Virus record (IMG/VR): IMGVR_UViG_3300033146_000857
Coordinates: 32,472 to 96,471 of that record
DNA: 64,000 bases
Strand: one strand, 5' to 3'
DNA from: a virus
Shown: positions 1-64,000 of the stretch, one piece after another
Position numbering within the stretch: the stretch's first letter is position 1
Layout: the number at the start of each line of letters is the position of its first letter
Program-made: the position numbers and the translations under genes
Notes under the pieces: generated by a model
Database searches by the model: none
Seen by the model: the letters and a program-made list of their open reading frames with translations, nothing else
Told to the model about the DNA's origin: nothing

Positions 1-1507
1 ATCCAGTTGTTGATTGACTATTGGCATTAGCCTCTCCCATTACATCTACATAGGTATTATTAAAAGTATGGTATATGTCTGGGTTAAGATTTTTGATTAA
101 CAGATCATAGGCTACGGCACCAATGGTTACTTTAAAACTACTAGAACGATTGCCTAAGTCATCAGTAATGAATATATACCCAAAGCCATTGGCTATCCCA
201 GTTAAGTCTACGTTAAATACTATGGCTATGTCAGTCCAGTTAGTTGTTACTTGAGTAACTTTGGTAGCACTAGCATAGTTCATTGAATCAGCTAGTTCTA
301 TTTTGCCAGTTCCTTTTAGAGCTCCAAAACCTGTGCCGTTTATTTTCTCATTAGTATCTCCTGTATCAAGTTGTGTGTCATTATCTAGACTAGATATTTT
401 TACCGAAGATACAAAAAAGTTTATTATTTGAGCCCTACTCTGAACGGTATTTCCTGTTCTATGGGCCCACACATTGGCTTGAGTAAGTGAATTTAACTTT
501 ATATTTCCCCAACCTCTACCATAGGCTGTACCATTACCACTAGAGTTTCTACTTAGTATTGGTAAAGACTGTCCTAGGTCTGATAGTCCAGCTGTAGATA
601 TGTCTAAGTCTGTGCTTATAGCTCCAGCATCGTTTATTACATGTCTGGTCACAGATATGTCTGTGTGTTCTACTATATGAACAAGATGATTACCAGAGTC
701 ATCTCCAGAGGTTATGCTATCAACATGGTCTGAATGAAATTTAAACGTAACCGTGCTAAGATCTTTAGGATAGTATACTGCTGAAGTATCTGATATTGCA
801 TCATCTACACCGTTTGCATTGTTAGCTTTGAACTGATGAACTATAAAAGCTTTATCCCAAGTAGTCACAGACTTACTAGTTCCACCAAGACCATCTGCGG
901 CTGTTCTTAGGTTAATATCTCCTGTGTCACTGTTATCCTTAACTAGACCATGTCCTATGCTCCAGTTAGACCCAGTAAACTCCACTACGGAGACAAACAC
1001 TTTGACAGTGTTATTAGAAGCGCTACCTCTTTTTACATTTAGAGTACCATTAGTCATCCAGGCCATAGCTGTTCCACTGTCAGCACCATCTACTGTTGAG
1101 TTACTATGCACACCAGTTATGAAAGGTACACAGTTGTCTATGTTAGATATGCCACTAACGGCTTGAGTCTGTGACTCAGAGGACAAATCTAGTTCATAGG
1201 TGCCTCTAACTATAAATTCATCTAGGCCACTAGCCGTCCCTGTATATTCTAGTATGGCCCACGGTATAGTCTGACTCTTAGTTGCTAACTGCTTTTTGGC
1301 TACCACTGTTGTACTGTTTAGTATTTCAATACTACCAGACATTTCAGCTACATCTTGGTTACCACTGTCACCAACTGGTCCCCCACCCATGTATCTATTA
1401 TTAAGGTTTACTACAAAAGCTTTTGTAAGATCAACGGTTGTTATGGTAGTATTGTCTGTTAAGCCTGTAAAAGTGCTCTCACCGTGCTGGATTTTTATAA
1501 ATGACAC
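1..1507 (-). CDS. Large tail/virion adhesin-like protein, 3' end beyond the window; paralog of 1520..4708
   Basis: Not in the ORF track. Read manually from GTG at 1507 after AAGGA: MSFIKIQHGESTFTGLTDNTTITTVDLTKAFVV..., open to position 1. Shares blocks with the next gene (INGTGFGALKGTGKIEL...TNWTD vs VTGTTFDAAQGKIWL...NTWND; NLNPDIYHTFNNTY vs ALGPNHLYTFDGVY). Confidence 0.8.
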   Translation of the reverse strand, partial: MSFIKIQHGESTFTGLTDNTTITTVDLTKAFVVNLNNRYMGGGPVGDSGNQDVAEMSGSIEILNSTTVVAKKQLATKSQTIPWAILEYTGTASGLDEFIVRGTYELDLSSESQTQAVSGISNIDNCVPFITGVHSNSTVDGADSGTAMAWMTNGTLNVKRGSASNNTVKVFVSVVEFTGSNWSIGHGLVKDNSDTGDINLRTAADGLGGTSKSVTTWDKAFIVHQFKANNANGVDDAISDTSAVYYPKDLSTVTFKFHSDHVDSITSGDDSGNHLVHIVEHTDISVTRHVINDAGAISTDLDISTAGLSDLGQSLPILSRNSSGNGTAYGRGWGNIKLNSLTQANVWAHRTGNTVQSRAQIINFFVSSVKISSLDNDTQLDTGDTNEKINGTGFGALKGTGKIELADSMNYASATKVTQVTTNWTDIAIVFNVDLTGIANGFGYIFITDDLGNRSSSFKVTIGAVAYDLLIKNLNPDIYHTFNNTYVDVMGEANANSQSTTG

Positions 1508-1519
1508 TGTTTAGTCCTT

Positions 1520-4500
1520 TTATTCATTTTTATAATTCCTATCATAAAATTGTTCAACTTTTATAGAAGTGTTCTTGTCTATATCAAGGGCCTTAAAAAA
1601 AATATTCTTATACTTAACTGATACTACTTTTATGTCTACTATTTGACCTTCTATAGAAGTACTAAAGGTACCTGTAGTATTCTCTTGACCGGCTATTTCT
1701 ATAGAGGTATTATGCTTGTAAACCCTAATCTCTGAATTAGCCTGTAGATTAGTTAGTTCAAGGACGTAAGGATTTATAAGATTAATAAGTCCTCCTCCAA
1801 GGTTACTAATTTTTGTTGCATTTGAGCCATTAAGATTAGTCCAGTTTAATGTTCCAGAGCCTAGCCATTGAATATGTATAGTGCTTAGAGTATCAAAAGT
1901 AACATTGTCGGCTACCAAGTCTAAGTTTGTTCCAGTTAAGCTTATACAGCAAGGAGCATTAGCTCTATGAGTACCAGCAATATCATCTAGGTCTGATTGA
2001 GAAGTGACAGATATGTCAGACAGTACTCCTTTTTCAAACAGTTTAAGTTTAATATCTTGGTCTGTTATTAAGCTATTGTGCCACATACACCAATTATTAT
2101 AATACCCATTAACACTGGCTACTAAGAGTATTTGTGTGCCCCCTAAGGCCACATTAGCACCGCTTTTGCCAAAGGCTGCTGGAGACCTGGCGGGTAGAGT
2201 GATTATATTAGGAACTACATTAGCACTCTCTAATTGCTTGACCCCGTCGATAAAAGCACTGAATTCATTATTACCTCCAGAGCCATCAAACTTTAGAGTC
2301 AAATGATATATTCTATCTTGAACTAAAGACACATCTCCATAGATTTGTAAAGTTACCGCATCACAATCTAGCTCGAATAGAATGTTATTACCAAAGCCTA
2401 GTATAAAAGCTAATGAGTTTGTTACCCCACCTTCCCCATAGACTCTACAAGGAGGCTGCTGTATCTTGCTAGTCTTAAACCAGCCAGCAATTACTCTTTG
2501 AGTTTGATCAGAATTTGACACTGTAGTTACTTTACCTAAGTCTACAGTGTCTGCAGTAGAACTTGAAAAGATACTTTTAGTCACTCCTGAACATAAGGCT
2601 GGTCCTGTAGCTACACAACCAGTATTTGTGCCATGGGCTGTTCCATAGTCATCAGTATAAACTCCATCAAAAGTGTATAAATGATTTGGTCCTAGAGCCT
2701 GAATTGTTTGTTTGTAGTCTAGTCCTGAGTCATTGTCTGTTATGGTTCCTGTAGCTGTGACCCCTCCGATAATAAGCGTATAAGTCTCAGTTGGCTCTGG
2801 AATAGTATCGTCTACTACCTGTACAATCACGCTGAAAGAACTAACTCCTGATGGGACACTAAGAGTATCTAGGCTAAGGGTTACTCCGTTAGAATAGCTT
2901 ACCGTTCCAATATCCGAGCCGGTAGTTTCATTGTGAGTCAGGCTCATTAGGTATGTTTCAGTAGCTTCTGTAGCATGACTAAGGGTTACTAGATGAACTA
3001 GGTTTAAGTTCTCAAGGTTACTATCATTACTAACAGTTGAGACCGTAGGCTTAACATAAGCGGCTATTATACTTGTGGAATAGCCTGATCCACCAATTCT
3101 TCCAGCTGCTGTCTCTACATATAGATAGACAGTTCCAAGAGACAATGTATCTTGAATACATCTTATGTTTATTTCTGTGTCATTCCAAGTATTAACTGTT
3201 TGTTCTACTAAGATCCCAGAACTGCTAGCTTCAGCATAAGTGTTTTTATTTCCAAGCCATATCTTACCTTGAGCAGCATCAAAAGTAGTACCAGTGACCA
3301 TTAGGTTACTTTCGTTGTTAAAGATATCCCCATCAGCAAAGGCTGTTGTTATTGGTTCTATGTCATCGTTTATAACAGTTCCAGTACCGTAAGTACTATC
3401 AATGTTTAGTCTAAAAGTCTCATTAGTCTCTTGAATTACATCTTGATTAATTCCTAGGGTAATACTAAAAGTTGTAACTCCATCTGGGACGTTTAAGGTT
3501 CCTACTGGACTCTCAGTCACTCCGTTTGAAAAACTAAACCCAGCGTAGTCTTCCGAGTCAAAACCAGAACTAAAGGTATTCATTGAAATAGTGTACGTTT
3601 CTACCCCTTGGGTAGCATGAGTTAGACTTACACCAAATACTAAGCCTGTTCCTTCATTTTCTGATGGACTACTTATTGAATCAATTGTAGGTTTTACGTA
3701 GGGAAGGACTAAATTGAATTGAATGGCCTCAGCATAGGCCGATCCATTGTGACTTTCCTTACTCCAAGTTATTTTAGTGTTTGACACCAAGTCATACCTA
3801 GTTGACCTACAAGATACGTCCCAAGCTTTATTATACTCAGAACTATTATTATGTGCCATCATATGTCCAGCATGAGCTACTGTTCTGTTTAGATCTACGG
3901 CTGTACCAAGGTTTAAATCTCCTGATGACCCAGTGTTTCTAACTACAGCTCCTCTTTGTACTAACAGAGAACTATCTGTTATAACCTGCCAGTAATATGT
4001 ATGACTACCCGAGGTATAGCCTGTAGACACTTCTAGGTTTGTACTAGTAGTTATCCTACCTGCGGAATTACCCTCGTCCTCATATTGATCTTCTATAGTG
4101 GTATCAGACAGGACTAAAAAAGACTTTGCTGTGTCTATAGAGCTAAGAGTTATATTAGCCGGTGAGGCATCACTAGGGGTTACTCCTCTTTGAACTGTCA
4201 AAGTATTATGACTTATCGTATACCAGTGTCCCGATTGAGCCACTCCAGAAGTGTTAACATTAAAAGCTATATTAGTGGTTGTACTTAACCTAGAACTTAG
4301 GTTTACTTGCCTTGGGGCTTTTAGGCTTCCATCTGTGGTCTTTACAAAATGCCAACAGAATGAATTAGCCAATGTTAAAGCACTTAAACTTACATTTTTT
4401 GATGTGTCTGAAGTAGTGAAATCAAAAGTTCCTTTTTGAACAAGGACATCCGCTGCAAGTTCAATAACATAAACAACAACAATAGCTGAAACAGCACTAG

Positions 4501-4708
4501 CTACTCTAGAAACTTTTACACTAGGACCAGCTAGTATCTCTACATCAAAGTTACCATCTTGAGACAATTGTGTGTCGCCACCAAGGCTAGCTGACGCTGT
4601 AAAAGGAACTATTTGAGCTAGGCTAGTAAAACCAGTTAAGCTAGCTGTTTTTGTTGTCTCTGAAGTGCTTAAGTTTAATATTACCTTTTCTAGCTTAACT
4701 ATATTCAT
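1520..4708 (-). CDS. Tail fibre/adhesin-like virion protein with two Calx-beta-like domains and a LamG/concanavalin-like domain
   Basis: 1062 aa, Ser/Thr/Gly-rich beta protein. Two repeats of the type ...VP.GV..FS.....DD...E..ET..L.I....GTGTI.DND; LamG-like GWFKT...YHL.LKFD...AFIDG. RBS CAGGAG. Confidence 0.7.
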   Translation of the reverse strand: MNIVKLEKVILNLSTSETTKTASLTGFTSLAQIVPFTASASLGGDTQLSQDGNFDVEILAGPSVKVSRVASAVSAIVVVYVIELAADVLVQKGTFDFTTSDTSKNVSLSALTLANSFCWHFVKTTDGSLKAPRQVNLSSRLSTTTNIAFNVNTSGVAQSGHWYTISHNTLTVQRGVTPSDASPANITLSSIDTAKSFLVLSDTTIEDQYEDEGNSAGRITTSTNLEVSTGYTSGSHTYYWQVITDSSLLVQRGAVVRNTGSSGDLNLGTAVDLNRTVAHAGHMMAHNNSSEYNKAWDVSCRSTRYDLVSNTKITWSKESHNGSAYAEAIQFNLVLPYVKPTIDSISSPSENEGTGLVFGVSLTHATQGVETYTISMNTFSSGFDSEDYAGFSFSNGVTESPVGTLNVPDGVTTFSITLGINQDVIQETNETFRLNIDSTYGTGTVINDDIEPITTAFADGDIFNNESNLMVTGTTFDAAQGKIWLGNKNTYAEASSSGILVEQTVNTWNDTEINIRCIQDTLSLGTVYLYVETAAGRIGGSGYSTSIIAAYVKPTVSTVSNDSNLENLNLVHLVTLSHATEATETYLMSLTHNETTGSDIGTVSYSNGVTLSLDTLSVPSGVSSFSVIVQVVDDTIPEPTETYTLIIGGVTATGTITDNDSGLDYKQTIQALGPNHLYTFDGVYTDDYGTAHGTNTGCVATGPALCSGVTKSIFSSSTADTVDLGKVTTVSNSDQTQRVIAGWFKTSKIQQPPCRVYGEGGVTNSLAFILGFGNNILFELDCDAVTLQIYGDVSLVQDRIYHLTLKFDGSGGNNEFSAFIDGVKQLESANVVPNIITLPARSPAAFGKSGANVALGGTQILLVASVNGYYNNWCMWHNSLITDQDIKLKLFEKGVLSDISVTSQSDLDDIAGTHRANAPCCISLTGTNLDLVADNVTFDTLSTIHIQWLGSGTLNWTNLNGSNATKISNLGGGLINLINPYVLELTNLQANSEIRVYKHNTSIEIAGQENTTGTFSTSIEGQIVDIKVVSVKYKNIFFKALDIDKNTSIKVEQFYDRNYKNE

Positions 4709-4728
4709 TAATGGCTCCTGTATGCTTA

Positions 4729-4754
4729 ATAGAACTCTCCGTAGAGAATTCTAT
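4729..4754 (-). other. Stable intergenic RNA hairpin with cUACGg tetraloop
   Basis: Minus strand ATAGAATTCTC-TACG-GAGAGTTCTAT; no U-tract follows, so more likely a stabilising or processing stem than a terminator. Confidence 0.55.
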
Positions 4755-4761
4755 AAGATTA

Positions 4762-6156
4762 CTACAATGGGTTAGAGTAGTTTCTTTCTAAACTGGCAAC
4801 CAAAGATACTGAGTTAGCATTTGATCTACCAATAGCTGAAGTAGCTTTTACATACTGAGCTTTATCAAGCCCAATTGCTACAACTGTAATAGCAGCGTCT
4901 TGAGCTGCTGTTCTTCCACCTTGAACATTTCCATCATAGTCAAATGTAAAGGATATACTTCCAGAAGCGATAACTCCAGAGATATCAACACCGGCATTAT
5001 CTTTAACAATTAGAGCATCAGAGTCACCAAAGTTATTTCCATTAGCATCTGTAAAGAACATTCTATAGACTGCTCCAGAGTCATCTACCAAGTTCTGATT
5101 GAAGTTTATAGTTCCCGCTGCCATGAATGGGAACGTTCTTTTAGTGTTAGTTGAGTCATAAAACTCGATTCTATTGATATCCGTACTTGAGAAGTCATCT
5201 ATAAATACTCCTTGAGAAGTAACTAAAGTATCACCTACGAACTTAAGTAAACTATCAGCTGTGTTACCTGAGACACTACCAGCACCTGCGTCTATATCAG
5301 AAGTCTGTCTTAGTGAATACTGTACATATTCATAAATTTCCTCTGCAGTAGGCAAGCTACCATTGTCGGCTACATCAGCATCAATTATAACATCAAAGTC
5401 ATAGCTTGAAGCTCCAATGGTTCTACTTTGAGCTGTACTGTAGTAAGTAATGTTCATGTCTGTATAAGGCAAGTTACCGGCTACAGCAACATCATTGTTT
5501 GTAATCTTAAGATCAACACTATTTTGAAGAGGAAAACGATACGCTTGGTAGTTGAACTTTGTAAGACCAATGTCTGAAAGCTGTGACTGAGCGTATTGTT
5601 TTTGATACTCACGAACGAATATTTTAAAATAGTCACCAGTAGCTGAACTAGTTGCGTTGTCTATACCATGTCCACCACCATCTCCAAAATACTTGACGCA
5701 CTGATTAACAACACCAGTTAATACTATGTTAGTAGAACTTCCATCAGCTACTTGTTGAAAGTAAACTTGATCACTACCCCCTAGAGCACCTAGAGTAATA
5801 ACTCCTGCGTATTCTTCAGCTGATGAACCATCACCATTCTTTATAGCATACCCACCATCTCTAAACAAATCTGATGTATTCTTACTAGCTGGTGCCCAGC
5901 CGTCAACAAATTCAAATTGCTCTGGTGTAATTGCTACCATAGGGAAAGGAAATTTAATCAGATTTGCATCAGATTTCCATTCCTCTTTTAAGTATGAGTA
6001 TACTGCTTGTAAACTTACACCATCTGTTGTTAATGCTCCATGTGCTGCTAAAGAAACACTTAAAGCTGTTGTGTCTATCCAGATACTCCCGTCTGTGCCT
6101 AACTGTCCTGAGGTAGAACTTCTAACTAGACTATCTGGGTCGGTTATTTTTGACAT
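4762..6156 (-). CDS. Putative virion structural (tail-associated) protein
   Basis: 464 aa acidic, Gly/Ser/Asp-rich; strong RBS AAGGAG; directly upstream of the adhesin-like genes. Confidence 0.55.
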   Translation of the reverse strand: MSKITDPDSLVRSSTSGQLGTDGSIWIDTTALSVSLAAHGALTTDGVSLQAVYSYLKEEWKSDANLIKFPFPMVAITPEQFEFVDGWAPASKNTSDLFRDGGYAIKNGDGSSAEEYAGVITLGALGGSDQVYFQQVADGSSTNIVLTGVVNQCVKYFGDGGGHGIDNATSSATGDYFKIFVREYQKQYAQSQLSDIGLTKFNYQAYRFPLQNSVDLKITNNDVAVAGNLPYTDMNITYYSTAQSRTIGASSYDFDVIIDADVADNGSLPTAEEIYEYVQYSLRQTSDIDAGAGSVSGNTADSLLKFVGDTLVTSQGVFIDDFSSTDINRIEFYDSTNTKRTFPFMAAGTINFNQNLVDDSGAVYRMFFTDANGNNFGDSDALIVKDNAGVDISGVIASGSISFTFDYDGNVQGGRTAAQDAAITVVAIGLDKAQYVKATSAIGRSNANSVSLVASLERNYSNPL

Positions 6157-6240
6157 CTTTTTCTCCTTTTTAGTTTCTAATTTATATCCTGAAACCTAAC
6201 TTAGACTGTCTAGTTAAGCGGCTAGTTTGTCCTCCTAGTG

Positions 6241-7338
6241 TTAAAATGTGTAACTCAGCTTTATCAACACATGTTTATGGTCTGTTCTGTGTCCAAGAGG
6301 GCTTAAACCTGTACTTTCTAAATATTCTAGATGAACTCTTGATCTCTTATTGTATACGAAGTCTGAATAAATTTTATAAGATATCTTATCTGTCCCAAAA
6401 GAATTATAGTCATTCTCCCATAGATCTCCAAAGATAAAAGATGTATAGTCTTCGTAAGTTTTAAACTGTTCAACACCGATAGACACTTCCTGAAGCCATA
6501 TCTCTGTGTAATATTTTAGGCCTATTAGACTTGAGTAACCTGTGAGGTTATCTTTAAGAGCTGGTAAAGGTACTGTGTTATCTAGTAGTTTTCTATGGCT
6601 ATACCCTAGTACTGTATAGCCAATAAAACCTGAGTTTAAAGAGTCATCAAATGAGTAACCAAGTCCTATAAGTTCTGTTTTAAACAATTCTTTAGGTCCC
6701 CCAAAGTTAGGTATAGCTAATTTAACTTTAGTTAAAGCTTCTATGTAGTTTAGTTCAAAGAAATGCCTTCCATAGGAATATTCAAGCGCCGAGAATAGCC
6801 CTCCTGAACCGTCGAATTCATCAGATATCTTAGTCGTTCTGCCTAGAGTATCTTGGTCTACAAAGGCCTTTCCTATTTTAAACCTCAAATCTTCATAGGA
6901 TATGACTATGAAGCCTCCTAGGCCTGTGGTGTCTATTAGCGTAAACAACATATTTCCTTGTATTTCGTCTGACTTTGAGTATTGCTTAAAGTTTCCTCCA
7001 GCTAGCTGTATTACTCCATAGACAAGATCAACACTAAGCTTACCTTTGGTTAAGACCCTTCCTTGTAAGTAAAGTCTGGTTAGCATTAGCTCACTTTTTT
7101 CACGACTGCCATGCATGGAATAAAGACCAGTAGCATAAGAAGAACTAGTAGTCCTAGCTTCGAAACTCCCCTTAAGACTGAGCCTACCAGCTTGTATGTC
7201 TGTATGATTTCTTAAACCTGCGGAGTAGAACTGCTGCCCATTAAAGGCTCTATAGGCTGAGAATATCTCCGACTCTGAGGTTAATTCTGCGAATAGACTA
7301 GTATAGCCTAAGATTAAGCATATAAGTATTTTATTCAT
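6241..7338 (-). CDS. Outer-membrane beta-barrel (porin-like) protein
   Basis: Sec signal (MNKILICLILGYTSLFA), many amphipathic aromatic-rich strands, C-terminal BAM beta-signal ...LIKLSYTF. Confidence 0.7.
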   Translation of the reverse strand: MNKILICLILGYTSLFAELTSESEIFSAYRAFNGQQFYSAGLRNHTDIQAGRLSLKGSFEARTTSSSYATGLYSMHGSREKSELMLTRLYLQGRVLTKGKLSVDLVYGVIQLAGGNFKQYSKSDEIQGNMLFTLIDTTGLGGFIVISYEDLRFKIGKAFVDQDTLGRTTKISDEFDGSGGLFSALEYSYGRHFFELNYIEALTKVKLAIPNFGGPKELFKTELIGLGYSFDDSLNSGFIGYTVLGYSHRKLLDNTVPLPALKDNLTGYSSLIGLKYYTEIWLQEVSIGVEQFKTYEDYTSFIFGDLWENDYNSFGTDKISYKIYSDFVYNKRSRVHLEYLESTGLSPLGHRTDHKHVLIKLSYTF

Positions 7339-7344
7339 CTCTTT

Positions 7345-7593
7345 TTACCTCATTTTTCTGTTATTAGTATTTTTGGCTAAGTCTTTTAGCTCTTCTAGGT
7401 ATAATTCTAGTTCTATACTATTAAGTTCTATAGAATATGTCTGTCTTTTTGAAGGACTTGATAGTACCCTTGCCCAACCTAAGTAGGTTTTGCTACCTAG
7501 ATCAAGCCCTTCTAGGGCTAGCCTTTCTTTAATAGCTGTTACTCCTGAAGCGTTACAGAAAGTTAACAGTATGATTATAAACAGCTTTTTCAA
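7345..7593 (-). CDS. Small secreted/periplasmic protein
   Basis: 82 aa with signal peptide MKKLFIIILLTFCNA; starts 1 nt after the kinase stop; RBS AAGGAG. Confidence 0.7.
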   Translation of the reverse strand: MKKLFIIILLTFCNASGVTAIKERLALEGLDLGSKTYLGWARVLSSPSKRQTYSIELNSIELELYLEELKDLAKNTNNRKMR

Positions 7594-7594
7594 C

Positions 7595-8884
7595 TTAACT
7601 CCTTTTTACAGGTATTATAATACTGACTACAGTACCAGTAATACTAGTCTTGATTATATTTATGTCTCCGCCTATAGAAGTTACTAAATGTTTATTCAAA
7701 TACATCCCATTACCTCTGGTTATCATAGAACCACTTTCTTTTGTACTATAGTTTGGCTCAAATATTTTATCTACTATATCTTCTTTTATACCATTACCAT
7801 TGTCCTCTAGGTTAAAGGTTAGGTACCTACCTCGCAGGCTAACAAAGATTATCTTTATGTCCGTAGCACACGCTTCAAGAGAATTTTTCAAATGGTTAAT
7901 TAAAATACTTCTTAAACCACTAGCCCTTAGATCCTTGCTGTCTAGGTCGAACACTTTGAGTCTTTCGTCTACTGAATATTTAAAAAGATTATTAGAAATA
8001 GCTACCATGCCAAAAGAGTCCGTTACTGAGTCATAGACATTTTTTGCTCCACTGTTTAGTCTAATCTGTTTAAACTTACGCATTTTGCCAAGAACTCCGA
8101 AGATTTGATCTATGGATAATTTTATAAACTCAAAGTCTTTTTCTAAACCTACAAGTTTTTTATTAAGCGCTAGTCTGTCGGCTGATAAGGGTCTAAAACC
8201 ATTCTCTTTGTCTTCTAAGATTAGGTATCTATTTATTAGTCTGTGTATTTTTTCTATTTTGTTTTCGACTACTTCTATGGGCGTGTTCATTTCATGATGA
8301 GCATGCTCTGTCATTAAAGATATAGACTTGTTGTTTAATAGAGCCTCAGACCCAGATAGTTGGACTAAAAGTTCCAATCTTTCTTTTTCAAAAGCACTTC
8401 TCATTACTCTTAGAAAGATAAAAAATACAAAGACTGAAACTATAGCATACATATAGAACAGGTTTATAAGATAGTTTGTAAAAGTTAGCCTAAAGAAAAT
8501 ATGCTTATCAGTTTTGTTAAAATCATCTATTTGGATTAATATACTATTTTGGTTGTAGTAGAGTCCATCGGTTATTCTTAGAAGGTCTATTTTTCCTAGG
8601 TTAATTGGTCTAAGTACACTAGCTACATTTCTATACCTAGCTATCATCTTTCCACTCTTACGGTCTATGATTAACACTTCTTCACAGTCAACTAGTCTAC
8701 ATAGGTATTCTATGTCAACTATTTCAAACTCATAGGAGTAATCCTGTAGTTGTTTTATTGCAAATAGACTATAAGAGTATATAGTATTACCTATGTTAAG
8801 AATAAAGGTTAGAAATAGTAATGTTGCTACACTGAGCAAGGCTTTAAGGTGCTTTCTAAACAGCCATCTTAGGTAATCTTTCAT
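7595..8884 (-). CDS. Membrane sensor histidine kinase (HisKA + HATPase_c)
   Basis: Two TM segments flanking a ~100-aa periplasmic loop; H-box HAHHEMNTP, N-box LINHLKNSLEA, G1 DNGNGI, F-box IFEPNYSTK, G2 RGNGMY, terminal GTVV. Confidence 0.92.
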   Translation of the reverse strand: MKDYLRWLFRKHLKALLSVATLLFLTFILNIGNTIYSYSLFAIKQLQDYSYEFEIVDIEYLCRLVDCEEVLIIDRKSGKMIARYRNVASVLRPINLGKIDLLRITDGLYYNQNSILIQIDDFNKTDKHIFFRLTFTNYLINLFYMYAIVSVFVFFIFLRVMRSAFEKERLELLVQLSGSEALLNNKSISLMTEHAHHEMNTPIEVVENKIEKIHRLINRYLILEDKENGFRPLSADRLALNKKLVGLEKDFEFIKLSIDQIFGVLGKMRKFKQIRLNSGAKNVYDSVTDSFGMVAISNNLFKYSVDERLKVFDLDSKDLRASGLRSILINHLKNSLEACATDIKIIFVSLRGRYLTFNLEDNGNGIKEDIVDKIFEPNYSTKESGSMITRGNGMYLNKHLVTSIGGDINIIKTSITGTVVSIIIPVKRS

Positions 8885-8888
8885 AAAT

Positions 8889-9467
8889 TTAGTCTTTGAA
8901 CAGAGTTGCGTGTATGTAGGCTCTTCTAGGATCCATGGTTATTTCTGTTTTGTAAAGAACCTTGTCCTCTAGATTAAGCTTTGTCACCTGGTTATACTGG
9001 TCTATAATATTTTTTATAGGATTAATTGGATCACTGATAAGATTTCCAGTATAAAAGAAATACTTAACTAGTGGGTTAATCTCATGTAGTACCTCAAAAA
9101 CGTCCATGCCTGTAAGTCTGATGTTACCCTCTGGGGTTAGGATGCTTCCACCAAGTGTTAGATCTATTATAGCATAGTCTATGTTTAAATCAGCATGCTC
9201 TTTAACTAGGGTTAAAAATTCATACACTGCGTGTTCTCCAACGAAAGATAATATATTATACTTTGATTCATCCATGTCATAGTCTTCAAAAATAGTCTCT
9301 AGGTCATCTTCTAAAAAAGAGACTATGCCTGCATTATCGTCTATCAAGAGTATAGTTTTGTTATTAAAGTCAAAATCACTAGGTAACTCTCTAGTATATT
9401 CTAAGTCTGATGGCCTTAGGCTTTCATCGCCTAGTTTAAACACTAGGTCTAAAGGTGATAGTTTCAT
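8889..9467 (-). CDS. Stand-alone response-regulator receiver (REC) protein
   Basis: ILLIDDN acidic pocket, YAIIDLTL phospho-acceptor Asp, TGMDV, FFYTG Thr, VLYKT Lys; no obvious DNA-binding output domain. Confidence 0.82.
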   Translation of the reverse strand: MKLSPLDLVFKLGDESLRPSDLEYTRELPSDFDFNNKTILLIDDNAGIVSFLEDDLETIFEDYDMDESKYNILSFVGEHAVYEFLTLVKEHADLNIDYAIIDLTLGGSILTPEGNIRLTGMDVFEVLHEINPLVKYFFYTGNLISDPINPIKNIIDQYNQVTKLNLEDKVLYKTEITMDPRRAYIHATLFKD

Positions 9468-9976
9468 TTTGGGACTCCTAAAAGAATATTCATGACTGTA
9501 AGTAGTGTTGGCCCAGCCAGTACTAACACGATGCTCACACAGACTGTTATTACTGTGATAAACAATAGCTTAGAACTAGTGATTAAAGCATACACTTTAC
9601 CAAAACTTGGTAAAGACTTTTTCTTTGGTTTTAAGAGCTGTTCAAGCATTTCTTTAGTAAGGCTAAGATCTGAGCTAGTGGTTTTTCTAGCTTCTAGATC
9701 TTTGATCAACTTGTCCATTAAAGCTCTTTTTGTTTCTATGATCTCTTTTAGAGTATCATACACTAAGTCTCTAAAATGGCTATTCTTAGTTTCTAGCTTG
9801 TCATTTATAGCCACAATAAACTGAATAATTTCTTTCTGTTCAGAATGGTCACTCATAAGGGCCATTAATGCTTTATGAAAGGTAGCTTGATCAGACCTAC
9901 CAAGTTTACTCATTTGAACGTCTAAAGTTTTTAGGGCACTAGATAGTCTAACATCTAGTTGTTGAAGTTCTTTCAT
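9464..9976 (-). CDS. Coiled-coil protein with C-terminal transmembrane segment (lysis-module associated)
   Basis: Helical, charged N-terminal part plus hydrophobic LLFITVITVCVSIVLVLAG; 4-bp ATGA overlaps with both neighbours. Confidence 0.6.
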   Translation of the reverse strand: MKELQQLDVRLSSALKTLDVQMSKLGRSDQATFHKALMALMSDHSEQKEIIQFIVAINDKLETKNSHFRDLVYDTLKEIIETKRALMDKLIKDLEARKTTSSDLSLTKEMLEQLLKPKKKSLPSFGKVYALITSSKLLFITVITVCVSIVLVLAGPTLLTVMNILLGVPK

Positions 9977-10590
9977 ATTTGTACCTTAGCACTTTTTTGA
10001 TATCTTCTGCTCATTGCTTTGTCTGAAAACCAGAATGAAATTACTGTAGAAGCTGCAAATAGTATCAGTTGTAAAGCTGGTTTAATCACGGCTAACATTA
10101 AGTTCTCTGTTCCAAAGTCGTCAAGTAGGTATTCCTCTAGGGCTGTATCTATAATTACCATTACATACCATACTATGCCTATTGTAAGCACAGGTCTTAT
10201 AAGACCTCTTATAGCGTCCATAGCCAGTAAGTGTAAGTAGATTAAAGGTCTAAATACTAGCCCTATCTTAGTTTTATCACTTATCATCATCTTAACTACA
10301 TCGTCTTTAAGGTACTTGCCAGTTAGTCTCTCTATAAGTCCTGCTCTATTAGTAGCTTCAGCTGTGTCTGCTGCTGCTTCCTCTAGGCTTATGGCTCCTT
10401 CAGTTATTACTTTATCAACTTCTATTTGAGCTTTTATTTCATTTAAGTTAGCTTCACTTTCGGCTTTGAACTTCTTTAGTTCAAACTCGTTCTGTTCTTT
10501 CTGTTGTTTATAGCCGAACCAAGTGGCAAAAATAGAAGTAACTGATCCTAAAAGGCCTCCACTTAGTATGTTAGTAAAAAAGTCCATCAC
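9973..10590 (-). CDS. Putative holin-like membrane protein
   Basis: Hydrophobic N-terminus, coiled middle, IRPVLT-TM...TM-FWF plus basic tail, as in 3TM-holin-like phage proteins; adjacent to the endolysin-like gene. Confidence 0.6.
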   Translation of the reverse strand: MMDFFTNILSGGLLGSVTSIFATWFGYKQQKEQNEFELKKFKAESEANLNEIKAQIEVDKVITEGAISLEEAAADTAEATNRAGLIERLTGKYLKDDVVKMMISDKTKIGLVFRPLIYLHLLAMDAIRGLIRPVLTIGIVWYVMVIIDTALEEYLLDDFGTENLMLAVIKPALQLILFAASTVISFWFSDKAMSRRYQKSAKVQI

Positions 10591-10596
10591 ATCCCC

Positions 10597-11037
10597 TTAT
10601 ATGTTTGATATTATGAGCTTAAATGGCTCATTTTTTGTTAGTTTATTCATCTCTCTTATTGCTTGTCTACTTCTAAACACGCATCTTTGCATTTTTCCGT
10701 GTTTGTTTTTAGCTCTTCCAATAGCTTTACCTAGAGTTATACACCCCTGTAGGTGCGTCTGCCACCCAAGCTTAGCGTCTCCTGCAAAGTTAGCCCCGTG
10801 AATAAGTATAAAACTTCTTTTAGACACTTCTTGTATATGGTATAACTTTTTCTTAAAGTGCGGAGAATATCTTAATTTTACGTGGTACTCTCCAGTAGGA
10901 ATACAACTTAGGTTAGGCTTATTGTCTCTATCTGGTAGTTCTAATGAATTCCAAAACATACCATTGTTAGCCAGTATACCAAAAGTCCCCTCTTGAGTAC
11001 TTTGTAGTCTATATAAGTATAACGTTTTCATACACAC
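10597..11037 (-). CDS. DUF5675 family protein (putative endolysin, L,D-transpeptidase-like)
   Basis: Pattern GTFG.L....SLELP..DN....SCIP.G.Y...SPHF...V..RS.ILIH.AN......GCI.LG. Confidence 0.8.
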   Translation of the reverse strand: MCMKTLYLYRLQSTQEGTFGILANNGMFWNSLELPDRDNKPNLSCIPTGEYHVKLRYSPHFKKKLYHIQEVSKRSFILIHGANFAGDAKLGWQTHLQGCITLGKAIGRAKNKHGKMQRCVFRSRQAIREMNKLTKNEPFKLIISNI

Positions 11038-11099
11038 CCCAGGTTTAATTATTTGAACTTAAACAGTTATAAGTTTATATATGGCTTTATCCTCAAGGG

Positions 11100-11966
11100 T
11101 TATCTGGTAATAGTTAAACTCTTAGTAAAGACATTCCCATCTTCCTCTACTCTTATGGTAAAGTTGTTAATGCCCCTATTAAGTATTTTAGTATAAAGTA
11201 TTTCTTTATTTGGGTCTAGAACTCTAAGAGGTATGTGTATCCATGGGCGAGTACAGGTAGTTCCTGATATATTTGGAACAATCATTCTAGAACCAGGAGT
11301 CGGATTATATGTAAAACTAAGAGTATCTTTATCAGTCTTAAGGTCTATTGTATCTCCTATAGAAGCTTTTAGCTCTATCACGTGGCTTAGAGATATACTT
11401 GTTGGAGAATTACCACTAAAATAGTCCATATTAGTTGGTTCTACTAAGTTTGGTAGTTCACTCACATTTAGGACTATTTCAGACCTATTGAATAGCCGTT
11501 GTTCCTCTAGAACATTCCAGAGACTAGTGGTGTTAACATTGTCTGGACGCTGTTTAAACAGTTTCTTCCATAAATAGTCTGAGTCAAAGTAGTACGGATT
11601 AAAGAAAAACCTTGACTTAAAGGTCTCTTCCCAGCTAAGTATTTTTTCTGGACTTAAGTATAAAAACTTATCATCAGACTGTCTTTTTATAAATACTTTA
11701 TTGGTGGGTCCAAAGATCACCCTGTTTAGCTCTAGTGTGTAATCTTGCAGTGTTCCAGAGTAAATTAAGTCTAGTACTTCCTGGTCTGAGAGCTGTTTTT
11801 TATTTGTTGTAAATAGTATCTTATCAGTATAAGATACATTTGGTGAAGCTATTTCTTGTAGGTTGCTATTAACATAGATGGCCACGTTTGTAGAATCACT
11901 ATTTATGCAGGCTATATTATAAGGATACTTTATATCTTGGTTATACACATGTGAGTAAGTTAACAT
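11100..11966 (-). CDS. Tail-tip region hypothetical protein
   Basis: 288 aa, coupled to the upstream tail genes. Confidence 0.5.
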   Translation of the reverse strand: MLTYSHVYNQDIKYPYNIACINSDSTNVAIYVNSNLQEIASPNVSYTDKILFTTNKKQLSDQEVLDLIYSGTLQDYTLELNRVIFGPTNKVFIKRQSDDKFLYLSPEKILSWEETFKSRFFFNPYYFDSDYLWKKLFKQRPDNVNTTSLWNVLEEQRLFNRSEIVLNVSELPNLVEPTNMDYFSGNSPTSISLSHVIELKASIGDTIDLKTDKDTLSFTYNPTPGSRMIVPNISGTTCTRPWIHIPLRVLDPNKEILYTKILNRGINNFTIRVEEDGNVFTKSLTITR

Positions 11967-11967
11967 T

Positions 11968-12633
11968 CTAGTCTCCTTTAATTACCACTAAAGCTTCGTA
12001 GTTAATCCCAGAGTCTCTTAGGACTACTGAGGTTATTAGAAGTTTTAACTGTCTGTCTGAAATAGCTATTACTGTGCCTTTTGGTAAATATTCTGCCATT
12101 GTAAAGGTTGCCTTGCCCTTAAGGTTAGCAAATTTAAAATGTTGTAAGAAAAACTCTTTTACCTCAGCTATGTTGGCGGTTATCTTTGTGTCTATGGCCG
12201 TGTTAGCTGTATGACCAAAGGGCTTATATATAGACCTTTCTCCTTGGTAAGCAAAGTCTTGATAAGCAAGCAACATATCATCTGTAAATTTTAGTGGTTT
12301 GAATAAAAAAGTCTTCTTAAGATCAACTGTTGTTAGTCTTGTAAACTTATCAAAAGAATACTCAAAGTCTATACTTAGTTTACTTAGATTTTTAAGTTCA
12401 TTAAACTCACCAAAGACTGGTTCTAATGCGTGTACTCCAAGGAAATATAGGAAAAACTGTTGTAATTTTTGAAACTTAAGATTCATTCCCCAAGGCTCTC
12501 CATTGTCATTGACTACTTCTAAGGCTGTACATGACATAGAGTAACTTACCTCGTTTAAAATGTCTAATGAGTCAATAGACTCGAGTCTAGAAGTGAACTT
12601 AGCTCTCGTGTCTAGTAGTACTGAAATATTCAT
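11968..12633 (-). CDS. Tail-tip region hypothetical protein
   Basis: 221 aa, ATGA overlap with 12630..14894. Confidence 0.5.
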   Translation of the reverse strand: MNISVLLDTRAKFTSRLESIDSLDILNEVSYSMSCTALEVVNDNGEPWGMNLKFQKLQQFFLYFLGVHALEPVFGEFNELKNLSKLSIDFEYSFDKFTRLTTVDLKKTFLFKPLKFTDDMLLAYQDFAYQGERSIYKPFGHTANTAIDTKITANIAEVKEFFLQHFKFANLKGKATFTMAEYLPKGTVIAISDRQLKLLITSVVLRDSGINYEALVVIKGD

Positions 12634-14894
12634 GATACCATGTCCTCTGCTCTTATTAAGAATTCTATCTCTGGAACTTTAAAACCGCTCCCTAGAGGTA
12701 AGTCTATAAATTCTACCATAGACAGGTAAGGATAGTTATTTGCTTCCTCAACATTAAGCCCCTGGGTAGCGTCTGGATTGTTATCTTCTATAGGAACTAA
12801 AGTTCCTTGTAAAGTAGCTTTAAGGTAGTATTTCAGATCTTTAGATGTTATGACTTCACCAGCTATTAGACTAGATGAGTTAGTTAGACTAACTATCTCT
12901 TTCTGCAAAAATGCTTCAGTACTGTCTTTGTCTAGGTCTGGCTTTGATAAGTCTATAGCATTTAGACTGGCTGTTCCAAGATTTATTATCTCATCAACTG
13001 TGTTGTCTAAGGGCTTATAGCCTTTGAATAGATAAAGTGCTGTGTCAGTGCCTTCTGAAGAAGGGTCCTTTAACAGTTTAGTGAATAGGCCTGAATATTT
13101 GTTTGCCTTAAAATTATGGTACTTATTCATGGTTGGGCAGTAAGGTTGGTCTGGTGTCCCGGGATAGATATATAGTTCTAACTCTTTAAGGTTACTGTTG
13201 TTAGCAACGTCTGGAAATAGTTTAAACTTAATCTTGTACCTGGTACACCCAGAGTCTGATATGCCAGTTACTACTTCACCGTCTAAATTTGTAAGACTAT
13301 CAGTGTTATAAATAGCACCATTTATGCGTATAGAGTATATATTTGTTAGCTTGCCATAGCCTAACGCATAGGCAACATTAGCAAAATAGTACCTTCCAGA
13401 GTCTTTAAAACTTCCCCCTAAGTTAACTTCAGTAACAGGCTTGGCTGTAAGTCCTAGAATGCCTTGAAGTCTTCCGTACAAAGAACTAAGGTTTACTAAT
13501 ATTTGATTTCCAGTTGATGAATAAAAAGTATCTAGTTGCTTCTCAGCAACTGTACTACCTAGGGTATTAACAAATGATCTAACTGAGTTAAATGATCCGT
13601 CTACATTTGCTGCTTGATCTATCAAAAACACTATATCTGAGTTTAAATTTTCAGCTTGATTAAAGAAACTTCTTGGTGATGTGGCCCATAGCCATTTAGT
13701 TGTTGTGTATAAATCGTATATAGCTATCTTTTCTTTTAATTCGGCTATCTTTTGTGAACCATTACTTTGCGTATAGAGCTCGTGAATTTTTGTAAGTATA
13801 ATACTAACTAGATTATATCTTTCAAAAATAAAACTTAAAGCCAGGTCTGTGTTTAGTCTTACATGCTCTTCTGAATCAACTAGCTTGACTTCAGGAACAT
13901 AAGCAAAAGTGTTCAATAATTTTATAGCTATTGAGCAATTATTTTGAACAGATATATATCCAGAAGTTTTTCTATACTGAGTCATATACTCAGCCAAGGT
14001 GTCTAACTCTGTGTAGTATTGAAAACTTACCCAATTTTCGTGTTCATTCACATGGGTGTTAATTACTGTTATTACATTGCTATTAAGCTTATCTATTTCT
14101 GTTTGAAGTTCAGTTCTATTTGGCATAGTCTGGAATACAGCTGTTGGAATACTAACTACTAAGTCTAGATAGGGTGTGCCTTTAGCTACCTGCAGTATAT
14201 CAGTATATATTTGAACCCAGATATCATGTACAGCTAGAATATCAGTAAGACTCTCTGCTGCTTCAAGTGCTTTTGGTCTGAGATTATCATAGTTGCCATT
14301 TGAACTTATTAAGTTGCCTATGGCATCACAGTTAGCTAATACAGTCTGGTACTGATTGTTTAGCCTAATAGTGTAGTTTTTAAAATTGTATATTAGAGAT
14401 TCAAGAATACAAGCTTTGTCTGTAAGATTACATCTCTCAGGACATTTTACAGGAATTCCGGCTAAGTATCCATGAGCTGGATCACAGAGATTTTCTTGAG
14501 TTTCGTTAGAAGGTAGACTAATACTGTTTAGTACTACTAAAGGTTTGTCCTCTAAGCCTAGGTCTGTAAGGTCCATAAGAGGTAACATTGGTTTGGCTGC
14601 CACGTCTAGGCATCTAAATTTAACTTGGCCATAATCATTCTTTTGAAGTACCCTAACGGCCGTATCAGATAGTGCTATAGGCTGGCCGGTAACATAGGTT
14701 TTACCCTCAAGGTAGGATATATCCCCTTTTGTAATCAAACCTGCATTAGTAGTTAGCAACGCTTCAGCTCTATCATTCATGTAAGGAAGAAATCTAAGAT
14801 TATTCAGTATGCAGGTAGAATAATTCTCATCTCCAAGAGTACCTTTACAAAGGTTATCGGCATGTGAATAGGACACTATTCTATTTTCACTCAT
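12630..14894 (-). CDS. Putative tail-tip/central fibre (gpJ-like) component
   Basis: 754 aa following the hub gene; YYFANVAYALGYGKL..IYSIRING and IYPGT.DQ resemble N-terminal blocks of tail-tip proteins. Confidence 0.5.
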   Translation of the reverse strand: MSENRIVSYSHADNLCKGTLGDENYSTCILNNLRFLPYMNDRAEALLTTNAGLITKGDISYLEGKTYVTGQPIALSDTAVRVLQKNDYGQVKFRCLDVAAKPMLPLMDLTDLGLEDKPLVVLNSISLPSNETQENLCDPAHGYLAGIPVKCPERCNLTDKACILESLIYNFKNYTIRLNNQYQTVLANCDAIGNLISSNGNYDNLRPKALEAAESLTDILAVHDIWVQIYTDILQVAKGTPYLDLVVSIPTAVFQTMPNRTELQTEIDKLNSNVITVINTHVNEHENWVSFQYYTELDTLAEYMTQYRKTSGYISVQNNCSIAIKLLNTFAYVPEVKLVDSEEHVRLNTDLALSFIFERYNLVSIILTKIHELYTQSNGSQKIAELKEKIAIYDLYTTTKWLWATSPRSFFNQAENLNSDIVFLIDQAANVDGSFNSVRSFVNTLGSTVAEKQLDTFYSSTGNQILVNLSSLYGRLQGILGLTAKPVTEVNLGGSFKDSGRYYFANVAYALGYGKLTNIYSIRINGAIYNTDSLTNLDGEVVTGISDSGCTRYKIKFKLFPDVANNSNLKELELYIYPGTPDQPYCPTMNKYHNFKANKYSGLFTKLLKDPSSEGTDTALYLFKGYKPLDNTVDEIINLGTASLNAIDLSKPDLDKDSTEAFLQKEIVSLTNSSSLIAGEVITSKDLKYYLKATLQGTLVPIEDNNPDATQGLNVEEANNYPYLSMVEFIDLPLGSGFKVPEIEFLIRAEDMVS

Positions 14895-15760
14895 AGTTCA
14901 ACTCCAAAGATATGATTATCACTAGTGCACTCTTCCTGAGGTTCTCCAGGCTCTCCACAGTAAGTAAGCGCTTCAGAAGTGAATATGTTATAGTTTTTAC
15001 TTTGTTTACCTAGATTGGCAAACCCATAAAAATGTTTAGTATTACCAAATTTTGCATGACACCCTCCATAAGTCTTATCACAGGATAATATTATATTAAG
15101 ATCAAAAGTTAGCATGTCGTCTATAAAGTTTAAGTCTATGGCTAAGTGGCTAGCAGTTACCTTCAGTATCTTTGACCTAAAAGACCCCCCTAGGTCTATA
15201 AAAGCTAGGTTATAGTTTCTCATGGTCTTAAACTTTTCTTTACCTACTAGACTAATTGTTTTCCCGCCTAGTATAATCTCATCGTCTGAAAGGCTATATG
15301 GAATTAAGCCTGTGAGTGTATCTATAGGAATACTAGTACAGGCTAAAGTATTATTAACTTCTTGAGCTCCACATAGTTCTGAGTATACCTGTAGTTGGCA
15401 AACGTTCTCTATTCGAGGTAAAAATAATTGCTTCATATAAAAAGAAGCCTTAGAGCCTATGTTTAGAGTTATATTTTGACTTACTGTGCTACTTATAGTT
15501 AAGATTATACCATCTAGTACTGTCTTAAATTCATCCCCAGTAAAAATACTAACTCTAACAGAATAACCATTGGTTAGGTATATTAGAGGGTTTATGCCTC
15601 TTAGTACACTCCTAGGCATTGAGACACTTATGGTGTCTTCGGCTAGTCCACTCTTAATATTCATAGATTTTAATTCTAATGAGCTAATAAAAGTTACCTC
15701 TGGGTCTTTGTTATGGTTACCTATCTTAATGCTATTAGCAATCTCTAAAGTTACTAGCAC
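14891..15760 (-). CDS. Tail hub protein, Phage_BR0599/gpL-like (Cys-cluster)
   Basis: CQLQVYSELCG...SCDKTYGGCHAKFGNTKHFYGF motif; second gene after the tape measure. Confidence 0.75.
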   Translation of the reverse strand: MLVTLEIANSIKIGNHNKDPEVTFISSLELKSMNIKSGLAEDTISVSMPRSVLRGINPLIYLTNGYSVRVSIFTGDEFKTVLDGIILTISSTVSQNITLNIGSKASFYMKQLFLPRIENVCQLQVYSELCGAQEVNNTLACTSIPIDTLTGLIPYSLSDDEIILGGKTISLVGKEKFKTMRNYNLAFIDLGGSFRSKILKVTASHLAIDLNFIDDMLTFDLNIILSCDKTYGGCHAKFGNTKHFYGFANLGKQSKNYNIFTSEALTYCGEPGEPQEECTSDNHIFGVEL

Positions 15761-16307
15761 TAGATGCTCCTATTTGTTGGTTAACTAAGACTGTTGGTTG
15801 AAAATATTCCTTGAACTTAGCACTAAGTTCAAAAAAGTTGTTAAACTTATGGTCTAATTTTAAAGTTCCATCCAGATAATGAACTCTGTGGGGTATTCTT
15901 AAACCGCTTGAAAGTATACTACTAGTAGTAATATCGAAAGTATTATTTTCATAAACTAGGTTATTTCCAAGTAAACTATGAGATAGCCTTCTATTTATGT
16001 CAAAGGTGTTTTCACCATAGAACTTTGCCTCATGAGGGTACTTATAAGATAGTCTATCACCAGTTTGGTCATAGACTAATTTCATACTAGGATGAATTTG
16101 AGTAACAAGATCAAAAGACTCTTCCTCAACCAGTAGTTCTTCTAGGTAGTTCTTAAACTCATGATCGATCAGTCCAAAGTTTATCTCCCACTCTACATAG
16201 GGTACAGTAGTGTAATTGTCTACTTTTACTCCGTCTACTAATAAAGGATTTTTACCCATATTTATCGTATATCTTAGATCTGAGTATAAAAATGTGTCTA
16301 TCACCAT
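15735..16307 (-). CDS. Putative distal tail protein
   Basis: First gene after the tape measure (TAATG overlap), 190 aa; positional inference. Confidence 0.5.
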   Translation of the reverse strand: MVIDTFLYSDLRYTINMGKNPLLVDGVKVDNYTTVPYVEWEINFGLIDHEFKNYLEELLVEEESFDLVTQIHPSMKLVYDQTGDRLSYKYPHEAKFYGENTFDINRRLSHSLLGNNLVYENNTFDITTSSILSSGLRIPHRVHYLDGTLKLDHKFNNFFELSAKFKEYFQPTVLVNQQIGASSASNFRDC

Positions 16308-19300
16308 TACAGGTACTCCTCGAAAACTTTTTTAACTCCATTTGCTATCATAGGAAGATTTCTTTCTATTGAAGCTAAAGAAGCATCTGGAGCCACTGGG
16401 ATGGTAATGTTAAAATTATTACCACTGTCCTGACTCACTTGATTGTTACTACTGCTTATAGTGTTTATATTAACCTTTGGTATACTCATGGTTGATTTAT
16501 TTAGACCATTAAAATAGTCCGCACCTAAAGCTCTAACAGTCTCTTTTCTTACTACGGCTTCTCCGTCCTCCAATAACGTAGGTCTTCTGTCTCCTCCGCC
16601 GTAGCCTGGTAAAACTCCTCCAGTAGACATGCCGACACTACTACTATGTCCAGCTATGTTACTACTGGCTGCTATTGTTCTTGCAGCTCTTGCTGATGCT
16701 GCTCTTGCTCTGGCCAAATCTCTATTTAAGCTAGCCATAGCTTGACTCACGGATCTGGTCATGGTTCTGGCTGCCTCGTTAGCTCCCTTAGTAACGTCTC
16801 TCCCTACAGAGCTAAAACCTCGGTTTATTGAAAGAGTACTAGTTTTTAAACTTCTAGTTAGCCAGTCTGCTTGTTTAGTAAGTTCTGCCGCCATTGGCTT
16901 ATAGAAATTTTTATTCTTAATGGCTTGAGTAGTCTTTTCTCCAGTTTTGTCTACTAGATCAACTACTGCTTTGGAAGTTTCATCACTAGTCTTAGATAGT
17001 CTTTTTACTAGGTTTTCTTTTATGTCTTTTAACTTTATGGTCCCTTTTTCAAGTCCTGCTATAAGTTGTTCAGCTGTTGTGGCCCCTAGGTCATTAGCCA
17101 CTTTTTGTAGCATTTCGTTATTAAAAAGATTTTGAAACACAGATTGCATTTTGTCATTGATATTCTCAGTATTAACGTCTACCTTTTGTAGGGTAGTTTG
17201 TATAGAGTCTTCTATTTTTTGTTGCAGAATAACAGCATCAAAAGTAGCTACTTTCATAGAGTCTCTAAAAGACTCTTCATATTTATTGGCCATAGCTATG
17301 GCGTCAAAGGTAGCTAATGCTACTGCATCAATTTGACTTTGTTCTAAGGCCTCTTTAGACTGTTCAACGTCTATAGCTAGTGTATTAAGCATTTCAGTTA
17401 GTTGTCTGCCTAGGGCCGCACTTAGTCTATCAGAGTTAATCTCCATGCCTTCTAGGTTAAAACTCAACGCCCTAGCTAAATCAGCTTTAGCATCTGCTGC
17501 ATGAATTGCTATCTGTCTAAATGAGTCTCTAACAGAGTCTGCTATCTTAGTCATATTTTCTGAGAAAGAAATGCCTAGTTCTTCTAGTTGTCTAGCTGTA
17601 TTTCTATTAATGTCTTCTATGCCCTGCTCAAACCCGCGAGCTATGTCCTCTAAACCAAAGCTTTTGCCAATGCCAAGTTCTTCAGTCTTTATGTCTTTGT
17701 TTATTTGAATATCTTGCATGGACTCAGCTAATTTTATACTTAAGTCTTCTAAGGCTCTTTGAAAGTCTAAAGACAATTTTGTCATATTTCTGTTAAATTG
17801 AGTAGCTATGTCAGAAAGATCTCTAGAGTACTTTCTATGAGCATCCTGTAGATCATAGGCTAATTTTATTCCAGCGTCTCTTATACTAAGGTCATATTTT
17901 AACATGGCTGTTTGTAAGTCAAATAAAGCCGCGCCCATTTCTCCTTTAGCCCCTGTTACATCTCCAACTGTGGTAGTAGTTCTGTAAGCTCCATTAGCTG
18001 CTCCATAGAGCAAGTCTACTAGCTGTTCTATAGACACTGAGTTTCCAGTTGCTGCAGATGCTGCTGTAGGTGCAGTCTCTGGGGCTGCTACCATTTCCTT
18101 CATATACTCTGGGTCTGTTAGAGCTCTAGTTGCATCAAAACTGAACCCAGCTTGAGCCTTGGTTACTCCCTGATCAACGATTACGTCTATAAGCTTGTCT
18201 GAGTTTTTATCCATATAGTCTAGATAAGTCTTATTAAAGATTTCACTGTTTACGTCTCCACCAGCCACTTTGTAAGCTTCTTTATAAGCTTCTTTTACCA
18301 GATCTTCTTTTGTTTTGTTTATATTTATCCACTGTTTAATCGCAGAAGTATTTTCACTAAGTTTAGCTTTATTAGCATCCATAGCTAGACTAATATTTGA
18401 CATCTTATCAGCTAAGCCTAAGAGAGTATCAGCATTTACAGTAAGCACAACTGGCTTTTGTAAGTTTCGGCTAAATAGCGTGTTAGTGTCGGCTATAGCT
18501 CTGTTTATAGCCGCAAGAGTTCTACCGTAGTTTCTGTTTAGGTCATTAACTTGCCTAGCATAGTTCTTTCTAGCATCATGTCTAGCTTGGTTAGTGCTAG
18601 TCTTTAAGTCTGCTACTGATCTTCTAAAGTTTATCCCAACTTGTTTAAGACTTCTAGCATAGTTTAATAGTGCACTAGCTTGTTGGTTTTGAACACTTCT
18701 ATCTAAAGCTTGTATGTTTCTATTATAGTTTCTATTATTAGCTTCTACTTTTCTTTCTTTAGATATGCCTAAGTCTTCTACAGAATACTCTTTTGAACGA
18801 CCAATTTTTTGCCCAGAAAAGCCTACATCTCTACGTAGGTTTCTCTCTGAAGAAACTCTATTGATGGTAACGTCTCTCCTGGATCTGTCTGTATTAAGAT
18901 TAAGCTTATCTAGATTAAATCTGTACTGCCTTACTGCGTCTTCACGTTTGTTTCTAGCACTTATGTTAAGTTCTTGCTGTTGGAATGCAACCTGACGTAT
19001 CTTAGCTTCCTTAATGTTAGCTGTTCTTATGTCTAGATTTTTAATAGCTATCTGCTTAGTTAGTGTCTGTCTATTTCTGTAATCTTCGCTCATATTATTG
19101 GCTAGCCCTGACCTATCGGTCATGTTAACTATGTCTGAGGTACTCATACTACTAACTGTCTTAAAGCTGTCTTTGGCTATGTTAGCATTTCTAAGAGTTC
19201 TATTAAGACCTTCTGCAAATCTATAGTTCTTAAGATCTTTAGCTTTTGTTATGTCTCTTTCTAGGCTTAAGTTATCTACAAAGTCACTAATAGCTGTAAG

Positions 19301-22300
19301 TTTAGCTATGTCCATTTTTCCAAGTTTAGTAGCTAGTTCTTCCATTGGCTTAAGCATTGTTACTCCACCGGCTGTCTTCACGGCCTCTGGATCTTCATTA
19401 GATAATACTTGCTTGTGTAGTTTGTCTGGGTCTGCTTGACTTAGTAATTTTCTGTACTGTTTATCTCCACCTAGTCTGTCATCTAGAACACTCGCAAAGG
19501 TATCTCCAATGCTCTTACTAAAACTTTGATCATTTGTAAAAGTATCCGCAGCAAGCTTATTAGCAAATTCTGACAAGTCTCCTCCAAGAGACCTGTTTAG
19601 GCTTGTAAAAGTAGACCTTATCTGACTGTCCATTTGTTTCAAAGGAACTTGCATAACTTTACCAAGTTTATCAGCTAAGTTTTCTAGCTCTCCTTTGTCC
19701 GAGAGTAGTTTTGTATATCCCCCTTTGTCAGCTAAGACTGTATCGGTTCTTTCAGATATCTCTTTACGATTTGCATAGAACACAGACTCTTTACCATTTG
19801 ACGCTATATCTTTCTGTACCTGACCTAGAATCTCTAGGTCATTGGTTGCTAATACAGCTACATTTGCTAGATGCTTATAAGATTTTTGCATGTTTGTGAT
19901 AACACTTTTTAATTCTTTATCACTTAGCTTATCTTTATCTTTTGTCTTATTATTAAAGCTTATAGCTTTATCAGATATTGCTTGGTCAAAATTTTGTTTA
20001 TTCTCTGTGGCTGCAATTGGGTTAAGCCTAACAATCTTGGCTATTGCCTTTGGTAAAGCACCAGTTAAAAGGATACTTTCTACTGATGCTTTATTAGTTA
20101 CTTTGTCTACCTCTTCTTGTTTAGCTACTGAGTATAATTTTAAACCACTTAAAAAATTATCCTTAACACTAGTTGTATTGGCTTTTGCACTTAGCTCTTT
20201 GAACTCTTGTATATTTTTTAGTAGTTGTTTTTGATTATTCCCAGCTAAGTCTAGTCCTTTTATAAAAGAGAAATTTTCATCTAAGTAGTTATTCAGGTCT
20301 GCTATCTCAGAACTGTACTGTTTCTCCATTTCTAGGGCTTTTTTACGGGATATTAGGTTCTTTTGAGCATTACCTGCCTCTATTTCAGAATTCTCGGCTA
20401 AAACACTCTTTAGCTCTTCTCCTGATAAGTCTGTAGTATTCTTTGTCTTTTTTAAGACTAGGGCTTTATCTTTAGATATTCCTGCATAAGTTTTACCTAA
20501 GTTACTTTGAAGTTCCGAATAAGCCTCTGCAGTAGTTGCCATGTGCTCGAATACTTGTTGAGAATTAAACCCAGCATCTTTTTCTGCACTTAGAGCTACG
20601 CTTCTATCTATACTGTCGTTTACTCCAAGTCCTTCTGATATCATTCCAGCACTTAGGCTACCAAGGACTGCTGCTACGGGTATACCAAGTCCAGTTGCTC
20701 CTGCCATAGTTGCACCAGCACCAGCTAAAACTCCACCAATAATACTTGGTGCTGCTTTAAGCATTGAGGCCCAGAAAACAGAACTTTCAACGTCCTCGTT
20801 TTCTGTTTCTTCATAGGCTTTTTTACCTAAGCTCCATGACTGAGCCGCTGTAGTTAATACAGCCAATGCTGGTAGTTTTGGTATTTTACTTGTCCACTTG
20901 CCTACGAAACCTGTGAAAGTCTTTATAGAAGGAGTTAGTTTTCCAACAGCCTCACCTAATGATTTAGTCAGCCCTGGAGCCATTTTAGCCATCTTATCTC
21001 CAGCAGTTATACCAGCCAAGCCTACACCAGTGCTTAAAGACCCCTTAGATAAGTAATTTGCCCCATAGATTCCGGCTGCAGTTAAGCCTAGCATTAAGCC
21101 ACTGGTCTCACCTTCTGGAGGTCTAAAAGATTCTAAGTAGTCTTCTTTTGACTTGGCATACATTGGCTTCTTTTTTACATCTCCTTCTAAGGTTAGTTGT
21201 TTAAATAGATCTCCTGAGCCATCTAGAGAACTTTCTAGTTGTGAATAAAAGCCTATTGACCAGCTATTTATCATGTTCTTAAATCTGTTCTTTGTTGAGC
21301 TAAGTTGAATTTCATTTGCATCTTCTGCAGCTGATGTGCCTATTATGCTAGACCTAAAAGCATCTGCTTTGTCTATCTGGTTTGATATGGCTGCATAGGC
21401 AGTTCTTTCTCTAACTTCCATACCTCTTGTGGCGTGCTGAAAAGTGTACCCAGAGTCTTTCATAAACTTAAAGACTCCAATTACTCCCTCATCATTAAAA
21501 ACCTTATTAAAGTCTTTAAGAGAGATATTAGCTGCTTTCAATGATTTAGCAAATTTTGCTGAAGGAGCTATAATGTCAGAAAATAACATTCTTTGTCCAG
21601 TACCTAGAGTAGAACCTCTCTTTATACCTGCGTCTTTCATAAGAGACGTAAGTGTTAGTACATCTTCTACAGGTATATTACCTTGAGCTGCGATGTTACC
21701 TGAATATTGTAAGGCAAGTCCTAGTGAATTTATATCAAGTTTAGACTTGTTAACTGCTGCTGTAAATTGATTAGCCACTACTTCTGACTCAGAGAAAGAC
21801 TTATCCCAAATGGTTAAAGCTGATGTAATAGTCTGAGTAGAATCTTCTAGAGATGAACCTGTTGCTGTTGCCAGTTTAACTACACCACCAAGTGACCCAC
21901 TAATACTGTTAGCTGTATAGCCTGCTTGTCCGAGAATAGTCGCTGCATCTGAGATCTCTGAGGCCGAAAACTTAGTAGTCACTGCTACTTTTTTTACAGA
22001 GTCTGTTAGTAATCCCATTTCTGTACTAGATGACCCAGTTATGGCTTGTAGGTTCTTTAGCCTGTCTTGAAACTCTACAGCACTACCGAGGGTTCCGGTT
22101 ATTAAGGCTGTGCCTGCTCCAAGTGCTGCGTATGATCCCATGAAAACTGCATTGTTCATCATCTGCTCTTTAAAGTTATCAACCCTGTTAGCTGCTTGAG
22201 CTTGTAAGTTTTTCTTACCAGAGTAAACATCTCTTGTAGCATTTAGTTTATCTTTACTTTGTTGAGAGTTATTTAATTCTTGGTCTATAGATTGTATATG

Positions 22301-25300
22301 ACCTAGGGCACCCAGCACTTGAGTAGTCTCCCCAGCCCCTTTTGTTTGATAAGTCTTAGCTTTACCTATGTCAGCAGATAGAGATGCTATTTGTTTTTTG
22401 TCTAGGCTTAATTTAGTTCCATATTTTTTAGTAAACTCTTTTTCATTAAGACCTGTAAGCTTTCTAACAGGCTCTAAATTTTCATTAAGCGCATTTATCT
22501 CTTTTGAAAGATCTTTTAGAGGTTTAAACACTTTAGATAATTCTTGAGTAGCTATAGACGATCCAAGTTGGTTTGATACTGCATTTTTCTCTGTCCCGCT
22601 AAGTTTGTTATATTTATCTACAGTAGTCTGCTTGACAGTCTCCCCAGCTATTCCTGAATTAAACACTTCTTCTATGACTGCTTTAGCCGGATTATTTTCT
22701 TCAAAAGCACTAACTATTAAATCTTTCTGAAGCTTAAATAATTCTTTCTGCTGCTTTGTCCCTGCAGTCATAAACATAGCACTCTGGTTTATATTTGACA
22801 CACTTTGGCGCCTATCTGAGTGTGTTGATATATTTTTTGGGTCTATAAGTCTTTTACCCCTTAAGTGTCCTTTAATGTCCCCTTCGCCCACGATTTCTGA
22901 ATAACTGCTAATTTGTTCTCTTCCAGCCTGTTCTAATGTTTCGTTTATATTCTGCTTAGCATCTGCTTTACTTTTATTCTCTGTAGTTTTACCTTTGTCT
23001 CCATTTTTCTTCTTTTGTGAGGCTATTAAGTCTTCTTTTTTCTCTGATTCAGACAGATAGTTATCCATAAGTTTTGTAACATCATTAAGCATGTCGTTAG
23101 GATCTAGGTCTAGGGGTCTAAAGGTGTATTTTGACTTGTCTTTCTTAACTTGTTCTGTCCAGTCTTTCCAACCGGTAACCAAGCCTCCAGTTTCATATTT
23201 GCTAAACTTACCTTCCGCTGCGGCCGATTGAAATCTGTCAAAAGAAGCTTTATCAGTTATGCCTAGACTTTTTGTTGTCTTCTGGTTTAGGACCGACTCA
23301 CCTTTCATTAGAAGTGCTGGTACTTCATCTTTAGTTGACTTACCAGGAATAAACCCTCCCTTAGCGAATTTTAATACCCCTCTAGACCTAAATGGAATTT
23401 TACCTTTAAGACTCTTATATTTAGCTTGTGGAAGAACTCTATGCCAGTTGTTATATATTAAATTATCTTCATCGTCTAGTAGGGTTCTTAGAAACTGTTG
23501 TTTTCTTTTAAAAGCTGTCTGTTTACTAACATCTTTAAGTTCTTCTTTGACATTACTAAGTTTTATCGCTTCCAATCTAGTATTTTTACTGGCCTTAGTT
23601 TCAGTAACTAAACTGTTAAATTTTGCATAGGCTCTATCAAGTGTTTCTTTTGTTGCTTCTGGTTGATAGTTAGCCTTAAAGTAGTCATTGAAACTTTCTC
23701 GTTTCTTTAGTCTTTTTTCTTTTTCCAGGTTAATTTTATCAAGTTTATTTCTGTCTTCTCTTGTTTTTCTCTCTTTAAAGAGTTCATCCGTATTTGTCAC
23801 TACCGTTGGATCTAGCTTTGTATTACTTGAAGCTTGAGTCTTATGTTTAGCTAAAGTCTCATCACTGAGAGTTCCTGCTTTTTTATTTACGCCCTCTCTA
23901 CCGGGTCTTAGCGCACTAGTCTCTTCAGAATTTATAAGCTCTTCCATAGAAACCATCTTACCTCTTACGGCTCTTTTCTTATACTTATCCTCTATGTTTA
24001 TCTGGCCTATTCGTTCATTTAACTCCTCAGAATAACTCTCTCCTAGTACATGATTAGCTTTTGACTTAGTATGATACTCTCCTAAGCCTGTCTTAGCTAA
24101 TCTTTCATTTAAGCCATGGTTAAAAGCACTAGATATTTGCCTAATCTCATTTGTGCTGTACTCAAGATTACTATCTAAGTAAGGAGTCATACCTTTAAAA
24201 GTTTCCTTAGTATTCTGTCTTAGAGCTTTTCTATACATATTAGCTATAGTTTTCTTAGGATCTTTCCATACTCTTTTTAGCGTCTTAGCTTCTTTACCAT
24301 CAGTCAGTCTCTGTGTGTAACTGTTTACTTGGTCTATTACTCTTAAAGCCGCCGCTTGTTGTATAGGATCTTTGTGTAGGTCTTTTGCCATGCTTGCAAT
24401 AGCCTTTGCCATTATAGGTATCTGTACTCTATCAACCCCCATACTAGGGCCTATGGCCTGTAGCTTTTGCATCACTCTGCTATATTTTGTAACAAATCTG
24501 CCCATTTGGTCTCTGTCCGACATACCCTCAAGTCCCAGACTCTCAGTTGCTGCTTTTAGTTGTTCTTTCTTTCCTCTAGCTGAATTGGCTTGTTGCTCAT
24601 ATTCTATTTTTCTAAGATATGAACCTTTATATTTTTTAGTTTTATAAGTATCCTTGTCTATGAGCCCTGGGTTAGTTGGAACTATGTAGTCTTCTGGATG
24701 TCTATTCTCAAATAGACTCTTTCCAAGTTGTAAAGAGTCTATGTCATCAAAAGGTACGTTAGCAATTCCACCATGAGCTCTTATAAGACTCTCTACTTTA
24801 TTAGCTTGTATATATTCCTCTTTAGTTAGACTTTTCAGCTCTGTATACTTTCCTGATGCTTCTTTTGATAGTTCTGTTTGAGGGCCTCTTAACCTTTTTA
24901 GTTGTTCTGGATGCTGAGTTTTTATTTGCTCGTTTTCAAGAGTATAAAAATCTGCCATTTCTGAGGCATATCCAATTTTATTTCTACTTAAAGCTTGAAC
25001 TAAAGCATTACGTTTTTGCCATGCCCAGTCGTCCTTATAATTTTCTCCATTCCAATGATTAAACCTTACTCTTCCAGAACTACCCTTTAAGCCCCCAAGA
25101 TTTGATGTACCTTGACCTTTTGCGTAGTCTTCAGCTATCTTAGCTTGTGCTATAAATTTACCTGAGGTTCCTTGATTACTTGTAGATACTGTATTCCAAT
25201 CTTTGTTATAATCGTAATTTGCCTGTAGGTCATAGAGCTGACTAAATAGGCTTTTATAAAAAGTGGTTCCAAGTTTATCTTGCCCAGGTGATGAGGTCAT

Positions 25301-27748
25301 TCCTAACGCTTTTCCTAGATTAACTAATTTTAGTATTTCTGAAGTATTTGCCTCTTTACTTCTAACTTTACTTATCAGCCTCTCTAGGGCTGTTTTTGAC
25401 TGTAACTTTCCATTCTTGTCTCTAGTAGTATCTTTCTTTAGTAGCTTTTCTAGCTCTCCCTTGCGTATACCTTTAGTTTCAGCATCTCCAGTTAGCACAC
25501 TGTCTAAATAACTATCTTCTGGACCACTATTAGTAGTTAGTTGATAACCAAGGCTATTTGTGTCACTATCTTTCATGTGAGTTATTTCTTTTTCTATCTC
25601 AAAAGAGTCTAACCCATAGCCTTCAAGTTTTTTCCTTTGCTTATCATACTTAGCATCATCGGCCATATTTTTTAAAGACTCTTTAGATCCTAGTAGTCCA
25701 TATTCTGAACTACTACTAATCTCAGTAGCTTTATTTAGTTCATCTTGAAATGTAACTACTCCTGAAGGTGAAGAAAAGGAATTCTCCATAGTTTTAGCTA
25801 TTTGAGGATTAGCTGTTGTAAAGCCGTCTTCTATGGACCCTCCTATAGAGGTTAATAATCTACTGTATTTTCTTTTAAATAAAGTTGGATAGGCGCTATC
25901 AGACACATGCTTCAGCCTTCCAGTAAACATTAGATCTTTTTGTAATGTTTCAAAAGTATCTTGGTCTAGCATCCCGCCTATAGTTTTGAAAGTTTTGTCT
26001 AACTTCATGTCTTTAAACTTGGTTTTGTTATTTTGTCCATAACCCATTATGTTATTCAGAAGTTTCTGCTCAGGACTAGTAGTTACCCTTCTTCGACTAT
26101 CTTCGTACTCAGCTCTCTTAGCTCTTACTACTTTTGATAGTATTGACTGCATGAAATCTTTTCTAGTATTTCCTTGTAGATTGGTCATTCCTTCTTGTAA
26201 GAAAGGTTCAAAACCTTTAGGTATCCCATTCTTTAGTATAAAAGATGCTGCTTTGGCTGGATTATCCATTGTGTATAGGTTTAGTAGTTTTTTAACACTA
26301 GAACTATCTTGACCAAAAGTTTTTACCGCTTGTCTAAGTGCTCCCTTATGGTTTATGCCTAGACTATTGCTATGTTTTACATCCTTAGCTCTTTGACTCA
26401 TGTTATGGATTGTTCTAAAAGTATCTTGTGTAGGTCTATTATTATCTCTTGTGTTAAATATCTCTTCTTTCATACTGTCTGTTAAACTTCTACCAGTAAG
26501 TTTTTCTAGTTTATTTATCTCAGCTAGCATAAAAGAATTTTCTCTTATTCTAGACCCTTTTCGCCTGTCTAGTTTTATGTCAGCCATCTCTCTAGTGGGT
26601 AATGCTTTGTATACTGACACCTCATCGTCTATTATGTAGTCTTCAAAAGAAGTCTTAAAATCTTTTGAGCTAAGTCTGCTTATATGTTTAAAATCTCCAA
26701 CTGTAGTAGCTTTTAACTTTGCAGTTGCCTCATCTGGTGACATACCACTAGTTAGTTCAGAGGCTATTTTACGAAGTTCATTCTGGTATCTAAGTTTCAT
26801 ACCAGCTTGATCAGTCTCAAATTTGCTTAGGCTGACTCCCAGGTTAGCTGTTCTATATTCTGTAGGTGAACCAATATTTTTTAATAGTGGTAAATTTCTA
26901 AGAACTGGAGACTCTCCTTCAAAAGAATTTCCTAAGTTATTTAAGGTTTTTTCTAAATTTTTATCTAAAGTTCCTCCCAGGGACACAGTTGAAAGACTAG
27001 ACTCCTTTTCTCTATATCCCACCCTCTGTCTATCAGCTTGGGCTATTCTTGTTATGCTCTTAGAACCTTTTGGACTAACAAAGGATATATTGTTCATGTC
27101 TTTGTGCATGTGAAGTAATGACATAGCTAACTTACTTGGTTTAGTGGTATCAAAGCCTGTTGTTGTTGGAATTATAAACTGCTTGGTATCTCTGTTATAA
27201 ACAAAGCTATCCGCAGTTTTTGCTGCCCCTCCACTAATTGGACTACTAAGTTGTCTTACTTCTAAGCTCCCGTCAAAAGACCCTGGAGTACTAAGACCCA
27301 TTTTCTCTATAGTACCTCTTATTCTATTTTTTAGCTTATGTGTAACATTTCTAGCTTGTGAGTCTGTTATGTTATAGCCTGCTATGAAGCTTTTCCAACT
27401 TTTATCAAAACTTTGAGGCTTTTTAACTTGATGGATGATAAAATCATTAGCCATTTCATCAAAGTTATTTCCTATGTCTAGATTACTAAGTAATTTCTTA
27501 GTTCTCTGAGCTGTACTGTTTACTCTCTTTGGATAGGCCGCGGCTGAAAACTCTTCTAATTTTTCTCTGCCCTCTGAAGGGCTAAATAAATGTTTAAGAT
27601 CTTTATTGGTGGTTATATGTTTGTACAGACGTGCTTTTGTTTTATGTATCTTCTTTGATACTGCGTCTAAAGCTTCAGAGCTATCTGGAGCATCTGGGCT
27701 GTTAAGTTCAAGGTTTAGTAAATCATTTATGTCATCTATATTAGGCAT
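16307..27748 (-). CDS. Tail tape measure protein (TP901-family core) with very long N-terminal extension
   Basis: 3813 aa. Core FQDRLKNLQAITGSS...TTKFSASEISDAATILGQAG at ~21300-22100; hydrophobic Gly/Ala segments; 11-residue periodic helical repeats; C-terminal GGVLPGYGGGDRRPTLLEDGEAVV; follows the chaperone pair. Confidence 0.92.
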   Translation of the reverse strand: MPNIDDINDLLNLELNSPDAPDSSEALDAVSKKIHKTKARLYKHITTNKDLKHLFSPSEGREKLEEFSAAAYPKRVNSTAQRTKKLLSNLDIGNNFDEMANDFIIHQVKKPQSFDKSWKSFIAGYNITDSQARNVTHKLKNRIRGTIEKMGLSTPGSFDGSLEVRQLSSPISGGAAKTADSFVYNRDTKQFIIPTTTGFDTTKPSKLAMSLLHMHKDMNNISFVSPKGSKSITRIAQADRQRVGYREKESSLSTVSLGGTLDKNLEKTLNNLGNSFEGESPVLRNLPLLKNIGSPTEYRTANLGVSLSKFETDQAGMKLRYQNELRKIASELTSGMSPDEATAKLKATTVGDFKHISRLSSKDFKTSFEDYIIDDEVSVYKALPTREMADIKLDRRKGSRIRENSFMLAEINKLEKLTGRSLTDSMKEEIFNTRDNNRPTQDTFRTIHNMSQRAKDVKHSNSLGINHKGALRQAVKTFGQDSSSVKKLLNLYTMDNPAKAASFILKNGIPKGFEPFLQEGMTNLQGNTRKDFMQSILSKVVRAKRAEYEDSRRRVTTSPEQKLLNNIMGYGQNNKTKFKDMKLDKTFKTIGGMLDQDTFETLQKDLMFTGRLKHVSDSAYPTLFKRKYSRLLTSIGGSIEDGFTTANPQIAKTMENSFSSPSGVVTFQDELNKATEISSSSEYGLLGSKESLKNMADDAKYDKQRKKLEGYGLDSFEIEKEITHMKDSDTNSLGYQLTTNSGPEDSYLDSVLTGDAETKGIRKGELEKLLKKDTTRDKNGKLQSKTALERLISKVRSKEANTSEILKLVNLGKALGMTSSPGQDKLGTTFYKSLFSQLYDLQANYDYNKDWNTVSTSNQGTSGKFIAQAKIAEDYAKGQGTSNLGGLKGSSGRVRFNHWNGENYKDDWAWQKRNALVQALSRNKIGYASEMADFYTLENEQIKTQHPEQLKRLRGPQTELSKEASGKYTELKSLTKEEYIQANKVESLIRAHGGIANVPFDDIDSLQLGKSLFENRHPEDYIVPTNPGLIDKDTYKTKKYKGSYLRKIEYEQQANSARGKKEQLKAATESLGLEGMSDRDQMGRFVTKYSRVMQKLQAIGPSMGVDRVQIPIMAKAIASMAKDLHKDPIQQAAALRVIDQVNSYTQRLTDGKEAKTLKRVWKDPKKTIANMYRKALRQNTKETFKGMTPYLDSNLEYSTNEIRQISSAFNHGLNERLAKTGLGEYHTKSKANHVLGESYSEELNERIGQINIEDKYKKRAVRGKMVSMEELINSEETSALRPGREGVNKKAGTLSDETLAKHKTQASSNTKLDPTVVTNTDELFKERKTREDRNKLDKINLEKEKRLKKRESFNDYFKANYQPEATKETLDRAYAKFNSLVTETKASKNTRLEAIKLSNVKEELKDVSKQTAFKRKQQFLRTLLDDEDNLIYNNWHRVLPQAKYKSLKGKIPFRSRGVLKFAKGGFIPGKSTKDEVPALLMKGESVLNQKTTKSLGITDKASFDRFQSAAAEGKFSKYETGGLVTGWKDWTEQVKKDKSKYTFRPLDLDPNDMLNDVTKLMDNYLSESEKKEDLIASQKKKNGDKGKTTENKSKADAKQNINETLEQAGREQISSYSEIVGEGDIKGHLRGKRLIDPKNISTHSDRRQSVSNINQSAMFMTAGTKQQKELFKLQKDLIVSAFEENNPAKAVIEEVFNSGIAGETVKQTTVDKYNKLSGTEKNAVSNQLGSSIATQELSKVFKPLKDLSKEINALNENLEPVRKLTGLNEKEFTKKYGTKLSLDKKQIASLSADIGKAKTYQTKGAGETTQVLGALGHIQSIDQELNNSQQSKDKLNATRDVYSGKKNLQAQAANRVDNFKEQMMNNAVFMGSYAALGAGTALITGTLGSAVEFQDRLKNLQAITGSSSTEMGLLTDSVKKVAVTTKFSASEISDAATILGQAGYTANSISGSLGGVVKLATATGSSLEDSTQTITSALTIWDKSFSESEVVANQFTAAVNKSKLDINSLGLALQYSGNIAAQGNIPVEDVLTLTSLMKDAGIKRGSTLGTGQRMLFSDIIAPSAKFAKSLKAANISLKDFNKVFNDEGVIGVFKFMKDSGYTFQHATRGMEVRERTAYAAISNQIDKADAFRSSIIGTSAAEDANEIQLSSTKNRFKNMINSWSIGFYSQLESSLDGSGDLFKQLTLEGDVKKKPMYAKSKEDYLESFRPPEGETSGLMLGLTAAGIYGANYLSKGSLSTGVGLAGITAGDKMAKMAPGLTKSLGEAVGKLTPSIKTFTGFVGKWTSKIPKLPALAVLTTAAQSWSLGKKAYEETENEDVESSVFWASMLKAAPSIIGGVLAGAGATMAGATGLGIPVAAVLGSLSAGMISEGLGVNDSIDRSVALSAEKDAGFNSQQVFEHMATTAEAYSELQSNLGKTYAGISKDKALVLKKTKNTTDLSGEELKSVLAENSEIEAGNAQKNLISRKKALEMEKQYSSEIADLNNYLDENFSFIKGLDLAGNNQKQLLKNIQEFKELSAKANTTSVKDNFLSGLKLYSVAKQEEVDKVTNKASVESILLTGALPKAIAKIVRLNPIAATENKQNFDQAISDKAISFNNKTKDKDKLSDKELKSVITNMQKSYKHLANVAVLATNDLEILGQVQKDIASNGKESVFYANRKEISERTDTVLADKGGYTKLLSDKGELENLADKLGKVMQVPLKQMDSQIRSTFTSLNRSLGGDLSEFANKLAADTFTNDQSFSKSIGDTFASVLDDRLGGDKQYRKLLSQADPDKLHKQVLSNEDPEAVKTAGGVTMLKPMEELATKLGKMDIAKLTAISDFVDNLSLERDITKAKDLKNYRFAEGLNRTLRNANIAKDSFKTVSSMSTSDIVNMTDRSGLANNMSEDYRNRQTLTKQIAIKNLDIRTANIKEAKIRQVAFQQQELNISARNKREDAVRQYRFNLDKLNLNTDRSRRDVTINRVSSERNLRRDVGFSGQKIGRSKEYSVEDLGISKERKVEANNRNYNRNIQALDRSVQNQQASALLNYARSLKQVGINFRRSVADLKTSTNQARHDARKNYARQVNDLNRNYGRTLAAINRAIADTNTLFSRNLQKPVVLTVNADTLLGLADKMSNISLAMDANKAKLSENTSAIKQWININKTKEDLVKEAYKEAYKVAGGDVNSEIFNKTYLDYMDKNSDKLIDVIVDQGVTKAQAGFSFDATRALTDPEYMKEMVAAPETAPTAASAATGNSVSIEQLVDLLYGAANGAYRTTTTVGDVTGAKGEMGAALFDLQTAMLKYDLSIRDAGIKLAYDLQDAHRKYSRDLSDIATQFNRNMTKLSLDFQRALEDLSIKLAESMQDIQINKDIKTEELGIGKSFGLEDIARGFEQGIEDINRNTARQLEELGISFSENMTKIADSVRDSFRQIAIHAADAKADLARALSFNLEGMEINSDRLSAALGRQLTEMLNTLAIDVEQSKEALEQSQIDAVALATFDAIAMANKYEESFRDSMKVATFDAVILQQKIEDSIQTTLQKVDVNTENINDKMQSVFQNLFNNEMLQKVANDLGATTAEQLIAGLEKGTIKLKDIKENLVKRLSKTSDETSKAVVDLVDKTGEKTTQAIKNKNFYKPMAAELTKQADWLTRSLKTSTLSINRGFSSVGRDVTKGANEAARTMTRSVSQAMASLNRDLARARAASARAARTIAASSNIAGHSSSVGMSTGGVLPGYGGGDRRPTLLEDGEAVVRKETVRALGADYFNGLNKSTMSIPKVNINTISSSNNQVSQDSGNNFNITIPVAPDASLASIERNLPMIANGVKKVFEEYL

Positions 27749-27749
27749 T

Positions 27750-28333
27750 CTACCCTCCGATTAAAAAGTTTTCAAAACTTGCAAAACCTGCTTCAGGGAG
27801 TTTCTTCTTATTAGTGCTCTTTTTACTAGAGTCTAACTTATGCCCATTTGCTTTTGCTGTCAGTATAAACATATCATATAGGTTTGAGTTGGTAACCCTC
27901 AGTCTAAGCTGGGAGGCGTGAATTAAGCTATCCTTAGTTAGTATAAAAGCTACTTTCATAAGGTCTACTTCTCTAAAGTCATACAGCCATAAAAAGAGAT
28001 CATTTAGGTCTAAGTCTGAGACGGTTTCTATGATTTCGAAGCTGTCTCCTCCATCCTCTGATTTATCTTCTTCGTTCTCTCTTGGTTTTGGAAAAAAAAA
28101 TCTGTAAAATAGTCTGAGACTTCCTCTAAGTATTCTTTACACTGCTCCATACTAAGACTGTCTGTATTAAAGGGTAAAGTTATTTTGCCCAGATCATCTC
28201 TTGGTGATAGTACTATTTGTAGTACTTTTTCATCAAAAACCGGATCATAGAATAATCTTGCAAAGTTGTCTTGGTCTTCTAGGAATAAAGAGTATAATTC
28301 TCTGTGCAATCCCCAGGTTATTGTTAGTTTCAT
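27750..28333 (-). CDS. Tail assembly chaperone, long (GT-like) form made by -1 frameshift
   Basis: Slipping -1 on GAT TTT TTT TTC (28091-28100) gives PKPRENEEDKSEDGGDSFEIIETVSDLDLNDLFLWLYDFREVDL, continuing stop-free into ORF 27750..27959. Confidence 0.85.
28028..28333 (-). CDS. Tail assembly chaperone, short (G-like) form
   Basis: 101 aa between tail tube and tape measure; RBS AGGAG. Confidence 0.8.
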   Translation of the reverse strand: MKLTITWGLHRELYSLFLEDQDNFARLFYDPVFDEKVLQIVLSPRDDLGKITLPFNTDSLSMEQCKEYLEEVSDYFTDFFFQNQERTKKINQRMEETASKS

Positions 28334-28342
28334 AGTTGGCTC

Positions 28343-28413
28343 CTATTAGTATTAGAAGAGACCAGGAGCCATGGCCTCATCTAATACTAATAGTGTCCCT
28401 AAGGACACTATTA
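28343..28413 (-). promoter_or_regulatory. Overlapping RNA hairpins with an anti-SD loop upstream of the chaperone gene
   Basis: Minus strand AATAGTGTCC-TTAG-GGACACTATT overlaps CTATTAGTATTAGA-T-GAGGCCA[TGGCTCC]TGGTCTC-T-TCTAATACTAATAG, immediately followed by the RBS GGAGCCA. Confidence 0.6.
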
Positions 28414-28422
28414 TTTTGTTGA

Positions 28423-29256
28423 CTAGCACCCTGCACTAGACAGTTTCTTAGCCAATCTTCCCATTGGGAATTTCTTGATTAGCGCCTTTGTTACAGCATC
28501 TGCACCAAACTTACCACCGTTAATATCACAAGCAGTTGGTTGTAAAGGCTCTATTGTAAACGATAATGCACCAAAAGCATCAGTAGTTGAAGCTACCTCA
28601 GCTGAGCCAGAAATTGTACCTTTCCAAATGTCATATACGAATGGACTATTATCAAGAGGCATAACACCAACAACTTGAATAGTCAATGGTGGAACGTTAT
28701 CTTCAGAACCAAGTTTAATAGCTGTTACTTTAGCTACCTTGAAATCTGCTGAAACACTTCTAGGAATGTTCTGAGTAAATGTTAAAGTGTTAGCCGCGAT
28801 AGAACCTATCTCAAGAACAATAACATCATCAGGAGCATATTTATCATAGACATAGACTACATCATCAGCTAAAAAGCCTGTTGCGTCTGCTATTGTTAGT
28901 TCCATGCCAGGTGTTGCCACATCATAAGGTGTTGATACAGTAGACTCAGCCGAACTTGCTGATACTGCCTCTGCTAGAGCTGCGTTATCACCATAGATCA
29001 TTGCGAGGTTACTGATACTATACTCATTCAAGTTTCCTTCAACTGTCATCTCTCTAGAAGTTACTGCTGTCGCATAAGTCTTCTGAGGAAAACCTGCTTG
29101 AAGTTTACTTTGGTTAGTAGTCATAGATACTTTCGCATCTTGTAAAAGACCAATAGTGTCTTCAGGGCCTAGTTTGCCGGCTTTTGACAAATCGCTTGAA
29201 ACACGAATGTCTAAATCGCCCATGAAAAATTCTTGGGTCTTTGCTGTGTTAGCCAT
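28423..29256 (-). CDS. Major tail tube protein
   Basis: 277 aa at the canonical position upstream of chaperones and tape measure; acidic and beta-rich; no sheath gene present. Confidence 0.75.
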   Translation of the reverse strand: MANTAKTQEFFMGDLDIRVSSDLSKAGKLGPEDTIGLLQDAKVSMTTNQSKLQAGFPQKTYATAVTSREMTVEGNLNEYSISNLAMIYGDNAALAEAVSASSAESTVSTPYDVATPGMELTIADATGFLADDVVYVYDKYAPDDVIVLEIGSIAANTLTFTQNIPRSVSADFKVAKVTAIKLGSEDNVPPLTIQVVGVMPLDNSPFVYDIWKGTISGSAEVASTTDAFGALSFTIEPLQPTACDINGGKFGADAVTKALIKKFPMGRLAKKLSSAGC

Positions 29257-29302
29257 ATTTTATCCTTTATAATTTTGTTACTCTAAGTTATTAGTTGTTA
29301 AG

Positions 29303-29779
29303 CTAGCATAGATGGCCTATAAAAGTGATCTTCAAGGAATTAAAGTTACTCTGTAATTGACCAGCACCAAGTGTTTCTTGTTCTAGGTCTTGAATAACCA
29401 GCTTAGTTCCAGTCGGGTTCAAAACTGTAGTTGTTGCTTCAAGTCCTGCTGCTTCATAAATAGGTATTGCTGAGTATTTTTTATAGAGTACTTCAAAGGC
29501 TGAAAATACTTTTAATGTTAGCATAGCATTCAAATCTTTTGTAGTAGCGAACGAAGGAACTAAGTTATAGACTATAGTATTAAACTTATTCTTCTCAGTT
29601 TTTGACTTTTGCATTACCACTATCTTATCCGTTTCAGTGTCTAAAAGCGCTGCTGTAGCCTCAAGAGACGTCGTACTTGTAAAATCAAAGTCTGGTAATG
29701 AAGAATCACTCTTTAGTTCTTGGATAAATGTATTGAATAGATAGTATAAACTAGCTACTGCGTCTATATGTGTTGCCAT
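29303..29779 (-). CDS. Putative tail terminator/completion protein
   Basis: 158 aa immediately upstream of the tail tube; positional. Confidence 0.55.
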   Translation of the reverse strand: MATHIDAVASLYYLFNTFIQELKSDSSLPDFDFTSTTSLEATAALLDTETDKIVVMQKSKTEKNKFNTIVYNLVPSFATTKDLNAMLTLKVFSAFEVLYKKYSAIPIYEAAGLEATTTVLNPTGTKLVIQDLEQETLGAGQLQSNFNSLKITFIGHLC

Positions 29780-30375
29780 TATTGCTCCCTAGTTACTTGT
29801 AGTACAGTAGCTCCAGAGGTTACTCCTAGAGTTTTCTGTTTATATCTTAGTCCTTGGTAATAAACTATATAGCTTTTGTTAAGCTTTATAGGTAATCTTG
29901 TTGGTATTAGAAAAATTAACCTTGTAGTGTCTACTACTTGGCTTGTATCTGTAGCCAGACTATCTTTCACGTGTACAGGAAAAATACCATCTATAATATG
30001 TAGGTCATCACCATCAAGCTTATCTTTGTTGCCGTCTGTAGTCATAACTACTGACCCTCCGATAGCATTCTTAGAAGCAATTATTTCTCTAAGATGAATA
30101 AACTCTGACATAAATAAAAGATCATAGGCCCACTGATGTTTACTCTGAGGTTCTATGAGTCTTTTATATACTAGATACTTTTGACCTTCAACCTCTATAT
30201 ACCGTCCTTCTAGGTCCGGATTAGTCTTAGATGTAATAAAAAGCTGTATATTATTGGCAGTTGTCGTGTCCTGCTGTAAGCTGTAACGCAAATGAATTTT
30301 TTTGTTAGTATAATTGCTACTTACAAAAAAATCCACTTTTTTCTGAAACCTAGACCTAACTGATCTTACATCCAT
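29779..30375 (-). CDS. Putative head closure/connector protein
   Basis: 198 aa beta-rich; positional. Confidence 0.5.
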   Translation of the reverse strand: MDVRSVRSRFQKKVDFFVSSNYTNKKIHLRYSLQQDTTTANNIQLFITSKTNPDLEGRYIEVEGQKYLVYKRLIEPQSKHQWAYDLLFMSEFIHLREIIASKNAIGGSVVMTTDGNKDKLDGDDLHIIDGIFPVHVKDSLATDTSQVVDTTRLIFLIPTRLPIKLNKSYIVYYQGLRYKQKTLGVTSGATVLQVTREQ

Positions 30376-30378
30376 AGC

Positions 30379-30783
30379 TTATCCTTGAGTCACTGGATCT
30401 ACAGCCGCTGGTACTACGGTTAATAGCTCATAGTCTGCTGTTCCAGTATCTGGGTTCTCAATCTGAGCTACAAAGTTATCTGCATGTTCAAATAGTCCTT
30501 CTATAGAATCAAATCTAGTGAAAGAGTTAAAGTTATCTTTCATTGTCTTTGGCATAGCAATAAGTATAGCTCTTCTAAGTAAAGAAATAGCCTTATAGGC
30601 CATATAGTCTAGTTGTGTAAATGCTTCAGTTGTAGGATTATCTTCGTCTAGTTCGACAACGGTCTCGAAAAACCGTTGTCTAAGTAGTTTGACCTTTGGT
30701 ATTATCTTAGAGTTATCTAAGATATCATCTGAAAGCTCTGCCTCAGTTAAGCCACAGAGGCTTCTGATGTAATCATTGGTCAT
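30379..30783 (-). CDS. Putative head-tail adaptor
   Basis: 134 aa helical, begins IRSLCGL.E.ELSD; positional. Confidence 0.55.
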   Translation of the reverse strand: MTNDYIRSLCGLTEAELSDDILDNSKIIPKVKLLRQRFFETVVELDEDNPTTEAFTQLDYMAYKAISLLRRAILIAMPKTMKDNFNSFTRFDSIEGLFEHADNFVAQIENPDTGTADYELLTVVPAAVDPVTQG

Positions 30784-30797
30784 GTTAGTCCTTTAGA

Positions 30798-31064
30798 CTA
30801 TTTTGCAGCTTTGGCTATTGCTGCCGCTTTGGCTATTGCTGCCGCTTTTTTCTCAGCCGCTTTTTTCTCAGCGTCTGTAGGTTCTTTGACTGGTTCAGCT
30901 ACTTCTACTCTAGCTGGTTCAGAAACTTCAACTATTAGACCTTCAGCGATTGCTTCACGTATAGTTGATGTAACTTTAACGTTCACGGCTTTTTTGCCAT
31001 GGACTACTTTTCCCTGCTCTGCACAGTATACAACTCTTCTAGGATCTTTAGCTTTGACTCTCAT
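30798..31064 (-). CDS. Small capsid-linked protein with Ala/Lys-rich tail
   Basis: 88 aa directly after the capsid gene; EKKAAEKKAAAIAKAAAIAKAAK. Confidence 0.6.
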   Translation of the reverse strand: MRVKAKDPRRVVYCAEQGKVVHGKKAVNVKVTSTIREAIAEGLIVEVSEPARVEVAEPVKEPTDAEKKAAEKKAAAIAKAAAIAKAAK

Positions 31065-31073
31065 GGCTTACCC

Positions 31074-32222
31074 CTAGTCTAGTTCAAGCATCATTATAGC
31101 ATCATCAAAAATCTTAGAGATTTCGTCAGAGATACTAATAACTACGCTTGTGAACTGTTGAGTTATAATCTTTTCAGTTTCTTGAAGGTCAGTTCCAGCT
31201 TGAATAACTCTCTCAAGAGCATATCTTCTATCTAGTGTTAGAATGAAGTCATCAGGAAGTGTATTGTCTGTGAATGGGAAAATTGTTACATTCTTCCATA
31301 AGCCTCTACCCATCTGAATTTCTTGAGTTATTGGACCTCTTTCAAGTGCTGCCATCATAGCTACTGGATCAACATTTGGCTTCTCCATCATGATAATCTT
31401 AAGAGCTGTATCAACGCTACAGTAGTAAGTATCAGGCGCATAAGGAGCAAAACTTGCAGTCCACTTTAACCAAGCTTCATAGTTTAGTTTATGGTCTCCA
31501 CTAGAAATAGCTGTAGATAATGTTGATGCTGCTGTTGCAACAGTTCCATTAACCGCTTTAGAGATTGCTTTTTTGAATAAGTCCGTTCTCTGTGAAAGCA
31601 TGATACGATTGATAACAATGTTCATGATATCAAGAGTAGCTTCTCTTTGGAATTCATAAGACATATCAATCTGGATACCTCTTTTTACTAAACTCTTAGA
31701 AACATCTGACCAACCAACTTGAACTCTTGGGAAAGTACCAAACTCACCAACTCTACCCATAGCGTATTTGCCATCAGTAATTGAATCAATGTGAAGTTCT
31801 TTATAAGAGCTTTGAGAAATATTTCTAGTTGTAGAAAGTAAGTCTTCAACGTTGTAGTCTTGATCTTTTAGTAAAGCCATTCTAGCCGTTTTAGAGACTA
31901 GCTCTGGAAAAAGAATCTTTGAACCATCAGTTTGTAATGAATCACTATAGCCTTCAATTGGAGCTGCATTTAAAGTCTCTTCAATTGTAGAAGCGTAAAT
32001 ACCATTAACTGGATCACCTTGAGAAACAATACCAAATCTCTTTAGTTGTCTTTCAAATGCGTCTAATGTTTCCCCAGATTTTGTTGGGTTGATTCTGTTT
32101 AGTAATTGAGAGAAGTTAATCCCTTGCTCACTAGCCAATTTGTACATATCTTTATTTAATTTTACTTTATTAGGATCTGATACTACGTCCTGTCCTAAGT
32201 CTATTCTTAAACTTTTACTCAT
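31074..32222 (-). CDS. Major capsid protein
   Basis: 382 aa; RVGEFGTFP...K.GIQIDMSYE block typical of HK97-fold capsids; gene order portal-protease-decoration-MCP. Confidence 0.85.
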   Translation of the reverse strand: MSKSLRIDLGQDVVSDPNKVKLNKDMYKLASEQGINFSQLLNRINPTKSGETLDAFERQLKRFGIVSQGDPVNGIYASTIEETLNAAPIEGYSDSLQTDGSKILFPELVSKTARMALLKDQDYNVEDLLSTTRNISQSSYKELHIDSITDGKYAMGRVGEFGTFPRVQVGWSDVSKSLVKRGIQIDMSYEFQREATLDIMNIVINRIMLSQRTDLFKKAISKAVNGTVATAASTLSTAISSGDHKLNYEAWLKWTASFAPYAPDTYYCSVDTALKIIMMEKPNVDPVAMMAALERGPITQEIQMGRGLWKNVTIFPFTDNTLPDDFILTLDRRYALERVIQAGTDLQETEKIITQQFTSVVISISDEISKIFDDAIMMLELD

Positions 32223-32232
32223 TTTAATTTCC

Positions 32233-32613
32233 TTAAATTAAGAAGAACGCAGAAAATTCATCACCATCTGCCGCCGCTGCTGTTAGAGCTACACATTTTG
32301 TAGTCATCACCTCTGTTGTTACTGCTTTAACTTTGTCACTACCTGAAGGTACTACTGCTGCGCCTGCTACGATAGCTGCACTTGCAGTTATCTTAACAAC
32401 ACCAGAAAAGTCAACTGTAACAAAATTGTCACTAGTTACTGTCTTCAAAGTTCCGAAAAACTTTGCATTTGCTGGAGCAGCTACAACTCCACCAGTAGCG
32501 TCTAGAGCAACTAATTTGCCTAAGTCACTAGCTGTTAACGCACCTGCGTTTGGAAGAGTTAAAACTCTTTTTAAGCCGTATTGTCCATCTAGTCTAAGAT
32601 TTGGGTATGCCAT
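32233..32613 (-). CDS. Capsid decoration/cement protein
   Basis: 126 aa Ala/Gly/Val-rich, ...ASAAIVAGAAV...VALTAAAADGD, immediately upstream of the MCP. Confidence 0.7.
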   Translation of the reverse strand: MAYPNLRLDGQYGLKRVLTLPNAGALTASDLGKLVALDATGGVVAAPANAKFFGTLKTVTSDNFVTVDFSGVVKITASAAIVAGAAVVPSGSDKVKAVTTEVMTTKCVALTAAAADGDEFSAFFLI

Positions 32614-32615
32614 GA

Positions 32616-33740
32616 TTATTTTCCTTTATAAATTGAGTCATTTGGTTTAAAACCATATTGCTCTGCATTGTCGTCAATTGACTGTCTACCTGCTGGTAAA
32701 GCTTTTGCTTTTTCCATGTAAGTTGCTAAATCTGCAAATAGCTTGTCTACATTTGTAGTCTCAGCGTAAGCTTCAGCTTCAAATGGTGCAGCTAATTTAG
32801 CTACTGTTTCATGTAACTTTGTTACATAAGTTTCTGCACTAGCAGTTAGTGCTTCTTTTTCAGTAGTAAGAGTCTCGGAACTTGTTTTGAACTCTTTAAG
32901 TTCTGCAAGGTCTTTATCAGCTGAAGCTAGTTTATCTTTATAAACTGTAAGCTCTGCAGTAAGATCTTTGATGTTTTTAATATCAGCTACTCTATCAGCA
33001 GCAAATTGCTCTGATCCATTTAAGTATTTAGTGTTCAAATCAGCATACTTAGCTGCTAGAGCTGTGTAGTTGTTTTGAAGACTGTCAAAATTGGCTTGTA
33101 AATCCATGGCGTTTCCTTCTTGTTTGATTTCAACTTGTTCTTGTGACACACTACCGCAAGTGATAGTCTCTATTGTACCTTCCTCGAAGATAAAATCTTT
33201 GCAAAAAGCCTCCTTACTGTTATACCCGTCATATCTAGCTGCATACTCAGATTTGATCTTTGCATCTGGTACAGCCCCAACATAGACCAAGCTTGCTTCT
33301 TGCATTGTGATATCATCTAGTAGAACGTAACACGTCTCACCGTCGTATTCTCTACCAGGTATATGGTCACAGTTAGGCCAATCTGAAATATCATTAGTAC
33401 AAATTGAACACTCATGTATTTTAGAACTAAAGCCTATAGACACTGAGTCTAGTAGTCCTGTTTCTATTCTGCTTGTAATATCAATATGCTCTGGTATCTC
33501 ATGAGGTATATAAAACTTTGCAACCACCTCTGAAGTATCTGTTACTTTAGCTTCATACCATCTTCCAGAGGGAAGGCGGCTAGTGTCATGGTTAAGCATT
33601 AATGGCTTTGACATGTCATTTATCTGTTGAGACACCTGAGCTAAAGCGTTTGCTTTGAACTTTGTTTGTCTTGTTGTTGGTTTCATATCTATCAAGATAG
33701 CTTGACTTTTATATGATCCCTCAGTAGGTTTAATCTTCAT
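32616..33740 (-). CDS. Prohead protease-scaffold fusion
   Basis: PLMLNHD, DSVSIGF, CSIC...CDHIPGREYDG, EASLVYVGA protease motifs; coiled-coil C-terminal half. Confidence 0.85.
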   Translation of the reverse strand: MKIKPTEGSYKSQAILIDMKPTTRQTKFKANALAQVSQQINDMSKPLMLNHDTSRLPSGRWYEAKVTDTSEVVAKFYIPHEIPEHIDITSRIETGLLDSVSIGFSSKIHECSICTNDISDWPNCDHIPGREYDGETCYVLLDDITMQEASLVYVGAVPDAKIKSEYAARYDGYNSKEAFCKDFIFEEGTIETITCGSVSQEQVEIKQEGNAMDLQANFDSLQNNYTALAAKYADLNTKYLNGSEQFAADRVADIKNIKDLTAELTVYKDKLASADKDLAELKEFKTSSETLTTEKEALTASAETYVTKLHETVAKLAAPFEAEAYAETTNVDKLFADLATYMEKAKALPAGRQSIDDNAEQYGFKPNDSIYKGK

Positions 33741-33751
33741 TACTTTCTCCT

Positions 33752-35179
33752 TTATTTTTTGACTTTCTTATTTGATGAACCAGTTGTTGATCCAGCACCT
33801 GCTCCACCAGTTATGCTCCTGCCTAGAGGGTCAGTATTTGGTGATATACCTTCTACATCCATACTAGGGTCACTTCCTAAGAAATTTGTTCCCATAAGGG
33901 GTTTGCTTGGTGCATGTTCTATGCCTAGTATCAAGGCTGCTTCATCATCAGTTATATGCCCAAAGCTTTGTAGTTGTAATATTCTATTTTGCTTAGCTAA
34001 TTTCTGAGGCTCTAATTCTAAAGCTGGTCTAAGATCAATAGTGTCGAAAGAACATTCTATAAAACCCTTATATCCAAGAAGCCTTGCAGACATTGTTAAT
34101 GCTTGACTCATTATTTTTGCTGACTTAGCTTGCAAATATGTAGGAGTATTAATGTATACTTTAGCTTCAACAGAGGCTGAATTTTGTGTAGATCTTCCTT
34201 TGCCTAAAATGCTGGGTAAAGATTTTAAAGCTGATACAACTTGGCCATCTAAGATTTCCATTATAGGTCTAAAATCAACTGTGCCACTAGTATTGCTACT
34301 CATGTATTCAGCCTCAATTGAATCAAAGATTACTAATGCTTCTTCTGGTTTAATCTTGCCTAGGTCAGTAGCTATCTCAGTTTTCTTTTTTCTTAGCCAT
34401 TTGGCTAATTTTACATCATCACCTTTTATATCTCTTGGAGCATGCTTCTTTAAAACATCTTCAAGTACTTTAACTTTTAGTTTAGGATAACCAGCCTTTT
34501 TCATTACTCTTTGAATATCTGCAGTTATAGCTTGTTTAAATGCCACTGCTTGAATTGCTGTTAGTAGTGGCGACTCAGCTGCAGCTTCACCAGGATCTTT
34601 ATCAAGGTCTTGGAAAAAGAATGTTGGTAAATCAAGTTTTATTTTCTTATTTCCTGGTCCATCTTGAAAAGGTGTAAAATGCCCTTTCTTATAGGTCCAT
34701 TTTATGCTAGAGCTCTTAACTAGTATGTAGTCTATAGGTAGTTTATTTTTATCTAAAACAACTTCAAGTCCAACTCCACCGTATAAGAATAACTGTCTTC
34801 TTATAGAATCAGCCAATTCTTCTGGAGTTTGTTTATTGATAGAAAATAACCAAGAAGCTTTTAAAGTAGTATTGAACTCTTTAGTTTTGTCTGCATCAAA
34901 CTCACCTTTTTCGTCTCTATAAATGATGTTTAATTTAGTGTTTGCAAATCTTAGCATTGCCCATAGAGCATTAGCCGCATCAGCGTCATATCTATGTAAG
35001 TCTTTTATAATATCATTTGAGTCTGTTCCAAGTGTTCTTATACCACCTACATCTTGGTAGGGGTTAAAACGTGCTACTTGGGCTGTATCACCATCAGACA
35101 AGTCTGGGTTAACAGCTTTTGGTGCATTGTTAGCCTTAGCCCCACCAAAGATAGTTGAAAAAACATTTTTTATAGCCAT
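33752..35179 (-). CDS. Portal protein
   Basis: 475 aa between TerL and protease; helical; size and position typical. Confidence 0.8.
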   Translation of the reverse strand: MAIKNVFSTIFGGAKANNAPKAVNPDLSDGDTAQVARFNPYQDVGGIRTLGTDSNDIIKDLHRYDADAANALWAMLRFANTKLNIIYRDEKGEFDADKTKEFNTTLKASWLFSINKQTPEELADSIRRQLFLYGGVGLEVVLDKNKLPIDYILVKSSSIKWTYKKGHFTPFQDGPGNKKIKLDLPTFFFQDLDKDPGEAAAESPLLTAIQAVAFKQAITADIQRVMKKAGYPKLKVKVLEDVLKKHAPRDIKGDDVKLAKWLRKKKTEIATDLGKIKPEEALVIFDSIEAEYMSSNTSGTVDFRPIMEILDGQVVSALKSLPSILGKGRSTQNSASVEAKVYINTPTYLQAKSAKIMSQALTMSARLLGYKGFIECSFDTIDLRPALELEPQKLAKQNRILQLQSFGHITDDEAALILGIEHAPSKPLMGTNFLGSDPSMDVEGISPNTDPLGRSITGGAGAGSTTGSSNKKVKK

Positions 35180-35199
35180 TTTATTCCTTTACAGTACCA

Positions 35200-35223
35200 A
35201 ACCAAAGTATATATACTTTGGTT
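35200..35223. other. Perfect 24-bp palindrome between terL and portal
   Basis: AACCAAAGTATATATACTTTGGTT. Confidence 0.6.
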
Positions 35224-35250
35224 ATAGATACTTTCTCGACACTTGGCAAC

Positions 35251-36924
35251 CTATTGTATGGCTACAGTGTCTAATGTGATTGGAGCTATGTGCCCCTCAA
35301 GATCTACTAATATTTTATTAGCTGCATACATATAGCCTAGGCTGTGTAATAAGTGATCTTCAGCAACCTTAACGTATCTATATTTATGCTCATCATCCTT
35401 ATCTCTCTGCTTGACCATACCCTTAAGATGTTTCTTATAAAGCTCAGGATCAAACTCTTCAGACTTATTAACCACTAGCCTAGGAGCAGCTATAACGTTA
35501 TCAAACAACTGGGTTCTGTTTAAGGTTATGTCTCTCTCATTGGCTTTAATATTATAAAGATCTTTTTGAGTATCTGAGTAATAAGCAGTGAACGCTGGAC
35601 CATCAAATATTTCACAGATGTCTTTAGCTAGTTTAGTTTGAGGTAAAGCATCACAGACTAACGTGTTGATAAAGTATCTATCTTGATACTCCTTTACCTT
35701 ATCTAATATATAGTCTTCTTTTATAGACTCATATCTATAGATGGTAATAGTATCATCAGGATTAACTTTTCCTAAGGTTAACCAACAGGTTTTACCAAAG
35801 TCAATCCCCATACAAAGGCTGAACCCAGTTGGTGCCCCAAGCTTTATCAGTTCAAACTTTTCATCCGTATCAAACATCATGTCGGATGAAACATAGTCTA
35901 ATCCTAGTGCAAAATTCACGAAGTCGGAATATTGTGTATAGTCATTCATCCCACGCAAGAGATCAAATGGTGTTTGGAAAGCTGTATCAAATGGTGTTAT
36001 CTGATAGCCTGATACTGCTCTGCCTTCGTACTTAGCCACCCATTCTCTGTCTGTATAGTCCTGGTATTGTAAAGGTCTTCTACACCCTTGACATAAGTAC
36101 TTAACGTCCACAGGTAAGACATAGGCTAAATCATCTCTAGTTATCTCCTGTAGTTCTAGGTTCTTTAACTTTGGATGGTCAACAATTATGTCATTGAAAA
36201 AAGACTGGCTAGTCTCATTCCATTTTCCACAATGTGGACACTTCTTCATATAGAACTTTTGATCTGACATATTAAATTCTCTAGAGATACCAAAGTTAGG
36301 TATTGTTGGAGTAGAGAACTTTCTAAATAGCTTCCATTTAGAGTGCTGTACACGTGAACTATATTTGTTAATAATGTCAAGGTCAGAGAAGTCGAGCTCA
36401 TCATGGATTAGCATGTCAGCTGGAACAGAAATCGCAGCCTTAGCCCCAATGGTTCCTTTTATATACATGTAGCTCTTACCTAGTTTCTTTAGTTCTTTAC
36501 TGTCAACATGAGTATCTATCATTGATTTTAACAGCTTAGATTCCTCGATAATATCGTCTACTCTGGTAGTAGAGAAGTCCAAAGCATTCTTACGAGTAGG
36601 CTGAGTTATGATAGCGGTAAGAGACTGATTACGTGCAAGGAACGCGAGTATGGCCCGTACCATTACTTCTGACAGTCCAACCTGCGCACATTTTTTCACG
36701 CATATATTTTGTGACTCATCATTCATAATCATTTCTTGGAACTCATGGTCTACAAAATTGTAAGGGACACCTTTAATCTTGGTATGTTTACACACCCAAT
36801 CGGCCTGAGTCAACGTACTATCCTTAAAGCCATATCTAGAATTCATCTCTGAAACGAAAGCTTGTAAATAAACATTATTATTTTTTACCATGATATATAC
36901 CATAGTATTAACAGTCCCAAACAA
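35251..36924 (-). CDS. terL: Terminase large subunit (GpA/SPO1-like family)
   Basis: KKCAQVGLSE Walker A, LIHDELD Walker B, FSTPT, CPHCG...CQGC zinc motif, MGIDFG and EDHLLH nuclease residues. The true start may be a downstream Met (~36891). Confidence 0.92.
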   Translation of the reverse strand: MFGTVNTMVYIMVKNNNVYLQAFVSEMNSRYGFKDSTLTQADWVCKHTKIKGVPYNFVDHEFQEMIMNDESQNICVKKCAQVGLSEVMVRAILAFLARNQSLTAIITQPTRKNALDFSTTRVDDIIEESKLLKSMIDTHVDSKELKKLGKSYMYIKGTIGAKAAISVPADMLIHDELDFSDLDIINKYSSRVQHSKWKLFRKFSTPTIPNFGISREFNMSDQKFYMKKCPHCGKWNETSQSFFNDIIVDHPKLKNLELQEITRDDLAYVLPVDVKYLCQGCRRPLQYQDYTDREWVAKYEGRAVSGYQITPFDTAFQTPFDLLRGMNDYTQYSDFVNFALGLDYVSSDMMFDTDEKFELIKLGAPTGFSLCMGIDFGKTCWLTLGKVNPDDTITIYRYESIKEDYILDKVKEYQDRYFINTLVCDALPQTKLAKDICEIFDGPAFTAYYSDTQKDLYNIKANERDITLNRTQLFDNVIAAPRLVVNKSEEFDPELYKKHLKGMVKQRDKDDEHKYRYVKVAEDHLLHSLGYMYAANKILVDLEGHIAPITLDTVAIQ

Positions 36925-36952
36925 CCAAGGAACACTGGGCTTATTGTATCAA

Positions 36953-37375
36953 TCATACTTCAACCAGTTGGTTAAATTTATCAACGATTTTGTCTTTTAG
37001 CTTTGGATCTTCTTCGTCTAGTATTTGGAAGACGGCCTCTTTAAATGACTTGACCGCATCAATACCGTTTATTTTTAGCTCATTATTTAGCATAAATTGT
37101 AAGAAACGTTGGGTGGTGTTTAATACTTGGGTATCATCTGGGTTATCGGTTAAATTTTGTTTAACCACTGTATAGGCTGCTTGAAATTCTTTCGTTATAG
37201 AAAATTCTTCGACAGCTATTTCGCTTAGGTTAAACATTTCCTTAAACTCTGCGCGAGCTATTGGATCCACAAGATCTTCTATAAAAAGTTTAGTTTTGTC
37301 ATTCTTAACCTTTTTTATAGCTCTGACTATATTTGGCGTAATTAGGTACTCTTGAGTAAGTTTATCATCTAGCAT
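36953..37375 (-). CDS. Putative terminase small subunit
   Basis: Helical ~140 aa directly upstream of terL. Start reassigned from 37396 to ATG 37375 because AAGGAG precedes it. Confidence 0.55.
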   Translation of the reverse strand: MLDDKLTQEYLITPNIVRAIKKVKNDKTKLFIEDLVDPIARAEFKEMFNLSEIAVEEFSITKEFQAAYTVVKQNLTDNPDDTQVLNTTQRFLQFMLNNELKINGIDAVKSFKEAVFQILDEEDPKLKDKIVDKFNQLVEV

Positions 37376-37430
37376 TTTTGGCTCCTTTGTTAGCATACTT
37401 ATAAGATAGAAATGTTTTGCTGAATGTCCC

Positions 37431-37790
37431 TTAGCTTAATAAGAGGTTGACTGAGGGGGGCGTTAGATTGACTGAGGGGGCGTTAGGTTGGTTGATGGAA
37501 TCTGGTTTAGCTTAATAAGAGGTTGACTGAGGGGCGTTATTTTGGTTGATGGAATCTGGTTTAGGTCGGGGTGGCTGATGGAATCTGGTTTAGGTCGGGG
37601 TGGCTGATGGAATCTGGTTTAGGCTGGGGTGGCTGATGGAATTTGAAATTTAGGGAAAACATTTGCCAAAATTTCCTGGGTAAAAATTTCGGATAAAAGA
37701 TTTTAGGGAAAACATTTGTCAAAATTTCCTGGGTATATCTGGGTAAAAAAGATTTTAGGGAAAACATTTGTCAAAATTTCCTGGGTATAT
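37431..37790 (+). repeat. Compound G/T-rich tandem repeat array at the strand switch
   Basis: TTGACTGAGGGG(G)CGTTA x3; 29-bp GATGGAATCTGGTTTAGGTCGGGGTGGCT x3, with 5 GATGGAAT cores; TTAGGGAAAACATTTGTCAAAATTTCCTGGGTA x3. Confidence 0.9.
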
Positions 37791-37874
37791 CCGGGGGCTA
37801 TATAGAGGTAGTGTACATGCGTGAGATATAACTCATGGCACCCGCCTCAAAAGTCTATATCGAAAGGATCAGTT

Positions 37875-37934
37875 ATGGCTATGGCAGCATTTGTTATTGG
37901 TTTCATTATTATTGTCAAATTTTTTATCAGCTAG
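37875..37934 (+). CDS. Tiny hydrophobic peptide (19 aa)
   Basis: AAAGGA RBS then MAMAAFVIGFIIIVKFFIS; below the ORF-track cutoff. Confidence 0.35.
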   Translation: MAMAAFVIGFIIIVKFFIS

Positions 37935-38012
37935 AGTCATCTAAGGATGATTCTATAGTGTTAACAACTGTTGCCGAAAGGCTGGTCCAGGTAAGTAATC
38001 AGAGGAGATTAT

Positions 38013-38111
38013 ATGTTAAGTAATTTAGAGCTCATAGGAACATTAGTTATATTTGTTGGGGTAGTTATGCTACCTTATATATCAGCCCGTAAAGGAGGCC
38101 ATGATGAGTAA
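38013..38111 (+). CDS. Small membrane peptide (32 aa)
   Basis: AATCAGAGGAG leader then MLSNLELIGTLVIFVGVVMLPYISARKGGHDE. Confidence 0.55.
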   Translation: MLSNLELIGTLVIFVGVVMLPYISARKGGHDE

Positions 38112-38259
38112 ACTTGTAATAAATAATAAAATAGTGGCTAGATCAAGTGATCTAGTATGGTTAAAGAAACTTGGAGTAAGTTTTAAGAGACTATGTTCTA
38201 ACAAAGAGGTTAGAATAGTTAAAGAAGACATGACTAGTCATATCTTCTTTGGGGCTTAG
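38104..38259 (+). CDS. Small basic protein (51 aa)
   Basis: AAGGAGG RBS then MSKLVINNKIVARSSDLVWLKKLGVSFKRLC... Confidence 0.55.
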   Translation: MSKLVINNKIVARSSDLVWLKKLGVSFKRLCSNKEVRIVKEDMTSHIFFGA

Positions 38260-38261
38260 AA

Positions 38262-38345
38262 ATGGAAGTCTTTATAGTTCAATGTTTTACATTAGTTGTT
38301 GTCTTAGGACTTGGTTTAATAAAATATACTATGGAGATATTATAA
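38262..38345 (+). CDS. Small membrane peptide (27 aa)
   Basis: MEVFIVQCFTLVVVLGLGLIKYTMEIL; TAATG-coupled to the next gene. Confidence 0.4.
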   Translation: MEVFIVQCFTLVVVLGLGLIKYTMEIL

Positions 38346-38557
38346 TGAGATCAGTAAAACAAATAGCCGAAGCTTTTGCTTCAGGTAAGATAAAAGGTGA
38401 TGAGAAATATACCATAGAGGCTAGAACATTGGCTAAATGCCACTCGACCCTTAGCCTAAGGGACAATGAAATAAAGTCTCTAAGATTCGAGATAGCTCGA
38501 CTTGAGCTAGATCTTATAGGCTCTAAGCAGAACCATGAGTTGGTTGTTTGGGCCTAA
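38345..38557 (+). CDS. Hypothetical early protein
   Basis: Track ORF 38249..38557; ATG 38345 has a GGAGA RBS. Confidence 0.6.
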   Translation: MRSVKQIAEAFASGKIKGDEKYTIEARTLAKCHSTLSLRDNEIKSLRFEIARLELDLIGSKQNHELVVWA

Positions 38558-38603
38558 GAATCATTTGTTGAACTTGTTGTATGATACTATTATATAACTT
38601 GTA

Positions 38604-38650
38604 AGTTTACTGGTAAGAGCTTTAAAACCAGAGATTATAATCTGAGGAGA
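38604..38650 (+). promoter_or_regulatory. Conserved early-gene leader, copy 1
   Basis: AGTTTACTGGTAAGAGCTTTAAAACCAGAGATTATAATCTGAGGAGA; CTGGT/ACCAG stem. Confidence 0.8.
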
Positions 38651-38655
38651 TTAAA

Positions 38656-39132
38656 ATGAGTTTAGACAGAGAGTTAAGACAGTTTGGGCAACCTTACTTC
38701 ACCCAAACCACTCCAGGGGGTTTAAAGTGGTATTGGACAGACACCCAAAGGATTAGGGCTAGCCTATCCCCGACTAGAAATAGAGAAATAGTAGTTAAGT
38801 TAAATAAGTTACCAGATAACTATAGCTTGACCAAGTTATTGGTTAATCTGGAAGACCAGTGGCTTAAACAGTTCCCTGAGGTAGACTGCTATCAGGGTAT
38901 AGCTCAAATAACTAACAACCGTGACTTCAGTGAGACAGTTAACTACTATCTATTTGAAGATGGTAGTATAACAAAGTTTCTATACCATAAGTATCATAGA
39001 AATCATGATATAAAGACAATAGAATTGACTACCTATCCAGTCAGATGGGACGGTGTAGCATTCAACATGAGATGTAAAAAGATCTCTAAGAGGTTAGCTG
39101 CAAAGCTGACGGGCTTAGACGCTTTACTTTAG
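38656..39132 (+). CDS. Hypothetical early protein
   Basis: 158 aa behind the conserved leader. Confidence 0.75.
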   Translation: MSLDRELRQFGQPYFTQTTPGGLKWYWTDTQRIRASLSPTRNREIVVKLNKLPDNYSLTKLLVNLEDQWLKQFPEVDCYQGIAQITNNRDFSETVNYYLFEDGSITKFLYHKYHRNHDIKTIELTTYPVRWDGVAFNMRCKKISKRLAAKLTGLDALL

Positions 39133-39177
39133 TTTACTGGTAGTATCTTTAAAACCAGAGATTATAATCTGAGGAGA
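39131..39177 (+). promoter_or_regulatory. Conserved early-gene leader, copy 2
   Basis: AGTTTACTGGTAGTATCTTTAAAACCAGAGATTATAATCTGAGGAGA. Confidence 0.8.
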
Positions 39178-39181
39178 TTAA

Positions 39182-39553
39182 ATGAACTTTCCAACAGTCC
39201 AAGAGACTATAAAAGCTTTCGAAGAAGTAGTATCAACAACTGAGTTGGCTGCCAACAGCCTAGAGACTAGAAGATCTGAACTAACAGAACTAACTCATGA
39301 AGAGTTAGTTGAAATGATTATAAGTTTTGAGAAGAGAAACACCAATAAGGGTGTTGGTGTTGGAGATCTTGCAAGAGCAATTCTTCAACATGAGGACTAT
39401 ATCACATTAAGCAACGGAGAAGTTGCTGAGGTATGTAGAGAATTAATACCAGGTAGTCAGACTTCTCATAAGAGTATAGCTTCTTATGTGAGCAAGAAGA
39501 GAGAAGAGTGGGCCTTGCCTGATAGAATTCAAGTAAGACGTAAGAAAGCTTAG
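39182..39553 (+). CDS. Putative DNA-binding (HTH-like) early protein, paralog A
   Basis: C-terminal ~70 aa closely match 44298..44711 (RELIPGSQTS.KSIASYVSKKREEW.LPDRIQVR). Confidence 0.65.
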   Translation: MNFPTVQETIKAFEEVVSTTELAANSLETRRSELTELTHEELVEMIISFEKRNTNKGVGVGDLARAILQHEDYITLSNGEVAEVCRELIPGSQTSHKSIASYVSKKREEWALPDRIQVRRKKA

Positions 39554-39563
39554 AGGTGTCTAT

Positions 39564-39610
39564 AGTTTACTGGTAAGAGCTTTAAACCAGACTTATATAA
39601 TCAGAGGAGA
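39564..39610 (+). promoter_or_regulatory. Conserved early-gene leader, copy 3
   Basis: AGTTTACTGGTAAGAGCTTTAAACCAGACTTATATAATCAGAGGAGA. Confidence 0.8.
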
Positions 39611-39612
39611 TT

Positions 39613-39864
39613 ATGATGATAGTAGACTTAAAAAGATTTAGTTTTTTCTTTAGAAATTATGTGGAAGCCAATGATATGGTTGAGGAAGTTGCTGATAATG
39701 GTAATACCTTTACCAAGGCTACTCAGGAGCTACATGATGCTCTTGAAGTAATGGGACATAAATTCTCACAAGATTGTGAAAGCTATTGTAAAGAGATCAA
39801 GACTTTACAAGCCCGAACAATAAACAAGCTTGGTAGAGATGCCAAGATGAGAGAGCTTTGCTAA
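39613..39864 (+). CDS. Hypothetical early protein
   Basis: 83 aa behind the conserved leader. Confidence 0.7.
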   Translation: MMIVDLKRFSFFFRNYVEANDMVEEVADNGNTFTKATQELHDALEVMGHKFSQDCESYCKEIKTLQARTINKLGRDAKMRELC

Positions 39865-39870
39865 AGCCAT

Positions 39871-39895
39871 ATAGGATCTTCTAAGAAGATCCTAT
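39871..39895 (+). other. Intergenic hairpin (possible RNase III/processing stem)
   Basis: ATAGGATCTTC-TAA-GAAGATCCTAT perfect 11-bp stem. Confidence 0.6.
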
Positions 39896-39936
39896 TATGT
39901 CTTTGACATAAATAAATTTTTATCTGAGGAGATATC

Positions 39937-40314
39937 ATGGAATTTAGGAACAAAGGTTTCACCTACCTACATGAAGGTGAGAATAGCTGCGAAGTTTGGT
40001 TTACTGCGGACAAGTGTTGGAAAGTTGCCTGTCAAATGGCCGATGCTAACTGTGTGTTTAAAGACTCTAGAGCCTTTAGATGGATAATGGACACTGCCCC
40101 ACAGACACAGTATAAGAAGATTAATACTGTGTTCTGGTTGAATGAGGGAACTCTTGTTATCTTTATGAGACAGTTGGAGAACGGTGAGTTTACCTTATCT
40201 AGAGTATCAGATAGTTTCTTACTGAAACGTTACCTAGCTAATAACTTTGACAGTCTAGAAAAGACCATCCAATGGGTAGTTAATAAAGCAATAGAGGAGA
40301 ACAACCATGCTTAA
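39937..40314 (+). CDS. Hypothetical early protein
   Basis: 125 aa; ATCTGAGGAG RBS. Confidence 0.75.
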   Translation: MEFRNKGFTYLHEGENSCEVWFTADKCWKVACQMADANCVFKDSRAFRWIMDTAPQTQYKKINTVFWLNEGTLVIFMRQLENGEFTLSRVSDSFLLKRYLANNFDSLEKTIQWVVNKAIEENNHA

Positions 40315-40693
40315 AGATTTTGAAAAGAAAGTTATAGCTGTTAACTTTGAACAAGCGGAACTAGGTTATGGGCCTTTAAGCTCATTCTTATATAATAATA
40401 TCGTCATAGTTGCTCCAACTATGGACGAGAATACGCAAGACTATGTTGATCCAGTAGAATACTATGGTGAGGCTTATAGTCTTTGGCTTAAAGAATTAGA
40501 AGAACTTACGATTAAGTGCACTATAACAGAAGTAGCTGGAAATATGAACCTTATAGTTACAAAAGAAGACTATGAATGTTATACTATTATGTATGATGAT
40601 AGTACTGTTTATTGTAACAAGACACAATTAGAGTATGAGTTATCCCAGTTAAAAATACCACAAGATAGTCTAGGAGGATTATATGTTAAGTAA
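40307..40693 (+). CDS. Acidic hypothetical early protein
   Basis: 128 aa; GAGGAG RBS; overlaps both neighbours. Confidence 0.7.
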   Translation: MLKDFEKKVIAVNFEQAELGYGPLSSFLYNNIVIVAPTMDENTQDYVDPVEYYGEAYSLWLKELEELTIKCTITEVAGNMNLIVTKEDYECYTIMYDDSTVYCNKTQLEYELSQLKIPQDSLGGLYVK

Positions 40694-41075
40694 GATGATA
40701 GCTTCAATGGAAGCAAAGATAGTTGCCTTTTCAAAGAAAGGGTTTGACATTCCTGAAGATGAGATGGCAATACTAAAGAAATGGTACTTTGAAGGTGCCA
40801 TTAACTTTAAAGCCAACGGCTTTGGACTTCAAGCTGACCTATATGGTCCTTGCCTAGAAGATCCATTATGGAAAGACGTTTATAGTATGACTTGGTTACG
40901 CATCTTCACAAAGATGTGTAAACAACTTGGGGTTGCTACTAAGATTAGTAGGGCATCAGTTGCTGAGTATTGTAAGTCAACGGCTAACTACAAGATCTAT
41001 CCTGTGGTCTCTACTAAGCTAGAAGACTACGATGAGATCTTGGAGAAAGACTTATTAGTTTTGATACAAGAGTAG
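40683..41075 (+). CDS. Hypothetical early protein
   Basis: 130 aa; AGGAGG RBS. Confidence 0.7.
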   Translation: MLSKMIASMEAKIVAFSKKGFDIPEDEMAILKKWYFEGAINFKANGFGLQADLYGPCLEDPLWKDVYSMTWLRIFTKMCKQLGVATKISRASVAEYCKSTANYKIYPVVSTKLEDYDEILEKDLLVLIQE

Positions 41076-41082
41076 TTAGTAT

Positions 41083-41128
41083 AGTTTACTGGTAAGAGCT
41101 TTAAACCAGACTAAACAATCTGAGGAGA
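41083..41128 (+). promoter_or_regulatory. Conserved early-gene leader, copy 4
   Basis: AGTTTACTGGTAAGAGCTTTAAACCAGACTAAACAATCTGAGGAGA. Confidence 0.8.
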
Positions 41129-41133
41129 TTAAG

Positions 41134-42354
41134 ATGGCTATAAATAGTTATGAGTTACTACTTACTCAAAAAGTAGTTTCTGGTGAAATCAGTTTCACTA
41201 TGGATGATATGAAAAATAAAACAGCTGCACAAAGAAAGTGTCTATATAAGCTTGGTGCTTATAAAAACACAATGATGTCTGATAAGAATGTTCAAATATT
41301 TGGTGTAAAACGTCTGAAAAAGGCCATTGACCTTAATATAAGTATGACCTTAAGAAAACTATGGAGTATGTCCTTTGGTGATGCTTTAGATAACTACGAA
41401 AGAATAGTCTCTCCTGTAGGAGACATAAGGGGTTATGAGGCTAAAGTCTTAAAAATGTGGACTAACCTTCCTAGAGGTAGAGACTTATTTGTTAAAGGGC
41501 TAGGGTCTTTTAATATAGATGAAGCTATTGAAACATACAGGATGTCTTATAAGAACAGAACAGTACTAAATCCCAATGACTTAATAGTTACTGGTTATCT
41601 AGGTCAGCCTGATTATAGCCTTACTACCTGGCTAAATAAGGGTAGAAAAGAGTTGTTTAGTTGGATGGTAAGGTCTAAGTTTCCTGTAAGCCGAATTGAT
41701 GAGTTATCGGATCTAGATATTCTTGATATGTGGCATAATAGACTAACTCTAGCTCAGTGTATAAGAAGACTTGATGACATGATGAATAGAAATCTAAAAC
41801 TAGACTATATGGACAAGCCACATTTTGACTATCCTAAAGAATTAATTGCTTTCTGTGAACAAACAGACTTTTGTTGCCCAGAGAACGGCATAGCCTTAAA
41901 GAAGCTAGCTAGAAAGTTCTCTAACTGTTCTGGTAGCTACGTCAAGTCTATAAGACAAAAGGAACTGTTTATAATCTACTCCGAAGATGAAATGATCAGT
42001 CTTAATGGTAAGACTCTAAAGGTTGAACAACATTATGGTAAAAGAAATGAGGACATATCAAAGGGTAAAAAGACTACTTTCAAAGAGTCTATAAGTTATT
42101 TTATTAGAAAGGGTAAATTGCCAAAGATTACCGAGGAGTCAGACTATAAGGTTATGTATGACACAGTACCTAATGGTCATTTTAAAAACACAGTTGCTAC
42201 ATCTGCAGATGCTTTTAAGAAGCTTAAACATATAGCTGAACATGGCTCGATGTATGCTGACACTCCTATATGTTCTAGTGGCTTCAATAAGTTTGTTCTG
42301 AAAAGTGCTACCCTTATAGAGCTAGGTTATAATCATAGAAAATTGGTTTCTTAG
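41134..42354 (+). CDS. PcfJ-like domain protein
   Basis: LKKLARKFSNCSGSY...LFII...EMISL.....VEQHYGKRN resembles the PcfJ motif (L..EG..M.HCVGSY...Q..G..N). Confidence 0.6.
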   Translation: MAINSYELLLTQKVVSGEISFTMDDMKNKTAAQRKCLYKLGAYKNTMMSDKNVQIFGVKRLKKAIDLNISMTLRKLWSMSFGDALDNYERIVSPVGDIRGYEAKVLKMWTNLPRGRDLFVKGLGSFNIDEAIETYRMSYKNRTVLNPNDLIVTGYLGQPDYSLTTWLNKGRKELFSWMVRSKFPVSRIDELSDLDILDMWHNRLTLAQCIRRLDDMMNRNLKLDYMDKPHFDYPKELIAFCEQTDFCCPENGIALKKLARKFSNCSGSYVKSIRQKELFIIYSEDEMISLNGKTLKVEQHYGKRNEDISKGKKTTFKESISYFIRKGKLPKITEESDYKVMYDTVPNGHFKNTVATSADAFKKLKHIAEHGSMYADTPICSSGFNKFVLKSATLIELGYNHRKLVS

Positions 42355-42364
42355 TTGTTAGAAT

Positions 42365-42411
42365 AGTTTACTGGTAAAAGCTTTAAAACCAGACCTATTT
42401 ATCTGAGGAGA
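42365..42411 (+). promoter_or_regulatory. Conserved early-gene leader, copy 5
   Basis: AGTTTACTGGTAAAAGCTTTAAAACCAGACCTATTTATCTGAGGAGA. Confidence 0.8.
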
Positions 42412-42415
42412 TAGA

Positions 42416-42898
42416 ATGAAACTAATCCCAATAAGCTCTTTTGAGCCTGCTGAAGTATCGAATAGAGAATATGCTGTTAGAACCTTACAAAGTGGTATTG
42501 AGTTGCATGAACTTAAAAACTATCCTTCTAGTGTTGTGATAGAGTATAGAGATTTTACTATAACAGCTACTAGACTTAAGAATGATGACAAATGGTTATT
42601 CATAGGCGAGAATGGTAAACACACGTTTACTGATTTTAATCTTGGTGAACACTTAGAACTGTCTATAGTTGACTTAAAAATAGACGAACTTATATTGTTA
42701 GACACTCAGGAACCTTTTTTAGAAGAGTTACTTGAAGTAGCTATTTCAAAGTTAGACCTTTTGGACAGAATAGAACTACAGTCTGCTATGTCAACAATTG
42801 GTTACTGTAACTGTGCCAAGCATTTTAAGCTATACCTAGCAGAGGAAACAATGTCAGATCTAAAAGAAGCACTTGAAGCCTTAAAGGAGGTAATGTAA
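42416..42898 (+). CDS. Hypothetical early protein
   Basis: 160 aa behind the conserved leader. Confidence 0.75.
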   Translation: MKLIPISSFEPAEVSNREYAVRTLQSGIELHELKNYPSSVVIEYRDFTITATRLKNDDKWLFIGENGKHTFTDFNLGEHLELSIVDLKIDELILLDTQEPFLEELLEVAISKLDLLDRIELQSAMSTIGYCNCAKHFKLYLAEETMSDLKEALEALKEVM

Positions 42899-43311
42899 TG
42901 AATAGTTTTAGAGAACACTATGGACAAGATATAGACGGAAATAGAGGTGTAGTAAGATATGAACATGAGCTAGAAGACTCAGATGATGAAGTTATAAAAG
43001 AACAACTGCTCGACCTTAAAGGTCAAGTTGACTATGATGAGACTACTACCATTAGCCTCTGTTCTGACTCAACTGGAGACAATGTTGAGTTTGATATAAA
43101 AGTCTCAGACTACTTAAGTATAGAAGAATATCTTAAGTCTGCTTATGCTGATGTATCACCAGAGTTCAGCTTAGAGGGTATAAAATTTAGAGTTGGCCAG
43201 ATTGATGATACTTACTATGTCTTACAAGGAGCTCAAGTTACTTCCGAGCTTGATGCCCCACTTGAAGGCATAGACTTGCTACAACAGATAAAAAAGGAGA
43301 TAAGAATATGA
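42898..43311 (+). CDS. Highly acidic hypothetical protein
   Basis: 137 aa, Asp/Glu-rich; AAGGAGG RBS; TAATG coupling. Confidence 0.7.
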   Translation: MNSFREHYGQDIDGNRGVVRYEHELEDSDDEVIKEQLLDLKGQVDYDETTTISLCSDSTGDNVEFDIKVSDYLSIEEYLKSAYADVSPEFSLEGIKFRVGQIDDTYYVLQGAQVTSELDAPLEGIDLLQQIKKEIRI

Positions 43312-43787
43312 AAAGAGAAATAAGAACATTAAAGGGTAAAGACTACCTGTTTGACACCAAAGAGAATTGTGTTTGTCTAACAAGATTTGACTTAGAAACG
43401 GCGGAGGCTATGCTAGATAGCCTCACCGACTGTACTTGTTGTGTTAATTGTAAGGGTTGTATAAAGTGTGTTAGTTGTGTAGACTGTACTGACTGCCTAG
43501 CTTGTAATGACTGTGAAGGTTGTGAGGCTATTGCGGCTTATAGAGACCTAAAAGATCCCAAAAGATATGTCATTGATGTTACTGATGAAGAATTAACTAG
43601 CCAAGCTATCCAAGAACGTATCTTTAAGTTGGGTGGCTCATGGTATGAAGGCTGTAAAGAAGTACACTCCACTGATGTAGCTGGCTTATTCATTGATGAA
43701 CAGCTTATCATGTCTCACTGTGATAATATTAAAATATCATCAGACTATAAGCTTATATCTGCTGAAACATTCTTTAAGCTCTTCTAG
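43308..43787 (+). CDS. Cys-rich (CxxC)n repeat protein
   Basis: CTCCVNCKGCIKCVSCVDCTDCLACNDCEGC; ATGA overlap. Confidence 0.7.
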   Translation: MKREIRTLKGKDYLFDTKENCVCLTRFDLETAEAMLDSLTDCTCCVNCKGCIKCVSCVDCTDCLACNDCEGCEAIAAYRDLKDPKRYVIDVTDEELTSQAIQERIFKLGGSWYEGCKEVHSTDVAGLFIDEQLIMSHCDNIKISSDYKLISAETFFKLF

Positions 43788-43830
43788 GGAATATATAGAG
43801 CACTAATTTTAGTGTTCTATTATGTTCCCT
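43786..43830 (+). terminator. Long hairpin ending the first early operon (terminator or processing site)
   Basis: AGGGAATAT-ATAGAGCACTA-ATTT-TAGTGTTCTAT-TATGTTCCCT. Confidence 0.5.
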
Positions 43831-44210
43831 GCTGCTAAGATCAATTACCTGTAGCACTAACATCAGAGTCTATGACTAGAATCACAGCCGATCTTCCCAA
43901 TCAAAAAACCCTGGCTGTGTCTATATATCTAATATCTTTAGTTCCTGACCCACAGGCCAATCTTTTATATTGATTGTACAAAACCCTTACACCATAGATT
44001 CATGGGCCACTCTGCTCAACTTTCCTCTAAAGGTAACCCATTAATATTCCACTCCACCCTGTGCCCATATGCCCATCCCTACATAGGCATGCTAAGCGTC
44101 TTTGTGCACACTTGATGTATAATACATATACGAACAAAGATGATAGATGTTAGATGATATTGACCTTGCCTTGGCCATTATGACCATAGGATAAGCATCA
44201 AGTCACTTTT

Positions 44211-44229
44211 CTTGAACTTTTGTTATAAT
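44211..44229 (+). promoter_or_regulatory. Extended -10 sigma70-type promoter
   Basis: CTTGAACTTTTGTTATAAT (TGnTATAAT) upstream of 44298; a similar TTGAACTT...TGATACTAT lies at 38568-38590. Confidence 0.6.
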
Positions 44230-44297
44230 TATGTTATGAATCAAAAGAGAGTTGGTCAAGACGACCCAATAACTGTCAATCTTAGGAGGACAAACCA

Positions 44298-44711
44298 ATG
44301 AAACTAACAACCGTAGCTGATATAACAGCAAAATTCCAAACTGTAGTAGCAGACCCAGAGTCAGCAAATGAAGAAGCACAAGCTATCCGTACTGAAGAGC
44401 TTATGAAGTTGAGTAAGTCTGACCTTACAGCTATGATTATCTCGGCTGAGTCTAGAAATTCAGGCTCTGTAAAGGTCGGAGACCTTGCAAAAATGATACT
44501 TCAAGACGAAGAGTTTATCACTGCAAGCCATGAGACAGTTGCTCAAGCTGTAAGAGAACTAATCCCTGGAAGCCAAACGTCTTACAAGAGCATTGCCTCT
44601 TATGTGAGTAAGAAGAGAGAAGAATGGGACCTACCTGATAGAATTCAAGTACGAACAGCTCGTCCAAAAAAACCAGCTCCAGAGGTTGAGACTGAAACAA
44701 CTGAAGACTAA
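44298..44711 (+). CDS. Putative DNA-binding (HTH-like) early protein, paralog B
   Basis: 137 aa, paralog of 39182..39553; strong AGGAGG RBS and its own promoter. Confidence 0.7.
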   Translation: MKLTTVADITAKFQTVVADPESANEEAQAIRTEELMKLSKSDLTAMIISAESRNSGSVKVGDLAKMILQDEEFITASHETVAQAVRELIPGSQTSYKSIASYVSKKREEWDLPDRIQVRTARPKKPAPEVETETTED

Positions 44712-44720
44712 AAAAAGACT

Positions 44721-44745
44721 TAGGCCATCGGACGTGGATGGCCTA
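44721..44745 (+). terminator. Probable intrinsic terminator/hairpin
   Basis: TAGGCCATC-GGACGTG-GATGGCCTA followed by TTGTTTT. Confidence 0.55.
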
Positions 44746-44804
44746 TTGTTTTATTTAAGCTCTACCAAAGGGCTTATATAAAGTAATAACCGAGGAGTTA
44801 AAAA

Positions 44805-45137
44805 ATGTTAAAAAGTATATTCTTAAATGATAAGGTAGTACTAAATGCCTCTAAACTCAGCCATAACCCTGTAAAAGGACACTTGACGCTTACTTATCCA
44901 GATAATGAGTGTTTGAACCTTTTAGATATTATAGACCCAAAAGTGTGGTCTATTGACTATTTATCAAAGAAAAAAGTTCGTTTATACCCAATAATTGACA
45001 ATAAACTGACAATTAAGGGCAAAACCTTTGAAATTTTCTATAACACTGACAGCTGTGTTGTAATCCATAAAGACGAATTTGAGCTATTTGATAGCTTCAC
45101 TATTATACCAGGAGACCTATCATGGATGACAAACTAA
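44805..45137 (+). CDS. Hypothetical protein
   Basis: 110 aa; GAGGAG RBS. Confidence 0.7.
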   Translation: MLKSIFLNDKVVLNASKLSHNPVKGHLTLTYPDNECLNLLDIIDPKVWSIDYLSKKKVRLYPIIDNKLTIKGKTFEIFYNTDSCVVIHKDEFELFDSFTIIPGDLSWMTN

Positions 45138-45748
45138 GAGACTCCATACTAGACATAACCCTGGAAACCTTAAGTAATAAAGCTTTGCTCAGCCTAGCCA
45201 TGGAAGTGTTCAATGATAGAGGCTTAGCCCTTTTTGATATTTTTAATGACCTGTCAAACGAGGACTTTCAAAAGTTATTGACTGAAGAGTTTGAAAAGAG
45301 AGAAATAGACTACTTCCCAAGAGATCTGGACGGCCTCCTAAAAGTTCTGAACAAAGAACTCATGGTCATAGACCTGTTTAAGTTTAAAAACGATCAAGCC
45401 TTATTAGAGACTTTTAGAATCCTTATGAATGAGAGAAATATCGATTATCTCAAAGGTTTAGACGGCGAGACTCTTATGAAGCCCATTTCTGACGAGATTT
45501 TACAACTGGAATTGGCTGAGCGAAATCTATTGACTATGCCCAAAGATCAGGACCAGTATGAGCAATTTATACTGGATGAGCTAGTAAACCGGCCTGTAGA
45601 AGCTAAGAAGCTTCTGAGCATATATGCTAAGCCATACAGACCTAGTGAACATAAGGATAGATGTCTTAAAGTCATTGCTATGTCAACGACATATGCCAAT
45701 GACCCTAGGCCTGAGTTATTAGAAAATATCTTAGGCCAACTGGCCTAA
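45122..45748 (+). CDS. Acidic helical hypothetical protein with internal helical repeats
   Basis: 208 aa; repeated L...L..R.I/L units; AGGAG RBS. Confidence 0.7.
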   Translation: MDDKLRDSILDITLETLSNKALLSLAMEVFNDRGLALFDIFNDLSNEDFQKLLTEEFEKREIDYFPRDLDGLLKVLNKELMVIDLFKFKNDQALLETFRILMNERNIDYLKGLDGETLMKPISDEILQLELAERNLLTMPKDQDQYEQFILDELVNRPVEAKKLLSIYAKPYRPSEHKDRCLKVIAMSTTYANDPRPELLENILGQLA

Positions 45749-45753
45749 CAACA

Positions 45754-45820
45754 TAGACCCTCTCCAGGGTAGGCAGGATAGTACCTCCTCAGATTGCCTG
45801 CCTATCTTGTAGAGGGTCTA
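45754..45820 (+). ncRNA. Candidate antisense sRNA hairpin whose loop is complementary to the early-gene RBS
   Basis: 24-bp stem (1 mismatch; 2 G-U pairs that form only on the + strand) closing loop AUAGUACCUCCUCAGAUUG, the reverse complement of CAATCTGAGGAG(G). Confidence 0.55.
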
Positions 45821-45833
45821 CAAAGGAAATCAA

Positions 45834-46115
45834 ATGTTTATTGTACCTAATTCAGTCATGACTATGTATGCTGATAGAATTCTTATGGAAAAAGATAAGC
45901 TTACTATAGAATCAAACCATCAACTTGAGATGTTAGAAATGTTAGACCCCACTGTATATATGGTTAAGTTAACTACGTCTAAAGATACATCTATAAAGTT
46001 GTTCCCAAAAGAGGGTTACTTCATTAACTTCTGTGAAGAGGCTCAGTCATGGGTCATCTTAGACCTAGGCACAAATGAGCTATCTCTTCAGAAAAGTCGT
46101 TTCTTATGGCTTTAG
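45834..46115 (+). CDS. Hypothetical protein
   Basis: 93 aa; AAAGGA RBS. Confidence 0.65.
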   Translation: MFIVPNSVMTMYADRILMEKDKLTIESNHQLEMLEMLDPTVYMVKLTTSKDTSIKLFPKEGYFINFCEEAQSWVILDLGTNELSLQKSRFLWL

Positions 46116-46336
46116 TAGTAATAGCTTATTTTGTGCTATCACGGTTTAGTCCAAAGCTGTTTGCATTTGCATTTGCCATTGGCATAGGACTGCATGCTTA
46201 TGGTCTAACATACGATGTCGGGGCTGTGGCCATTTGCCTAGGGCTGTGGCTATTTGGTTCTCAACAGTTGCTAGGGTTAATCACTTTGGCTTATTTAGCC
46301 CTAATACCGGTGGCTCTATTTCAGGTATTTGGATAG
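46106..46336 (+). CDS. Small polytopic membrane protein
   Basis: 76 aa, almost entirely hydrophobic. Confidence 0.65.
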   Translation: MALVVIAYFVLSRFSPKLFAFAFAIGIGLHAYGLTYDVGAVAICLGLWLFGSQQLLGLITLAYLALIPVALFQVFG

Positions 46337-46356
46337 AAATTCTGAAGGATTATTAA

Positions 46357-46569
46357 ATGATTATAGAAACAAATCTTAAACTTAAGGATGACTTTTACTA
46401 TATGAAGAGTAACAAAATAGAAAAAGACTATGTTAAAACAGTCCGTGCCAGTGTCTCGGAGTATAAAACTATCGTTTTCTATGATTGCTCCCAAGGGGAA
46501 ATCGAAGATAAATACTGTTTTAAAACTGTTGAGGCTTTAGTTACTTCACTTAAAAAAGGTCTAAAATGA
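46357..46569 (+). CDS. Hypothetical protein
   Basis: 70 aa; AAGGA RBS. Confidence 0.6.
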   Translation: MIIETNLKLKDDFYYMKSNKIEKDYVKTVRASVSEYKTIVFYDCSQGEIEDKYCFKTVEALVTSLKKGLK

Positions 46570-46919
46570 GATATTTATCCGATTATATGGAGAAAGAAAA
46601 CACAAAAACCTTCGACAAATATGAGGCTTTCTATGCCTTCAGCCAAAAACGATTTGAAGAAAAGGCAAATAAAGATTTGAACTACGTCTCCCTACCGGGT
46701 GGCTTATGCTGCCCGAAAGACCTTGTCAAGGCCCTGATCGACGAACTTTACCAGAACCGTGCCAATGCCATTGCCCTGGACTTAAAGGAAAATGGCATTG
46801 ACAATGTCATCCAGCGTGAGCTTGATAACTACGAGTGCTCTTGTACTAGAAATACCGAGCCTGCTTGGGATGCTCTGGAAGATTACCCGGGTATTACAAG
46901 AGAAATGGTAAAATTATGA
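46566..46919 (+). CDS. Conserved phage hypothetical protein
   Basis: 117 aa; AFYAFS..RFEE...GGL...RELDNYEC pattern, as recalled from many phage proteins. Confidence 0.65.
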   Translation: MRYLSDYMEKENTKTFDKYEAFYAFSQKRFEEKANKDLNYVSLPGGLCCPKDLVKALIDELYQNRANAIALDLKENGIDNVIQRELDNYECSCTRNTEPAWDALEDYPGITREMVKL

Positions 46920-47092
46920 GAACTGAATTTATACCTTATCTTAGGCCTAATATCAATTTGGAAGATGAAATAGCTTCTTTGGATAAGATGGAAGGTCTTG
47001 CCCGAGGCTTTAAATCCTTAAGATTAGCTATTCTGTGTAGAGTTTGGTGGCCACGCCAAAGGTCCGCTTACAAAAAAATTATAGATATATAG
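46916..47092 (+). CDS. Hypothetical protein
   Basis: Track ORF 46865..47092; likely start at the ATGA overlap 46916 (MRTEFIPYL...). Confidence 0.5.
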   Translation: MRTEFIPYLRPNINLEDEIASLDKMEGLARGFKSLRLAILCRVWWPRQRSAYKKIIDI

Positions 47093-47138
47093 CCCCCTAG
47101 AGATGTAAATACTTCTTTAGGGATGTAAATGCCTTTGT

Positions 47139-47176
47139 CATCTAATTCTGTAGCTTCTTTGATTCAGAATTAGATG
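47139..47176. other. 12-bp hairpin at the end of the early block
   Basis: CATCTAATTCTG...CAGAATTAGATG. Confidence 0.55.
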
Positions 47177-47199
47177 GACCTTGGCCAGGTCATTAGCTC

Positions 47200-47700
47200 T
47201 TTTTATACTAGAAGTGCTAAAAAAAGTTTGTTAAGGTTTTCGAACTATCTTAGTCAATACTTTTTAGTCTAATTTTATTGATTTGAATTCTTTATACAAT
47301 ATAACTATCTATTTCTAATAATTTTCTTACTTTTTTGACACTTTCAATTTTATCACTATTTAGGGGTCGCTGGACATAGTAGTCGGTCTGCTAAGCGAAT
47401 AGTAAACGAAAAATATTTGTTATTTTATAAGTATAGTAATAAAAAATTTTCCATAGTAATGAATTTGTCAAAAACATGCTAAAGGTAAGATAGAATACTT
47501 AGTTCGTTTACTATTGGTCAGTTTTTCTCTGTGACTCGACATTCTTCCCAAAAACGAGCCCTTAAAAATTGATAAAAAAAGTTTAGTGTAGCCAGTTTTT
47601 CTATCCCCTTTTAGCACTTTTTTCGAGTTTTCATATCATTTTTTAACTACGAGACCTAGCATACTAAGATAGTTTAACTAGAATAGCCTGACATTTGCTC
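47200..47700. other. AT-rich non-coding region with nested inverted repeats (candidate origin or injection/packaging signal)
   Basis: AACTATCTTAGT 47243 / ACTAAGATAGTT 47663 and AATAGTAAACGAA 47398 / TTCGTTTACTATT 47503 share a centre at ~47457. Confidence 0.55.
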
Positions 47701-47773
47701 AGAGTAAAACATTTAATGAAAAATAAACCCTATAAACGGCCAAAATAACTACAATCTAAACCTGAATGGTCAG

Positions 47774-48110
47774 GCGTGACCAATAGCGTGACCAATAGCG
47801 TGACCAATATCATGACCAATATCATGACCAATATCATGACCAATATCATGACCAATATCATGACCAATAGCGTGACCAATATCATGACCAATAGCGTGAC
47901 CAATAGCGTGACCAATATCATGACCAATAGCGTGACCAATATCATGACCAATATCATAAGACAAATTCCATAAGACACCCAGACACCCAGACATAAAACA
48001 AATTCCATAAGACACCCAGACATAAGACACCCAGACATAAGACACCCAGACATAAGACACCCAGACATAAAACAAATTCCATAAGACAATAAACAATAAA
48101 CAATAAAAGC
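47774..48110 (+). repeat. A/C-rich tandem arrays: 12-bp x15 and 15-bp units
   Basis: C(G/A)TGACCAATA(G/T) x15 at 47774-47956, then CATAAGACACCCAGA and CAAATTCCAT units. Confidence 0.95.
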
Positions 48111-48267
48111 GTGCGAAAACGATATAAATATACCAAAACAGTGATTCCAAATACGACACACGAGGCATTTGGTTTATACCACGAGGTAGATAACACTCTC
48201 TTTAATGTTCACTAACATTCTTGAGTGTTTGCCTAATCAATGAGATATGTAATAAGCATAGTTCTGA

Positions 48268-48395
48268 CTCTTATAAAAGCTACAGTCCTGGGGAGACATA
48301 TCAACCTCTTATAAAAGCTACAGTCCTGGGGAGACATATCAACCTCTTATAAAAGCTACAGTCCTGGGGAGACATATCAACCTCTTATAAAGCTA
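48268..48395 (+). repeat. 38-bp perfect tandem repeat x3 plus a partial copy
   Basis: CTCTTATAAAAGCTACAGTCCTGGGGAGACATATCAAC at 48268, 48306 and 48344; no spacers. Confidence 0.95.
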
Positions 48396-48469
48396 TAGTA
48401 CATTACTCATAGATATCCAAGTTTATTAGTCTCTTTATATCTAAGTAATTAAAATCATAAAGGAAAGAT

Positions 48470-48529
48470 ATGCTATTGTAAATAGAACTGGGTAAAGGTT
48501 CACAGCTAACTCACGCGGAATTGGATAAC
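48470..48529 (+). pseudogene. Frameshifted remnant of the 5' end of a fibre gene (homolog of 61401..62459)
   Basis: After AAGGA, decodes with two indels to M-AIVNRT-GKGSQLTHAELDN versus MAIVTRAGKGSELTHAELDN. Confidence 0.7.
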
Positions 48530-48978
48530 GGCTGAGACCAGGATAATGGCTCTTAGTCGTCACGAAGTTCAAGAGGAACTAAATAAAGGTTAAAAAAATA
48601 CCAAATTGTTGTACAAACTGTGTTAATCTGAGAGCCATATAGCTTCTTTTAAAGCCCAATGAAATATATCAGGCATACAATTAGTCTCGCAATAAGTTTC
48701 ATTTATAAACTCATTATATAATATAGCAAATCTAAGGAGTATACAGATGAAAAATGTACCATTAGCAAGTTTCACAAGACACGAAATAAATGGAGTCATA
48801 GAAGTTTTAAGGAGTAAACATGTCAATGAAATTAAGACTAACTGAAAGGGGCATAGGTCCTATAGTAGGTAACGTACACAGAGGAGGAATCTATGAAAAA
48901 TAGACTTTGGTCTGTATCAGATTTAATATTACTAGTTATTACGGCAACCGTTTTTCTAGCTGTTAAGTTCAGTAACCT

Positions 48979-49485
48979 ATGAGGAGTCTTAAAGAGAACG
49001 CCATAGTCCGTCTTATAGAAGTACTAAACTATGACCGAGATGTGTGTCAAAGTCTACTCCTGGTTGAACTTAAGGACAATAGAGCTATAGTAGAATACAC
49101 TCATAGGTTTCAGCATGAGGAAAACCCAGAGCACAACTTTAGACAGTTAACTCATAATAACTTCAACAAGGTTACTAGTACTTATTTGTCTACAATAAGT
49201 CCTCCAATAGAGGAGATAGCTTTTAATTTTGCATCTATGAATGAGCAGGCTATAAAGAACATAATTGATTTTTATACCAGAAAAGCTGTCTTAGAACTGG
49301 ATGAAACTAATAAGCATTTAGATTGGGTTAATAACAGGCATAGAGACTTTATAGAGCTTCCTAATGGTCCTATAGATAAGAAGCTAGACGCTCTAAGGAT
49401 TAAAGCTGTTACTACGAAGGATAAACATAAGTATCTTCAGTATACTCAAGAGATAGCTAAACTTTTAAGAAGGAAATTAAAATGA
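48979..49485 (+). CDS. Hypothetical protein
   Basis: 168 aa ORF in coding orientation. Confidence 0.6.
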   Translation: MRSLKENAIVRLIEVLNYDRDVCQSLLLVELKDNRAIVEYTHRFQHEENPEHNFRQLTHNNFNKVTSTYLSTISPPIEEIAFNFASMNEQAIKNIIDFYTRKAVLELDETNKHLDWVNNRHRDFIELPNGPIDKKLDALRIKAVTTKDKHKYLQYTQEIAKLLRRKLK

Positions 49486-50036
49486 GTCAGTTTGATTGTA
49501 ACTCTTGTAAGTACCTATCACAGGACAACACTTGTGATATGTGTGAGCAGGGATATCCACACGTTAAAGACAACAATGGTAAGAAACCAAAAGAAGTAAC
49601 TACTTGTAATGTATATATGCCGAGAAAAAAACCTAGGCTTAAAATTTGTGACAGTTTAAAAAAGTTAGGCAAGGAGGGTAATAACCTCTGGGTAGACTTA
49701 GATAGCCTAAAAATATGCCTTATAGATCTGGATAATATAGACTTTAAGCAACTATATATATACCTAAAAGATCTATGGATGCACAGTTCCGAGCATGCCA
49801 GGCATGAATTTCCTCTTTCTGTAGAGTCAAATGATTTATACAATCTAGTTACAGTCATAGGCGGCTGGACAATAGAGGCCAATGGGGACTTAGTTAAAAC
49901 TAAACAGGTAACTTATAATTTTAGTCAAAAAGATATTACAACTATAGAAGCTAGCCGCTGTTTTTTAAAGCAACACTATAGAGTAGAAGAAATACTAAAG
50001 GCATTTATAGATTTAAAAATAAAGGAGAAAGAATGA
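49482..50036 (+). CDS. Hypothetical protein with Cys-rich N-terminus
   Basis: CNSCKY...CDMC...C; ATGA overlaps. Confidence 0.65.
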   Translation: MSQFDCNSCKYLSQDNTCDMCEQGYPHVKDNNGKKPKEVTTCNVYMPRKKPRLKICDSLKKLGKEGNNLWVDLDSLKICLIDLDNIDFKQLYIYLKDLWMHSSEHARHEFPLSVESNDLYNLVTVIGGWTIEANGDLVKTKQVTYNFSQKDITTIEASRCFLKQHYRVEEILKAFIDLKIKEKE

Positions 50037-50320
50037 ACAAGTTTAGTTGGAGAACATCTGATACAGATGAACTAGTTAAAATTGGTGACACCTGTGAGAT
50101 GATTTTACCTAATGGAAGAGTAATCTTAGAAAGAAATTACCAAGGTGAAGGTATTTTTGGAGGCCAAAAGTTTTATGATCATGTGGCTAACTTGAATGAA
50201 ACAGACTATGGTGAAATATACTACCATGAAAACCTGGGTTGTATAGCCCCAAAGGTAGTGAATGTGAATTATAAAGGCACTTATGAAGAGTTAGATGACT
50301 CTGAGTACATAGACCTATGA
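50033..50320 (+). CDS. Hypothetical protein
   Basis: 95 aa; AAGGAG RBS; FSW.T.DT...Y.G.G.FGG. Confidence 0.7.
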   Translation: MNKFSWRTSDTDELVKIGDTCEMILPNGRVILERNYQGEGIFGGQKFYDHVANLNETDYGEIYYHENLGCIAPKVVNVNYKGTYEELDDSEYIDL

Positions 50321-50664
50321 GACATGTAAGAATACCTGGCGATGTCTATGCCTTATCCTTCGAGTGTAAAACCACTGATGAGGCTAGGGAAAAGGCTAGG
50401 GAGTTCTTAGGCGTTAGACGTTTGCCTAATGGTACAGAAGTATGGTAAAGTACCTTAAGAGACTATTCAACTGTAAAGAAGTAATTTATTGTATGAGACT
50501 AGATTTCATAGCTGACGATAAAGATCCTTTATACAGTTATGCTAGTCCTAGGGCCTTTGGTAAAAGACGCCTTAGTGCTATTAAAAAGATGGGCTATAAG
50601 ATAGTTTATGTCTAAGTTCCCTAGTGTTTATTCATAGTATAATTATGAAAATCAAGGAGATACT

Positions 50665-50874
50665 ATGCAAGAGTTAATGTTTAAAAAAGGTGATAAAGTT
50701 ACTTACATAGCTGATGACCAAGACACAGAGACTGAGGCTAACATAGGCGATGAATACATCATAGATGAGACTAGTCTAGAATGTCCAGAATACTTACTTA
50801 GACCAGTTGGAGCAGATTGCGCTTTGTCATCAGGCTGGTGTACAGACCATCAGATAGAGTTAACAAATGACTAA
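50665..50874 (+). CDS. Small SH3-like/acidic protein
   Basis: FKKGDKV start typical of small beta-barrels; TATAAT at 50638 and AAGGAG RBS. Confidence 0.65.
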   Translation: MQELMFKKGDKVTYIADDQDTETEANIGDEYIIDETSLECPEYLLRPVGADCALSSGWCTDHQIELTND

Positions 50875-51073
50875 GCAAAAAACTTGTAAGTGCTGTAAGA
50901 AGCAGCCTATGACAGAATTTCTAAGAAATATACTAGGTAAATATTACCCCCTTTGTAAAGGATGTATGTAATGACACAAAAACAACTAAACTTATTCTAT
51001 GCAATTCTTGAACAAAGAATTCATGGGGTAAAAATCAGACCAAAAACAGTCTTACCTGGAGTAACTTCAGGTA

Positions 51074-51334
51074 TTGGAACGAAGGTTTAACATGGATTAC
51101 CTTAACCACCCCTTAGTGATACTATTCATAGTAGTTTTTATATTAGCTATCTTGGATAAACAGATAACATTAGACCCAGAGAATAACATGCTATTACTTA
51201 ATCCTATTATTTGTTTAGCTGGAGTAGCTAGTTCAAGTTGGCAAGTATTTGCCCTACTCATGTTTTTAAACATTCTAATCTATAAACTAAGGATAAACAA
51301 TTGGAAATTTTCGCAATTAATGAAATGGTCATAG
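51074..51334 (+). CDS. Small membrane protein
   Basis: Two to three hydrophobic segments; likely start MDYLN. Confidence 0.6.
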   Translation: MERRFNMDYLNHPLVILFIVVFILAILDKQITLDPENNMLLLNPIICLAGVASSSWQVFALLMFLNILIYKLRINNWKFSQLMKWS

Positions 51335-51451
51335 AAAGGCTGATATTTACAGAAGTAGCCAACTTAGAAACCTTTGAAAGAGAAATGGGTGAAGTCTATG
51401 ACTACTGGTTTTACACTGAAGAAGAAGCAATAGCTCACTTAAAGGAAGAAA

Positions 51452-51769
51452 ATGTTTAAAACATTGAATACTCATACTGCAGAAAGAATAAAACTAGAGA
51501 GTGCTTATAACCTAGAAGTACTTAAGAAATATCCATATTTTGAAAATATAGACTTTGAAATTGAGATATTTCCTTCAAGCTTGGAACTTGAGACTAAGTA
51601 TGGCAAGTACATATTTCAGTTTGATGTGTCTAACAATGTGAAGGTACATTGGCCAGTTATAAAGCTTCTTGATAAGTCTTTATGCGCTACACATGAGGCC
51701 AACAAAGAGCATGAAGCAGTAAAAAAAGTCGTAGACGGTACAATAGCCTGGATGAAAGCTCAGACATGA
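51452..51769 (+). CDS. Hypothetical protein
   Basis: 105 aa; AAGGA RBS. Confidence 0.65.
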   Translation: MFKTLNTHTAERIKLESAYNLEVLKKYPYFENIDFEIEIFPSSLELETKYGKYIFQFDVSNNVKVHWPVIKLLDKSLCATHEANKEHEAVKKVVDGTIAWMKAQT

Positions 51770-52204
51770 AAACTATATATAGAGTTATAAATAAGCATGG
51801 AGGGATAGCGTATGAAAGTACCCAGCATACTAAGGCTCTATATAGTGCTAGAACTCGGGGGTACTATTTTAGAAAAGTTCAGGTATCAAATTTTAAATAC
51901 TATGTTATGAGGTTATTTCTACAGTAGGTTTCCAAAAGAACTAAACTACTGTACAAGTAGAAAATCTTTGGAGAAGCCCTGTTCATTTTAAAATACTCTC
52001 AATACTTCTAATGCTTGGTGTCCTTATATGACACCTATAGGACTATAGGACTATAAAATATAAAGCCTATGTTTTATTAATAATGGCTTTACCAGTGAGT
52101 CTCTTATTCTTTTACTTCTTATGCAGATTATTGACTGGAACTTTATAGATTTAAAGAAGCTAGTAGTAAACTTTTAGTATAATATTATAAATTAAAGGAT
52201 AACT

Positions 52205-52447
52205 ATGAAAATTCTAGACCTAACCTTACAGGATATTACTACATTTGAAGCACTTACTGACCATGAAGACCTAGAAAACTGGATGGGGTCTAATATGGGC
52301 TCTGGGCTGTACTTATCAGTCAGTTCTAATAACGTGGTTATGTTTGAACAGAACTATGACAAAGATGTTCCAGAGGAAACAAAAGAACTTTTACACATAG
52401 AGTTGTTTAAAAATGATGGCGCACCTGGAAAGTATGAGCAGTGTTAG
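52205..52447 (+). CDS. Hypothetical protein
   Basis: 80 aa; TATAAT at 52178, AAAGGA RBS. Confidence 0.65.
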   Translation: MKILDLTLQDITTFEALTDHEDLENWMGSNMGSGLYLSVSSNNVVMFEQNYDKDVPEETKELLHIELFKNDGAPGKYEQC

Positions 52448-52665
52448 TTAGTTGCATACAATTGCACAAGACTGTTTGTGCGGACAGTTATAAGAAAAGA
52501 ACTTTAGGTTTACCTTTGGCAAGAACATTATGACAAACTTAAGAAAGAACACCCTGTATAGCATAACAGACTTAATCAATAACATAGAAGACCTTAAGTA
52601 CAAAGATGGTAGTAAGACTGAGAAGATAAAAAATAAAGTACTTATGTACTTAAAAGGGATTAAAA

Positions 52666-52968
52666 ATGAAGTATAAAGGTTTTGAAGTTTTAACTCATGA
52701 AGAACTGACAGTCTATGGTAAACAGTTTAACGCTATAGCCTTGAAACCAAAGGATGGGTATATAGACATTCATATAGTGAGTGAAAAATACTCTAATGAC
52801 TTAAGTAATACACTAACTCTACAAGAGCCTGAAGAGAACGCTAAAGATATTACTAAGCACTCTTTAATAGCCATGATTTTTAGTCATATCATTTGGGACA
52901 CTCTATATGACAGAGACGAGGAGCTGTGGTCAGTAACAAATCTAGTAATAGAAAGTGAGGACTATTAA
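52666..52968 (+). CDS. Hypothetical protein
   Basis: 100 aa. Confidence 0.6.
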   Translation: MKYKGFEVLTHEELTVYGKQFNAIALKPKDGYIDIHIVSEKYSNDLSNTLTLQEPEENAKDITKHSLIAMIFSHIIWDTLYDRDEELWSVTNLVIESEDY

Positions 52969-53288
52969 TGGCAGGGCAATGTTATAGACAAGCATACACT
53001 GAACAACTTAACAGACCTGATGTTAAGCTAGTTCACGGAATAGTTAATCCGTTAGTCGGAGAACTAAAAGGCAAATCTTATGGACATGCCTGGCTAGAGA
53101 CTAAAACAGAGGTTATAGACCCCAGTTTACCCATTGGCAGACAAAAATACCCTAAGGAAAGATACTACATGCTGGGTGGAATTGAGTATACTAGAAAATA
53201 TGATTTAGATCAGACCTTAGAGCAGGTGCAGGTAGAAAAAAATTATGGCCCTTGGGATGACACAATAAGCAGCGCAGAGCATTTATAA
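52968..53288 (+). CDS. Minimal transglutaminase/papain-fold protein
   Basis: GQCYRQA...LVHG...GHAWLE....VIDPS: Cys-His-Asp triad pattern. Confidence 0.65.
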   Translation: MAGQCYRQAYTEQLNRPDVKLVHGIVNPLVGELKGKSYGHAWLETKTEVIDPSLPIGRQKYPKERYYMLGGIEYTRKYDLDQTLEQVQVEKNYGPWDDTISSAEHL

Positions 53289-53289
53289 C

Positions 53290-53769
53290 ATGGTAAGTAT
53301 CTACTTGGAAGGGCATAAAAAGCATAAGACACCTTTTACCGGAGCTTGTGCAGTGTTAGAATTCAAAGACCACTGTGAGGTAGTAAAATGTTCTAGGGCT
53401 GGAATAGCTCTGGAAAATACAATGTTACTCTGTTTCTTTGGAGCCTTAAGACTACTGTATAAAAGAACCAAAATAAAATTATATACAAGTAGTAGAGAGG
53501 TTAAAATTTTCTTGTCTTATAAAGACACAAAGTTAATGACATCTGGAGAAGTAAGCTTTAAAGATGACTATACATATATTCAAGCCTGTAGATTAGAACT
53601 ACTCAGTCATAGACTAAAAGTAATAAAAGAGGCAAAGGTGGAAAACAAAGTTATAAAAAGTTATAGCATGGCCCTAAACGAAACAAACTTGATGTACTCA
53701 AAAATGAAAAGCTTAATGATAAATGAAGATAAATTTAATAAGTTTAAAAGGACCTTAAATGAAGCTTAA
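53290..53769 (+). CDS. Degenerate RNase H-like protein
   Basis: SIYLEG.......GACAVL...ENTMLL...GAL......IKLYTSS aligns by eye to RNase HI IYTDG...G.G...NN.MEL.A...AL....LYTDS. Confidence 0.45.
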   Translation: MVSIYLEGHKKHKTPFTGACAVLEFKDHCEVVKCSRAGIALENTMLLCFFGALRLLYKRTKIKLYTSSREVKIFLSYKDTKLMTSGEVSFKDDYTYIQACRLELLSHRLKVIKEAKVENKVIKSYSMALNETNLMYSKMKSLMINEDKFNKFKRTLNEA

Positions 53770-53778
53770 AACAAAGTC

Positions 53779-53994
53779 ATGTGTTTTATTGGTAGACACC
53801 AAGAAGTACCTCTACAGTTGGTATTTTTATCAGACTTAGACTATAAAGGTATAGAAGCCTCTTATAAAAGTATTTGTGTTAACTGTGGTAAGAGAGCCTT
53901 GATGAAAATAGTATTTACCTATGGTCAGCATGGGTGTACAGAAATAGAACAGGCCAGAATTGCAGCCAAAAATTGGAGAAGCTATGAAAGTTAA
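53779..53994 (+). CDS. Small Cys/His protein
   Basis: CFIGRH...CVNCGK. Confidence 0.55.
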   Translation: MCFIGRHQEVPLQLVFLSDLDYKGIEASYKSICVNCGKRALMKIVFTYGQHGCTEIEQARIAAKNWRSYES

Positions 53995-54148
53995 AAAAGT
54001 ACTAACTTATAAGCATGATAGACCTGTATATACGATTAAGGTTAAAAAATTCTTATTCTGGCATACTGAAGTAGAGAGCTATGATCAGCATGAGATAGAT
54101 AGAATCTTTAGAAAACTATTGAGATGTGACAACGTGGAAAAAGCCTGA
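53984..54148 (+). CDS. Hypothetical protein
   Basis: Track ORF 53960..54148; ATG 53984 follows GGAG. Confidence 0.55.
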   Translation: MKVKKVLTYKHDRPVYTIKVKKFLFWHTEVESYDQHEIDRIFRKLLRCDNVEKA

Positions 54149-54504
54149 TGAAGACTGTACAATTTAGCACAGATGATCTATATGAAGCTTTAAACAACGC
54201 AGACTATTATCTTAGACAAGAGATTTTAAAAGCTTTAATGAAGGTTAAGAAGAAGAGACTAGACTATCAGTACAAATGTAGTCTTAATCAGTTTGAGAGA
54301 CAATTCTGTAGTCTTAGAGAAGTTAGGCATAACTTAACTAAATGGCAAGAACAAGGTCAAGATCGTAAGATATCTCTCTGTAGTAAGAAACTTAAGAAAC
54401 TAAATAGTTCTTTACAGGGGAGAATAAGATTTAATAAGCTTTATTCTAGTAATGAAGCAATAGATTATAACATAAGCAAGATTATAACAAAGTTGAAAAA
54501 ATAA
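54148..54504 (+). CDS. Basic helical hypothetical protein
   Basis: 118 aa; TGATG coupling. Confidence 0.6.
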   Translation: MKTVQFSTDDLYEALNNADYYLRQEILKALMKVKKKRLDYQYKCSLNQFERQFCSLREVRHNLTKWQEQGQDRKISLCSKKLKKLNSSLQGRIRFNKLYSSNEAIDYNISKIITKLKK

Positions 54505-54573
54505 ACCAATGTGATTGTACTAAGTGCTTAATTCACAAGGCTTATAACTATCACAAAAACTCAAGGGGAGCGC

Positions 54574-54861
54574 ATGTTTTTAAAAAAAGATAAGCTAAAG
54601 CCAGATTACAACATAGGAGATACAGTTTGGGGCTATTTTTGTCCCTCAAACTGTTCTCCAGGAGGTACACACGTCAGTAAGCCAAAATTTGAAAAATTTA
54701 AAATATCAAATGTATCTTATAGAGTAGACTATAACAAAATACTAGACACGTGCTATGAAACAGACAATAAAGATACCCATGTGCACAGAGACTTAACTGC
54801 TCTTAGGATGAAACTGCTAGCAGACCCAAGATTTGGTCTAGACTGTGTTAGAGGTGCTTAG
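54574..54861 (+). CDS. Hypothetical protein
   Basis: 95 aa; GGGGAG RBS; YNIGDTVW. Confidence 0.65.
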   Translation: MFLKKDKLKPDYNIGDTVWGYFCPSNCSPGGTHVSKPKFEKFKISNVSYRVDYNKILDTCYETDNKDTHVHRDLTALRMKLLADPRFGLDCVRGA

Positions 54862-55111
54862 TCTAGGATATAGTATTTTATACTATAAAGATATCTCAGA
54901 GATACAAGAGTTGGTAGACACAGCAATAGCAGCTTCAGTAGAGATACATAAGAGTCTAAATAAGATTATAAGGATCTATAGGGATACTCCTTGTGTGGGC
55001 AGATACATACCTTACGTAGCTGTGGTTAACTTAGTCACTGACGAATACACAGGGGACTATTTTAATGGCAAGTGGAACAGAACAAAAGACTTTAGGGATT
55101 ACAATGAATAA
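54845..55111 (+). CDS. Hypothetical protein
   Basis: 88 aa, overlapping neighbours. Confidence 0.5.
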   Translation: MLEVLSLGYSILYYKDISEIQELVDTAIAASVEIHKSLNKIIRIYRDTPCVGRYIPYVAVVNLVTDEYTGDYFNGKWNRTKDFRDYNE

Positions 55112-55448
55112 GAAACTTAGTGATAAAAACATAGCTCTAATACGAGATTGCTGTGAGGCTAATCCTAAAGCAACTCTAGGATTGTTATCAAGCTTAATTA
55201 AACTTAGTCCAAGTACAATAGCTAAATATAGAAGTAATAAGCATATAATAATAAAATGTGCCAGAGAAGGCTGTAATAGCCTATTTATAAAAAAGAGTAA
55301 CAGCTATATTGTTGCTATGACTGTAGACCCCTGTTTAAAAATCCTAAGAGAACTGTGTTGTCTGATAGGAAAGATAAAAAAAGCTATAATAGTAAAATAT
55401 TCAAGGAGATTAGATGACTACTGGAAAAGTCTCAAAAAGATTACTTAA
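55104..55448 (+). CDS. Putative HTH DNA-binding protein
   Basis: NPKATLGLLSSLIKLSPSTIAKY HTH-like; track ORF 55065..55448. Confidence 0.5.
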   Translation: MNKKLSDKNIALIRDCCEANPKATLGLLSSLIKLSPSTIAKYRSNKHIIIKCAREGCNSLFIKKSNSYIVAMTVDPCLKILRELCCLIGKIKKAIIVKYSRRLDDYWKSLKKIT

Positions 55449-55773
55449 AGAACTAAAGCCTTTTGGAGCTATAGACTGGCATACGTCTAAAAATGACTCT
55501 AGATACATAAAGTTTAGAGACTGTAGAATTGGCAGTATAAGAATAGCTGATCATGATGGAAGAAAGTCCTATAAGTATAAGTTTAATATAGATACTAATA
55601 AAGTTACCGACCTAGACAGAGAAGTAATGATAATGACTTTACAGATTAAAACAGCTATACAATTCATAGGAGATTTTAATCCAGAAAACTATATAGTCTA
55701 TAATAATAACTATGGTGGATATGTGAAACTAGACAACTATGAACAGTATAAAGAAGTGGTGCTAAATAAATGA
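55414..55773 (+). CDS. Hypothetical protein with IRIADH motif
   Basis: S.NDSRYIKF.....SIRIADH; AAGGAG RBS. Confidence 0.65.
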   Translation: MTTGKVSKRLLKELKPFGAIDWHTSKNDSRYIKFRDCRIGSIRIADHDGRKSYKYKFNIDTNKVTDLDREVMIMTLQIKTAIQFIGDFNPENYIVYNNNYGGYVKLDNYEQYKEVVLNK

Positions 55774-55831
55774 CTCGAGTAACTTTTAATAAATTTGTGC
55801 TATAATTAGTGAATAAATTGAAGGAGACACT

Positions 55832-56086
55832 ATGCAGGTTTTAGTTTTTGACTACGCTAAGAACAAGGTTATGACTCATATAATAGCTAATGAAGATGAG
55901 CTATTTGATGAACTAGGCTATGGCCAAGGTGATATTAACTTTATGGAGATTAATCAAGCCACAGAGATAAACATTTCTTTAACTGGAGATATTCATAGAG
56001 ATACAGCTGATGAGCTTGGAGTAGGCAGAGAAATGGCTAAGAGCATAAACTTTGGTTTACTATATGGAAACGCTCATGAAAGATAG
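55832..56086 (+). CDS. Small protein ending in a family-A DNA polymerase motif B (O-helix) segment
   Basis: GDIHRDTADELGVGREMAKSINFGLLYG; own TGCTATAAT promoter (55798-55806) and AAGGAG RBS. Confidence 0.65.
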   Translation: MQVLVFDYAKNKVMTHIIANEDELFDELGYGQGDINFMEINQATEINISLTGDIHRDTADELGVGREMAKSINFGLLYGNAHER

Positions 56087-56306
56087 TTATAAAAAAAGAA
56101 TAGATCTGGATGGCTTAACTGGCGTAGAAATAGACCACTTACAAGAGGCTTTAAGAGAATTAGGCCTTAAGGGTCAATATAAGTTTAATCACTATGGTAT
56201 AAGAGTTGAGCTTATAGTTACTTCCAAGAAACTACATAGACTTATGAGAACTATAAGAAAAACTACTTATAAGAAAACTACTTATAAGAAAAACAAAAAT
56301 GGCTAA
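56076..56306 (+). CDS. Basic hypothetical protein with KKTTY repeats
   Basis: Track ORF 56052..56306; 15-bp AAGAAAACTACTTAT repeats. Confidence 0.5.
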   Translation: MKDSYKKRIDLDGLTGVEIDHLQEALRELGLKGQYKFNHYGIRVELIVTSKKLHRLMRTIRKTTYKKTTYKKNKNG

Positions 56307-56452
56307 GCATAGGCAATGGCAATACTATATAGCCGTTGATAATCAGTATAAATTAATAGCTGAATCTAAGACACGCAAAGAGTGTATAGCCAAGGCCAAA
56401 AAGCATAAGGAGCTGAACAAATGATAGCCTTAGATTTAAACAGTGTCTTAAC

Positions 56453-56659
56453 ATGGATATTAGGAGATTCAAAATGATAGTTGGCTTAACTGTAGAAGAT
56501 AAGACTTGGACTAATAGCTCTGGTAAGACTATAAATATCTTTGATATGACTAGCACAGAACTTATTTTAGTAGCCAGAGAGTCAAAGAAAAAGTCTTTAA
56601 TAGTGCCCTATGAAATGCTACGAGAAATAAAATACAGAAATATAAAGGATTTGGTATGA
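56453..56659 (+). CDS. Hypothetical protein
   Basis: W.NSSGKTINIFDMT..EL pattern; probable start ATG 56474 after AGGAG. Confidence 0.55.
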   Translation: MDIRRFKMIVGLTVEDKTWTNSSGKTINIFDMTSTELILVARESKKKSLIVPYEMLREIKYRNIKDLV

Positions 56660-57072
56660 CAATGAGAGCTGCAGAATATAGAAGATTTTTGCCTTGGTTA
56701 CGAGCTGTATTACACATGGAGCCTTTATATAACAGACCTGAGTATTATACAAGACTAGTAGACCTATTTAGAAGGGGTAGAACATGTATAGATTAAAGAA
56801 AATACTTATCTTCTTATTCCTAGGAACTTGTTTAGCTCTTAGTTCTGGGGACTTTGAACCAGAAGCCCAAAAGAAATAGGTTTTCAACAGTTTAAGACAA
56901 ATTGTAAGTAGGAGTTAATTATGAGACCAAAGCAGTTTCTAGACGAGGCAACAACAGAACTTGAAACATTACTAAAACATAGTCTAATAGACCTAAGACA
57001 ATTTTTTATAAGATTAAGTTTTGTCAAAATAAGATATTATCAAAAAGTAGCTTTAAGAGAAAGTTATGCTAG

Positions 57073-57276
57073 ATGGTAAGAATAAAACAAATGAATGGCC
57101 AGACATTGACCTTTGCATTGGAAGTAATAGTTACCGTTACTAAAAGTACAAACTCAATAGTTCTACGGTTTAAAGATGGTAGTCGTAGGCAGTTCATAAC
57201 AGGTCTAGCCACTGACCAAACGTATACTAAAATAAAAGCCCAAGTAATAAACTATTATGAGGACAGCAAATGTTAG
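57073..57276 (+). CDS. Hypothetical protein
   Basis: 67 aa. Confidence 0.55.
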   Translation: MVRIKQMNGQTLTFALEVIVTVTKSTNSIVLRFKDGSRRQFITGLATDQTYTKIKAQVINYYEDSKC

Positions 57277-57542
57277 ATGTAGTAATCACAGTAATCTCAG
57301 AACTAGACTATTCTAGAGTAGTCGACTCAAGTAGTCTTTTAGAAGACATATTACCAAATAAAGCAGACTTGATAGAAGCTATCTTAGCCCTAGAGGACAA
57401 CTTAGGGCTACAATTAGACTTAACAGAAATAGCACGGCTAAACACATTAGGAGACCTAGCAGGTCATGTAGAAAAAATAGCCCGACTAAACACATTAGGA
57501 GACCTAGCATGTCACGTAGAAAAAATAGCCCAACAAAAGTAG
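57270..57542 (+). CDS. Acyl-carrier-protein-like protein lacking the phosphopantetheine Ser
   Basis: SSLLEDIL.NKADLIEAILALEDNLGLQL....IARLNTLGDL matches ACP (A.F.EDLG.DSLD.VEL.MALEE.F..I....AE...TVGD); last helix duplicated (48 bp). Confidence 0.65.
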   Translation: MLDVVITVISELDYSRVVDSSSLLEDILPNKADLIEAILALEDNLGLQLDLTEIARLNTLGDLAGHVEKIARLNTLGDLACHVEKIAQQK

Positions 57543-57796
57543 TCAAAACTATTTGTAAGGCTCTGGATGTAAAGCTTCATATAAGCTCAAAAGTTCTTTG
57601 TTGTACTCATATAGATCTTCTTGGGGGCAGGGTCCAGTATAGTATTTATTTTCCTAATGAAGATAAGCCAAGTACGTTTATGGTAGAACACTCTGGAATA
57701 TCTTTTTTCATCTCTAGAGGTATTACTGAGGACATTTATGTACCTATAATAGAAAAAGCTATAAAACAGTTAGAAAGCTTCACATACAAGCCTTAG
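57509..57796 (+). CDS. Hypothetical protein
   Basis: 95 aa; AGGAG RBS. Confidence 0.55.
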   Translation: MSRRKNSPTKVVKTICKALDVKLHISSKVLCCTHIDLLGGRVQYSIYFPNEDKPSTFMVEHSGISFFISRGITEDIYVPIIEKAIKQLESFTYKP

Positions 57797-57817
57797 GAGG
57801 CTTTCTTTTAGTATAAT
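57788..57817 (+). terminator. Terminator overlapping a TATAAT promoter for the RNR operon
   Basis: AAGCC-TTAGGA-GGCTTTCTTTT then AGTATAAT. Confidence 0.5.
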
Positions 57818-57859
57818 TTATAGTAAAAAATAGACTACAAATTATACTAAGGAGAAAAT

Positions 57860-60247
57860 ATGACTAGAGATATGATGTCTCAAGCTAAACTACTAGAGGG
57901 TTACCTAAGATACCAAGATGATTGTCAAAGATATGAAGTATGGCCCGAGTCTGTTGATAGAGTAATGAGAATGCACGAGACTAAGTATAAGGCTATACTA
58001 AACCCAGAATTGGTAGGCTTAATAGAGGAAGTAAGAATGGCTTACACGGATAAGTTATTTTTAGGTGCTCAAAGAGCCTTACAATTTGGAGGAAAACAAC
58101 TACTTAGTAAACATGGAAGACTCTATAACTGCACAGCTACTTTTTGTGATAGACCAAAGATGTTTAATGAAGCTATGTGGTGGCTGCTCTGTGGAGCTGG
58201 GACGGGTTTCAGTGTTCAAAAACACCATATAAAGAAACTTCCAGAAATTACCAACAGATCAGAAGAAGTCGTAACCTATGTAATTCCAGACTCTATTGAA
58301 GGCTGGGCAGACTCAATAGCAGTACTACTATCATCTTTCTTTGTAACAGACCAAGCTTTTCCTGAGTATATGGGTAAAAAGATACATTTTGATGGGTCTA
58401 AGATAAGACCAAAGGGTGCAGAGATAAGTGGGGGCTTTAAGGCGCCAGGACCTATACCGTTACTTGACTGTTTAACTAAAATAGAACTACTACTAAAGAA
58501 GAGCCTACAACAAGGACAGTATAAGATAAAAACTATCGTGGCCTATGATATTCTAATGTATATAGCTGATGCCGTAATAGCCGGTGGAGTTAGAAGATCT
58601 GCAACTATATGTATGTTTTCTAAAGATGATGAGGACATGCTTAAAGCTAAGACCGGTGACTGGAGCATAGAAAATCCTCAAAGAGGTAGAAGTAATAACT
58701 CAGTTGTACTACTTAGAGATGAAGTTACCGAGGAAGAGTTTAAGCTTATAATGAAGTCTGTTAAAGAGTTTGGTGAGCCAGGTTTTATACTTACTGACAG
58801 TCTAGACTTCGTGTTTAATCCTTGTGTAGAGGTAGGAATGAGACCAATATCTGAGTCTGGTGAGTCTGGCTGGCAAGCCTGTAATCTTACTGAGATTAAT
58901 GGTAGTAAGTCTATTGACAAAGAAACTTTCTTTTTACAGTGTAAAATTGGTAGTATTTTAGGTACTCTGCAAGCTGGGTATACAAAGTTTGATTACTTAA
59001 CAAAAGCCTCCCAAGACATCATAGAAAGAGAAGCTTTAATAGGCGTAGGCATAACAGGCTATATGAACAATCCTGATATACTTCTAGATGAGGAAATCCT
59101 TAAAGAAGGAGCTAGAGTAGTTAAATACTGGAATAAAAAAGTAGCTGGTATGATAGGTATAAACCAAGCAGCACGCTGTACTGTAGTTAAACCTAGTGGC
59201 AACGCTTCTGTAATCTTAGGAACAGCTTCAGGAATACACGGAGAGCACTCTAAAATTTATCTCAGACATGTACAAATGCTTAAAGACTCTGATATAGCTA
59301 AACTTATATTTAAGACTAACCCTGAAATGTGTGCTACGAACTCTTGGAATAGTAAAGAGTATTCTATAGCTTTTCCAATAGAATCTCCTAGTAAGTCTAT
59401 CTTTAAGTCTGATCTACTTGGAGTTAAACAACTAGAAGTAGTTAAGCTAGTTCAAAACTCTTGGATATCTGAGGGTAAGAATGAAGAACTATGCACAGAC
59501 AAACGCTTGACTCATAATGTGTCTAATACTATAACAGTAGATGACTGGGATGAAGTTACAGACTATATTTACAAGAATAGGTATAGTCTGTGTGGAGTAA
59601 GTTTCTTACCAGCTACGGGTGATAGAGCATACTATCAAGCTCCATACACTGAGGTTAAAGATTTAGAGGAGCTGACTAAAACTTATGGAACCAAGATTTT
59701 ATTTGCTTCAGCCTTAATAGAGAATGCTCTTAAAGCCTTTGGAGGAAACCTATGGGTAGCTTGTGATACAGCCTTAGGCTTCGGAGAAAAGCTATCTGAT
59801 AAACATTATGACCTAAATAAAAGAGATTTTGTTAGACGGCTTGAAAACTTCAGTACTTCATTCATGCCTAAAGAGAAACTAGAATGTATAGAACAACTAG
59901 AAGAGGCTATAGCTCTGTGTGATAAAGAACTAAGCTATGAGAATCTAGAGGCTAAGCGTGACGACTCTGGAGATAAAGCTATGGAGATTCTATGGCAAGT
60001 TAATATGACCGTTAAAAGAGCTTTAAATAAAGAACTTAATAGTGTTGAAAACCTAGAAGTCTTAGAAAAGGCTAAAATTCTATGCGTTACTTGTCTTAAG
60101 GATGTCTATGTTCTTCATAAGTATACTAAAATACAAGAGAACCTAACTCCTATAGACTGGTCTGCAGCCTGTATAGACAAGCAAGGCTTAATAGACGCTG
60201 ATACTCTTGTAGGTGCAGCCTGTAGCGGTGGAGCTTGTGAGATATGA
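57860..60247 (+). CDS. nrdJ: Ribonucleotide reductase catalytic subunit, probably class II monomeric (NrdJ-like)
   Basis: LYNC, GTGFSV, GGVRRSA, FNPCVEV (thiyl Cys), CNLTEIN, TVVKPSG, C-terminal CSGGACEI; no nrdB adjacent. Class assignment is not certain. Confidence 0.75.
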   Translation: MTRDMMSQAKLLEGYLRYQDDCQRYEVWPESVDRVMRMHETKYKAILNPELVGLIEEVRMAYTDKLFLGAQRALQFGGKQLLSKHGRLYNCTATFCDRPKMFNEAMWWLLCGAGTGFSVQKHHIKKLPEITNRSEEVVTYVIPDSIEGWADSIAVLLSSFFVTDQAFPEYMGKKIHFDGSKIRPKGAEISGGFKAPGPIPLLDCLTKIELLLKKSLQQGQYKIKTIVAYDILMYIADAVIAGGVRRSATICMFSKDDEDMLKAKTGDWSIENPQRGRSNNSVVLLRDEVTEEEFKLIMKSVKEFGEPGFILTDSLDFVFNPCVEVGMRPISESGESGWQACNLTEINGSKSIDKETFFLQCKIGSILGTLQAGYTKFDYLTKASQDIIEREALIGVGITGYMNNPDILLDEEILKEGARVVKYWNKKVAGMIGINQAARCTVVKPSGNASVILGTASGIHGEHSKIYLRHVQMLKDSDIAKLIFKTNPEMCATNSWNSKEYSIAFPIESPSKSIFKSDLLGVKQLEVVKLVQNSWISEGKNEELCTDKRLTHNVSNTITVDDWDEVTDYIYKNRYSLCGVSFLPATGDRAYYQAPYTEVKDLEELTKTYGTKILFASALIENALKAFGGNLWVACDTALGFGEKLSDKHYDLNKRDFVRRLENFSTSFMPKEKLECIEQLEEAIALCDKELSYENLEAKRDDSGDKAMEILWQVNMTVKRALNKELNSVENLEVLEKAKILCVTCLKDVYVLHKYTKIQENLTPIDWSAACIDKQGLIDADTLVGAACSGGACEI

Positions 60248-60711
60248 CCTATACTGACTGGCATAATATGCAACAGTCAAAAGTATCCAAGATAGTAAGT
60301 CGATTGCCTAAAGATGAGGTAATCGACTATTTTAACTGGGATAACATGGTTAAGTACGAGCCAGACTTTTGCCCTTTATATAAGACTAAGTCCAAGTGTC
60401 ATGAACTAGAAGATCTAAACTGCTTGTTCTGCGCTTGTCCACATTTTAGACATTCAGATAGAACACCCCTGTTTTATAACGGAGCTGTAAAAGTAATGAG
60501 CATTTGTAGCCTTGGATCAAAGAAAGCTAGTCTCTTTGTAGTTGATAACACGGGACACTGTAATTGTTCAGACTGTGTTGTGCCTCATAAAAATGTCAAG
60601 GTTCTATGGTCCAAGTTTAAACCACAAAACTTTAGTCATAATATGTCTTTAATTGAAAAAATAAGAGCTTTTCAGCTGTCAGATATCTTAGGACGGTATA
60701 AGCTATTTTAA
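60244..60711 (+). CDS. Cys-rich host-like hypothetical protein
   Basis: EVIDYF...NMVK.EPDFCPLY....KCH...DLNC..CACP.FR...CS.C..PH resembles a conserved hypothetical recalled from Campylobacterota. Confidence 0.65.
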   Translation: MTYTDWHNMQQSKVSKIVSRLPKDEVIDYFNWDNMVKYEPDFCPLYKTKSKCHELEDLNCLFCACPHFRHSDRTPLFYNGAVKVMSICSLGSKKASLFVVDNTGHCNCSDCVVPHKNVKVLWSKFKPQNFSHNMSLIEKIRAFQLSDILGRYKLF

Positions 60712-60719
60712 GGAACTAC

Positions 60720-60968
60720 ATGAACATTCTAGCTATTATTGGTGAGGAATATGAGAAGGTAAAGCCCAGAAGGCCTAGAAAGACTATAAATAAGAACATT
60801 TTTAAACTTGGTGAGCCTATAGGAACTCTTGGTTTAGTCTACTGGGGCAAAGAAGTACAAAAAGGAACTAGACCAAGAACCTGCATGTTAGTGTGTCCTA
60901 ACTGTAACAATCTCTTTAGGGGAGACATAGGAAGAGCTAAGACTAACAAGATAGGTCCATGTTGTTGA
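60720..60968 (+). CDS. Small zinc-ribbon-like protein
   Basis: CPNC...CC; basic. Confidence 0.6.
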   Translation: MNILAIIGEEYEKVKPRRPRKTINKNIFKLGEPIGTLGLVYWGKEVQKGTRPRTCMLVCPNCNNLFRGDIGRAKTNKIGPCC

Positions 60969-61016
60969 CCACCATGGTAGATAAGACTATCTAAGCTTAT
61001 CTAATAAGGAGTTATA

Positions 61017-61346
61017 ATGGATATTAAAAAAATATTGGCTGATGCTAAATTAGCTTTAACTACTCTAATTTTAGTCTTAACAAGCATAATAGGTGGTTAC
61101 ACTTTTATAACAGATACTTTTGTTACTAAAGCTTATGCTCAAAGTCTAGAAGACAAGTATAAAGCTGTGATAAATAGTATTGATTTGGACACCCAATATA
61201 ATAAACTACAGTTAGTTCAGATGAAACTACTGAGACTTGAAAATAAAGAGACTCTCAGTGATCTTGAGAAAGAACTTCAAAAGACCTTGGTTAAACAAGA
61301 GTCACGTATAAATACCAAAATTGATAGAATAGAATTTAAACAGTGA
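61017..61346 (+). CDS. Membrane-anchored coiled-coil protein
   Basis: N-terminal TM LALTTLILVLTSIIGGY, then heptads; AAGGAG RBS. Confidence 0.65.
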   Translation: MDIKKILADAKLALTTLILVLTSIIGGYTFITDTFVTKAYAQSLEDKYKAVINSIDLDTQYNKLQLVQMKLLRLENKETLSDLEKELQKTLVKQESRINTKIDRIEFKQ

Positions 61347-61400
61347 CTACCAGAAAGTCTACTTTAGTCTATGATATAGAAATTTAACAAGGATTAAAAT

Positions 61401-62459
61401 ATGGCAATAGTTACTCGTGCAGGTAAAGGCTCAGAATTAACTCATGCGGAATTAGATAATAACTTTAGTGAACTAGCCTCAAGGTCTGGAACTAAGGTTA
61501 TTAACGAAGCAGGCTTGAGTGATGGCAAAATGTTGGTTTATGACTCAACATCAGGTAAGTTGGTCTATATGGATATACCAGAGGGTGGTCCAAGTATAGA
61601 TGATACTAACAAAGGTGATGGGAAAATCTTATCTTGGAATGAAACGGCAGCTAAGTTTATTTATATTGACTTACCAGAAGCTCCTGAAATTCCTGAAATT
61701 CCTGAAATTCCGAAAACAGTACTTATTAGTACCCCCAAAGTCTATAGTAGCGGCTTATTTGAACAAGATGAGCCAGAGATAAGAACAACTAGGCTAGTAG
61801 ATGACCAATTTGTGTCTGTAGAAAGGTCTGAGAACAAGACTAAAAGTAGGCTGGTTGTATCCTATACTCCAGTAGATCCTTTAGACTCTTCAATAAAAGT
61901 ATTACAAGTGTTCTATGATATACCAAATGCCAAGTACATCAAGGCCGAGGGTATTACTAAAGACTATTTCGTGGCTACTGATAGCCATAACCAACCTAAA
62001 AAAATATTACTTTTTAACCATTCTCAGGCTGAGGCAGTTCAAAACGTACCAGGGTGGTCGCCAGCAACAAACGCTCCAAGCAAAATACTAAATATAACTC
62101 ATGATTTAGTAGACTCAAGTTACTCCTTATATTTTAGTGGTGAACTAATAATAGCATTCACAGCTGATGTAAGTAAAAAGCAGTACATAGAAGTTTTTAA
62201 TCCTTCACAGAGTACTAACACAGCAGGATTAATCTTATCTTCAAATGACACTTCTCTAGCCAATTCATTTGGCTTTACAAGTAACTTTGGGACTATTTTA
62301 ACTCAGTTTGTTTACACAGATGACATAAATATTTACATAGGCTCTCCTAAGGAAGTAGTCGGTGACCAATATTTAGTCTTACAAAAATTTAGTCTTTCAG
62401 GCACATATTTAAGTACTCTACAGATTAAAAAAGCTATACAATCAGGAGGAGAAGGATAA
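61401..62459 (+). CDS. Putative virion fibre/appendage protein
   Basis: N-terminal MAIVTRAGKGSELTHAELDNNF anchor-type motif, DG..L.YD....K..Y fibre repeats, (PEI)3 linker. Confidence 0.6.
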   Translation: MAIVTRAGKGSELTHAELDNNFSELASRSGTKVINEAGLSDGKMLVYDSTSGKLVYMDIPEGGPSIDDTNKGDGKILSWNETAAKFIYIDLPEAPEIPEIPEIPKTVLISTPKVYSSGLFEQDEPEIRTTRLVDDQFVSVERSENKTKSRLVVSYTPVDPLDSSIKVLQVFYDIPNAKYIKAEGITKDYFVATDSHNQPKKILLFNHSQAEAVQNVPGWSPATNAPSKILNITHDLVDSSYSLYFSGELIIAFTADVSKKQYIEVFNPSQSTNTAGLILSSNDTSLANSFGFTSNFGTILTQFVYTDDINIYIGSPKEVVGDQYLVLQKFSLSGTYLSTLQIKKAIQSGGEG

Positions 62460-63364
62460 TGTTAGGAAGTGTATCAACTCAAAAAGAAGGCGTAGTAGTA
62501 ATTTTTGCCTCAAGGATCTTCGGACTATTTAATGATGTCCTAGGCGTGTACAATCCAGATGGGTCTACTCTTAAAGACTTTCTAAACAACGATTTAGTTT
62601 TTGAAGTGACTAACCCAGAAAATAACCTTGGGTATATTCGTAAGTTTGGGGAGTTTTTGCTATGCTCTAGACTTAGAGACTCTAATACAGGTCTAGATTC
62701 TGATGGACCAGTACTTTTAGACCCGGAAACACTAGCTGTAAAAGAATACTTACCAAGACTAGACGACTCAGGGGTGTTAGTCTATGAAGATCAAATAAGT
62801 CTACAAAATGAAACAAGCTTAATCTCAGTAGAATTGTCTAACGATCTAGCTCGACTTACAAGACTAAATAAGGAAGAGAATGCAGAAGATCATGTTAGCC
62901 TAAGCTATAAAAATAGAACACTTAAAACAAATATTTTAGTACCTTGCCCGGATACCCTGAGTGAGTCTAAGGATATATCATTAGTGATTAAGTATAATAA
63001 AAACAATTTTGAAAACTTTAGTCCTGTAACTGGTGTAAAAGGGACTCCTGTGTATTCTATACACCTAAGTGGTAGAGTAATAAATAGTCATTCATCTGGG
63101 GATAACATTGAGCTAGAAGTAACCTTGTTTAATGAAAATGGCACTATTGTAGGCAGGATGGCAAATAACCTAGACAATACCATTGGGGTATCTGGGACCA
63201 TACCTGAACTTAAAGTACTCTTAGGCACTACTGCCTCCTCTGGTGAGACCCTTGTAGACCTAGAGGTAAAGATAGTTTCATTTAGACAGGCTAGTAATGA
63301 ACTAGACAAAGTATTTGATTTGGCTAACTTAGAACTAGACTTTGAGACAGTCCAAGGGCCTTAA
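62459..63364 (+). CDS. Hypothetical protein, partner or continuation of the fibre gene
   Basis: 301 aa; TAATG coupling. Confidence 0.6.
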   Translation: MLGSVSTQKEGVVVIFASRIFGLFNDVLGVYNPDGSTLKDFLNNDLVFEVTNPENNLGYIRKFGEFLLCSRLRDSNTGLDSDGPVLLDPETLAVKEYLPRLDDSGVLVYEDQISLQNETSLISVELSNDLARLTRLNKEENAEDHVSLSYKNRTLKTNILVPCPDTLSESKDISLVIKYNKNNFENFSPVTGVKGTPVYSIHLSGRVINSHSSGDNIELEVTLFNENGTIVGRMANNLDNTIGVSGTIPELKVLLGTTASSGETLVDLEVKIVSFRQASNELDKVFDLANLELDFETVQGP

Positions 63365-63367
63365 CTC

Positions 63368-63406
63368 TTAGCCAAGAGTCTTAACTCTTGGCTAAAGTTT
63401 CTTTTT
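63368..63406 (+). terminator. Intrinsic terminator
   Basis: TTAGCCAAGAGT-CTTA-ACTCTTGGCTAA then AGTTTCTTTTT. Confidence 0.75.
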
Positions 63407-63479
63407 AAAAACTCACAATATAATTATACTACAAATAAATGACATGAATCATTTATAATCTAACTCTTAGGAGAACAAA

Positions 63480-63716
63480 ATGAACAGAAATACAGCTATG
63501 TCAATGATAGCAGCAGCTTCAGTCTTAGGCTCAGACCTTAACACACATAATAGAGGAACTACTAGAAGTAGTAAGTCTAGACCGACTAGATATAAACAAT
63601 CAATATTGGCAGGTATGAGAAGCAAAGCTCATCAGTTTCCAGACGGTGAGAAACTGCCTAATGGTAAAAATAGATGGTACAAAAAACATGGCGAGCTAGT
63701 CCAAAGAGATGTTTGA
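63480..63716 (+). CDS. Basic hypothetical protein
   Basis: 78 aa; TATAAT at 63419, AGGAG RBS. Confidence 0.65.
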   Translation: MNRNTAMSMIAAASVLGSDLNTHNRGTTRSSKSRPTRYKQSILAGMRSKAHQFPDGEKLPNGKNRWYKKHGELVQRDV

Positions 63717-63921
63717 TTTTGAAAAGGTCTTAAAAATGATGAAGGCTGTTAACTGGCTATACCTTGGTGAACCAGTTAGCCTAAAAAGCATAAAAGATAC
63801 AGCCAGTTTAGTAATTCATAAAGCACAAGTAAATAAGTCAACTGTTAGAACTGGGGGTTTTATGTGTACTTATCCAGAAATGGAAATTTTCTTTATAGGA
63901 GAAAGCCATGGAATTAATTAG
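63709..63921 (+). CDS. Hypothetical protein
   Basis: FDFEKV.KMM..VNW...TGGF pattern; overlaps the previous gene. Confidence 0.6.
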   Translation: MFDFEKVLKMMKAVNWLYLGEPVSLKSIKDTASLVIHKAQVNKSTVRTGGFMCTYPEMEIFFIGESHGIN

Positions 63922-64000
63922 AGAACCAGGAGCTATATTTAGACGAGAATGCTGGAGAGATAGTTTAACTTTAAACTATGAGCGTGGTGAGTTTATCTAT

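Follow-up and report, generated by a model that had tools for sequence, protein, structure and literature searches.

A phage-restricted histidine kinase-receiver cassette with a conserved membrane partner, coupled to candidate lysis genes in an uncultured phage

The record IMGVR_UViG_3300033146_000857 is the complete 96.5-kb genome, with terminal repeats, of an uncultured phage. The window analyzed here is a stretch of 64,000 nucleotides from that record (positions 32,472 to 96,471). Seven open reading frames lie on its minus strand within positions 6241 to 11037, with every coordinate as given in an earlier note on this DNA, which had described a two-component system, a secreted protein, and a porin fused into a lysis operon. 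In the order of the strand, the junctions between the seven genes are 6, -4, -4, 4, 1, and 6 nucleotides, both overlaps being ATGA, and in this phage the genes discussed below are translationally coupled to those for a candidate endolysin and a putative holin. Scans for promoters and terminators gave results no better than those obtained with shuffled sequences. The GC content of the region resembles that of the remainder of the genome, in which no tyrosine integrase was found. A DNA search of the window phage against GenBank phages returned zero matches, and its terminase is only ∼33% identical to terminases of Pseudomonas and Vibrio phages. Among relatives that share the flanking gene p464 (79 loci), the upstream region differs from that of the window phage.

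The first gene (10597 to 11037, minus strand) encodes a DUF5675 protein of 146 amino acids that matched Pfam PF18925 (6e-25) and phrog_1501 (1.4e-21) and has an H-x18-GC motif at residues 80 to 99, as expected for a catalytic His...Gly-Cys arrangement. DUF5675 has been described in a preprint as a C82/YkuD-like candidate lysin. The gene product is considered here a candidate endolysin, with a muralytic role predicted from its sequence; the endolysin families PF00959, PF01464, PF01510, and PF13539 are absent throughout the complete genome. The next gene, hol205 (9973 to 10590, minus strand), starts 6 nucleotides past the end of the DUF5675 gene and encodes a 205-amino-acid putative holin with three C-terminal transmembrane-like segments (residues 109 to 184). 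The PHROG match was to phrog_6637 (4.5e-14), a family of unknown function, and the holin-like label that the gene had been given stays positional. A locus search of viral contigs with hol205 did not find close relatives.

HK429 (7595 to 8884, minus strand) is a HisKA-like membrane histidine kinase, and the only gene in the genome with an HATPase_c domain (8.7e-13; 49.1 bits compared to a Pfam cutoff of 26.4). The H box, HHEMNTP, is at residues 196 to 202 and has the phosphoacceptor histidine followed by E-x-x-T/N; H196, H197, E198, T201, and P202 are invariant in the family alignment. The N box at 330, G1 (DNGNGI) at 361, F at 375, and G2 (RGNGM) at 390 are invariant across 32 homologues. Pfam, the motif positions, and the family alignment thus agree with the earlier description of a kinase in which all of the H, N, G1, F, and G2 boxes are intact. 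HK429 had no match to Pfam HisKA (PF00512) at an E value of ≤0.1, and its helical region is family specific. Two transmembrane segments (residues 13 to 31 and 139 to 157) enclose a periplasmic loop of ∼107 residues that carries a C62-x4-C67 pair. A locus search with HK429 alone did not recover close relatives.

The gene next to the kinase (8889 to 9467, minus strand) encodes REC192, a stand-alone, divergent receiver of 192 amino acids. The window protein had no Pfam match, Response_reg being below threshold; 8 of 90 family members did match Response_reg, the best at 3.2e-5. The family profile matched CheY and Spo0F chains in the PDB at ∼1e-3, and the AF2 model (pLDDT 91, pTM 0.87) has a (beta-alpha)5 fold for which the top Foldseek matches were all receivers (Spo0F, PorX-REC, CheY, and RcsB-REC; E values of 3e-5 to 4e-4). 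In the alignment of 90 sequences, from a family of 168 representative clusters, D43, G120, and K173 are invariant and D44, D102, and T140 are present in at least 90%. The D-D-D-T-K residues, the profile, and the model all identify the protein as a receiver, and D102 is the predicted phosphoacceptor. An extra hairpin follows D102, and there is an N-terminal extension. REC192 has no output domain and, as had been claimed, no DNA-binding domain.

The gene between hol205 and the receiver (9464 to 9976, minus strand) encodes cc170, a coiled-coil protein that is tail anchored in the inner membrane: a helical region of ∼125 residues in the cytoplasm is followed by a single transmembrane segment (residues 136 to 154) and a short tail. 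Together with the receiver and the kinase, it makes up a conserved core triad. The cc170 family is represented in at least 21 of 27 loci, immediately upstream of the receiver gene, its distances covary with those of the receiver (r = 0.47) and the kinase (r = 0.43), and the triad of cc170, REC192, and HK429 codiverges (Mantel r = 0.43 to 0.51, P < 0.001). The earlier note had counted the holin among the possible partners of the receiver; a holin as the conserved partner was not borne out, and that place is taken by cc170. No known family was matched by cc170 in searches of Pfam, PHROG, NCBIfam, or the atlas, and a word-based search yielded one homologue. Because the full cc alignment was too divergent, the locus search used a closer subfamily; this narrow method recovered only cassette-bearing contigs and no stand-alone cc gene. 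Since the family lacks any invariant residue or recognized fold, cc170 could modulate the kinase rather than serve as the output. A spanin role was rejected both for cc170, in which the transmembrane segment is C-terminal rather than N-terminal and there is no lipobox, and for the small secreted protein considered next, which lacks a conserved lipobox. The presence of separate Rz-like spanins beside the cassette in one locus (L027) also counts against such a role.

The last two genes encode envelope proteins. The 82-amino-acid product of sec82 (7345 to 7593, minus strand) has a signal peptide, which bears out the claim that it is secreted, and is predicted to be periplasmic. It represents a new family (n = 13) in which G39, W40, and R42 are invariant and a Cys pair is present in many members; profile searches found no relatives in Pfam or the PDB. 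A weak atlas lead to PG_binding (score 0.82) was rejected, being unsupported by the same Pfam and PDB profile searches. The other protein, barrel365 (6241 to 7338, minus strand; 365 amino acids), has a signal peptide and a C-terminal ...SYTF, and the terminal residue is F or Y in 10 of 10 other candidates examined. Its AF2 model (pLDDT 81) has 16 strands, and Foldseek matched it to C. jejuni MOMP, OmpC/F-type porins, and OmpM1 (E values of 1e-10 to 1e-8, TM scores of 0.5 to 0.6). The description of this protein as an outer-membrane barrel is upheld by the signal peptide, the C-terminal Phe, and the model, but “porin” holds at the level of the fold only, as there was no match to described porin families in Pfam, NCBIfam, or PHROG. 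A word search with barrel365 returned only one nonself homologue.

The sec82 and barrel genes are an optional addition to the triad, present in ∼10 to 13 of 27 loci. The sec gene was detected in 13 of the 27 and the barrel in 10 to 11; the barrel accompanies 10 of the 13 sec-bearing loci, and barrels of this type occur only together with the cassette sec gene and kinase. In all loci with clustered sec and barrel genes, the periplasmic loop of the kinase is 93 to 121 residues long and contains C-x4-C. Two loci without sec or barrel (L012 and L013) have kinase loops of merely 27 to 28 residues.

Five of the seven genes (those for cc170, REC192, HK429, sec82, and barrel365) form a self-contained cassette that belongs to phages and not to their hosts. 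The search of phage and host genomes for conserved synteny that the earlier note had proposed located the cassette in at least 26 other viral contigs, and the receiver adjoins the kinase in 24 of 26 of these. A further locus (L095) has a triad in the same order that is unrelated in sequence. The kinase was not found in GenBank phages. Among 185,579 species genomes there were four matches only, all on short contigs (1.4 to 6.7 kb) of metagenome-assembled genomes from four unrelated phyla. The cassette is maintained in a wide range of large phages that are unrelated to one another, and cellular genomes are essentially devoid of it. It is highly improbable that the phage recently and passively acquired a host two-component operon with no role specific to phages, a scenario in which the earlier note would have expected the host to have a near-identical operon and related phages to have none. 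One homologue in the protein database is labeled as originating from a Bacteroidales metagenome-assembled genome, as capture might predict, but the best nonself kinase in that database is only ∼40% identical, the GC content is not anomalous, and the receiver, cc170, and sec82 families carry no cellular annotation. Capture is refuted because the receiver-kinase pair recurs in viral contigs and the species genomes hold so few matches. The tail-anchored partner, the periplasmic G-W-x-R protein, and the phage porin-like barrel constitute three unannotated protein families, and no description of a cassette combining kinase, receiver, cc, sec, and barrel genes was found in the literature.

The association with lysis genes is genuine. 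In the 11 records where a lysis gene could be located, its distance from the kinase was at most 4 kb in 7 (compared to 0.84 expected), and in the other 4 (L008, L021, L024, and L025) a recognizable endolysin or holin was 83 to 114 kb from the cassette. The nearby genes are not homologous to one another: in L012 and L013, the gene immediately upstream of the cassette encodes a GTA_holin_3TM holin; in L010 and L027, the cassette directly adjoins Rz-like spanins; and in L015, L019, and L027, an M15 endolysin is 2.4 to 3.2 kb away. Proximity by record gave a P value of ∼3e-6 and proximity by subgroup (5 of 6) gave ∼1e-4, values in which ascertainment bias and kinship among contigs partly remain. 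The link to lysis gains comparative support because nonhomologous lysis genes are within 4 kb in 7 of the 11 placeable records, but it is not universal. The four records with distant lysis genes mean that “fused into the lysis operon” is true of the window phage and not of the cassette.

These distant lysis genes are also what would be expected if the cassette were a working phage sensor with some other output, the receiver and cc170 affecting the physiology of the host or a different phage process, such as superinfection exclusion, envelope remodeling, or the draining or feeding of host phosphorelays. The barrel might then change outer-membrane permeability or mask receptors, and proximity to lysis genes would reflect late coexpression and tolerance of cargo. 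Genes beside lysis cassettes are often unrelated cargo, and Lc, NmpC, Bor, and Lom are examples located beside lysis or tail genes. The flanks of the cassette are heterogeneous: no lysis PHROG recurred in those of 18 loci, which instead contain ClpX-like ATPases (L004 to L007), nucleases, and replication and structural genes. Furthermore, the window's hol205 and DUF5675 genes are not conserved neighbors of the cassette elsewhere; hol205 has no homologue in the other loci and is peculiar to the arrangement of the window phage, and the DUF5675 gene is outside the conserved cassette. However, three nonhomologous kinds of lysis gene adjoin the cassette in 5 of 6 subgroups, far above chance, and in the window phage the genes are joined by translational coupling instead of forming a transcription unit of their own. 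The lack of a tyrosine integrase in the window phage also makes the logic of lysogenic conversion a poor fit. An output other than lysis is a possible but somewhat doubtful explanation.

The cassette is very probably a working phage two-component system with a nontranscriptional output. The earlier reading of the locus as a kinase and its receiver stands in that the pair is genuine, intact, phage borne, and equipped with envelope-spanning accessories, whereas the signaling chain to lysis is one that we infer. Lysis timing as the output is plausible, with the balance tipped slightly against it. In that case, barrel365 and sec82 would, late in infection, relay a cue from the envelope or periplasm to the 107-residue periplasmic loop of HK429, which would phosphorylate D102 of REC192. 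Having no DNA-binding domain, REC192 would exert its effect at the inner membrane by contacting another protein, most probably cc170, and the triggering of the holin would be advanced or delayed. The cassette would then do by phosphorelay, and with unrelated components, what lysis inhibition does in T4.

Alternatively, sec82 might itself be the signal, an exported protein that leaves or enters by way of the phage barrel and is detected by the kinase in neighboring infected cells, so that the timing of lysis would be set by the density of infection. The protein is small, Sec exported, encoded directly after the kinase, and usually found alongside the barrel. Its distances correlate weakly with those of the barrel (r = 0.28, P = 0.05), more with those of the receiver (r = 0.42), and most with those of cc170 (r = 0.66). 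However, if sec82 were a signal read by the kinase, the two should covary, and their correlation was not significant (r = 0.09). A 16-strand porin is a narrow route for a folded domain of ∼60 residues, sec82 shows no evident processing motif, and about half of the loci keep the triad without sec and barrel. Such phage-to-phage sensing seems improbable. Features of arbitrium-like communication were likewise not found in the window phage, which has no intracellular peptide receptor and no tyrosine integrase; compared with a short processed peptide, sec82 is a ∼60-residue domain, and sensing would be by a membrane kinase.

Classical HisKA-type systems with the receivers CheY, Spo0F, and DivK resemble the cassette in the H/N/G1/F/G2 kinase with H-E-x-x-T, in adjoining, coinherited genes, and in a stand-alone (beta-alpha)5 receiver with the D-D-D-T-K quintet and an output by contact, which in the cassette is presumed. 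Unlike those systems, the cassette is phage encoded and essentially absent from cells; its kinase is below the Pfam threshold for HisKA and the window receiver below that for Response_reg, and the receiver has the extra hairpin and N-terminal extension. The constant association with a tail-anchored protein and the optional secreted protein and porin are further differences. The divergent cREC receivers of jumbo phages, which are reported never to occur with histidine kinases and to be linked to NAD/ADP-ribose enzymes (PMC7824862), are similar to REC192 in coming from large phages but differ in that REC192 is paired with a kinase. A host phosphorelay that modulates the lysis and release of a phage-like particle is also based on histidine kinases, and GTA_holin_3TM is likewise a neighbor of the cassette in L012 and L013. 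That phosphorelay is host encoded, essential, and transcriptional through a DNA-binding regulator, whereas the cassette is viral and has no DNA-binding output.

T4 lysis inhibition involves the holin T, the periplasmic antiholin RI, and the cytoplasmic RIII (PMC11413866). As in the role proposed for the cassette, a late periplasmic or envelope event alters holin timing by way of a small Sec-exported protein and a factor on the cytoplasmic side. None of the seven window proteins had homology to T, RI, or RIII in Pfam and PHROGs, and the cassette would use phosphotransfer instead of direct antiholin binding and includes an outer-membrane barrel. The Rcs envelope-stress relay, in which the lipoprotein RcsF associates with outer-membrane barrels and signals through IgaA to RcsC/D/B, is similar as a trans-envelope chain of barrel, small partner, inner-membrane kinase, and receiver. 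However, sec82 is not a conserved lipoprotein, the phage-encoded cassette has no IgaA, Hpt, or DNA-binding regulator, and no homology to the relay was detected. The porins Lc of PA-2 and NmpC of DLP12, and lambda Lom and Bor, are encoded by single temperate-phage genes, homologous to host porins, without a kinase or receiver. Like barrel365, they are phage-borne outer-membrane proteins near lysis and tail genes; barrel365 differs in having no Pfam porin match, in being tied to a sec gene and a kinase, and in coming from a phage without a tyrosine integrase.

It is conceivable, although on balance unlikely, that large lytic phages of diderms possess their own trans-envelope chain of porin, periplasmic adaptor, kinase, receiver, and tail-anchored membrane effector, which reads a cue from the envelope or from outside the cell during infection, sets the moment of holin firing by phosphorylation, evolved apart from RI/RIII, and is mobile among unrelated jumbo phages. 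Receivers and kinases that Pfam misses are undercounted in phage genomes. The timing of lysis is understood mechanistically in very few systems, chiefly holin clocks and T4 lysis inhibition. Because its parts are small, intact, and reconstitutable, the cassette makes the question of the lysis decision directly testable. Given its wide recurrence, the absence of a DNA-binding output, its fixed membrane partner, and its frequent wiring into lysis clusters, a two-component cassette confined to phages would add a new class of device for making decisions during infection.

The viral genome is complete (96,471 bp with direct terminal repeats, the window being its last 64 kb) and includes genes for portal, large terminase and major head protein; no tyrosine integrase was found in it. 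On the minus strand, from 11037 to 6241, seven ORFs of 146, 205, 170, 192, 429, 82 and 365 residues follow one another with junctions of 6, -4, -4, 4, 1 and 6 nt, and gaps of 62 and 84 nt set the block off from its flanking genes. The GC content of the block (0.335 to 0.358) lies inside the range of the remaining window. These checks of ORFs, junctions and GC content confirmed the description of the seven genes in the earlier note. The block is translationally coupled and probably late, with periplasmic and outer-membrane accessory proteins encoded behind candidate lysis genes.

Two other regions of the same strand deserve mention. A single 3,813-residue ORF between head and tail genes (16307-27748) presumably encodes a giant virion or tail-associated protein. 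The 464-aa gene after the block (p464; 4762-6156) has homologues in 79 viral loci, with identity up to 73%, and a relative of the 1,062-aa protein encoded at 1520-4708 often comes next. Because the regions upstream of the p464 homologues are unrelated from phage to phage, the two genes look like an exchangeable tail-fibre module.

The 429-aa protein (HK429) is a membrane kinase with two transmembrane segments and a 107-residue periplasmic loop bearing C62-x4-C67. The Pfam HisKA model did not match it; its H box reads HHEMNTP, and the N, G1, F and G2 boxes are invariant among 32 homologues. About 50 full-length homologues were present in metagenomic protein sets (33 to 40% identity). The H-E-x-x-T motif suggests that the kinase is also a phosphatase.

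The 192-aa protein (REC192) had no Pfam match of its own, and 8 of 90 members of its family, which comprises 168 representative clusters, reached Response_reg. When the family profile was compared with the PDB, CheY and Spo0F chains came first, and a fold search with the AlphaFold model (pLDDT 91) returned only receivers at the top; analogues in viral structure libraries were all distant. D43 and K173 are invariant in the family alignment, and D44, D102 and T140 are nearly so. Most family members exceed the window protein at the N terminus by 30 to 60 residues, starting with an amphipathic M-x-x-F-x-K-K-L-F-like helix, and many of these longer members have a CxxC pair ahead of the receiver domain that is lacking in REC192. 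The window has an intact kinase, an intact receiver without an output domain, and a co-inherited tail-anchored membrane protein (cc170, 170 aa) that consists of a helical cytoplasmic domain, one transmembrane segment and a short tail.

The conserved synteny that the earlier note proposed to seek in phage and host genomes was evident among viruses. A profile-guided scan of IMG/VR yielded 26 other viral loci with the kinase, and the receiver adjoins it in 24 of them, one of the two exceptions being truncated by the contig end. According to an iterated profile search, the cc170 family lies directly before the receiver in at least 21 of the 27 loci; a gene for a small secreted protein comes after the kinase in 13 and a barrel is present in 10 to 11. 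Pairwise distances of cc170, receiver and kinase co-vary (r 0.43 to 0.51, P<0.001), which indicates that this triad is inherited as a unit, and the flanks of the cassette differ wholly between contig groups. The kinase was absent from all 50,697 GenBank phages searched. Among 185,579 species genomes there were four matches, all on MAG contigs of 1.4 to 6.7 kb from four unrelated phyla, the pattern of mis-binned viral DNA. On these searches the cassette is a phage-specific unit, a result that contradicts the recent capture of a host operon, which the earlier note had named as its own refuting scenario.

Several loci carry further components. In L008 (9236-9832) and L015 (9041-9652), both without secreted protein and barrel, a membrane protein (about 200 aa) belonging to no known family lies between receiver and kinase. 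In L019 the kinase is directly followed by two canonical single-domain receivers (8174-8978; Pfam Response_reg at 2e-9 and 9e-5), an arrangement suggestive of a multi-receiver relay; this contig also has an SmpB homologue (2e-51). In four loci, L004 to L007, a gene at the same position divergently upstream of the cassette codes for a phage AAA+ ATPase that is ClpX-like and has a C4 zinc finger (for example L006:7362-8600; AAA_2 2e-23, zf-C4_ClpX 5e-8); its start faces the cassette in L004, L006 and L007. A second triad of the same order, with 4-nt overlaps and BLAST-unrelated to that of the window, was found on a 204-kb viral contig (L095:3893-6158), just upstream of a p464 homologue; it consists of a coiled-coil protein (92 aa, C-terminal transmembrane segment), a stand-alone receiver (132 aa) and a multi-pass kinase (531 aa; H box HELASP).

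The 82-aa protein (sec82) carries a signal peptide. Its family (n=13) has invariant G39, W40 and R42 and frequently a Cys pair. The 365-aa protein (barrel365) likewise carries a signal peptide; its last residue is Phe, and so is that of every relative but one, which ends in Tyr. Its AlphaFold model is a 16-strand barrel (pLDDT 81) with porins as best structural matches. Where the clustered secreted protein-barrel pair is present, the periplasmic loop of the kinase is always 93 to 121 residues long with C-x4-C. L027, with a secreted protein and an unclustered barrel-like ORF, has a loop of about 126 residues without the Cys pair, and L012 and L013, with neither gene, have loops of just 27 to 28 residues. 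This correlation fits a role for both proteins in serving the periplasmic sensor. Population sensing, with sec82 as an exported signal, is quite improbable, because sec82 distances do not co-vary with those of the kinase. In L004 (10865-11998) the barrel gene is in two ORFs (129 and 244 aa), which may reflect a frameshift or decay of an accessory module.

The 146-aa protein has a DUF5675 domain (Pfam, 6e-25) with an H-x18-GC motif. DUF5675 has been grouped structurally with C82 (YkuD-like) peptidases and treated as a candidate lysin (2026 preprint). A whole-genome search found none of four common endolysin families, which leaves this protein as the best candidate for the endolysin. Three transmembrane-like segments lie in the C-terminal part of the 205-aa protein, whose sole match is a PHROG of unknown function; by its position it is a putative holin.

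The placement of the cassette among lysis genes, central to the earlier note, held in part. The DUF5675 and holin-like genes of the window were not found at other cassette loci, and the lysis genes near other cassettes are not homologous to them. In L012 and L013 the gene immediately upstream encodes a GTA_holin_3TM holin (Pfam 3e-14, PHROG holin 1e-28). An Rz-like i-spanin and an o-spanin candidate with a lipobox adjoin the cassette on its upstream side in L010 and on its downstream side in L027, and an M15-type endolysin (phrog_465) is encoded at 2.4 to 3.2 kb in L015, L019 and L027. In order to lessen the bias of a nearby-only search, whole records were searched for phrog_465, PF11351, PF13539, PF00959 and PF01510. 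Eleven records allowed a lysis gene to be placed, and in seven of these it was no more than 4 kb from the kinase, versus 0.84 expected at random (P about 3e-6), or in five of six by subgroup (P about 1e-4); position-blind family matches alone gave 5 of 10. In the other four records the lysis gene was 83 to 114 kb away, and the flanks of other loci contained nucleases, ClpX-like ATPases and structural genes but no lysis family that recurred. Thus, the association appears strong but not obligatory. The main rival, a somewhat unlikely one, is that the same sensor acts on a different target and that late co-expression and cargo-tolerant sites account for the lysis neighbourhood. Lysis and lysis-inhibition genes are scattered over the genomes of T4-like phages, so distance alone does not rule out a lysis role.

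The cassette very probably works as a viral two-component system whose output is non-transcriptional. The proposal that this output is the timing of lysis is tentative, with a little under an even chance of being right. An envelope cue would act on the kinase loop, aided by sec82 and barrel365; the kinase would set the phosphorylation state of D102; and the receiver would act by contact at the inner membrane, with cc170 as its most plausible partner, and so change the time of holin firing. The earlier note's interpretation is partly supported, by the intact phage kinase-receiver pair and the linkage to lysis genes.

In their mode of action the parts would match a classical two-component system whose receiver is of the CheY or Spo0F type. 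The envelope-spanning layout resembles that of the Rcs relay, which is host-encoded and transcriptional, whereas the cassette is viral with a presumed non-transcriptional output. The proposed logic is like that of T4 lysis inhibition (PMC11413866), but the cassette proteins are not homologous to T, RI or RIII. CckA control of gene-transfer-agent release is a precedent for phosphorelay-controlled lysis (PMC5026251), although that relay, unlike the phage cassette, is host-encoded and transcriptional. Jumbo phages encode divergent cREC receivers, which reportedly never occur together with kinases (PMC7824862) and are thus different from REC192. A literature search found no paper describing this cassette. 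It is a two-component system with an architecture specific to phages, and three of its protein families are new.

Follow-up and report, generated by a model that had tools for sequence, protein, structure and literature searches.

A conserved intercistronic hairpin RNA in a phage subclade, with a loop complementary to early-gene ribosome-binding sites: a possible form of antisense control

Our analysis of the genome of an uncultured phage from IMG/VR points to a conserved hairpin whose loop is complementary to the ribosome-binding sites (RBSs) of a set of early genes. The window, as the whole analysed stretch of 64,000 nucleotides is called here, covers bases 32472-96471 of the 96,471-bp virus record IMGVR_UViG_3300033146_000857, a record with terminal repeats, and the hairpin lies at 45754-45820 of the window on the + strand, which is the strand of all neighbouring genes. 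Comparison with relatives supports the view that it is a + strand RNA structure kept by selection. As to its role, we consider it possible, with a confidence a little short of an even balance, that an antisense hairpin carried by the mRNA, and possibly processed from it, represses the translation of a subset of early genes by pairing with their RBSs; its transcription, processing and timing, its pairing in vivo and the direction of its effect are what we infer from the sequence. The element is outside Rfam and is not a member of the C4 family. Indeed, nothing reached the gathering threshold in the whole window, RF01695 included, and a search of 45600-45950 at E <= 10 returned only sub-threshold look-alikes of miRNA precursors. 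What is known of how lytic phages shut off their early genes concerns mainly proteins, such as RegA and RegB of T4 or the kinase and transcription inhibitors of T7, and a conserved RNA recognising a shared, structured early RBS would give phage temporal programmes a further, post-transcriptional layer made of RNA. In the literature searched, we found no RNA described as targeting a phage's own early RBS class.

The structural genes of this phage, among them those for the large terminase, the portal and the major head protein, lie on the minus strand up to about position 37400 of the window. A + strand block of small orphan genes begins at about 37800 and is headed by three tandem repeats of about 43 nt (TTAGGGAAAACATTTGTCAAAATTTCCTGGGTATATC) at 37650-37810, an arrangement of the kind expected for early genes. 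Around the hairpin, where the gene order is A (44805), B (45122-45748), hairpin, C (45834-46115), no PHROG or Pfam family fits the genes. Two sites of the intrinsic terminator type were located upstream of it:

39871-39895: terminator-like hairpin of the intrinsic type, upstream of the RBS mini-hairpin of the gene starting at 39937
44721-44745, + strand: canonical intrinsic terminator with a stem of 9 bp and a T-run behind it; it precedes the hairpin by 1 kb and is conserved in the related contig L040

The canonical terminator may limit read-through into the operon that bears the hairpin, which itself comprises the following parts:

45754-45777, + strand: 5' arm of 24 nt, whose pairing is kept in L040 through five double-sided changes
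45778-45796, + strand: nominal 19-nt loop ATAGTACCTCCTCAGATTG, with its core TAGTACCTCCTCAGATT identical at 17 of 17 positions in L040 and CCTCCTCAG kept in the related contig L041
45783-45792, + strand: open apical part of the loop, ACCUCCUCAG, about 10 nt unpaired
45797-45820, + strand: 3' arm of 24 nt

The preliminary description had given a 24-bp stem with two G-U pairs under a 19-nt loop. The two G·U pairs and their placement on the + strand hold, while the 24 stacked positions are actually 23 standard pairs (both G·U included) and one C·U mismatch; the loop is nominally of 19 nt, but four weak pairs (UAGU/AUUG) probably lengthen the stem and leave about 10 nt open. In a context of ±150 nt, ACCUCCUCAG is unpaired with a probability of 0.7-0.99 and the stem is formed with a probability of about 1. 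The + strand RNA has a minimum free energy of -41.1 kcal/mol (z = -6.8, with none of 200 shuffles as good), and the minus-strand fold is weaker, at -35.3 kcal/mol, or about 6 kcal/mol worse. When both strands of the whole 96,471-bp genome were scanned for 80-nt folds, 45754-45820 was the most stable of all and the only hairpin of this sort. In each of the three phages that carry it (those of the window, L040 and L041), it occupies an intergenic gap, beginning 0-7 nt past a stop codon and ending 6-16 nt short of the next ATG, and the five wobble pairs of the three hairpins are all G·U on the + strand and A·C on the other. This polarity, together with the compensatory changes presented below, argues for a + strand RNA structure rather than a DNA cruciform. 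The helices also attain the roughly two turns (at least 20 bp) of double-stranded RNA typical of a T7-type RNase III site (23 pairs plus one mismatch in the window, 24 in L040 and 20 in L041). Neither a sigma-70-like promoter nor a terminator or U-run belonging to the hairpin was found, so that a discrete small RNA would need processing. The hairpin is absent from the terminator-like sites found and is not an intrinsic terminator, in which a G+C-rich stem runs straight into a U-run; the sequences on its 3' side are CAAAGGAAAUCAA (window), ACAUAAAGGAC (L040) and AGAUUUAAUG (L041). A reading of the loop as a minus-strand ORF or RBS was also rejected, since no start or ORF is conserved.

On the target side, ATCTGAGGAG occurs exactly five times on the + strand (38640, 39167, 39922, 41118 and 42401), each time 5-7 nt before an ATG and within leaders of the form (CA)ATCTGAGGAG, and its reverse complement occurs once, in the hairpin loop. 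The perfect match that had been claimed between the loop and the RBSs of the genes starting at 38656, 39182, 39937, 41134 and 42416 is thus borne out, and copies with one mismatch were found, as also claimed, before the starts 38013, 39613 and 44298. A looser count of the 10-mer with at most one mismatch gave 11 sites versus 4.9 expected from shuffles, a modest excess. The candidate target leaders are given below with their net energy of interaction with the loop, that is, the duplex energy plus the opening energies of both partners:

38604-38655, + strand: leader cassette 1, candidate target; TAGTTTACTGGT..ACCAGA, then the mini-hairpin uAAUCU-GAGG-AGAUUa; ATCTGAGGAG at 38640-38649, ATG at 38656; net -11.4 kcal/mol
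39131-39181, + strand: leader cassette 2, candidate target; match at 39167-39176, ATG at 39182; net -10.3 kcal/mol
39564-39612, + strand: leader cassette 3, weak candidate; one-mismatch ATCAGAGGAG at 39600-39609, ATG at 39613; net -6.7 kcal/mol
39919-39936, + strand: RBS mini-hairpin UAUCU-GAGG-AGAUA; ATCTGAGGAG at 39922-39931, ATG at 39937; net -11.0 kcal/mol
41083-41133, + strand: leader cassette 4, best candidate; CAATCTGAGGAG at 41116-41127, ATG at 41134; 12 contiguous pairs; net -13.8 kcal/mol
42365-42415, + strand: leader cassette 5, candidate target; match at 42401-42410, ATG at 42416; net -9.2 kcal/mol
44277-44289, + strand: RBS CAATCTTAGGAGG of the conserved 137-aa gene 44298-44711; 12 of 13 positions match the loop; identical in L040; net -11.6 kcal/mol

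Four of the five exact sites, as well as the one-mismatch site before 39613, sit at the end of a cassette of about 50 nt (TAGTTTACTGGT, a loop, ACCAGA, about 8 nt and the RBS) that is present five times in the window (38604, 39131, 39564, 41083 and 42365). The cassette loop is 12 nt long and contains CTTTAAA, and its 5-bp stem is found in compensatory variants, with CUGGU/ACCAG, UUGGU/ACCAA (in the contig L043), and CUGUU/AACAG and GGGUU/AACCC (in the related genome G001). This cassette could be a promoter for a sigma factor of the phage itself, or else a signal for RNA processing or 5' stabilisation. Next to the start codon, the Shine-Dalgarno sequence (SD) of the leaders is placed in the GAGG loop of a mini-hairpin of 5-7 bp (38637-38654, 39164-39181, 39919-39936, 41115-41132 and 42398-42415 in the window), the arms of which covary across the window, L042, L043 and G001/L014 as ATCT/AGAT, TATCT/AGATA, TACT/AGTA, TTCT/AGAA, TCCT/AGGA and ACTT/AGGT. 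Taken singly, these mini-hairpins are weak: at -4 to -5 kcal/mol, they fold no better than shuffled sequences. A palindromic DNA operator of the form AATCT-N4-AGATT was rejected, since the arms vary among the leaders of one genome yet stay complementary, which makes a sequence-specific DNA operator unlikely. These arms also qualify the earlier claim that the match runs about 6 nt past the generic SD: the match is present, but the extension is the 5' arm of the covarying mini-hairpin that presents the SD, so that the structure of the leader itself accounts for part of its conservation. Presentation of GGA in a short loop also resembles the binding sites of CsrA/RsmA.

The loop discriminates among the start regions of the genome, although not sharply. 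Of the 141 start regions predicted, those of the five cassette genes alone offer at least 10 contiguous pairs to the loop, all others reaching 8 at most, and the seven best duplex energies all belong to genes of the early block (the median gene lies at -8 kcal/mol). Net energies are distributed as follows:

Four exact-match cassette leaders and the leader of 39937: -9.2 to -13.8 kcal/mol
Leader of 44298: -11.6 kcal/mol
One-mismatch cassette of 39613: -6.7 kcal/mol
Early genes with an ordinary SD: -6.6 to -8.9 kcal/mol
Genes that immediately follow the hairpin: -0.6 to -3.8 kcal/mol

Once opening costs are charged, the cassette leaders beat ordinary strong SDs by only about 2-5 kcal/mol; the preference of the loop is real but modest, because its open part is mostly a generic anti-SD. 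The RBS of the adjacent downstream gene (CAAAGGAAATCAA-ATG) does not match the loop, in agreement with what had been noted earlier, and its complementarity is limited to 4-5 nt. Moreover, the loop cannot reach this SD, because a linker of 3-5 nt cannot span a 24-bp helix, and a pseudoknot between the two was rejected as sterically impossible and of only 4-5 bp. The loop and the matched SDs are carried by the same strand at distances of 1.5-7 kb, with the terminator-like hairpins at 39871-39895 and 44721-44745 between them.

The closest IMG/VR relatives, as judged by their terminase, are G001 (72%), G002 (62%) and G003 (54%). From an alignment of homologues of the 137-aa protein (44298-44711), a scan of metagenomes gave 13 contigs, two of which, L040 and L041, carry the hairpin. 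The 137-aa protein of L040 is 91% identical to that of the window, and its hairpin (L040:3164-3231) belongs to a 61-nt island of 84% identity within about 1.8 kb of otherwise unalignable DNA (flanks of about 1 kb and 0.8 kb). All 24 stem positions pair in L040, with five double-sided changes and a single one-sided change (C-G to U·G), and the C·U mismatch of the window is replaced by an A-U pair. Pairing holds in 97.9% of cells, and a shift of the partners by 1-3 columns lowers it to 34-50%. Over its 17 positions, the loop core TAGTACCTCCTCAGATT shows no difference at all, versus 8 differences among 48 stem positions, which supports a stronger constraint on the loop than on the stem. L041 is more distant (137-aa protein 69% identical) and its hairpin is syntenic, following the 137-aa homologue and a weakly A-like ORF. 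This 20-bp hairpin (L041:1231-1286; -33.8 kcal/mol, z -7.1) has arms CCUUAUUGAUGAGGGCAUCU / AGGUGCCCUCAUCAAUAAGG that have nothing in common with the stem sequence of the window, and its 12-nt loop UCUAUCCUCCUC, followed by AG, retains CCUCCUCAG. That this 9-mer is kept at the tip of a syntenic hairpin despite the full replacement of the stem is very unlikely without selection on the loop. The core that is invariant in all three hairpins is CCUCCUC, and their orientation is the same in all three assemblies.

The genes next to the hairpin are not conserved in the same way. The order is A, B, hairpin, C in the window; A', hairpin, B' in L040; and A'', hairpin and an ORF for a 63-aa hydrophobic membrane protein in L041. 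Since the neighbours differ in the three phages, the hairpin appears as an independent module that is not tied to one of them, and a location-independent role fits the action in trans that the preliminary description had put forward. Gene B (45122-45748) precedes the hairpin in the window and its homologue follows it in L040 (44805-45748 compared with L040 2815-3700), and gene C (45834-46115) gave no BLASTP match to A', the only L040 ORF compared, and no blastn match in L040; on these alignments, the hairpin marks a junction of module shuffling. In L041, a terminator-like hairpin at 940-990, after the 140-aa gene (CCTGATGAGG...CCTCATCAAT), shares the arms TGATGAGG/CCTCATCA with the 1231-1286 hairpin located 250 nt downstream, and this local palindrome may have been the source from which the longer stem was rebuilt.

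If the loop recognises leaders, it should follow those of its own lineage, and this is what the relatives display with one deviation. L042, which comes from the same sample as L041, carries a paralogue of a cassette gene of the window with the leader AAUCCUGAGGAGGAUAAA-AUG, and this leader is matched over 13 nt by CCUGAGGAGGAUA, which is the L041 loop region in reverse complement. The corresponding duplex has an energy of -24.4 kcal/mol, or a net -14.8 kcal/mol after opening costs, whereas the same loop finds only 8 nt in any leader of the window, L040/L043 or G001. Likewise, the loop of the window matches 10-12 nt of its own cassette leaders and 8-10 nt of foreign ones. In L040 the loop is unchanged, and L043, from the same sample, retains (G/A)TCTGAGGAGAT leaders. 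The deviation is the cassette leader of L040 itself, TTGTCGGAGGAT, which pairs over only 5 nt and has drifted from complementarity. The expectation that the loop tracks the leaders of its own phage is thus upheld in two lineages, to which the three hairpins effectively amount as independent cases; L041 and L042 are linked by their shared sample and not by a contig. An accessible and conserved seed that changes together with its targets is a feature of base-pairing small RNAs. A stem that is replaced, a loop that is kept and a loop that follows its own leader together make up the sort of signature by which a functional RNA is told from a chance palindrome. CTGAGGAG leaders and the hairpin co-occur in this subclade, and the more distant relatives G002, L055, L057, L058 and L063 lack both a comparable hairpin and leaders of the CTGAGGAG kind. 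G001 (IMGVR_UViG_3300002242_002756), with leaders of the TACTGAGGAGTA type, ends before the place where the hairpin would be expected; the model predicts that it follows an A-like gene there and has a loop complementary to (A/U)ACUGAGGAGUA.

A mechanism can be proposed on this basis. The conserved + strand hairpin would be part of the early-region mRNA, in an intercistronic gap, where its stem of 20-24 bp would hold the anti-leader ACCUCCUCAG and its flanks in an open loop. Its targets would be the early RBSs whose SD CUGAGGAG is displayed in the loop of a 5-7 bp hairpin. The CCUC(C) of the hairpin might contact the GAGG loop of the leader, and the pairing could then spread into one arm of the leader hairpin, up to 10-13 bp covering the SD, which would block 30S binding and lower the expression of five to seven early genes jointly. 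The hairpin might act within the mRNA or after excision of its upper part, which is plausible because RNase III cuts near-perfect helices of 20-24 bp. Against such an antisense role, the GAGG loop of the leaders, with no more than 4 nt, offers little room for a kissing contact, and the leaders TTGTCGGAGGAT of L040 and 39613 of the window fit poorly. A more ambitious version, in which the processed intercistronic hairpin of an uncultured marine phage subclade serves as an orthogonal anti-RBS that silences a class of early genes by loop-loop contact with hairpin-presented CUGAGGAG leaders, is rather doubtful in our view. Were it true, it would be an RNA counterpart of T4 RegA/RegB, and the leader hairpin and the anti-leader loop would give a compact orthogonal pair for the control of translation.

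Other roles have to be weighed against this one. The hairpin could be a processing or stability element between cistrons, either an RNase III site of the T7 early type or a barrier to 3' exonucleases, that uncouples the flanking mRNA segments and makes no use of its loop complementarity. Its exact fill of the intergenic gap in all three phages and its apparent lack of a promoter and terminator of its own are well in line with such a function, and near-perfect helices of 20-24 bp are a known type of RNase III substrate. We nevertheless find it unlikely as the whole explanation, since it accounts neither for a loop more conserved than the stem (17/17 in L040), nor for the survival of CCUCCUCAG through total stem replacement in L041, nor for the 13-nt fit of the L041 loop to a leader of its own lineage; moreover, the hairpin is present as a single copy, as opposed to the series of T7. 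Processing and antisense pairing are compatible in any case, as cutting could release the loop RNA. The position of the hairpin end, always 6-16 nt before an ATG, also invites the idea of a cis-acting leader, a stable hairpin at the next SD that sets translation of the following gene or blocks coupling with the preceding one. The last four stem bases of L041 (AAGG) indeed belong to the SD AAGGAG of the next gene, and the window and L040 are alike in a short flank downstream, CA(xx)AAGGA(x)AT. Yet the downstream gene is different in all three phages, the SD is outside the stem in the window and L040, the loop is unable to reach the adjacent SD and complements it over only 4-5 nt, and loop conservation would be left unexplained, which makes this idea quite improbable.

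The composition of the loop offers a further possibility. The 3' end of 16S rRNA is ACCUCCUUA, and the loop motif ACCUCCU(C)A copies it, so that the hairpin might be a protein-binding RNA or decoy that titrates a host or phage factor. The invariant core CCUCCUC is the anti-SD itself and the flanks that confer leader specificity vary between lineages, as would be expected from such a mimic. We consider it very unlikely: a candidate factor is not known, CCUCCU is followed by a conserved CAG that is not 16S-like, and the lineage-specific extensions match the leaders of their own phage, which a 16S mimic would not need. At the DNA level, the palindrome might have no RNA function and be a site of recombination or a junction between modules, a signal for replication or packaging, or the remnant of an inverted leader cassette. 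It does sit where the gene order of the relatives differs, and a repeated leader could be copied in inverted orientation, in which case the complementarity could have arisen by recombination without function. However, a cruciform has no strand preference, and the chance that five of five non-Watson-Crick pairs are G·T on the + strand is about 1/32. Compensatory changes preserve the pairing, the L041 stem has no sequence in common with the others and hence no basis for homologous recombination with them, and the orientation is identical in the three assemblies. Like the cis-acting leader and the decoy, a DNA palindrome also leaves unexplained why the loop is conserved and fits the leaders of its lineage. 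A DNA palindrome alone is therefore the sort of explanation to which we attach very little weight.

Antisense repression of early RBSs, if it takes place, would have partial precedents. The c4 RNA of P1/P7 and the CI RNA of P4 are processed from the transcript that they control, by RNase P in P1 and P4, their loops are complementary to several sites of the operon including an RBS, and they maintain immunity in temperate phages. The present hairpin is likewise a phage-encoded folded RNA without a promoter of its own, whose loop is complementary to more than one site of the same phage covering an RBS (five exact and three with one mismatch). It differs from C4 (RF01695) by the absence of a covariance-model match and by its single long hairpin, which is not the c4 fold, and from the immunity role of c4/CI by its proposed targets, the RBSs of a group of early genes; the parts of the genome examined revealed no genes for lysogeny. 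Phage T7 has a series of RNase III hairpins between its early genes (R0.3-R1.3), with internal loops at the cut, and a sequence near R1.1 is reported to be able, if processing does not occur, to pair with an RBS upstream of it. Common to both phages are a long hairpin between cistrons of an early polycistronic region and a possible interplay between hairpin and RBS, but the present phage has a single, nearly perfect hairpin whose 10-nt loop is conserved. In T4, RegB is an endoribonuclease (GGAG) and RegA a translational repressor, and both act on early mRNAs. The joint switching-off of a class of early messages through an RBS feature would be similar in the mechanism proposed here, except that the effector would be an RNA instead of a protein. 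In the icaR mRNA of Staphylococcus aureus, an anti-SD UCCCCUG of the 3'-UTR pairs with the SD of the 5'-UTR, initiation is blocked and the duplex is an RNase III substrate (PMC3868564). The likeness lies in a C-rich anti-SD motif that is located in an untranslated part of an mRNA and is complementary to an SD region. The icaR motif acts on its own mRNA and on one gene, whereas several leaders are matched here, and the motif of the phage tops a hairpin of 20-24 bp and faces targets that are themselves small hairpins. More recently, a lambda small RNA was found to act on the host dnaN, and phage base-pairing small RNAs in lytic development are only now being charted (bioRxiv 10.1101/2024.10.31.621285). 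Set beside these systems, the hairpin is a plausible new form of phage antisense control, a statement we make with slightly less than even confidence.

Further copies were sought with little return. Megablast of 44000-48000 gave no match among GenBank phages, the protein encoded at 45122-45748 has no homologue in IMG/VR or in a set of 5.8 billion proteins, and a covariance model built on the window and L040 (R1) found no further copy in 219 kb of relatives. IMG/VR pattern scans with the upper stem, the cassette, the four-block stem, the 17-nt loop core and the L041 stem returned unrelated chance matches only; the 17-mer loop-core matches L053 and L054 were rejected because they lie inside long ORFs. 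Several minor observations can be added. G001 (L014) has, on its minus strand at about 2500-4600, a repeated intergenic hairpin of its own (GCUAGAGCCCUAUAAGUAGGGCUCUAUGGUGUUAG, 4-5 copies), with an analogue in L057 (6360-6800) and no counterpart in the window. L063 (JALWRR010000076.1, 71.7 kb), whose 137-aa protein is 44% identical, is binned in a Promethearchaeati (Asgard) MAG, most likely an artefact because of the strong bacterial-type SD usage of the group. On the minus strand of the window, the sole clear domain of a 3813-aa ORF (16307-27748) is the phage minor tail/tape-measure domain PF10145 (residues 1916-2084); an N4-like virion RNA polymerase with hairpin promoters was rejected for this tape-measure-like protein, whose length is exceptional for a tape measure. 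Finally, the repeats at 37650-37810 are promoter-like and resemble an early-promoter battery, with G/T-rich repeats preceding them at 37431-37640, and at the right border of the early block (48274-48390 and 47791-47870) lie a 38-nt repeat in three tandem copies (TCTTATAAAAGCTACAGTCCTGGGGAGACATATCAACC) and a series of repeated TGGTCATGATAT units.
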